Source: Promethearchaeota archaeon (GTDB lineage Archaea > Asgardarchaeota > Lokiarchaeia > Sigyniarchaeales > SOKP01). Taken from it: DNA of 30,688 bases. Shown one piece after another: positions 1-30,688 of this stretch (positions within the stretch are counted from its first letter, which is position 1; each line of letters opens with the position of its first letter). Below the pieces are notes generated by a model. The model did not search any database, was not told the DNA's origin, and saw nothing but the letters and a program-made list of their open reading frames with translations. The stretch covers positions 1 through 30,688 of the forward strand of contig JAFGGO010000038.1 of assembly GCA_016930515.1 (NCBI GenBank), written 5' to 3'. The position numbers were made by a program, and so were the translations under genes.

Positions 1-52
1 AATACAAAGCAACAAGCTTTTGGTATTTCATTTCTAATATAGGTGATAAAAT

Positions 53-313
53 TTGGCTAAAAAGGAGTTATTCATTAAACGCGTTTACGAGTTTGTTAAC
101 GAGCTGAAAATTCCGCTAATTGATGAGAGAGTCTACGACCGAGTGAGCGTCGGAGGCAGCATGGTAAGTGTCATCTTTAAATTTGAAGAGGACGAATCCG
201 TCATCAGGGGTTTTCTTGGATTGGCAGAGTATTTCCACACGGTAATAATCAAGCAAAAGGACCAATTCATCATTCCTCATCAAAACATGGTCTTTAAATT
301 AATTAGCGCGTGA
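53..313 (+). CDS. Small hypothetical protein (86 aa)
   Basis: TTG start preceded by the SD-like AGGTGA (41-46) and followed by an oligo-T tract; protein-like composition; no motif I can assign. Confidence 0.8.
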   Translation: MAKKELFIKRVYEFVNELKIPLIDERVYDRVSVGGSMVSVIFKFEEDESVIRGFLGLAEYFHTVIIKQKDQFIIPHQNMVFKLISA

Positions 314-324
314 GACATAGATCC

Positions 325-350
325 TTTTTTTTACTTTTCTTTTTATTTTT
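325..350 (+). terminator. Oligo-T tract, probable archaeal intrinsic terminator
   Basis: T8 run plus further T runs starting 12 nt after the stop at 313. Confidence 0.5.
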
Positions 351-394
351 AAATTAAATTAAGAGATAGATCGCAGGATAGAAGGTTGAATTTA

Positions 395-586
395 ATGCCC
401 AATATAATTATAGAAGGACCCATAATCGAAAATATTGAAATCAAAAGAACTTTAGTCAAGGATATAACTGAAATCGTAGAAAAAGCTTATGGCATTCCAA
501 AAGAACACATAATCATAACAATCAAGGAATTTTCTCCCGAAAATGTGGGTGTTGGAGGAGAATTAATTTCCGATCGTAGAAAATAA
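395..586 (+). CDS. dmpI: 4-oxalocrotonate tautomerase family protein (DmpI-like)
   Basis: Starting at ATG 395 gives M-P-N-I-I-I-E-G-P, with the catalytic Pro-1 of the tautomerase superfamily. C-terminal ENVGVGGELISDR is typical of archaeal DmpI. The track's TTG at 386 lies in the SD-like GAAGGT and would bury Pro-1. Confidence 0.88.
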   Translation: MPNIIIEGPIIENIEIKRTLVKDITEIVEKAYGIPKEHIIITIKEFSPENVGVGGELISDRRK

Positions 587-689
587 AATAATTTTTTTCA
601 ATTCTATTTTTTAACAAAGATAAATAAGCATCTGAGTTACACTAGTTTATTTAGAATAATTTTTATCTCAAATAATAGAGGCTATTATC

Positions 690-2369
690 TTGAGTATTTT
701 TAACGAAAAAATATTTGAGAAGATAAAAAACATGGATTCGAGAAATGCCGTTGAGTCGCTTTTAGAAATCCTACTTACATCTAATAAGTGGCAAGAAAGA
801 GAACGAGCTGTGAAATTATTAATTAACTATGAAGACGCTACAAATTTTACCAAAGTAAAAAACGCATACTCGAACGAAATTCGCACTAAAATCAAGTTAG
901 ATTTAATAGATCTATTAATGAAATCTTACGAAAAGGACGCAATACCATTTTTAATTAATCAATACAGGATAGAAAACGATTGGAAAGTTCGAAAATATAT
1001 TATTGAAAGCGTGGGAGAATTAGACCACCCCGATATATTACAATTTCTCGTTGAGACATTATCCGATAAGGATATCGAAACAAAAAAATCAGCAATAATT
1101 CTATTAAGTAGGAGACAGGCTGTTCATAGTTCGTCTTTAAAAATTTTATTCGAACAATTAAAACATAGAAACGAGGAAATTGTAGATCTAATCATAAATA
1201 TTATCGTAAAAATAGGTAAATCTGGAAAATTAGATGATATCCTCGAATATAAAAAAGAAGGAAATATTAACATTAATAGAGCCATCCCTCTTGTTCTTGG
1301 AAGAATGGGGGATAAAAACGCTAAAATTCACCTATTAGATTTTTTCGAAGACAGCAACAGTTTGGTTCGATTGAACGCAGTTCAAGCTCTGGCAAAATTT
1401 GCAAAGGAGCCTAGCGATATAGACTTGTTAATAAAAATGTTAAACGACGAGAACGAAGATGTTGTGCAAGCAAGTGTGAAGGCTTTAGGAATCATAGGTG
1501 ATAAACGCGCAATAAAATCTTTTTTTGAACTCTTGAAATACGACAATGAATCTATTAACAAAAGCGTTTTGAATTCGCTCACTAAGATTTTAAAAAAATC
1601 TAGTTCTATCAAGCGAATATATGAGTATGCTAAAAAAGGTAATTTAAATGTCAGAAAAGAAACAGCCATTCTTTTAGGCATGATAAAAAATCCAGACGCT
1701 ATTGACACGCTCATCGTCCTTTTAAATAGCAAGAACTCGAAAATCCGAAGGGCTGCAACGACTTCTATCATAAAGATTGCACGATCTAACGCTTCTGTAA
1801 TGACTAATATTGGAAATGCCCTTGAATCTAAGGATTGGCAAATCAGAAAATATATAGCACGGATAATAGGCGTATTAGAGAAGAAAGATTTGATACTTCC
1901 ATTGTTTTCCTTACTAAACGATCCAAAAAGTGGAGTTAGGAAGGCTGCTTCAAAAAGTTTAGCAAGATTTCCCGAAAATCTCGTCTTAGAAATAGCCATT
2001 GAAAAATTAAAACAAAATAATTGGAGATTAAGGAGAGCTGTAGTTCAATTATTGGTAAAAATAGGTACGGACAAATCCTTAGAGCCTTTAATTATTTATT
2101 TGAACGAAGACGATCCATACATCCAGAGATGGGTAGCAAAAGGAATGGGAATGCTCAAGACGATTGGAAATATAGAGCCGCTTCTTATAATGTTAAAAAA
2201 TAAAGACTCCAATCTCCGAATATCAGCTATAAAAGCATTAGCTAACTTGGGAGGAGAAGATAAAATCAAATATTTAGCCGAAAGACTAGGAGATGACGAT
2301 TGGAGAGTGAAACGAGAAGCAGAAATAGCTTTAAATACCATTAATCCTGACTGGATGAACTTTTTGTAA
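690..2369 (+). CDS. HEAT/PBS-lyase-like repeat protein (559 aa alpha-solenoid)
   Basis: Repeated ~31-aa units of the form L..D.D..VR..A..ALG.IG (e.g. LNDENEDVVQASVKALGIIGDKRAI, LGDDDWRVKREAEIAL). Confidence 0.9.
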   Translation: MSIFNEKIFEKIKNMDSRNAVESLLEILLTSNKWQERERAVKLLINYEDATNFTKVKNAYSNEIRTKIKLDLIDLLMKSYEKDAIPFLINQYRIENDWKVRKYIIESVGELDHPDILQFLVETLSDKDIETKKSAIILLSRRQAVHSSSLKILFEQLKHRNEEIVDLIINIIVKIGKSGKLDDILEYKKEGNININRAIPLVLGRMGDKNAKIHLLDFFEDSNSLVRLNAVQALAKFAKEPSDIDLLIKMLNDENEDVVQASVKALGIIGDKRAIKSFFELLKYDNESINKSVLNSLTKILKKSSSIKRIYEYAKKGNLNVRKETAILLGMIKNPDAIDTLIVLLNSKNSKIRRAATTSIIKIARSNASVMTNIGNALESKDWQIRKYIARIIGVLEKKDLILPLFSLLNDPKSGVRKAASKSLARFPENLVLEIAIEKLKQNNWRLRRAVVQLLVKIGTDKSLEPLIIYLNEDDPYIQRWVAKGMGMLKTIGNIEPLLIMLKNKDSNLRISAIKALANLGGEDKIKYLAERLGDDDWRVKREAEIALNTINPDWMNFL

Positions 2370-2499
2370 AAAAGATATCATAAACTATGCTTTTTTAGAT
2401 AATAAGCAAATTATTAATAATCGTGAATGTTAAAATACTTAAGAACAAGATGCTTGAAAACAATCCGCATTACATCATAAGCCATAGTAGTTGCAAGAA

Positions 2500-3066
2500 A
2501 TGCAGTCAACAGAATCCCAAAATTCAAGTAAAAAAAAACTCATCCGAGAGGCATTTTCTTCGGAAGTTATATCTATCATCGGAGATATTTTTGCGGGTTC
2601 ATTGCTCTACATCCTTATTTTACCGTTTCAAAGCTTTATTGCGTTGATCATTTTTATTCCAGCACTTCTTTCATTGCGGGGTAATATTAGTGGGCCCTTT
2701 ATTGCTCGCACTTCAAAGGATCTTATTGTAGGGGAGTTTGATAAACGGAGCTGGATCGAAAATGTGCTAGCGACAGTTTGTCTTTCTATGGTTACTGCTT
2801 TTTTAATTGGAGTGATCAGCATATATTTAAATTATATTCTTCTTAACATTGAAATTTTATCAATATATCAGCTCATCATGATCCCGATTGTTACGATCTT
2901 ATTATCTCTAACTTTTTCAATCCCGTGTTCCACTTCTTTAAACATCATCGCGTTTAAATATGGATTAGATCCAAATAATTTGGTCAATCCAATTATGACT
3001 GCTGTTGACGATTTTTTAACCATCATTAGTTTTTTTATAGCAATTATCTTATTAGGTGTAAATTAA
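2500..3066 (+). CDS. MgtE/SLC41-type divalent cation transporter membrane domain, subunit 1
   Basis: About 5 TM helices; PX6GN motif (PALLSLRGN) and P.X4PX6D motif (DPNNLVNPIMTAVDD). Start is ATG 2500 or TTG 2491. Confidence 0.85.
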   Translation: MQSTESQNSSKKKLIREAFSSEVISIIGDIFAGSLLYILILPFQSFIALIIFIPALLSLRGNISGPFIARTSKDLIVGEFDKRSWIENVLATVCLSMVTAFLIGVISIYLNYILLNIEILSIYQLIMIPIVTILLSLTFSIPCSTSLNIIAFKYGLDPNNLVNPIMTAVDDFLTIISFFIAIILLGVN

Positions 3067-3617
3067 TGGAATATTTTAATAAAATCATAAAAGAATCGAT
3101 AATTATTGTCATAGCATCCTCCTTAATAGGACTTGTGAGCGGGACATTTTTATCTTTCAATGATTCCATATTTTATTCATTTCCCATCATCTTGCTCATT
3201 TTACCCTCGCTTAATTCATTATTAGGAAATGTTTTAATCGTGTTAATATCCCGTTTGACAACTCATTTATTTATCGGTACCATCGTACCTAAAATCGAGA
3301 TTTCTGAAAATTTAAAAAAGGATTTTATTGGCCTTACTGTTACTATTTTACTAAGTCTTCTATTTTTGATAATTTTTGGGTATTTTGTTGGTTATATTCA
3401 GGGAATTAAAATTATTAATCCATTCTTGATAATATTCATAATAACATTAACAATAGTAGTACTTTTCGTAATTTTTTTCTTTTTGTTATTCGTTGTAGCC
3501 ATTTTTCTTTTTAAAAAAGGGAAGGATCCAAATAATTTTTTAATTCCCTTAGTAACCTCATTAGCAGATTTTTTTACGCCGTTTACGCTGATTTTATTTA
3601 TCCAAATATTTATATGA
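3066..3617 (+). CDS. MgtE/SLC41-type divalent cation transporter membrane domain, subunit 2
   Basis: TAATG stop/start overlap with the upstream gene; motifs PSLNSLLGN and DPNNFLIPLVTSLAD; about 5 TM helices. Confidence 0.85.
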   Translation: MEYFNKIIKESIIIVIASSLIGLVSGTFLSFNDSIFYSFPIILLILPSLNSLLGNVLIVLISRLTTHLFIGTIVPKIEISENLKKDFIGLTVTILLSLLFLIIFGYFVGYIQGIKIINPFLIIFIITLTIVVLFVIFFFLLFVVAIFLFKKGKDPNNFLIPLVTSLADFFTPFTLILFIQIFI

Positions 3618-3654
3618 AATCAAAAAAATAGAAAATATGAGTGAATAATTCGAC

Positions 3655-4911
3655 ATGAAAAAGCAGATTAAAAGAACATTCACATACAAACCACTCTCTT
3701 TAAAGGATATTTTAAGCCAAATGAAACAAAACATTGATTTAATGATCGATTTGGCTTACAGCGCCATCAAATTTGGAAGTAAAGAGTTAGCTGACGAAGT
3801 ATATTCGATTGAACAAAAGATTCACGAACTAACTTTTCTTTTAAACCTTCAAATCATTCAAACGCAAGCGGGAGGGTTTAAGGAAGCTAAAAGGTTAGAA
3901 CCAATCGTAGTGATGGGTTATTCGATCGACAAGATTTCAGACGCTCTATGCGATATAGCAAAAGTAGTATATATTAATAACGATATCCGTCAATTTACTC
4001 ATTTTTTGTGGAATTATGTTCCCGAACCAATAGTAAAGATCCGCGTTAACGAGAGATGTGATTTTATTGGTAAAAGTAGGAAAAGTATTCATTTTAGGTC
4101 CATTTATGGCGTAGATCTCATCGCAATTAGAAGAGACAACAATTGGATTTTCAATAGAAACGAAATGATACAAGAAAACGATAGTCTCATAGTGAAAGGA
4201 GAAATTCAACCACTAAAAGTTCTAAAAAATATGTGTATAGACGAAGAACCATTTACATTTCAATTTGATGAAGAAGACAAAAAGTCCGGAATGGATATAT
4301 CAAATCCTGAAATATACGAAAAAATAGAGGAAATCAAAAAATTATATATCCAAATAACCGATATTTCTGAAACGATGATAGAGCTATCGTTAGCCGCTTT
4401 ATTTTTCAATAGTTACGAAGTTGCCGAAGATGTTATTGAAATGGAAGAATTAATGGACGGACTTAATATTGTGTTTGAAAAAGAGGTACTTGATCTCGCA
4501 CACTTGAGCGCTTCACCTCGCGATTTGACGGGATTGATGAGAATTGCATTTTCCTGTGAATTAATCGCCGATGCTTCAGCAAACATCGCTGAAGTTATCA
4601 TAAAGGGTTTCAAACCCCATAGAATCTTGCAACAAGCGATAAAAGAAACTAACGAAATCGTTGTTCGAGAAGTACTTTCAGAAGATTCTTTTTTTAAAGG
4701 AAAAACTTACGAACAGTTGCAAGATAGTCGATACAAAAGAGGCTTTCATATCATTGCATTAAAGAGGGAAGAAAAATGGATTTATAGTTTCAAACCCGAA
4801 TTTATCTTTAATACAGGTGATTTAATCATTGGTTTGGGACCAAAAGAAACTTTAAAAGAATGGAGACGCTGTGTTAACCCACAAAAATATCGAGAGGAAG
4901 CAAATAAGTAA
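3655..4911 (+). CDS. PhoU + TrkA_C (RCK_C) tandem-duplicated regulatory protein
   Basis: Two PhoU-like helical modules (MKQNIDLMIDLAYSA...DKISDA; ISETMIELSLAA...ELIADAS), each followed by an RCK_C module (GVDLIAIRRDNNWIF; GFHIIALKREEKWIY...GDLIIGLG). Confidence 0.85.
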   Translation: MKKQIKRTFTYKPLSLKDILSQMKQNIDLMIDLAYSAIKFGSKELADEVYSIEQKIHELTFLLNLQIIQTQAGGFKEAKRLEPIVVMGYSIDKISDALCDIAKVVYINNDIRQFTHFLWNYVPEPIVKIRVNERCDFIGKSRKSIHFRSIYGVDLIAIRRDNNWIFNRNEMIQENDSLIVKGEIQPLKVLKNMCIDEEPFTFQFDEEDKKSGMDISNPEIYEKIEEIKKLYIQITDISETMIELSLAALFFNSYEVAEDVIEMEELMDGLNIVFEKEVLDLAHLSASPRDLTGLMRIAFSCELIADASANIAEVIIKGFKPHRILQQAIKETNEIVVREVLSEDSFFKGKTYEQLQDSRYKRGFHIIALKREEKWIYSFKPEFIFNTGDLIIGLGPKETLKEWRRCVNPQKYREEANK

Positions 4912-4925
4912 TTTTTTACAGATAG

Positions 4926-5336
4926 ATGCGTGAATTAAAGATGAATGGGTTTTCAGAAGTCAAATTTGTATCTCCAAAAAAAGGAAAGGGTCTTTTTGCT
5001 AAGAAAAATATTAATAAGGGAACAATAATCGAAAAGGCACATATTATACTCATACCTAACAAGGATTACGAATACATTCAAGACACCTGCTTATATAATT
5101 ATATTTTTTCTTGGGAAGATCCAAAATATCCTGAATCAACGAACGCCTTAGCAATGGGTATTTGTCAATTTATCAATCATTCTTATAGACCTAACTTGAG
5201 ATATCTTTACGATTATAAGGATCAAACTATAGAATTTAAAGCATTACGGAATATTGTAAAAGGAGAAGAATTAACCGTAAATTACAATGGTAAAATAAGC
5301 GACAAGAGTCCTTTATGGTTTAAAGTCGAGGATTAA
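4926..5336 (+). CDS. SET-domain protein (putative protein-lysine methyltransferase)
   Basis: SET motifs KGKGLFA, FINHSYRPN (NHSxxPN) and GEELTVNY; no post-SET Cys cluster. Alternative start at ATG 4941. Confidence 0.9.
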   Translation: MRELKMNGFSEVKFVSPKKGKGLFAKKNINKGTIIEKAHIILIPNKDYEYIQDTCLYNYIFSWEDPKYPESTNALAMGICQFINHSYRPNLRYLYDYKDQTIEFKALRNIVKGEELTVNYNGKISDKSPLWFKVED

Positions 5337-5365
5337 TATTATATCTTAACGATCTCTTAATGAAA

Positions 5366-6229
5366 TTATTTTAATAAATCTCTCAATGTTTTTAGGTTCA
5401 TTATATCTTCTTCATAAGTTTTGGATTTAGGAGTCTCTAAAATACCTGGTAATTTTTCAAATCGTTTGTCGTTTAAAAGAAGTTCAAAAGATTTTAAACC
5501 TATTTCTCCTTGTCCGATATGAGCGTGGCGATCTACCTTGGATCCTAATTTAGATTCTGAATCGTTCAAGTGAAATGCATGTAAATATTTCATTCCTATT
5601 TTATCTTCAAATTCATTCCACATTGCATCGTAGTTTGATTTATTAGTGAAGTTATATCCTGCGGCGAACACATGAGATGTATCAAAGCAAATACCAATCT
5701 TTTCCTTTTTGCTTACTTCTTCGATGATGGCCTGTAAATGTTCAAACTTACTTCCTAAACCAGTACCTTGTCCAGCAGTGGTTTCTAGTAATACCATTAC
5801 GGGTGAATTTTTAAAATCTGAAAATAAGTTGTTAAGTTGGTTTGCAATATTACTCAATGCGTCTTTGATGGTAAGATTTTTTTCCGCTGAAGGCACGACT
5901 CCAGGATGCATTACGACATAATCAAGTTTTAGTTGATTTGCCTTGGTTAATTCGTCTGTCATAGCATCGTAAGACTTTTTTAGTTTATCTTTATCTGTTG
6001 TGGCTAAATTTATCAAATAACTATTATGAGAAAGTGTTGGGTAAACATCGTTTTTAAATTTCTTTTTTTCAGAGATAAATGCTTCAATTTCCTTTTTTTC
6101 CAACGGTTTTGATGTCCAAGAGCGAACTGATCTTATAAATATCTGTACTGATTCACATCCTAATCCTTTTGCAAAGTTAAACACTTGGTCCTTTCCCTGC
6201 GATACACTTAAATGAGAACCTAATCTCAC
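5366..6229 (-). CDS. nfo: Endonuclease IV (AP endonuclease family 2)
   Basis: RLGSHLS, SHNSYLINLA, VMHPG, LLETTAGQG, CFDTSH, HLNDS, DRHAHIG and ILETP metal-ligand motifs. The true start is probably GTG 6229 (GGTG SD upstream) rather than 6298. Confidence 0.95.
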   Translation of the reverse strand: MRLGSHLSVSQGKDQVFNFAKGLGCESVQIFIRSVRSWTSKPLEKKEIEAFISEKKKFKNDVYPTLSHNSYLINLATTDKDKLKKSYDAMTDELTKANQLKLDYVVMHPGVVPSAEKNLTIKDALSNIANQLNNLFSDFKNSPVMVLLETTAGQGTGLGSKFEHLQAIIEEVSKKEKIGICFDTSHVFAAGYNFTNKSNYDAMWNEFEDKIGMKYLHAFHLNDSESKLGSKVDRHAHIGQGEIGLKSFELLLNDKRFEKLPGILETPKSKTYEEDIMNLKTLRDLLK

Positions 6230-6479
6230 ATCCAAGCACCTTAAGTATTTTTTGATATATGTTATTAAATGCGTTAATATATATAAAAGTCCCCTCATAA
6301 ATTAATTTTTAATGTTATTAAGAATTAATTCATTAATTCATCCAATTTTCGTAAAAATTAAGAAGCTAAGAAATTAATCTAAAGTATAACTCGAAATAAG
6401 AATAAGGAAAAATTTAAAGGCGAAACAATAATACTTTGCTTTAACAAAATTCAATTTCATTAAAGATAGGTAGCTTAGG

Positions 6480-9400
6480 TTGAATTCAGATAAGAATGAT
6501 ATAATTGACAAATCTGCAATAATAAAAAAAACACCCATTAAAAAAGGGAAAACTAAAGAAGATTTAAAAGCTAAAAAGATACAAAACAAAAACATTAAAG
6601 GACTTATCAAGACCTTAAAAAGAGACGATGTTGAGGCGCGTAATTTAGCTAAAAAGGCACTTGTAGCATTTGGAGAAGACGCCGTTGAAACATTGCTAGA
6701 TTTGCTTAAAAACAGCAAGAATAAGATGCTTCAGGCAGAAGTGGCGGAAGTTTTAGGGATGATAGGGACTCGAAGGGCTATTTACGACTTGATTCAAGTG
6801 TTAACAGATGATTACGAAGAATTAAGAATAAAAGCTGCAAAGGCACTAGGGTCTATAGGCGACACGAGCGCAGCTTTTGCGTTGATCCAATCTCTAAGAG
6901 ACGAAAACAGAAAAGTAAGGAGTACAGCTGCAAAATCCTTAAATTTCATTCTTGATGCAAAATTAAGCGAACAACTTGCCTCAGGCAACGAACGAACGCT
7001 CAGGAGAATTGGAGATAATAATACTATTCAAATGCTTATAAGATCATTAAAAGACGATAGCTTCAAGGTAAGAAGAAAAGCCTCTGAAGTTATAGATAAG
7101 ATTTATGATATATCAGTTGTGGATAAAATATTATCTAAAAAGGAAAGAGACCAAAAAGGTTTGGAATCCTTAATCGAACTTTTATTAGGAAACAACGAAC
7201 AATTAAATAGAAATATAGCATGGGCGTTAGGAACCATTGGCGATCCTCGAGCTGTAGTACCGCTTATTTTATTATTAAAGGAGAGATACCAAGCTGGAAG
7301 AGAAGAAGCCGTAGAAGCCTTAGGAAAAATTGGGGATACAAGAGCACTTATAGCTCTCATAAGAGCCTTGAAAGACGAAAACACAAGAGTAAAAAAGAAA
7401 GCAAACTGGGCTGTAGGAAATATGTCTGACAAAAATGGACTTCTTGGAATTACAAAAATCCTTGGTAAAATTGATATGATTTCACCAATTGAATTAGAAA
7501 GCAATCTCCCAAAAGTCGACGACATTTCAGCTATAGAAAGATTATCGAAAGCATTAGACGAAAATAATTCCAAATCTCAAGAAAGGGCTATTTGGGCCTT
7601 GAGTAAATTAGGTGACACGAGAGCATCAGATATTATAGTAAATAAATTAAACGAACCCTCCTTATTATGTCAGAAAGAAGCGATCATAGCCTTAGGAGAT
7701 GTTGGAAAGGCAAATTCAATACAAGTGTTATTAAAGTTTTTAAACCACGAAGACATCATTTTGTCGGATAGTGCAAGAATTGCTCTTCGGAAATTAAATG
7801 AAAGATGGGGAATCACGCCTTTCATCGAAGCAATGAAAAGTGAAAACGATTTTATTCGTAGCAAGGCGCTTGAATTTATTAAAACCTCTCAATCCGACGA
7901 GCTTATCAATCATTTGATTGAAATTCTAAAAGAAGAAGATGTTCCCGAAATTCGAGCAAAAGCAGCATGGGCTTTAGGATGGTCAAGAAATTCTAAAGCT
8001 ATAGAACCCCTTATTCAAGCACTTAAAAGAGAGAAGTCAAAAGAAGTGAAATCCGAAATAGCTTGGGCTCTTGGTTGGATAAAAAATCCCAGAAGCGTTG
8101 AACCCCTCTTGGAAATTGTTGACGATGAAAACGATATTGTAAGAAGTGCAGCCATCCGATCTCTTGGTCTTTTGAGGGATCCAAAATCAGTTCCAGCTTT
8201 AATTGACGCCCTTAACGATCCAATCTCTTTTATTCAAGCAGATGCTGCTAAATCCCTTGGGAAGATTCGCGATGATAAAGCCGTAGAAGCCTTAATTCAA
8301 AAGCTCAAATCAAGCGAATATCAATTAGTCTTGGAAAATACAATTAAAGCCTTAGAAAAGATTGGTGCATCCCAAGCGGTTGAACCGTTAGTTGAAATGT
8401 TAAAACATGAGAGCCCTGAAATTAAGAATTTTGCGGAATCTGCCTTGAAGAACATTCGCGATAAAAAAGCCGTTCAACCCTTAGTAAAAGCCCTACAAGA
8501 TGACGATTCAGAAGTTAGAGGAGATGTAGCTGTTTTATTGGGTAATATAGGAGATAAAGAAGCCACGGAATCATTAATAGCATTAATGAAGGATACTGAT
8601 GCTACTGTACGCTCAGATGCAGCAATAGCCTTAGGAAACTTGGGAGATCCAAAAGCAGTTGATCAATTAATTGAAAAACTCGACGATCTAAATAATATTG
8701 TTCGATCTAAAGTTGCGGATGCGTTAGGAAGAATCCGCGATGAAAAGGCCGTTGACGCTCTCATAAAGAAATTGAAAGATAGTAGCATTAATGTACGAAT
8801 TTCTGCGGCAGACGCTTTAGGCAGGATAGGAAGCGTAAAAGGGGTCGATGCTTTAATTGAGTCTTTAAAGGATGAGGATATTGTAGTAAAAAGAGAAGCA
8901 ATTAAATCTTTGGGATTGATCGGAGAAGAAAAAGCTCTCAACCCCCTAATTGAGATGCTGAAGCAAGAAGACGACACGATCCGAAAAGAGACAATAATCT
9001 CGCTTGGATTCATAGGAAGTCCTAAAGCATCGAGCCAAATAATACAAATATTAAAAGAGGGATCTAGCCAAAAATTACTCAAGGAAGCAATAAAATTCTT
9101 TGGTTTGGTTCACGATACCCAAGCTGTAAGTCCTCTAATAGAACTCATAAATCACGATAAAGAAGCTATTAGAGTGGAAGTCGCTAATTCTTTAGGATAT
9201 TTAAGGGATGCAAAAGCTGAATGGCCGTTAATAGAGCTTTTAAACGATACAAAACCAACAGTTCGGGCGGCAGCGGCAGAAGCTTTAGGAAAATTAGGGC
9301 GCGTTAAAGCAGTAGAACCGCTCCTGCATTTATTAAAAGATGATTCAAAGGTAGTCAGGGCGAAAGCAGCTGAAGCTTTAGGAGATATTGGATCCACCAA

Positions 9401-9491
9401 ATCTGTTAAAGATTTAGAAGGATTGTTAAACGATAAATGGGATTTCGTCAGAGAAAAAGCAAAAATTGCCATCGAAAAAATTAAGGGTTAG
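6480..9491 (+). CDS. Giant HEAT/PBS-lyase-like repeat protein (1003 aa)
   Basis: About 30 tandem ~31-aa repeats (A.E.LI..L.D....VR..AA.ALG.IGD) over nearly the whole length; Lys-rich N-terminus; TTG start. Confidence 0.92.
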   Translation: MNSDKNDIIDKSAIIKKTPIKKGKTKEDLKAKKIQNKNIKGLIKTLKRDDVEARNLAKKALVAFGEDAVETLLDLLKNSKNKMLQAEVAEVLGMIGTRRAIYDLIQVLTDDYEELRIKAAKALGSIGDTSAAFALIQSLRDENRKVRSTAAKSLNFILDAKLSEQLASGNERTLRRIGDNNTIQMLIRSLKDDSFKVRRKASEVIDKIYDISVVDKILSKKERDQKGLESLIELLLGNNEQLNRNIAWALGTIGDPRAVVPLILLLKERYQAGREEAVEALGKIGDTRALIALIRALKDENTRVKKKANWAVGNMSDKNGLLGITKILGKIDMISPIELESNLPKVDDISAIERLSKALDENNSKSQERAIWALSKLGDTRASDIIVNKLNEPSLLCQKEAIIALGDVGKANSIQVLLKFLNHEDIILSDSARIALRKLNERWGITPFIEAMKSENDFIRSKALEFIKTSQSDELINHLIEILKEEDVPEIRAKAAWALGWSRNSKAIEPLIQALKREKSKEVKSEIAWALGWIKNPRSVEPLLEIVDDENDIVRSAAIRSLGLLRDPKSVPALIDALNDPISFIQADAAKSLGKIRDDKAVEALIQKLKSSEYQLVLENTIKALEKIGASQAVEPLVEMLKHESPEIKNFAESALKNIRDKKAVQPLVKALQDDDSEVRGDVAVLLGNIGDKEATESLIALMKDTDATVRSDAAIALGNLGDPKAVDQLIEKLDDLNNIVRSKVADALGRIRDEKAVDALIKKLKDSSINVRISAADALGRIGSVKGVDALIESLKDEDIVVKREAIKSLGLIGEEKALNPLIEMLKQEDDTIRKETIISLGFIGSPKASSQIIQILKEGSSQKLLKEAIKFFGLVHDTQAVSPLIELINHDKEAIRVEVANSLGYLRDAKAEWPLIELLNDTKPTVRAAAAEALGKLGRVKAVEPLLHLLKDDSKVVRAKAAEALGDIGSTKSVKDLEGLLNDKWDFVREKAKIAIEKIKG

Positions 9492-9503
9492 ATATCCTTA
9501 CTC

Positions 9504-9520
9504 TTTTTATTTTTTTTATT
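9504..9520 (+). terminator. Oligo-T tract after the HEAT gene
   Basis: TTTTTATTTTTTTTATT 12 nt after the stop, in a convergent intergenic region. Confidence 0.5.
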
Positions 9521-9552
9521 TATCTCTTTATCATTATCTATTAAAAGATATA

Positions 9553-10323
9553 TTATTCAAATCTAAATTTACCTATTGCCGTAATTCCATTATCGGAAAT
9601 TTTTAATACTTCAGTTGTTAAAGGATAACCGGAGCACGAAAATTCTTTTAGGACGATACCGCCCAATCGATTAACCAGATCAAGATTTTTCTCAGATAAA
9701 ATATAAACAAAATCCCTACATGGAACGAGTGCTAAAATTGGCCATCCAATTAAGGATTTTATTTTGCTTTTTAATTGAGGACTTAGAATTAAAGAGGCTT
9801 TTAAAAGAGAATTCGTTTCAAAACAAACGATTGGAGTTTGATTAAAATTTAAAATTTTCAATGGAACAGAATTAAATAATTCACGCATGTTTTCTTTAGC
9901 TACTTGTCGTAATTCTTTTATGTCAACATTCCACTCTTGGAGCATGTTTGTTGTTATCCAAGTCATTCCAAAATCATTTTCATCAACATAAACTGCAACC
10001 ATATTAGTGAATTCCGTGATTTTTTCGTAGATAATGTTTTCAAAATCGTAATTTGAGGGCTCTAAAGAAAGAAAGATTCTCTTTGACGCTTTTTGCCATT
10101 CACTAGGCACTTCCTGGATGTTTAAAATCTGATCAACAAATAATCGGACGATTTCAGGACTTTTAACTCTGTCGTATTCCTTTTCTAAGTTTTCAATTGT
10201 TACATTTAATTTTGAACTCCCGTTATTAATAATATATGTTTTTTCAGTTTGAGAGATTATCTCGATATTTTTCTCTAGAAGCAACTCTTCAAACAGTTGT
10301 TTTGCAGATTTCACGATATTCAC
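9553..10323 (-). CDS. DUF1444/YtpQ-like hypothetical protein
   Basis: Pattern AVYVD....MTWIT..ML.EW......L...A.EN and ASLILSP......IGWPILALVPCRDFVYI resembles the DUF1444 family; lies 4 nt downstream of aor. Confidence 0.6.
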   Translation of the reverse strand: MNIVKSAKQLFEELLLEKNIEIISQTEKTYIINNGSSKLNVTIENLEKEYDRVKSPEIVRLFVDQILNIQEVPSEWQKASKRIFLSLEPSNYDFENIIYEKITEFTNMVAVYVDENDFGMTWITTNMLQEWNVDIKELRQVAKENMRELFNSVPLKILNFNQTPIVCFETNSLLKASLILSPQLKSKIKSLIGWPILALVPCRDFVYILSEKNLDLVNRLGGIVLKEFSCSGYPLTTEVLKISDNGITAIGKFRFE

Positions 10324-10327
10324 TATA

Positions 10328-12046
10328 TTATCCCAAGCGATTCCAAAAATTATTTAATTCATCTTTTGATATCGAAACCCTTAGATTTAAGGGTTCAGAA
10401 CTTTCTTCTCGAAAGAATTTAGGTAACATATTTTGATCTCGAGGGATTCCTGCTTTCTCGTTAAATTTAAGTTCCATTTTAAGAATCTCTTTTCCTATTA
10501 TAACAACCTCATCAGCGGAAAGGTTTAATCCGTACATAGCGTTAAGTGCATTAGTTAATAATTCAATCATTTCAAAGTTTACTCCAATAAAATAACAACA
10601 ACCCATCGAATCAAGAATTGCAATACAAATCTGTAATTCATAAGATAATTCAAGCTTGTTATTATCTTCATTATATTCTCCATATTCTTTATCTAGGTGA
10701 GCCTTACGACCAACAATAGCGGGACCAGAAGTATGATCTGCACCCATTGGTGACGTGGCGTAAGTAATCCCCATTGCTTTAAACACGCGAGGATCGTACG
10801 CAGATAATCCTTGACCCTTAACATGGGGAACTCTCTTTGCATGTAAAGTAATACCTATGTGCTTGACTCCGTTACCATATAAAAATCCTACCTCCGTGCC
10901 GTTACGGATTTCTTCGTTTAAAATCTTTAAAACTGTTGTAGAATCACCCCATTTTAGTTGATTACAATCCATAGCAACTCCAATTGTTCCACCAAATTCG
11001 ATGGTATCGACACCTATATCGTCACAATATCTATTAATTAAGGCGAGAGCGTCTAAGTCGTTTATCAAGAGATTGGAGCCATTTAATGCTATCGTCTCGT
11101 ATTCCATGCTAGCTGTTACAAAATTTCCATTTGAATCCATTACTTGATTTGAGCATTTAATAACACATGTAGGACTACAAGGTAATCTATTTTTACCGTT
11201 TCGAGAAACTATAAGTTCATGAAGTTTTTCACCTGAGATCTTCTCAACATCTTCGTAAGATCCTCTTTTAAAATTCTCTGTGGGAAGTCCTCCATAAATA
11301 TTCATCCCTTGCGTTAGGTTTGGAGTGCCATATATTGAGAACCATTCCTTTGATTCTGCTAATTCCTTGGCAAAAGGTTTAACGATGGCTTTAAATTTGT
11401 TACGATCTACAATCGAGATTTTTGATTTTCTAGTTGGAATGATTACAACAGCCTTTAGCTTTTTTGATCCCATAACAGCGCCTAATCCACCTCTAGCGGC
11501 ATGACGACTTGGATATCCCTCTAGATCGTTAGCAGCAACGCTGGCAGACTTCATGGTTAATTCTCCCGCGGGACCTATTGAGAATATTCCGATTTTTTTA
11601 CCATAAACCTCGTAAAGCTTTTCGGATAATTCATAATTACCAATTCTTGCGTATTCTTGAGCTTCTTCAAGTCTTATATTATCGTCCTCAATTACCAGAA
11701 GTTTTAAGCGTGGTGAAATTCCTTCAAACACCAGAGCTCGAATGCCATGTAAAGCAAGCATCATTGAAGGTCTTCCTCCCACATTTGCCTCTTTAATGCC
11801 GTTAGTAAGCGGACTTTTTGCGCCCACCGAAGCTCGTCCAGAACACGGAAATGAACTCCCTGTTAATAAGCCATTTGAAATTATTAGTTTATTATCTTCC
11901 CCAAGAGGATCGCAATCTGGCGGTACCTCATCGTAAACGAGGTGGGAAGTGAGACCTCTTGCTCCATATAAATAATAAATAGAATCTTTCGAAATTTTTT
12001 GGTTAACAATTGTTGCTTTTTTTAGATTCACGCGAACTATATCCAT
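10328..12046 (-). CDS. aor: Aldehyde:ferredoxin oxidoreductase family (tungstopterin enzyme)
   Basis: AKSPLTNGIKEANVGG, SIGPAGE, AARGGLGAVMGSKKLKA, CSPTCVIKC (Fe-S), EYET, DDIGVDTI, YATSPMGADH, DSMGCC. Confidence 0.93.
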   Translation of the reverse strand: MDIVRVNLKKATIVNQKISKDSIYYLYGARGLTSHLVYDEVPPDCDPLGEDNKLIISNGLLTGSSFPCSGRASVGAKSPLTNGIKEANVGGRPSMMLALHGIRALVFEGISPRLKLLVIEDDNIRLEEAQEYARIGNYELSEKLYEVYGKKIGIFSIGPAGELTMKSASVAANDLEGYPSRHAARGGLGAVMGSKKLKAVVIIPTRKSKISIVDRNKFKAIVKPFAKELAESKEWFSIYGTPNLTQGMNIYGGLPTENFKRGSYEDVEKISGEKLHELIVSRNGKNRLPCSPTCVIKCSNQVMDSNGNFVTASMEYETIALNGSNLLINDLDALALINRYCDDIGVDTIEFGGTIGVAMDCNQLKWGDSTTVLKILNEEIRNGTEVGFLYGNGVKHIGITLHAKRVPHVKGQGLSAYDPRVFKAMGITYATSPMGADHTSGPAIVGRKAHLDKEYGEYNEDNNKLELSYELQICIAILDSMGCCYFIGVNFEMIELLTNALNAMYGLNLSADEVVIIGKEILKMELKFNEKAGIPRDQNMLPKFFREESSEPLNLRVSISKDELNNFWNRLG

Positions 12047-12152
12047 ATTAAAAAAATATGATTTTATTATATTTTACACTTTCTTATATAATTCATAAAA
12101 AAATTAGGTTTATACTTCTTTTATCAATAATATAATAATAGAAAAAATGTTT

Positions 12153-13163
12153 TTATATAGAGTTAGTTTTTTGAGTTTTTTTATGGATAATTACAATGAC
12201 TGCAATGATTGAAATTAATCCAAGACCACTGATGATGTATAGATCATATCCAGGGATACCCTCGGTATTTTCTGGTTTTCCAATACTGGTAGCCAAATGA
12301 ATGGGGATATCGACTAGACTTTCAAATACAATTAACACGGATTCAGTTTCTTCAGGAGTATAACTAATTGCGTCATTCTCTTGATCAATTGTTAAAGTTG
12401 TCTCACCTTGTAGGGTATAGCTTCCATCAACTGAGGCAGATGATTGAGGCGAATTACTAACAACACTTTTTAAGCTTGAAAGTATTTTTGAAAAGATTGA
12501 CACTTTCACTATGGGAGTTGTTGGTGTAGATACTTCTTCTACGACATAAGCATCCAATATTAAATCCGCTTCAACAACGACAGTTGCATCCAATGTTACT
12601 TCTGCATATACAACTGGCTCTTCCACTTCTGCCCATAATATTAAATCTGCCTCATATACTACGTCCGCTTCCAAGACTAACGGGTCTTCAGGTCCGTTAT
12701 ATATTCCTGGTTCAACCTCAATATCCAACGCATACATTGCATTTTTATCATTAATGGGTTCAACATGAATATAAACCTCTCGAGCTGCCGTGGCTTGAAA
12801 TCTCACGATCTCGTATAACCCTGTAAGTGTAGACTCCTCTACAATAATCCCGTTGAAATACAAATGAAGGTCTAAATTGGCAGGTTTATAGGTAAACGTG
12901 AGCATCACCGTGATGTAATCCCCTTGTTGCACATTCAAATAATAAAAATCATCATCTAATGCCGCTAACTGCGTATGGTATCCCTCAGGAATCTCAATCG
13001 CACCCGCATAAGAATCATTATCAGCAAATTCACCTCCTGATCTACTTTCATATCGATCATCTTGCGCTTGTGCCATAACATTAGAAATTCCAAAAAAGAA
13101 GCTAACAGAGAAGAGAAAGAGGAGTAAAACAAGTGTTCGCCGACTTAAGTTAATATAATTCAT
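12153..13163 (-). CDS. Secreted surface protein: signal peptide, PPC-like domain, hexapeptide-repeat segment, Loki-CTERM-type anchor
   Basis: N-terminal RR + hydrophobic + AQA signal peptide; PPC-like DDDFYYLNVQQGDYITVML...NLDLHLY; C-terminal IPGYDLYIISGLGLISIIAVIVIIHKK. Confidence 0.8.
   Translation of the reverse strand: MNYINLSRRTLVLLLFLFSVSFFFGISNVMAQAQDDRYESRSGGEFADNDSYAGAIEIPEGYHTQLAALDDDFYYLNVQQGDYITVMLTFTYKPANLDLHLYFNGIIVEESTLTGLYEIVRFQATAAREVYIHVEPINDKNAMYALDIEVEPGIYNGPEDPLVLEADVVYEADLILWAEVEEPVVYAEVTLDATVVVEADLILDAYVVEEVSTPTTPIVKVSIFSKILSSLKSVVSNSPQSSASVDGSYTLQGETTLTIDQENDAISYTPEETESVLIVFESLVDIPIHLATSIGKPENTEGIPGYDLYIISGLGLISIIAVIVIIHKKTQKTNSI
12531..12680 (-). repeat. Degenerate hexapeptide repeat inside the surface protein
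   Basis: LVLEAD-VVYEAD-LILWAE-VEEP-VVYAE-VTLDAT-VVVEAD-LILDAY-VVEEV; EADLIL occurs twice. Confidence 0.65.
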
Positions 13164-13331
13164 ATAATTAAGTACTGTTTCTGGGGCTATTAAATTTTTT
13201 GTATATATTCTTTCAAAGGTTTTTATCGACCTCTTATTATTTTAAAACAATTAATGAGGTATCTAGAGCTGAAAATATAAATCAAGATTGATTTATTCTA
13301 AATTATAAAAAGGGTGAAAGAATATAGAAAA

Positions 13332-13850
13332 TTAAAATTTTTCAAAATGCATTATTTCCTCTAAAGAGCGTCTATCTTCAACTTCTCCTCTAGTTTTTGC
13401 CGGATAACCAAGTGGAGTAAGCCCAAGAACTCGAAATTCTTCTGGTATTTGTAAGGCCTTTTTAATTTCGTTTTCGTTAAAATATCCAATCCAGCACGTT
13501 CCTAGTCCTTCGGCGGTAGCCGCTAATATAATGTGTTCGAAACATATTCCGAAATCTACAGAATAATATTTCATGCCGTTTATATTGGTTCCCGAGCCTT
13601 TTTCAGCAATACATCCTACAATATACATTGGAGCGTCTGCAAATTTATTATATTGTCCTATGGCGTCCCAAACCAGTTTAACTATATCAGGATCTTGAAC
13701 GACCACATAATGCATCCCTTGCATATTTGCCCATGTTGGGGCTAAACGAGCGGAATTAATAATTCTTGTGATTTGCTCTCTTGTAGGCATTTCGCGCTTG
13801 AAGATCCTATAGGATCTACGCTTCTTTATAACCTCGTAAAAATCCATCAT
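13332..13850 (-). CDS. Nitroreductase family flavoprotein
   Basis: RRSYRIF, ARLAPTWANMQ, LAATAEGLGTCWIG, LTPLGYP. Confidence 0.93.
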   Translation of the reverse strand: MMDFYEVIKKRRSYRIFKREMPTREQITRIINSARLAPTWANMQGMHYVVVQDPDIVKLVWDAIGQYNKFADAPMYIVGCIAEKGSGTNINGMKYYSVDFGICFEHIILAATAEGLGTCWIGYFNENEIKKALQIPEEFRVLGLTPLGYPAKTRGEVEDRRSLEEIMHFEKF

Positions 13851-14039
13851 AATTTCCTCTTTCTAAATGTCACGAATTAGTAAATATTTTATTCTAAAAA
13901 ATGATTATATTGTTTAAATCTTTTGTTGAATATAAAAACAACCCATTAAAAGAGAAAATATTGATATTTTCTCGTTTGATTTTATTATTTTAATTTTGAA
14001 TTATTGTTTCATTGATATTAAATTCGTTGGAGGATAATA

Positions 14040-14047
14040 TTTATAAA
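14040..14047 (+). promoter_or_regulatory. Candidate TATA box of tfb
   Basis: TTTATAAA preceded by the purine-rich GGAGGATAA, ~110 nt upstream of the ATG; SD GAGGT at 14145-14149. AT-rich context lowers specificity. Confidence 0.35.
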
Positions 14048-14155
14048 CGAAAGTGCTTCATATTTTATCTAATCCAAAAGTGGTAACTCTAGACTTTTTG
14101 AATAGTAAACTTAATGCTTTCAACGTTCGTGTTGTTTAGCATTTGAGGTAAAAAA

Positions 14156-15082
14156 ATGAACGAAATCTATAGAGCTCGTCTGCGAGATAAAACTGAACCT
14201 GATATTCAATCTACTTATAAACAATGTTGCGATAGTCCTTACATAGAATCTAGAGACGGAAACAAGGTCTGCATGAATTGCGGCATGATTTCCGAAAGGA
14301 CATTTGTAGGAAACGAGAGGAGAGCTTATACAATCGAGGAAATTCAAAGCAGGAGGCGGACGGAACCAAGATGGAGGGATTTTGGACCGAGAACCATGTT
14401 ACCAACAACAAAAACAGATTCTAAAGGTAAATCTCTAGGTCCAAAAGAACAAGCGTTATTTTCAAGATTATCAAAAATACAGAATTCTTTAATATCAAGC
14501 ATAGAAAGAAACTTTTGGGAAGCGAAACCCAAATTAAAAATGCTTACGTCAAAACTCAACATCCCAGAATACATATCAGAAACCGCTTGGAAAATATATA
14601 GCGTAGTCGCCAAGAAAAAATTAACCATGGGAAGATCAATTAACGGATTCATATCTGGCTCGCTCTATGCCGCAATACGAGTACACGATTTCCCTCGATT
14701 ATTGGACGAGATTTGTGAAGCTTCTTTAACTCCTCGAAGAACCGTTCACAGGAGCTTAGCAATGATAATTCGAGAGGTACTACCCGAACTTAATTTATCT
14801 TACCAACCCATAACCGCTGAAAAACTCGTATTTCGATTTGGAAACGAATTAGATTTACCCATTCAAATACAAAAAAACGCCATCAACTTGCTCATTGAGG
14901 CTTCAAAAAACGGATTAAAAAGGACTGGAAAAGATCCAAAGGGATTAGCAGCAGCGTGCATCTACATTGCTGCAAAAGAAGGACTCGTGAGAAAAACCCA
15001 AACAAAAGTAGCAGACATCGCAAAAATAACTGAAGTAACTCTACGTAGTAGAGCAAAGCAAATCAAACTCAAGCTTAATTAG
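14156..15082 (+). CDS. tfb: Transcription initiation factor B (TFB/TFIIB)
   Basis: Zn ribbon CCDSP...VCMNCG; two cyclin repeats (MGRSINGFISGSLYAAIR; TGKDPKGLAAACIYIAA); C-terminal HTH TQTKVADIAKITEVTLRSR. Confidence 0.93.
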   Translation: MNEIYRARLRDKTEPDIQSTYKQCCDSPYIESRDGNKVCMNCGMISERTFVGNERRAYTIEEIQSRRRTEPRWRDFGPRTMLPTTKTDSKGKSLGPKEQALFSRLSKIQNSLISSIERNFWEAKPKLKMLTSKLNIPEYISETAWKIYSVVAKKKLTMGRSINGFISGSLYAAIRVHDFPRLLDEICEASLTPRRTVHRSLAMIIREVLPELNLSYQPITAEKLVFRFGNELDLPIQIQKNAINLLIEASKNGLKRTGKDPKGLAAACIYIAAKEGLVRKTQTKVADIAKITEVTLRSRAKQIKLKLN

Positions 15083-15106
15083 ATATCTTTTTATGGGTTT
15101 TTATTT

Positions 15107-15682
15107 TTAATTTTCTTTGTCGTTTTTTTTAGATTCCTGTTCTCGTTCGATTTTTAAACTCTTGTTTAATCCACCCGCAGCAATGACAATTCCTCCTATT
15201 GTAAAACCACAGAAAGTATACATTAAAATATTCCATAAAACGACTACATAAAAAGGGGTAGATGATGTATCTAGTAAAATTGATTCAAACGATACTTTAA
15301 TTGAACCTAAAACAATCACTTGGTTTTGCAACAAATAAAGATATTCCATTTGAATGAAGGCACCAATCAATATTAACAATCCGTAAATAATTGAATATTT
15401 TGATAAATATTCCATGCTAAATTTCTTTTTTACAACTAATCGAAAATACAAAAATCCGAGGAAAATAAAACAACAAGATAAGATCGCCATAAAAAGCCAA
15501 CTAAAAGATCCAGTAAGATTAAATTCTTCTGAAAATATGAAAGAGAGAATGAGATATTGCTCCGCATTAATGTTTATTGTTGTAAAACTCATTATTAGGA
15601 TTGATATTAATTCAAGTGTTGAGAATAAGATCAACCCCACGCTTAATACTTTTAAATATTTGTCAATTATGACGCGATCCAG
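15107..15682 (-). CDS. Hypothetical membrane protein (~4 TM helices)
   Basis: Four hydrophobic segments and a charged C-terminal tail. The frame is open upstream of the track's GTG 15640 to a CTG at 15682, which has GGGTG 8 nt upstream; start uncertain. Confidence 0.7.
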   Translation of the reverse strand: MDRVIIDKYLKVLSVGLILFSTLELISILIMSFTTININAEQYLILSFIFSEEFNLTGSFSWLFMAILSCCFIFLGFLYFRLVVKKKFSMEYLSKYSIIYGLLILIGAFIQMEYLYLLQNQVIVLGSIKVSFESILLDTSSTPFYVVVLWNILMYTFCGFTIGGIVIAAGGLNKSLKIEREQESKKNDKEN

Positions 15683-15805
15683 CTTTTAGGCACCCATGTT
15701 GTATTAATTTGAAATTAAAAATAATATATTTTAACTTAAATTAAAATAATTTAAAAATTATCATGTTTATTGGATAGATGAAGGACCAATTTAGGACGGA
15801 TAATA

Positions 15806-16783
15806 TTGAGTGATAAAAAAAAAAGTAGGGAATGCACCCACGAGAATACTCGCCTTGATGGTGGCTATCTTGTATGTCAAGATTGTGGAATTGTATTAGA
15901 CGAGAATTTAGCCTTTGAAAAATATAATCCCGTTAGCGAATTTTCTGATTCCCAAAGAGATTACGAAATTAGTATTCGGAGGAGAGATTCCAGAGCAACA
16001 CAAGATCCAAAAATAAAAGAACAGTATAATAAAATACTCACTCTTGAAAAATGGTTCAAGGATTCAAAATCTACTTTTTCAGAACAGAAACGACTTATAG
16101 AGCTTTTAAAAGGATATAAAATTGGATTGAACATCGATAATGTTAAATATCAAGAAATCAAGGATAGATATCTAAAATATAACAAGAATCACAAAAAACC
16201 GTATCAGAACATGGTAATTATTTTTCTAGCCATTATCTGGATGGAGGTAAAAGACACCACGAACATCCGCATTGAACGCTTTATAGACGCTTGTAATGAG
16301 TTGGGACATAAAGTGAACAAAAAGATGCTCAATAACGCAATGCTCAAAATTAAAAACATTGAAATTAAAAAGAAAAAGAAAAAATTTAAAAACATGTCTG
16401 ATATTGAGGCAGAGATTAAAGATAAAATAAAGATTTTGCTCCAAAAAAATTTAAACGACATCTCCTTCGATAAAATCGCTGAATTTTTCAAAAACAAGGA
16501 CCAATACGAAAAATTCAAGATAAAAATGCTTTTATTAGCTGATCAAATTCTTCAAGATATCTCATACGAAGATATTAAAAACATGAACTATAAGGCTTTT
16601 ACAGCGGGATTATTATATTATATTGGGCGCGCAATTGACCAACGGAAAATATTCACGCAATCCTTAATTGAAGAGACAACGAAATTTTCTAGCACGACTA
16701 TTAGAAAAAAATACAAAATGCTAAAAGAAATTTTGGGGAATAAATACTTTTCAAGGAACGAGAATAAATATGAAGTACACTAG
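15806..16783 (+). CDS. Divergent TFB/TFIIB-like paralog
   Basis: TFIIB-type Zn ribbon CTHE...YLVCQDCGIVLDE; C-terminal cyclin repeat and HTH (KAFTAGLLYYIG...FTQSLIEETTKFSSTTIRKKYKML) matching the TFB pattern TQ..IA.....T.R.RYK.L. Confidence 0.75.
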   Translation: MSDKKKSRECTHENTRLDGGYLVCQDCGIVLDENLAFEKYNPVSEFSDSQRDYEISIRRRDSRATQDPKIKEQYNKILTLEKWFKDSKSTFSEQKRLIELLKGYKIGLNIDNVKYQEIKDRYLKYNKNHKKPYQNMVIIFLAIIWMEVKDTTNIRIERFIDACNELGHKVNKKMLNNAMLKIKNIEIKKKKKKFKNMSDIEAEIKDKIKILLQKNLNDISFDKIAEFFKNKDQYEKFKIKMLLLADQILQDISYEDIKNMNYKAFTAGLLYYIGRAIDQRKIFTQSLIEETTKFSSTTIRKKYKMLKEILGNKYFSRNENKYEVH

Positions 16784-16826
16784 ATTATAACTTATATTAT
16801 AATGATATGAACATAAAAATTTTATA

Positions 16827-19688
16827 ATGGTTTCGTTTCTTGAATACAACGACGAATTAGCAGATAAATCGATCGAGGAACTAGAAAAATTTTTCAATAC
16901 TGATATAACGAGAGGATTAAGTTCTTTAGAAGCAAAAAACAGGCAGATTAGCGGGGGATACAATGAAATACCTAAACCACGTAAATCAGTTTGGAAAATT
17001 TACCTTTCTCCAATCTTTAATTTTCTAATCGTAATTTTAATAATCACATCTTTTATAGTAATTATTCTTGGATCTCCAGAATCCACATATGTAACGCTTT
17101 TCATGATAGTTATCAATTCTATCATGGTGATTATTCAACAATATCGGGCTCAGAAAGCGATTGAGTCTCTTAGGAAAATATCCGCCCTAAAAGCTACCGT
17201 CACGAGAGACGGTTCAAGAAAGGAAATATTTGTTAGGGAGATCGTACCAGGAGACATCATAACGGTTGTTCAAGGAAATAAAATCCCCGCTGATGGAAGG
17301 ATCGTAAAAGCACTCAATTTCACGGTGAACGAAGCTCCTTTAACTGGGGAAAGTGATTCTATTGAAAAAAAAGAAAAAATTCCTTTTCAAAGTGAGGGAG
17401 ACGATCAGGTTTATATGGGAACATTTGTTGAAACAGGAAAGGGCACCATTCTAATAACTAATACTGGAATTAAATCGAAATTAGGTGAGATCTCGAATTC
17501 TCTTAGCGAGATGGGATTTATTGAAGATATACCCTTGACGAGAAAATTAAATAGATTAGGATACATTCTGGGGATCGTCGTCTTAATTAATTTATTTATT
17601 CTTATCATATATAAGCTTATATTTTTATTTCTTGAAAAGAATTTTACCTCCACGGCTATCAGCAAGGTTCTTGCAAGCTCTATAATTAGAGCAATGAATG
17701 TAATTCCCGTTAACTTACCATTACTCACAACCCTCATAATCATAACTGGTGTTATTAGTATGGCAAAGAACGGGGTGATAATTAAGAATTTATCCTCAAT
17801 TGAATCCCTTGGAAGAGTTTCCGTGCTATGTTCTGATAAAACGGGCACTATAACACAAAACGAGATGACGGTCGAGAAGTTTTGGATAAATGGAAAAGAG
17901 CACGATCTTGAAAATTTTATAACTATTTTTTCAGGTTTGAGAGCTGAAATCGATGAAAACGAATTGTATACAGATCTTACTTTTCAAAGATTTATTGGGT
18001 CATTGGTTGTGAATAATAACGTAGAATTTTCAAACTTGCAAGAAAATCATAATCCAAATTTATTAAATGACCAAATTAAACAAAAGACATTAATCGGCTC
18101 TGGTACGGAAATTTCTTTAATTAATTTTGTAGAAAATATGGGATTTGATACTTCAGAAATCCGTAACGAATTCACAATAATTGCTCAGTTTCCTTTCAAA
18201 TCCGATTTAAAAAGGATGACGACAATTTGTAACATTAAAAATCAAAACAATGCGATCATATTGTTTATGAAAGGCGCACCTGAAATAGTTCTTGATTATT
18301 GTACTCACTTCGAAGTGAAAGAAAAATTAGAATTGCTTGATAACACTATCAAACAATACATATTAAATAGAGTTATAGTTAGGGCGCAACAAGGATATAG
18401 GATATTGGGGTTAGCATTTAAAAAAATGACTCCTGAAAAAGAATACCTAAGAGAAGATGTAGAAAAGGATCTTACTTTTTTAGGCTTTGTTACGATTAAA
18501 GATCCTCCTAGATTTGGAGTAAAACAATCCGTAAAAGAATGCAAGCACGCAGGTATTAAAGTAATAATGGTAACTGGAGACCACCCCACTACGGCAAAAA
18601 CTATCGCATCCGAGGTGGGGATACTCCAAGATGGGGATAAGGAACTAGTTGTTGAAGGATTAAATATCTATAATTTTAAGGGAAATAACTTCCTCAATAT
18701 ATCTGTATTTTCTCGCATTAGTCCCTTGAGTAAGGAAGTGATTGTAGAACAATACCAAGAACACGGAAAAGTCGTAGCCATGACAGGAGATGGAATTAAT
18801 GATGCCTTGGCGCTTAAAAAAGCAGAAATAGGGATTGCAATGGGAATAAAAGGCACGGACACTGCTAAAGAAACCGCCGACATGATCATTTCTGACGATA
18901 ATTTTGTTTCGATCGTCAAGGGTATACGGATTGGTAGGGGAACCTTTGCAAAAATACGAGTCATAATTTATTTTTTTGTGTGTATGAACTTGATGGAAGC
19001 ATTTATTTATTTTTTTTACGAATTTGTACCTGGTTTTGATTTATTTTCATCTAACTGGCAACACATTTATGTATTTACTATCATCCATGGTTTGATTTCC
19101 CTCCCATTAATTTTTGACAAGCCACCAATCAATATCATGATGGAAAAACCTAAGGATAAAGAAGAGATTCTCAATAAAAAAATATGGTATTTACTAATCA
19201 TTCAAGCGTTCTTAAATGGCGTAGGTATTGTTTTAGCGCTACAGCTAACCCTTGGAGGATTTTTTCCATTGAATGATTTCAACACGAATCCCGCCCTTAG
19301 CTATATTCCCGCTAATGTTGTTTCAAATACGCAATTGCTTGAAATGAAAGCCCGTACGATGTTCTTCACTACTTTATTTATTGTTGAAACAAATTTCGTA
19401 TGGTCTTTCAGACGAATAAATAGTTCAGTCCTAAAAAGTTTTAAAGAAGAATTCAACCTCGTATTACTTTTCGTGTGTCTTTTTACTCTAAGCATGCATT
19501 TTTTGCTTGTAATTTTTTCCTTTCCATTAAATTTCATTATAAATGACGTAATGGGACTTAATTTACAACTGAATTTCATGTTTCTTAGTTTTAGCGATTG
19601 GATGGCATGTATTGCTCTAGCGTGCATTGGATTAATCGGATTTGAAGTGGTTAAAGCCCTTGCTCGTAAAAAAAAAATTGTTTTTTAA
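16827..19688 (+). CDS. P-type ATPase, P2-like scaffold with non-canonical transport site (paralog 1)
   Basis: TGES, CSDKTGT (D337), KGAPE, DPPR, TGD, MTGDGIND; 10-TM layout; M4 reads IPVNLP instead of IPEGLP. Confidence 0.93.
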   Translation: MVSFLEYNDELADKSIEELEKFFNTDITRGLSSLEAKNRQISGGYNEIPKPRKSVWKIYLSPIFNFLIVILIITSFIVIILGSPESTYVTLFMIVINSIMVIIQQYRAQKAIESLRKISALKATVTRDGSRKEIFVREIVPGDIITVVQGNKIPADGRIVKALNFTVNEAPLTGESDSIEKKEKIPFQSEGDDQVYMGTFVETGKGTILITNTGIKSKLGEISNSLSEMGFIEDIPLTRKLNRLGYILGIVVLINLFILIIYKLIFLFLEKNFTSTAISKVLASSIIRAMNVIPVNLPLLTTLIIITGVISMAKNGVIIKNLSSIESLGRVSVLCSDKTGTITQNEMTVEKFWINGKEHDLENFITIFSGLRAEIDENELYTDLTFQRFIGSLVVNNNVEFSNLQENHNPNLLNDQIKQKTLIGSGTEISLINFVENMGFDTSEIRNEFTIIAQFPFKSDLKRMTTICNIKNQNNAIILFMKGAPEIVLDYCTHFEVKEKLELLDNTIKQYILNRVIVRAQQGYRILGLAFKKMTPEKEYLREDVEKDLTFLGFVTIKDPPRFGVKQSVKECKHAGIKVIMVTGDHPTTAKTIASEVGILQDGDKELVVEGLNIYNFKGNNFLNISVFSRISPLSKEVIVEQYQEHGKVVAMTGDGINDALALKKAEIGIAMGIKGTDTAKETADMIISDDNFVSIVKGIRIGRGTFAKIRVIIYFFVCMNLMEAFIYFFYEFVPGFDLFSSNWQHIYVFTIIHGLISLPLIFDKPPINIMMEKPKDKEEILNKKIWYLLIIQAFLNGVGIVLALQLTLGGFFPLNDFNTNPALSYIPANVVSNTQLLEMKARTMFFTTLFIVETNFVWSFRRINSSVLKSFKEEFNLVLLFVCLFTLSMHFLLVIFSFPLNFIINDVMGLNLQLNFMFLSFSDWMACIALACIGLIGFEVVKALARKKKIVF

Positions 19689-19834
19689 AAAGAATAATTG
19701 ATAATTTTCAAGTCTTTTTAATGAAAGCTTTTAGACCCAATTTAATAAGTATGACTTATCAATAATAATAAATACAAAAAGTCTTTCTATTATTACTATC
19801 AATATTTTCAAATTGTGTTAGAAGTAAATTTTTC

Positions 19835-22747
19835 GTGGATGGAAAAGCAATGGAAACAACATATTATGCTAAAGAATTAGAAGAAATTTATAGAGAACTG
19901 GATACGAATCCAACTAAAGGCCTTTCGAATGATGAAGCTAAATCTCGACTTTTAAAAGACGGATACAACGAGATTCCAAAGGTTTCAAAGGGATTTATAA
20001 AAATATATCTTGCTCCCTTGTTTAATTGGTTAATAGTTATTTATTTATTCGCCACACTAATAATGATTATCTTTCAAATAATAGGATGGGGTGGAGACTA
20101 TGTCATGATAACCCTTACTTTGGGCATAGTTGCTTTAAATTGCATTGTTGCCATCGTACAACAATATAGAGCAACAAAGAAATTAAATGCTTTGCGAGAA
20201 CTCTCGGCACCAACAACCACTATTGTCCGAGATGGCCAAAAGATAGATATAGACTCCAGAAACATCGTTAAGGGAGATATTTTAGTATTAAATCAAGGAG
20301 ATAAAATCCCTGCTGATGCAAGGATAATCACTGCTTCTAACTTAGAAGCAAACGAATCTTCCTTAACTGGAGAAAGCGAACCTGCAAGAAAAAATTCTGA
20401 CGGAAATCCCTTGCCAGCTACGGAAATAATACCTATAGGCTCAAGGAAGAACATGGTTTTTTACGGAACCTTCATCACTATAGGAAACGGAAAAGCTGTT
20501 GTCGTAAAGACTGGAGCAAACACGGAAATAGGACGATTATCGTACGAATTAGAGCAGGCAGGTACGAGCGATATTCCTATTCGTCAAAAAATGAACCATT
20601 TTGGTAAATGGCTTGGTATAAGTGTTTTACTTTTATGGGTAATATTAATCATTTACGAGTTAATTAAAGGGGCGATAGTTTCAGGGTCCGAAGAGCTTAA
20701 TTTAGTAGGAAGTTTAAACGCCGCAATGGACCTCATGCCTATCAATTTACCATTGCTAACAACCATCGTCTTATTGACAGGACTGGTTGCCATGGCTAAA
20801 TCAGGAGTTATTGTTAGAAATTTAGCGTCTGTTGATAGCTTGGGGAGAGTGAGTGTAGTATGCTCAGATAAAACGGGGACCCTTACAAAAAATCAAATGA
20901 GCGTCCAACATATTTGGACTAACGGCTCAATCTTTAAGGTCACGGGAGCAGGTTATAATCCAGAAGGTCAAATCATTAATATTAACGATCCCAAGAATTT
21001 CATATATGTAAAACATGTGGAAGATCACCCCGAACTAAAACTTCTATTGATTTCGGGTTTTTTAAATAATAATTCTGCTTTAGTGAAAAACGAAATCGAA
21101 GTAGGGTCGAAGAAAATCGATACATGGAATGTAGTAGGTTCACCTACTGAAGGAGCGCTCATGGTGTTGTTCCAAAAAGGGATGGGAGATTACATCTTAG
21201 AAGATTACGAACAAATAAAAGAATATCCGTTCGATTCAAAGATCAAGAGAATGACCAAAATCTTTCGTCAAAATGAAAAACATTATTCCTTTACGAAAGG
21301 TGCTTCAGAAGTATTATTACCCTTGAGTTCAAAAATTCTTTATAAAAACGCAAACATCGAATTTACTGAAGACCTTAAGAAGGAGATAATGAATAAGGTC
21401 GATTATTACGCTGCTCAAGGATACAGAATATTAAGCCTTTGTTATAAAGAGTTTTATGCGCTACCAGCTCACGGAGACGACGATCGCGATCATTTTGAAT
21501 CCGATTTAATATATCTTGGTTTTGTTACTATCTTGGATCCTCCGCGTGAAAAAGTTAAAGAGTCCGTAGAAGAATGTCATAGAGCTGGTGTTGATGTAGT
21601 AATGATTACGGGAGACTCCCCTACAACAGCAAAATCCATTGCGAGTCAAATTTCCATTATAAAAAACGAGGACGAACTAGTTTATGAAGGTAAGGACATT
21701 AAAGACGCCATAAAATCTCCAGATTTCGATAAGATCAAGGTATTTGCTAGAGTTTCTCCTGAGCACAAGCAAGACATTGTCAACAAGTACAAGGAAGAAA
21801 AAAGAGTGGTAGCCATGACTGGAGACGGTGTTAACGACGCCTTGGCCTTAAATCTTGCGGATGCGGGTATTGCCATGGGTATTACGGGTACAGATGTTGC
21901 CAAGGAAGCCTCAGACATGGTCATATCCGACGATTCATTTAACTCAATAGTTACGGGCATTGAACAGGGAAGGGGTATTTTTGCGAAAATCAGAGCGATT
22001 ATCGTGTTCTTCATTTGTATTAATGTTTTCGAAGGAGTCGCACAAATCATGCTGTATGTCATATTAGGATATCCATACCTGCTAAGTCCAGAATATTACA
22101 TGATGTGGGTTTTGTTATCTATAACTATTCACACTTTCCCTAGCTTGGGACTAGTTTTTGATGATATTCCTAAAGAAGTAATGGAAGAGAAGCCGAAGGA
22201 CTCTGAAGAGATTTTATCAGGAAACACATTGCGATTAATGGTGCCATTTGGGATTTTACTCGTAATTACCATGATTATAACTTACTTTATAGTATACAAT
22301 GGAGTATATCCCGTTTTTCCAGAGAATTTTAATTTCGGTTCATTAAATGATGCATATCTATATAGTCCATCAACAATAATGGAAGGAACAAATCGACAAG
22401 TTGCTAAAACGCTAACAATGCTAATGACGGTATTATTCATTTGTGAATCGTTTTTAATCCTTCAAATTAGGCGTCCTAACAAGTCCTTAATTAGAAGCAT
22501 TAAAGAAGATGGCAATAAGTATATTTATTTTACGATTGCTTTGGTATTTATATTCCTTCTTTTATTAATGTACTTCCCATATCTTCAAGTTTCTCTGAAA
22601 ATCCCTTACGAAAATCAGAGAAGGACTTTCGCCTTGATGTTTCTTACTGCTGGAGATTGGCTCGTTTGCTTCTTACTCTCGGCGATTTGCGTCGTCGGTT
22701 TTGAGATTTACAAATTTTATTTTCGTAGAAAAGGAGAAACATTCTAA
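19835..22747 (+). CDS. P-type ATPase, P2-like scaffold with non-canonical transport site (paralog 2)
   Basis: TGES, CSDKTGT (D345), KGASE, DPPR, TGD, MTGDGVND; M4 reads MPINLP. Start is GTG 19835 or ATG 19850. Confidence 0.93.
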   Translation: MDGKAMETTYYAKELEEIYRELDTNPTKGLSNDEAKSRLLKDGYNEIPKVSKGFIKIYLAPLFNWLIVIYLFATLIMIIFQIIGWGGDYVMITLTLGIVALNCIVAIVQQYRATKKLNALRELSAPTTTIVRDGQKIDIDSRNIVKGDILVLNQGDKIPADARIITASNLEANESSLTGESEPARKNSDGNPLPATEIIPIGSRKNMVFYGTFITIGNGKAVVVKTGANTEIGRLSYELEQAGTSDIPIRQKMNHFGKWLGISVLLLWVILIIYELIKGAIVSGSEELNLVGSLNAAMDLMPINLPLLTTIVLLTGLVAMAKSGVIVRNLASVDSLGRVSVVCSDKTGTLTKNQMSVQHIWTNGSIFKVTGAGYNPEGQIININDPKNFIYVKHVEDHPELKLLLISGFLNNNSALVKNEIEVGSKKIDTWNVVGSPTEGALMVLFQKGMGDYILEDYEQIKEYPFDSKIKRMTKIFRQNEKHYSFTKGASEVLLPLSSKILYKNANIEFTEDLKKEIMNKVDYYAAQGYRILSLCYKEFYALPAHGDDDRDHFESDLIYLGFVTILDPPREKVKESVEECHRAGVDVVMITGDSPTTAKSIASQISIIKNEDELVYEGKDIKDAIKSPDFDKIKVFARVSPEHKQDIVNKYKEEKRVVAMTGDGVNDALALNLADAGIAMGITGTDVAKEASDMVISDDSFNSIVTGIEQGRGIFAKIRAIIVFFICINVFEGVAQIMLYVILGYPYLLSPEYYMMWVLLSITIHTFPSLGLVFDDIPKEVMEEKPKDSEEILSGNTLRLMVPFGILLVITMIITYFIVYNGVYPVFPENFNFGSLNDAYLYSPSTIMEGTNRQVAKTLTMLMTVLFICESFLILQIRRPNKSLIRSIKEDGNKYIYFTIALVFIFLLLLMYFPYLQVSLKIPYENQRRTFALMFLTAGDWLVCFLLSAICVVGFEIYKFYFRRKGETF

Positions 22748-22780
22748 TTTATTTCTTTTTTTAAATTTACTTTTTATTTA
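22748..22780 (+). terminator. Oligo-T tract after the second ATPase
   Basis: T-rich run immediately after the stop codon. Confidence 0.45.
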
Positions 22781-22867
22781 TTGTTGAAATAATAAGAATA
22801 AAAAACTATCAAGTATTTTTTAGGAATGTGATTATATCACTTAAGTAATAAATAAATAAGGATTAAA

Positions 22868-24190
22868 ATGACCAAACCAATTGTATCTATTGTTAAATAC
22901 GAAAAACCTCTTGAATCAGTTCGAAAAGCCATAGATCTCGCAAAAGGGTTCGAGAATCTCCCTTCCAATGCTAAAGTATTCATAAAACCTAACATCGTGT
23001 TTTGGACAAAGGAATGTGACTTTCCAAAATATGGCGCTTTGACCACTTCGAGAGTTGTTGAAGACGTAGTCAAACTCTTAAAAGAAAAAGGCATTAATGA
23101 CATCACGATTGGAGAGGGCGTCGTTGTAGATGATCCTAAAGATAAGGAAACCCCTACTGATGCTTTTGAGAAGCTTGGATATAACACTTTAAAGCAGAAA
23201 TACGGAGTTAAGGTCTATAATATTATGGAAAGACCGTTTGAAAAAGTTGAACTTACTGAAGAACTCACGGTGAAAATGAACGCCGATATGCTCGATTGCG
23301 ATTTTTTCATTGACATTCCCGTTCTTAAAACGCACGCTCAGTGCGTAATAAGTTTAGGCACGAAAAATATTAAAGGACTCATTAGCATCGCTTCTCGGAA
23401 AAAATTTCATAGCCCAGATCCCGATAAGAATCTCGATTATAATGTTGCTCAACTGGCAAACAAAGTTCCTCCAACCTTGGTAATCATTGATGGAATATTT
23501 TCCTTAGAAAGAGGTCCCTCAATCGATGGCAAGGCACATAGGACAAATGTGTTAATAACATCAAAAGATGTTCTTTCAGCAGATTTGGTAGGCTCAAATA
23601 TACTCGAAATCGATCCAAAAAGCGTTCCTCATTTGGTTCAATCAGCGAAGCAAAAAGGTCGACCCTTGGATCTATCGGATATAGAACTCGTAGGTGAAAA
23701 GATAGCGGATTTTGCGGCACCACACGAATGGGATTATGTTTACGCGGGTGATGACGACATGCCCCTTCCCTATCAGAGAGCGGGTATCACGGGGATCAAG
23801 TATCATAAATACGACAAGACGATGTGCACTTACTGCTCGGGACTTAACGGCACGCTTTTAATGGCAGTAAAGATGGGATTCAAAGGAGAACCATTCGATA
23901 ACATCGAAATATTAACCGGAAAAATCTTAGAACCTTCTCCAGGAATGAATAAAACGATCTTAGTCGGACAGTGCCAATATAATAAAAACAAGGATAATCC
24001 ACTGATAAAGGAAAGGATCGTCATACCTGGTTGTCCCCCTCAGGCAGATAAAATTCAAGGAGCACTTGAACAGGCAGGCATTATGGTTCCTCCAGGATTC
24101 TTTGATAACATCGATAAAGGTCCTCTCATGTTCCTCAAGCGATATCAGGGTAATCCTGATTTCGATGAAGAATTATTCCAAGTAAAATAA
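22868..24190 (+). CDS. DUF362 domain protein with a C-terminal Cys-containing (putative Fe-S) module
   Basis: VFIKPNIV, ITIGEG, IPVLKTH...SLGTKNIKG, IIDGI..LERGP, DVLSADLVG; C-terminal CTYC...GQC...IPGCPP. Confidence 0.82.
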   Translation: MTKPIVSIVKYEKPLESVRKAIDLAKGFENLPSNAKVFIKPNIVFWTKECDFPKYGALTTSRVVEDVVKLLKEKGINDITIGEGVVVDDPKDKETPTDAFEKLGYNTLKQKYGVKVYNIMERPFEKVELTEELTVKMNADMLDCDFFIDIPVLKTHAQCVISLGTKNIKGLISIASRKKFHSPDPDKNLDYNVAQLANKVPPTLVIIDGIFSLERGPSIDGKAHRTNVLITSKDVLSADLVGSNILEIDPKSVPHLVQSAKQKGRPLDLSDIELVGEKIADFAAPHEWDYVYAGDDDMPLPYQRAGITGIKYHKYDKTMCTYCSGLNGTLLMAVKMGFKGEPFDNIEILTGKILEPSPGMNKTILVGQCQYNKNKDNPLIKERIVIPGCPPQADKIQGALEQAGIMVPPGFFDNIDKGPLMFLKRYQGNPDFDEELFQVK

Positions 24191-24277
24191 ATTTTTTTAA
24201 ATTCCACTCCTTCTTATTTTTTTTACATTCCATATTATTAATAGAATTAATTAAAATATTAAGTACTAAAAACTATA

Positions 24278-25456
24278 ATGGAAAGTAACACCGATAAATC
24301 CCATAAAAAGTTTAGTCTAAGAGAATTAGGGGGTGCACTCGGCGATTGGGGAACTTTAATACCATTCGTTATTGGATATACGGCAATCGTCGGGCTTAAT
24401 CCAGCGGGTTTATTTCTCTGTCTTGGAATTACAAATATCGTTTTAGGTATTAAATATAATTTACCTTTACCCGTTCAACCCCAAAAAACCATAGGAAGTG
24501 TCGCTCTTGCTAATTCTTGGAGTCCTAATTTGGTAATATCAACGGGATTTTTTACGGGAGTTATATGGACGATCTTGGGATTTTCAAAAAAAATAAGCGT
24601 GATTGTGAAGAAAATTCCCGTCCAATCAATTAGGGGAATACAATTAGGTCTTGCGCTTATCTTGGGTTGGACGGCTATTCTTTTATTTATCGATAACATC
24701 ATCTTAGGGTTGGTGTCCCTTTCAATCATAATTCTTTTGATCAAAAGCAAGCAGCTCCCTTCCGCCCTTCTTCTCGTGATTTTAGCTGTTCTTATCGTGT
24801 TTTTTTCTGGTACGCTTCCTATTTCTGAATTTAAATTAACCTTGCCAAAAATTAGTTTATACATCCCCACATTAGAAAATATTGTTTTAGGAATGATTTT
24901 AGCGGGTTTAGGTCAATTAATACTAACTTTAACTAATGTCATGGTAGCAACTGTTGTTTTAATCAAGGATTTGTTCCCTGAAAAAGAGTTCGACGCAAAT
25001 TCTCTGGCTTTAAACATGGGCATCATAAATATTGCATGCCCCTTTATAGGAGGAATGCCCTTGTGCCACGGATCTGGAGGACTTGCTGCCCAATATGCTT
25101 TTGGAGCAAGAACTGGAGGTTCAATGATATTAGAAGGCATAATGGAAATAGTATTAGGATTATTTTTTTCTGAATTTTTGTTAGCTTTTTTTTTATCGTT
25201 TCCGCAGGCAATATTAGGTGCGATGCTCTTATATACCGCCTTTATATTAGCAAAAGTATCTTTTAAAGATTTTAACAAGAGAATTTTTCCAATAACATTA
25301 ATATCTTCCATCCTTTGTTTCCTATTTAACATAACAATAGGATTTATCGTAGGTTTGACTCTATATTACATTTTTAAAAAAAAGATAGAAAAAGAAAATC
25401 TTGAATTGAATGGAGAGAACATCTATAAAGGGTTTGATTTAGAAAAATCGCAGTAA
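24278..25456 (+). CDS. MOT1-family molybdate (or tungstate)/sulfate transporter
   Basis: ELGGALGDWGTLIP, PLPVQPQKTI and GGMPLCHGSGGLAAQYAFGARTGG signature motifs; about 10 TM helices. Confidence 0.88.
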   Translation: MESNTDKSHKKFSLRELGGALGDWGTLIPFVIGYTAIVGLNPAGLFLCLGITNIVLGIKYNLPLPVQPQKTIGSVALANSWSPNLVISTGFFTGVIWTILGFSKKISVIVKKIPVQSIRGIQLGLALILGWTAILLFIDNIILGLVSLSIIILLIKSKQLPSALLLVILAVLIVFFSGTLPISEFKLTLPKISLYIPTLENIVLGMILAGLGQLILTLTNVMVATVVLIKDLFPEKEFDANSLALNMGIINIACPFIGGMPLCHGSGGLAAQYAFGARTGGSMILEGIMEIVLGLFFSEFLLAFFLSFPQAILGAMLLYTAFILAKVSFKDFNKRIFPITLISSILCFLFNITIGFIVGLTLYYIFKKKIEKENLELNGENIYKGFDLEKSQ

Positions 25457-25665
25457 AGAATGATTTTTTCGGTTCTGCCTATGATTAAAATTCGTTTTGC
25501 TAAGATCGACTGGTAACACCAAAATATTCTTTATGTATTACTAAGGAATAGATTATGCTCAAATCGACAGTTTGAATCTCACGAACGACAATAGAGTAAT
25601 GGTAAATGATATTCTATCCATTATCAAGAAAAAGAAAGTAAAAAAAATTCAGAATTTCAATTAAA

Positions 25666-25677
25666 TTTTTTTTTTTT
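25666..25677 (+). terminator. T12 tract, paired with an A-rich tract at 25626-25647; probable bidirectional terminator zone
   Basis: Lies between the convergent MOT1 gene (+) and the small ORF (-). Confidence 0.45.
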
Positions 25678-25681
25678 CGAT

Positions 25682-25837
25682 TTATTTTTCGTAAAAGATA
25701 GAAATATTGATAAATTCTGAATCTTGCGTTTGTAAGATTTTCACGACTTCAATATCCGAGTTTTTTTCCAACCAGTCGTTAATGATATCGTCTTTATTCA
25801 TCGACTTTACAAATACTTTAAAAGATACATATTTCAA
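25682..25837 (-). CDS. Uncalled small protein (51 aa), Cse60-like pattern
   Basis: Hand translation from TTG 25837: MKYVSFKVFVKSMNKDDIINDWLEKNSDIEVVKILQTQDSEFINISIFYEK*. SD-like GTGA upstream; alternative start GTG 25846. Confidence 0.7.
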   Translation of the reverse strand: MKYVSFKVFVKSMNKDDIINDWLEKNSDIEVVKILQTQDSEFINISIFYEK

Positions 25838-25959
25838 CTTTATCACGCTATTTTTTTATTGATAAAATATGGATTAGAATTATAATCCCGATTTAGTGTT
25901 AATAAATTAACGATATTTGAGTTTAAAAAATTTATTAAAATAAGAAAATAGATCGAAAT

Positions 25960-26733
25960 TTATTTAAAACCCTTACAAAATGCCGCCACATTTTTTGGCA
26001 ACACATCGTGATTGTATCCCCCTTCAAAAAGTGCGTATCTCCGACCTTTGCAGAGCTTTTCGGAATACTTTTTCATGAGATTTCCAATTTTAGAGTAGTC
26101 TTCTGCTGATAAAAGATGACCCCAATCTTCGAGTCCTTGATCGAATCCCGCCGAAGCACAGAAAATATCGATATCTTCGAGTTGTTCCATGTAGTCTTTT
26201 ATTTCATCGATGTATGATCTTCCACTTCGTTCGTCTCTTGGATTCAAAATGTTCACTTTAAAATCGTCGCTCCTGCTTGAAAGAATGTTAATATTGCCAT
26301 CACCTACATGAAGGTCAAAATCAAGTATAAATGCGGACTTTATTTTTTTATCTGTGTATAACTTGAGCAAGCTCACGCTCACATTATTGAAAAAACAGAA
26401 TCCCCAACAACCATCAGCTGAAGCGTGATGTCCGGGAGGTCTAATCAAGGCAAACGAGGGTGAGCCCATGAAGGCTTCTTCTGCAGCCATTATAGCACCT
26501 CCTGCGGCGAGAGAAGCTAATTTGTACAAAAGGGAGTCTTTCTTGATATAGGATAAATGATGTTTCGTATGTGCTCGTAAAATATCTTCATCTTGAGCTG
26601 GTGAAGGCTCTTGAAAAATTAAATTCTTATCTTGCAACAATAGTTCTACTATTCCTTCCAACCTTCCCGAAGCTGCTGCGGGGTCTCGAGAATAAGTAGA
26701 ATTGTAAAATTTTTCGCTAAATATAATTTTCAT
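25960..26733 (-). CDS. Histone deacetylase/AcuC family Zn-dependent deacetylase
   Basis: RPPGHHA, GFCFFNN, DFDLHVGDG, SAGFD, EGGY motifs. Confidence 0.93.
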   Translation of the reverse strand: MKIIFSEKFYNSTYSRDPAAASGRLEGIVELLLQDKNLIFQEPSPAQDEDILRAHTKHHLSYIKKDSLLYKLASLAAGGAIMAAEEAFMGSPSFALIRPPGHHASADGCWGFCFFNNVSVSLLKLYTDKKIKSAFILDFDLHVGDGNINILSSRSDDFKVNILNPRDERSGRSYIDEIKDYMEQLEDIDIFCASAGFDQGLEDWGHLLSAEDYSKIGNLMKKYSEKLCKGRRYALFEGGYNHDVLPKNVAAFCKGFK

Positions 26734-26851
26734 AAAAAATCTCTCTTAATTATCATCTTTCATTTATAAATAGAAGATATTATTATTTATAATATTTTTA
26801 TTTACTTAGGAATAATTTATGCTTCTTAACGACAGGAAATAGAAGATTATA

Positions 26852-29281
26852 ATGAATGATAATATCAAAGGAAAAATGGTTAACACAACAATCGGTTCTA
26901 AGGCTCTAGATAAAGATGGATCGGCAATAAGCGCGTGCCGAGTGGATGTAGAAAGAGCTTATAAGAACGTGAGTAAATTGTTGCAGAAATTTATTCAAGA
27001 TAATGACAAGGAATCGTGGACAGAAATAAAAGTTCACATTAATTACATTTACAATAATTTATCTAAATCATTAATAGCACTTGATCAAGAAACTGGATAC
27101 ATAGCAGAAATTAAAAATAGAACATCAAAGGGTCAAAACCTCTTATTCAAGCCAAACTTAGTAAGCATGGAAAATATAAATCCATATAATCAAGGCTCCG
27201 CCTTCGGAAGCAATGCCGTAACAAATTGGACCGTAATGGCAGCTTTATTAAGATTCTTTCACGATGATGTGGGCATAAGCTATTATAAAATGTCCATGGG
27301 AGAAGCATCGTCCAATTCTGCGTGGTTAGCTGCTCATTATACGCTTTTAAAGGGGAGTAAGGTTACTCCCGAAGCAACAATGGAAGGTCGATCTGACGAT
27401 TTTTACGGTGGTCATGGTTTTTATTTCGTTCGCAAGTATCTCTCTGAAGAGTCGAGTACATCATTAGAAGATGACGCCATGAAAGGTTTCAAGGAAAGCG
27501 TGGCAGGAACTTTCATCCCTCCAGGCTTGGCCTCGGATAAACTTATGGTTTACGATTTAAATAAGCTTTCTGACTCTACAAGGGGTCGAGAGGTTTCAAT
27601 TCTTGATGGAGAAAACTTTAAATCACTCGTCCTACACAAGATCATTATTGGTGGTGACCCAGGGGACCCCGAAGACCTTGCTTTGTATCCTCCACCCGTT
27701 ATAATTAATGTTTCGAAACTCAAGGTTCACACCCAATCTTTAATAACGAACGCTATAAAGAATTTTGGAATAGGATTCTATTCAATGGAAGTGCCCGATG
27801 ATAGTAATACAGATTGGAAATACGCAAAGCCAGATTTCAAGATCCCAACCATTAGATCTCCGATTCCGCATCAAGTTTGGATACCTGAACAGGACCCTAT
27901 TACATTTATTCCCAAAAAAGACGCTAATGGGAAGTATATCGTTAAAAAGACGGGTGGATTGACGGGTACTATTCTTGACATGGTAAAAGCAGTTGTAAAT
28001 CAAGGAATCTACATGCTTCATATCGTTGATAGTATTAATGCTGTTAATCTCGATCACCAAGGAATTGGATTTGGGCGAGAAGTTTCAGAAGGGCTCTTGT
28101 TTGCAAGTCTGGATCCCGTGGCTATTGATCTCTTATGTGCTCGTTATATTTTTAGTAATGTAGGATTAAAAGAGTCAAGAGAAGCGGGGTTAAAAGATGG
28201 AGCTGGGGGTTATTTTCCACAAGCTGTACCTGTTCCAAAATACGATGGATCTCAAATCATAACAGAAAAGGGATACGATTGTCCCATTCAAAGAGATCTC
28301 CTTTTATTGCGTGCAGAACAAGAAGGGTTTGGTAAGAGGGATTATTATGTTGTTGGACATGACGATTTAACGGATAATTCATTGGCCTCTGTTGAGGGAA
28401 GATTAGGTTTTATAAAAGAAGGTCAATTTAACGAAATCATTACAAATACCCTTTATTTCGATATTTACAAACTCCCATGGGACCTACAGAAGACTTTTTT
28501 CAATTATTTAGACGCAATCGAAAAAGTAGAGGGAATCGCTTTAAAACACGATTTTATCGATATTTTTGACGAAGATAAGAACGGTATTGTGGATTTCGAA
28601 GAATTCGGTAAAAAAGGTTTATGGGGAACCACGATGTATATTAACAGTCATTATTTAAGCGCTAGAGGCTTAAAAGACGAGTCTGAAATGTATCGAACCC
28701 TTTTTGCTACCTTGGGAACGAGGTTCCGAAATACGAATCCTAAATGGAATCCAGGAGAGCACGACATCCAACGAGAAAATTCATGGGGGTCGATAACTAT
28801 CTTAGGACTCAACATGTATCAAGCAAGGGAAGAAAAAGACGATCCATTTATTAAAGAGTTGAAATGGGGAAAGGGTAAATGGCCAAGCTTTACATTTACT
28901 CACAATATTTACGTGCACCAACAACTTTATGGTTTTAAATTTCCCGCAAGCATAACAACGACAAGTTTGTATGGAATAGCATTTTGCAATGCAGATTACA
29001 CCCAAAATAGAAAAAAATATATTGGACCCATTCGAGGATTTCCTGAACCAAACTCGGTCGATAAATATTTAGAAGCCGTATCAAATGGAGAACAAGAACC
29101 ATTAGATTTCACATTCTATGTACCAATAGGATATGGCGTAAACGGAAAAATCCCAAATGTCCAGGAAACCTCAGATCCGGAAAAGATTCTCACGGTAAAG
29201 TTCAATGGAGGGACCATTCGATGGCCAGATGCTCGACCAGCACCCTTAAAAAAAAAAGAGTTAGATCTAGTGATTGAATAG
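26852..29281 (+). CDS. Large DUF362 domain protein with an EF-hand-like loop
   Basis: LLFKPNLV, MSMGEA, KLKVH..SLITNAIKN.GIG, ASLDPVAIDLLCA; DEDKNGIVDFEE loop. Confidence 0.78.
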   Translation: MNDNIKGKMVNTTIGSKALDKDGSAISACRVDVERAYKNVSKLLQKFIQDNDKESWTEIKVHINYIYNNLSKSLIALDQETGYIAEIKNRTSKGQNLLFKPNLVSMENINPYNQGSAFGSNAVTNWTVMAALLRFFHDDVGISYYKMSMGEASSNSAWLAAHYTLLKGSKVTPEATMEGRSDDFYGGHGFYFVRKYLSEESSTSLEDDAMKGFKESVAGTFIPPGLASDKLMVYDLNKLSDSTRGREVSILDGENFKSLVLHKIIIGGDPGDPEDLALYPPPVIINVSKLKVHTQSLITNAIKNFGIGFYSMEVPDDSNTDWKYAKPDFKIPTIRSPIPHQVWIPEQDPITFIPKKDANGKYIVKKTGGLTGTILDMVKAVVNQGIYMLHIVDSINAVNLDHQGIGFGREVSEGLLFASLDPVAIDLLCARYIFSNVGLKESREAGLKDGAGGYFPQAVPVPKYDGSQIITEKGYDCPIQRDLLLLRAEQEGFGKRDYYVVGHDDLTDNSLASVEGRLGFIKEGQFNEIITNTLYFDIYKLPWDLQKTFFNYLDAIEKVEGIALKHDFIDIFDEDKNGIVDFEEFGKKGLWGTTMYINSHYLSARGLKDESEMYRTLFATLGTRFRNTNPKWNPGEHDIQRENSWGSITILGLNMYQAREEKDDPFIKELKWGKGKWPSFTFTHNIYVHQQLYGFKFPASITTTSLYGIAFCNADYTQNRKKYIGPIRGFPEPNSVDKYLEAVSNGEQEPLDFTFYVPIGYGVNGKIPNVQETSDPEKILTVKFNGGTIRWPDARPAPLKKKELDLVIE

Positions 29282-29399
29282 AATAGACGAAAATTATATT
29301 TATTTAATATTTCTTTTAATGATTTCAAAAACAATGATATAACAGAAGAAATTTATACAAAATAAAAATTATTAATAATATTAACGAGTGAGTTATTTT

Positions 29400-30191
29400 A
29401 TGGAATACTACAAGATTACACTTGAGAAAGATTTATTAGAATGGGGAAAAGTACTGTCAGTTGGAGAATTAGTTCAAGAAATAAACGATAAACTCGTTAA
29501 TAAGGGATTTAATAAAACTAACTCTAGGCTTGTTTTTAGCGTATGTTCTGATGATTGTAATAGATTAGCAGAACGAGAAACGATAGAAAAAGCCTTAACA
29601 AAGATTTTTAATCGAGAATTTCATTTGGGAGGTCTTGCAGCCTATCCCGTAGGAGGAGTTTCGGGAATAGTCGCTGCAAGTCATCATCCACCAGATTTGA
29701 AAACCCTTGATGGTAGAAAGGAACGAGCGGGTAATCTAATCATTTTCGCAAGCCCCCATTTTGGTATAATTAAGAAAGAAACCCTGATTTACGGAAGTTT
29801 CATAAGACCTGGACAACAAAAACCAACTGCGTCCTGTGGTGCAATGATGGGATTTCTAAGCGCTTTGAAAGCCGCAAAAAACACAAATAAACTACGTCCT
29901 AGAGTTGAAGATACAAGTTTGGACCCATCTAAAAAAGTACTTTACAAGCAATTAATTGCAAATTATTCAGATCGACTCAACACACTCCTCAAATTAGACG
30001 ATGTTAACAATCAAGTGCTCGAATTATTTAAAATCAACCATGACCTTGTTGAAAGTAAGCTCTTACAAATGATCGCTGAATTCAAGAAAAAAGAACCCTT
30101 TTCAGGAAACATGGCATTCATCAGCGGAATCACCATTAATACTACGGATAAGGATTATTTTATTTTAAAGCAAATCAAATACTTAAATTAG
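29400..30191 (+). CDS. LCIB/LCIC-family (theta-class) carbonic anhydrase-like protein
   Basis: SVCSDDCN, FHLGGLAAYPVGGVSG...HHPPD, FASPHFGI and RPGQ....SCGAM, giving the Cys/His/Cys Zn ligands of the LCIB family. Start is ATG 29400 or GTG 29388. Confidence 0.8.
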   Translation: MEYYKITLEKDLLEWGKVLSVGELVQEINDKLVNKGFNKTNSRLVFSVCSDDCNRLAERETIEKALTKIFNREFHLGGLAAYPVGGVSGIVAASHHPPDLKTLDGRKERAGNLIIFASPHFGIIKKETLIYGSFIRPGQQKPTASCGAMMGFLSALKAAKNTNKLRPRVEDTSLDPSKKVLYKQLIANYSDRLNTLLKLDDVNNQVLELFKINHDLVESKLLQMIAEFKKKEPFSGNMAFISGITINTTDKDYFILKQIKYLN

Positions 30192-30203
30192 AAACTACAT
30201 AAT

Positions 30204-30656
30204 TTACTTAGAAGTTTTTCCGGTTATTGTTTCCAATCGTAATCTTATAATAGTAATCTTGTTAACTACTTTTTTTCAAATTCATCATATTCCTCTTGAG
30301 CGTAATATTTCATGATAATTTTCAATGCTTAATTTTTTTCTGCATCGTTTTGTACGAGTTCTGACTGGTCAAAGGCGATAATGCTTTTGTATCTTGACCA
30401 CCATTCACAAGCTTTTTGAGAAGGAATTATTTCAGATTCCAAATCCATTTGAACGCCTATTTTATTATTTTGTTTGATAATATCGATTTTCTTTTCTTCT
30501 TTTGCTGAATGGATATATATCGCATTATCACCATAACCATAAAATACTGGACCAATGTATATTATTTAAAGCCATTGCAATTCGACAGAATCGTGCCTCC
30601 TCAATTATTTTCTCTATTTCAATTGGATCAATAATTTCTCGGTCTTGTCTTCTCAT
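30204..30656 (-). pseudogene. Pseudogene of a NimA/pyridoxamine 5'-phosphate oxidase-like flavin-binding protein
   Basis: Reconstructed: MRRQDREIIDPIEIEKIIEEARFCRIAMALNN / YIGPVFYGYGDNAIYIHSAKEEKKIDIIKQNNKIG...ACEWWSRYKSIIAF...AEKN*ALKIIMKYY...FEK / VVNKITIIRLRLETITGKTSK*. Two frameshifts and one in-frame TAA. Confidence 0.88.
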
Positions 30657-30688
30657 AATATGGATAATTTTTAATAACTAAAAATTTA

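Follow-up and report, generated by a model that had tools for sequence, protein, structure and literature searches.

Few transporters are understood as well as the P-type ATPases, whose subfamilies are defined by the ligands in transmembrane helices M4 and M6, the M6 aspartate being common to Ca2+, Na+/K+, H+/K+, H+ and Mg2+ pumps. What, then, could be transported by a tandem pair of such genes in a Promethearchaeota archaeon, in which both the M4 glutamate and the M6 aspartate have been exchanged? The pair lies within a stretch of 30,688 nucleotides (contig JAFGGO010000038.1, referred to here as the window), where two neighboring ORFs encode complete P-type ATPases of P2 architecture, each with the full set of catalytic motifs that a first-pass annotation of this DNA had reported. 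The genes and the main motifs of their catalytic core are as follows:

16827..19688, + strand: paralog A (P0001), the upstream gene of the pair, 953 aa (ORF, Pfam set, AlphaFold2 model with pLDDT 83.4)
17343..17354, + strand: TGES of paralog A, position 173, the A-domain dephosphorylation motif (motif scan)
17835..17849, + strand: DKTGT of paralog A, with the phosphorylated Asp337 (motif)
19835..22747, + strand: paralog B (P0002), 970 aa from the GTG at 19835 (ORF, Pfam set, AlphaFold2 model)
20366..20377, + strand: TGES of paralog B, position 178 (motif)
20867..20881, + strand: DKTGT of paralog B, with the phosphorylated Asp345 (motif)

The remaining motifs are KGA (482), DPPR (559), TGD (583) and GDGIND (654) in paralog A, and KGA (488), DPPR (568), TGD (592) and GDGVND (663) in paralog B, the database form of which starts at the ATG at 19850 and is 965 aa long. 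Both reading frames are full length and without stops, and in both proteins every one of the Pfam domains Cation_ATPase_N, E1-E2_ATPase, Cation_ATPase, Hydrolase and Cation_ATPase_C exceeds its gathering score. Membership of the P-type superfamily is evident from TIGR01494 (HAD-IC), where scores of 270.6 and 281.1 bits exceed the 62.3-bit cut-off. The two proteins are old paralogs, with 40% identity and places in different subclades. Orthologs of paralog A, at 49–57% identity, keep all of the motifs.

The residues of the transport site are given below, invariance in paralog B referring to 122 close homologs:

17706..17720, + strand: M4 P294-V-N-L-P298 of paralog A, with Val at the position of SERCA E309 and Asn at that of G310 (motif, modelled M4 break at 291-296)
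18987..18998, + strand: M5 N721-L-M-E724 of paralog A, equivalent to SERCA N768/E771 (motif, orthologs)
19086..19088, + strand: His754 codon (CAT), M6 of paralog A, at the position of SERCA D800 (orthologs)
19386..19388, + strand: Glu854 codon, M8 of paralog A, equivalent to SERCA E908 (orthologs)
20738..20752, + strand: M4 P302-I-N-L-P306 of paralog B; P302, N304 and P306 invariant (motif, alignment)
22022..22033, + strand: M5 N730-V-F-E733 of paralog B; N730 and E733 invariant (motif, alignment to ATP12A)
22130..22132, + strand: His766 codon (CAC), M6 of paralog B; invariant (alignment with LMCA1 and ATP12A, which have the M6 Asp here)
22445..22447, + strand: Glu871 codon, M8 of paralog B; invariant, and shared by 30 of the 32 family representatives (alignment)

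In both proteins the M4 proline lies 43 residues before the phosphorylated aspartate, as had been noted earlier, and in some 100 canonical relatives the same offset leads to PEGLP. The residue equivalences are the same in two independent HMMER alignments. In the first, to Listeria LMCA1, I303 falls on the Glu of PEAL and H766 on the Asp of INLVND, while in the second, to the P2C pump ATP12A, H766 pairs with the latter of the two Asp in IDLGTD, E733 with the Glu of M5, and E871 with an M8 Gln whose SERCA counterpart is E908. Neither alignment restores an acidic residue at the E309 or D800 position, so that the assignment of Val295/Ile303 and of the M6 His to these places stands, as does the retention of the M5 N..E pair and the M8 Glu in both paralogs. 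The equivalences are also consistent with the helix breaks in confident AlphaFold2 models (pLDDT 86.3 and pTM 0.81 for paralog B, pTM 0.76 for paralog A), which show ten transmembrane helices and a P2 fold. M4 is predicted to be unwound at the P-x-N motif in both models, and M6 of paralog B to be unwound at 764-767, around His766. The best Foldseek matches to the model of paralog B were hSPCA1 and SERCA2b in E2P-like states (TM 0.77–0.79).

The exchange goes beyond the two residues first recognized. The M6 Asn and Thr positions are occupied by S/F and I in the window paralogs, the M4 Glu position is hydrophobic (I/V/L/F/W) throughout the clade to which they belong (see below), and there are further coupled changes that were absent from the first-pass annotation: Pro61 in place of Gln in M1, Gln110 in place of Glu in M2, and Asn304 in place of Gly in M4. 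The family-specific positions coincide with the ion path and site II of SERCA (Q56, E109, E309, G310 and D800).

The closest known pumps are the prokaryotic P2A group (LMCA1, PMR1/SPCA- and SERCA-type), which come first in sequence and fold searches and form the sister clade in trees. They share with the window paralogs the order of domains, ten predicted transmembrane helices, the M5 N..E, the full set of catalytic motifs, an M4 with the P-x-x-L-P frame, and the distance of 43 residues from its Pro to the phosphorylated Asp. The family differs from them in the exchange of the M4 Glu for I/V/L/F/W, of the M4 Gly for Asn and of the M6 N..TD for x..xH, together with the M1 Gln to Pro and M2 Glu to Gln changes. 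PVNLP and PINLP thus replace the P2A motif PEGLP with its gating and ligand Glu, and in place of the N-x-x-(T/N)-D ligands of M6 there is a His aligned to the Asp. Scores were 408.9 and 471.6 bits with TIGR01522 (cut-off 798.3; canonical relatives 609–786), and 382.6 and 435.0 bits with TIGR01116 (cut-off 703.4; canonical relatives 604–732), both well short of these equivalog thresholds. The C-terminal part (M7-M10) was matched by full-length relatives only.

Could these nevertheless be ordinary Ca2+ (or Ca2+/Mn2+) pumps with unusual ligands, as their database name 'Ca2+-transporting ATPase' implies? The best HMM and PDB matches are Ca2+ pumps of the PMR1, SERCA and LMCA1 types, JGI and NCBI label relatives as Ca2+-transporting or cation-translocating, and site I still has its N, E and E. 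Every side-chain ligand of site II is gone, however, and single-site Ca2+ pumps use site II only; by established coordination chemistry His does not coordinate Ca2+, and the scores of 409–472 bits fall far below the cut-offs of 703–798, whereas canonical relatives reach 609–786. The same genome also encodes two canonical pumps with PEGLP and N..TD, and a P3A-like pump (contig C89) with PVALP in M4, an Arg in M5 and L-N-D-L-P in M6, so that Ca2+ and H+ roles are already covered. An ordinary Ca2+ pump is accordingly very unlikely.

The seven residues of paralog B listed above as invariant are conserved far beyond chance, and the coupled signature was present in about 35–37 clusters at 50% identity, from hundreds of genomes. 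The M6 position is His in 31 of 32 family representatives and Asp in 98 of 102 canonical ones, the buried M5/M8 Glu pair is kept at 94–100%, and the M6 N..TD is kept in all of the roughly 100 nearest PEGLP proteins. Exceptions within the family are one cluster without the M8 Glu (P0129; relative L028_6) and one without the His (P0147). Trees were built from the clade and the PEGLP proteins nearest to it, with the genome's P3A-like pump as outgroup. In these, all carriers of the signature lie on one side of a single branch (support 100 in FastTree, 99 by SH-aLRT in IQ-TREE), separate from all PEGLP pumps, and their nearest relatives, in trees and in searches, are PEGLP Ca-type pumps; placement relative to the eukaryotic P2B, P2C, P2D, P3A, P4 and P5 classes was by HMM scores. 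Since the signature marks one clade and both diverged paralogs keep it, it is best explained by selection and not by decay, in agreement with the original interpretation.

The same data bear on the idea that the proteins are non-transporting derivatives, such as sensors, or are slowly decaying, with the ATPase core retained for another purpose. The classical ion ligands are gone, and paralog A has a longer branch (0.44–0.58) and is missing the M6 Pro, as might be expected of such proteins, but the roughly 37 clusters show strict conservation of every catalytic motif and of what is left of the pocket, the frames are intact and both models are confident. This makes loss of transport a most improbable account.

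All members that could be placed taxonomically are from Asgard archaea. The family was detected in 13 of 30 sampled Asgard families and is near-universal in Lokiarchaeia-like lineages, mostly as two old paralogs. Intermediate matches in Asgard genomes (E ~1e-150), considered as candidate divergent members, turned out to be canonical PEGLP pumps and were rejected.

The proposal that the pair fits no known subfamily was borne out, in that both proteins score below every NCBIfam subfamily cut-off and belong to a separate clade. With the P2D (ENA) model TIGR01523 they reached 342.6 and 427.1 bits against a cut-off of 645, and paralog B matched the IID model from end to end, in one stretch. The ENA pumps of fungi, mosses and protists are instructive because they have IPAS in M4, i.e. 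are without the Glu, yet carry alkali cations, while their M5 Glu and Asn are essential and their M6 Asp (D860) is needed for Na+ transport (PMC10779151). The first-pass annotation had stated that P2 pumps need both the PEGL Glu and the M6 Asp; ENA contradicts the first part of that statement and agrees with the second (PMC10779151). They show that a P2 pump can transport alkali cations after loss of the M4 Glu. The family, with its M6 His, differs from these eukaryotic pumps at D860.

With the P2C model TIGR01106 the scores were 345 and 368.8 bits (cut-off 946). ATP12A is the best solved relative of the C-terminal third (M5-M10), and there is a similar basic motif after M8 (I-R-R-P versus I-R-K-T-R-R), but P2C pumps have PEGLL in M4, two Asp in M6 and a beta subunit, and their M4 and M6 motifs are absent here. 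The P3A H+-ATPases resemble the family in having an M4 without Glu (PIAMP-type) and a single ionisable site, but keep the M6 Asp as proton acceptor and have an M5 Arg, where the window paralogs have the M6 His and M5 N..E; scores with TIGR01647 were 320.1 and 337.9 bits (cut-off 615.5). Scores with P1B models, 161–246 bits, were likewise below the cut-offs, and the likeness to P1B-4 pumps is confined to the M6 His and is mechanistic only, as these have 8 transmembrane helices, rather than the ten of the P2 architecture, and SPC in M4, and the homology is distant. For P1B-4 pumps (sCoaT, CtpD; M6 HEGxT), the invariant His that M6 contributes to the transport site has been proposed as a ligand and/or built-in counter-ion (PMC8880997), which offers a precedent, by analogy, for either role. 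A feature search of the ESM Atlas gave nothing beyond 'P-type ATPase'.

A further alternative is a flippase-like or other non-metal pump, with a hydrophobic M4 gate as in P4 ATPases and a lipid, polyamine or organic substrate, perhaps kin to the ancestors of P4 and P5. The M4 P-I-N-[IL] does resemble the P-I-S-L of P4, where the Pro is followed by Ile (+1), then a small polar residue (+2), then Leu (+3). The cation path has lost three of its acidic residues, and the clade is limited to Asgard archaea, which among archaea are the nearest kin of eukaryotes. On the other hand, the A domain has TGES and not the DGET of P4, the terminal domains are P2-type (Cation_ATPase_N and Cation_ATPase_C) with zero PhoLip_ATPase domains, there is no CDC50-like partner, and two buried Glu are conserved, unlike the P4 core. 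With the P4 model TIGR01652 the paralogs scored 113 and 109.5 bits and the family 89–113 (cut-off 431), and with the P5 model TIGR01657 they scored 235.3 and 247.1 bits and the family 223–247 (cut-off 618), there being no double Pro in M4. Canonical PEGLP Ca2+ pumps score equally on both (89–118 and 201–274 bits, respectively), so there is no special affinity to P4 or P5, and PEGLP Ca-type pumps are nearest in trees and searches. Such a pump is therefore unlikely, and the broader suggestion, that the clade is a surviving Asgard pump lineage that moved past metal-ion transport, its hydrophobic M4 gate and neutralised pocket serving a lipid, polyamine or peptide-like substrate, and is the long-sought prokaryotic relative, or a functional forerunner, of the eukaryote-only P4 and P5, is highly improbable.

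The reading preferred here is that the two proteins are probably catalytically competent pumps of a hitherto undescribed clade, confined to Asgard archaea and sister to the P2A-like Ca2+ pumps of prokaryotes, with a site rebuilt for a cation other than Ca2+. The substrate is almost certainly not Ca2+, because the ion-holding M4 Glu and M6 Asp are replaced by a hydrophobic residue and a His, and a cation is favored because keeping two buried Glu at such a level would be costly unless they bind one. With pocket geometry taken from the alignment to SERCA, LMCA1 and ATP12A, we infer a binding role for the retained residues, a function for the His, a direction of transport and the likely kinds of ion. 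The transport site would have been rebuilt as one unit. Classical site II would be abolished by the hydrophobic plug at the M4 Glu position and loss of the M6 Asn, and the entry path would be altered by the M1 Gln to Pro and M2 Glu to Gln changes, leaving one site-I-like pocket, to which M5 would give its Asn and Glu, M8 its Glu, M4 the new Asn, and M6 the His that stands in for an otherwise near-universal Asp. One cation per cycle could be held there by two carboxylates, two carboxamides and an imidazole (N/E/H/E ligands). The His may act as a ligand in E1 and, when protonated in E2, as a built-in counter-charge, which would let the cycle close with little or no counter-ion.

Tentatively, the ion might be a monovalent cation (Na+, K+ or H+); alkali ions are bound poorly by His. 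With almost equal weight, it might be a divalent transition metal (Mn2+, Fe2+, Co2+, Ni2+ or Zn2+); to our knowledge, transition-metal transport on a P2 scaffold is limited to Mn2+ in PMR1/SPCA, with canonical ligands. Mg2+ or Ca2+ is decidedly unlikely. We know of no single-site P2 pump that uses site I, all using site II, so a site-I-only pump would be without precedent. If the proposed mechanism is correct, the P2 type would here have its first example of a pocket that is limited to site I and contains a His.

A clade this large and this strictly conserved, in which both the M4 Glu and the M6 Asp have been swapped and the engine left intact, would amount to a new class of transport site for the P2 scaffold. 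Searches of the literature on Asgard or archaeal P-type ATPase subfamilies found no account of it, and motif strings matched unrelated words only, and the only mention in an Asgard transportome paper is of 'orthologs of a putative Ca2+ ATPase TC 3.A.3.2.21'. The family, annotated as 'Ca2+-transporting ATPase', has been used to argue for the importance of Ca2+ signalling in Asgard archaea (PMC7997004), an inference that should not rest on genes with the PxN and His signature.

Gene neighborhoods, in the window's own taxonomic family and in others, gave no clue to the substrate, and no beta-subunit-like partner was conserved beside the pair in the neighborhoods compared. In other families the neighbors are unrelated (S8 peptidase, UFM1-ligase-like protein, pantoate transferase, M1 peptidase, presenilin). 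The tandem order, paralog A then B, is kept in four genera, and within the window's own family there is a conserved block of a TFB-like gene, pump A, pump B and DUF362. The first gene of this block is:

15806..16783, + strand: 325-aa protein, Zn ribbon at its N-terminus and a repeat resembling that of TFB at its C-terminus, 43 nt upstream of paralog A

In the window, as in two further genera (L020, L023), the TFB-like gene lies immediately upstream of the pair, while in the fourth genus it is three genes away (L019) or missing from the stretch read (L018). The protein matches the TFIIB Zn-ribbon weakly (E 0.0024, below the cut-off) and has a weak local match to the window's own TFB. From this context it is possible that the TFB-like neighbor serves as a dedicated regulator of the pump pair.

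The two P-type ATPase genes, pump A (P0001) and pump B (P0002), lie head to tail on the same strand, separated by 147 nt, in an Asgard archaeal window of low G+C content that also carries genes for TFIIB and an aldehyde:ferredoxin oxidoreductase.

Pump genes and their M4 motifs
16827-19688, +, pump A, ORF of 953 aa
17706-17720, +, M4 PVNLP of pump A
19835-22747, +, pump B, ORF of 970 aa from GTG
20738-20752, +, M4 PINLP of pump B

Pump B has two possible starts: its longest ORF begins at GTG 19835, and the public protein at ATG 19850 (965 aa). Both proteins contain the whole P2-type domain set above Pfam thresholds (Cation_ATPase_N, E1-E2_ATPase, Cation_ATPase, Hydrolase and Cation_ATPase_C). 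The motifs and coordinates of the first-pass annotation were all correct on rechecking: TGES, DKTGT, KGA, DPPR, TGD and GDGxND are found in both pumps, as are the M5 Asn and Glu (N721/E724 in pump A, N730/E733 in pump B), the M6 His (His754, His766) and the M8 Glu (Glu854, Glu871). It had also placed the M4 proline 43 residues N-terminal of the phosphorylated Asp in both, and the same offset leads to PEGLP in about 100 canonical relatives. The predicted residue equivalences are supported beyond this spacing by alignments to two reference P2 pumps. HMMER aligned I303 of pump B with the Glu of P-E-A-L in LMCA1, and H766 with the Asp of I-N-L-V-N-D. In an independent alignment of the C-terminal third with the P2C pump ATP12A, H766 pairs with the second Asp of I-D-L-G-T-D, while E733 falls at the M5 Glu and E871 at the M8 Gln (the SERCA E908 position). 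AlphaFold2 models were confident for pump B (pLDDT 86.3, pTM 0.81) and pump A (pLDDT 83.4, pTM 0.76). In each model the M4 helix is interrupted at the P-x-N motif; the pump B model also has a break in M6 (764-767) that surrounds the His, a feature of solved P2 pumps. Foldseek hits (TM-scores 0.75–0.79) were SPCA1, SERCA2b and the Na,K/H,K pumps, captured in E2P-like states.

The first-pass annotation had regarded the substitutions as selected rather than as decay; conservation bears this out and speaks against chance as well. Among 122 sequences (pumps A and B plus 120 clusters 62–74% identical to pump B), there is no variation at P302, N304, P306, N730, E733, H766 or E871. An exhaustive search covering 1.84 billion cluster representatives (50% identity) returned about 35–40 clusters that match along their whole length with at least 550 bits, and these share a coupled signature of M4 P-[IVLFW]-N-[ILF]-[PV], M5 N..E, M6 His and M8 Glu. 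After a step in score come proteins that without exception have M4 PEGLP and M6 N..TD. Three clusters depart in part: P0147 is without the His, P0139 has Met for the M4 Asn, and P0129 is without the M8 Glu. In the FastTree (75 rows, support 100) and IQ-TREE LG+G4 trees (56 rows, 882 columns, SH-aLRT 99) alike, a single branch separates the signature sequences from the rest; because the groups were defined by the signature itself, this support is not an independent statistic and indicates that one origin would suffice. Positions conserved within the family and different in canonical pumps proved to be exactly those of the SERCA ion path and site II, with few other membrane positions.

Family-specific features from the conservation scan (pump B numbering)
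M1, Gln to Pro61
M2, Glu to Gln110
M4, Glu to hydrophobic at 303
M4, Gly to Asn304
M6, Asp to His766
M8, Glu near-fixed

Only the generic P-type model scored above its cut-off, and every subfamily model tested, from PMR1 type to P4, fell below, in agreement with the earlier view that the pumps fit no known class.

Subfamily model scores (pump A/pump B) and cut-offs, in bits
PMR1 type, 409/472, cut-off 798
SERCA type, 383/435, cut-off 703
IID, 343/427, cut-off 645
IIC, 345/369, cut-off 946
IIIA, 320/338, cut-off 615
P5, 235/247, cut-off 618
P4, 113/110, cut-off 431

The M4 motif resembles that of flippases at three positions, but the likeness ends there: the A domain has TGES, not DGET, the terminal domains are P2-type and the buried Glu residues are conserved. 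The family scores no higher than ordinary Ca pumps with the P4 (89–113 versus 89–118 bits) or P5 HMM (223–247 versus 201–274 bits). A flippase-like function is thus of low probability and remains as a functional analogy.

All named homologs come from MAGs of Promethearchaeota, Loki-, Thor-, Hel-, Hermod-, Hod- or Heimdallarchaeota, and the basal P-[FW]-N-F-P subgroup is likewise from Promethearchaeota and Helarchaeota. A sample of 301 genomes from across the phylum gave matches at the level of the family (E below about 1e-190) in 13 of 30 GTDB families, and most of the genomes belong to these 13; five genomes checked from families with no more than intermediate matches had canonical pumps only. 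No member was found outside Asgard archaea, some metagenomic clusters carrying no taxon name. The sole subclade lacking a named member lies on a contig that also encodes an Arf-like GTPase together with a class I LysRS, as is typical of Asgard genomes. The pumps with M4 P-x-N and M6 His (PxN/His pumps) form a genuine subfamily of P2-like pumps, strongly conserved and confined to Asgard archaea, whose transport site has been rebuilt. The subfamily is so far undescribed; a 2023 review of the field's open questions does not mention Asgard pumps.

In SERCA, site II comprises E309, N796, D800 and M4 carbonyls, and site I comprises N768, E771, T799, D800 and E908. Assigned by homology to these, all site-II side chains are gone from the family, and the variable bulky hydrophobic at the M4 Glu position may serve to plug or gate the site instead of binding the ion. 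The Asn and two Glu of site I are retained, with an invariant M4 Asn and a His at the bridging position added. The remaining predicted pocket of two carboxylates, two carboxamides and one imidazole would be enough for one divalent or one to two monovalent ions, and from this composition a one-site cation pump is proposed, in which the His would coordinate the ion or, when protonated, neutralise the empty site in E2. P3A pumps also have no M4 Glu and use the M6 Asp. ENA pumps are P2 pumps without the M4 Glu (IPAS), yet they require the M6 Asp (PMC10779151), where the family has His. Among described P-type ATPases, our literature search found an invariant M6 His in the transport site for P1B-4 only, where it is a proposed ligand and/or built-in counter-ion (PMC8880997; PMC10654040). 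This precedent, and the chemistry of His with carboxylates, leads us to propose a transition metal as one candidate ion. We also propose Na+, K+ or H+, on the grounds of three lost acidic residues, the example of the ENA pumps, an M6 turn rich in Ser/Thr, a P2C-like C-terminal half, and the housekeeping-like ubiquity and two paralogs. Ca2+ is unlikely, and these proteins are probably misannotated at present as Ca2+ pumps; the pumps are readily testable.

Pumps A and B are 40% identical and fall in separate, well-supported subclades, the first with clusters including a Helarchaeota protein and the second in a large Loki-type group; the duplication is therefore old. At least four genera within the window's taxonomic family keep the order pump A, then pump B (with two genes inserted between them in one genome), and all catalytic and pocket residues are conserved in both ortholog sets. 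The window's genome (4.0 Mb, 94% complete) also encodes two canonical pumps (PEGLV with N-I-A-T-D, PEGLP with N-L-V-T-D), a P3A-like pump and a P1B pump, so the pair comes on top of the usual pumps of Ca2+ type and H+ type. The P3A-like pump (L005, G000:C89:27379-29808, +, 810 aa) has M4 PVALP, an M5 Arg and M6 L-N-D-L-P. Genes neighboring family members gave no clue to substrate.

Other genes of the window
690-2369, +, HEAT/Armadillo-repeat protein, 559 aa
6480-9491, +, HEAT/Armadillo-repeat protein, 1003 aa, 13 HEAT_2 stretches
10328-12046, -, aldehyde:ferredoxin oxidoreductase, same block as the pumps
14156-15082, +, canonical TFIIB/TFB, about 700 nt upstream of the TFB-like gene, one opposite-strand gene between
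15806-16783, +, TFB-like protein, 325 aa, 43 nt upstream of pump A
22868-24190, +, DUF362 protein, directly downstream of pump B, syntenic in related genomes
24278-25456, +, MFS_MOT1 molybdate-transporter homolog, same block as the pumps
26852-29281, +, 809-aa protein, partial DUF362 domain and sub-threshold EF-hand-like stretch
29388-30191, +, LCIB/LCIC-type beta-carbonic anhydrase homolog (PF18599, E 2e-32)

Aldehyde:ferredoxin oxidoreductase is a tungsten/molybdenum-pterin enzyme, and its proximity, with that of the MFS_MOT1 homolog, to the pumps is probably only synteny. The 325-aa protein had no Pfam match at threshold; its N terminus carries a C-x-H...C-x2-C zinc ribbon, and a segment at the C terminus weakly resembles the last TFB cyclin repeat, suggesting a divergent TFB-like factor. 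Its gene is directly upstream of pump A in two other genera (L020, L023), and in a fourth is three genes off (L019) or absent from the stretch read (L018). The window thus has two TFB-type genes within 3 kb, and the canonical one is in the same block in one related genome read (L023). The LCIB/LCIC-type family is best known from algal CO2-concentrating mechanisms, and the repeat architecture of the two HEAT/Armadillo-repeat proteins, both very large, is like that of eukaryotes. In another Asgard genome, a 920-aa pump (L046, G038:C1:3571452-3574163, -) with M4 PEGLQ carries the P2C (Na+,K+-ATPase-like) M6 signature A-I-D-L-G-I-D-I-I-P-S. Neighbors of family members elsewhere in Asgard include three eukaryotic-signature proteins: an E3 UFM1-ligase-like protein (L026:9225-11210), a presenilin homolog (L022:9833-11206) and an Arf/Ras-like small GTPase (L047:22018-22566).
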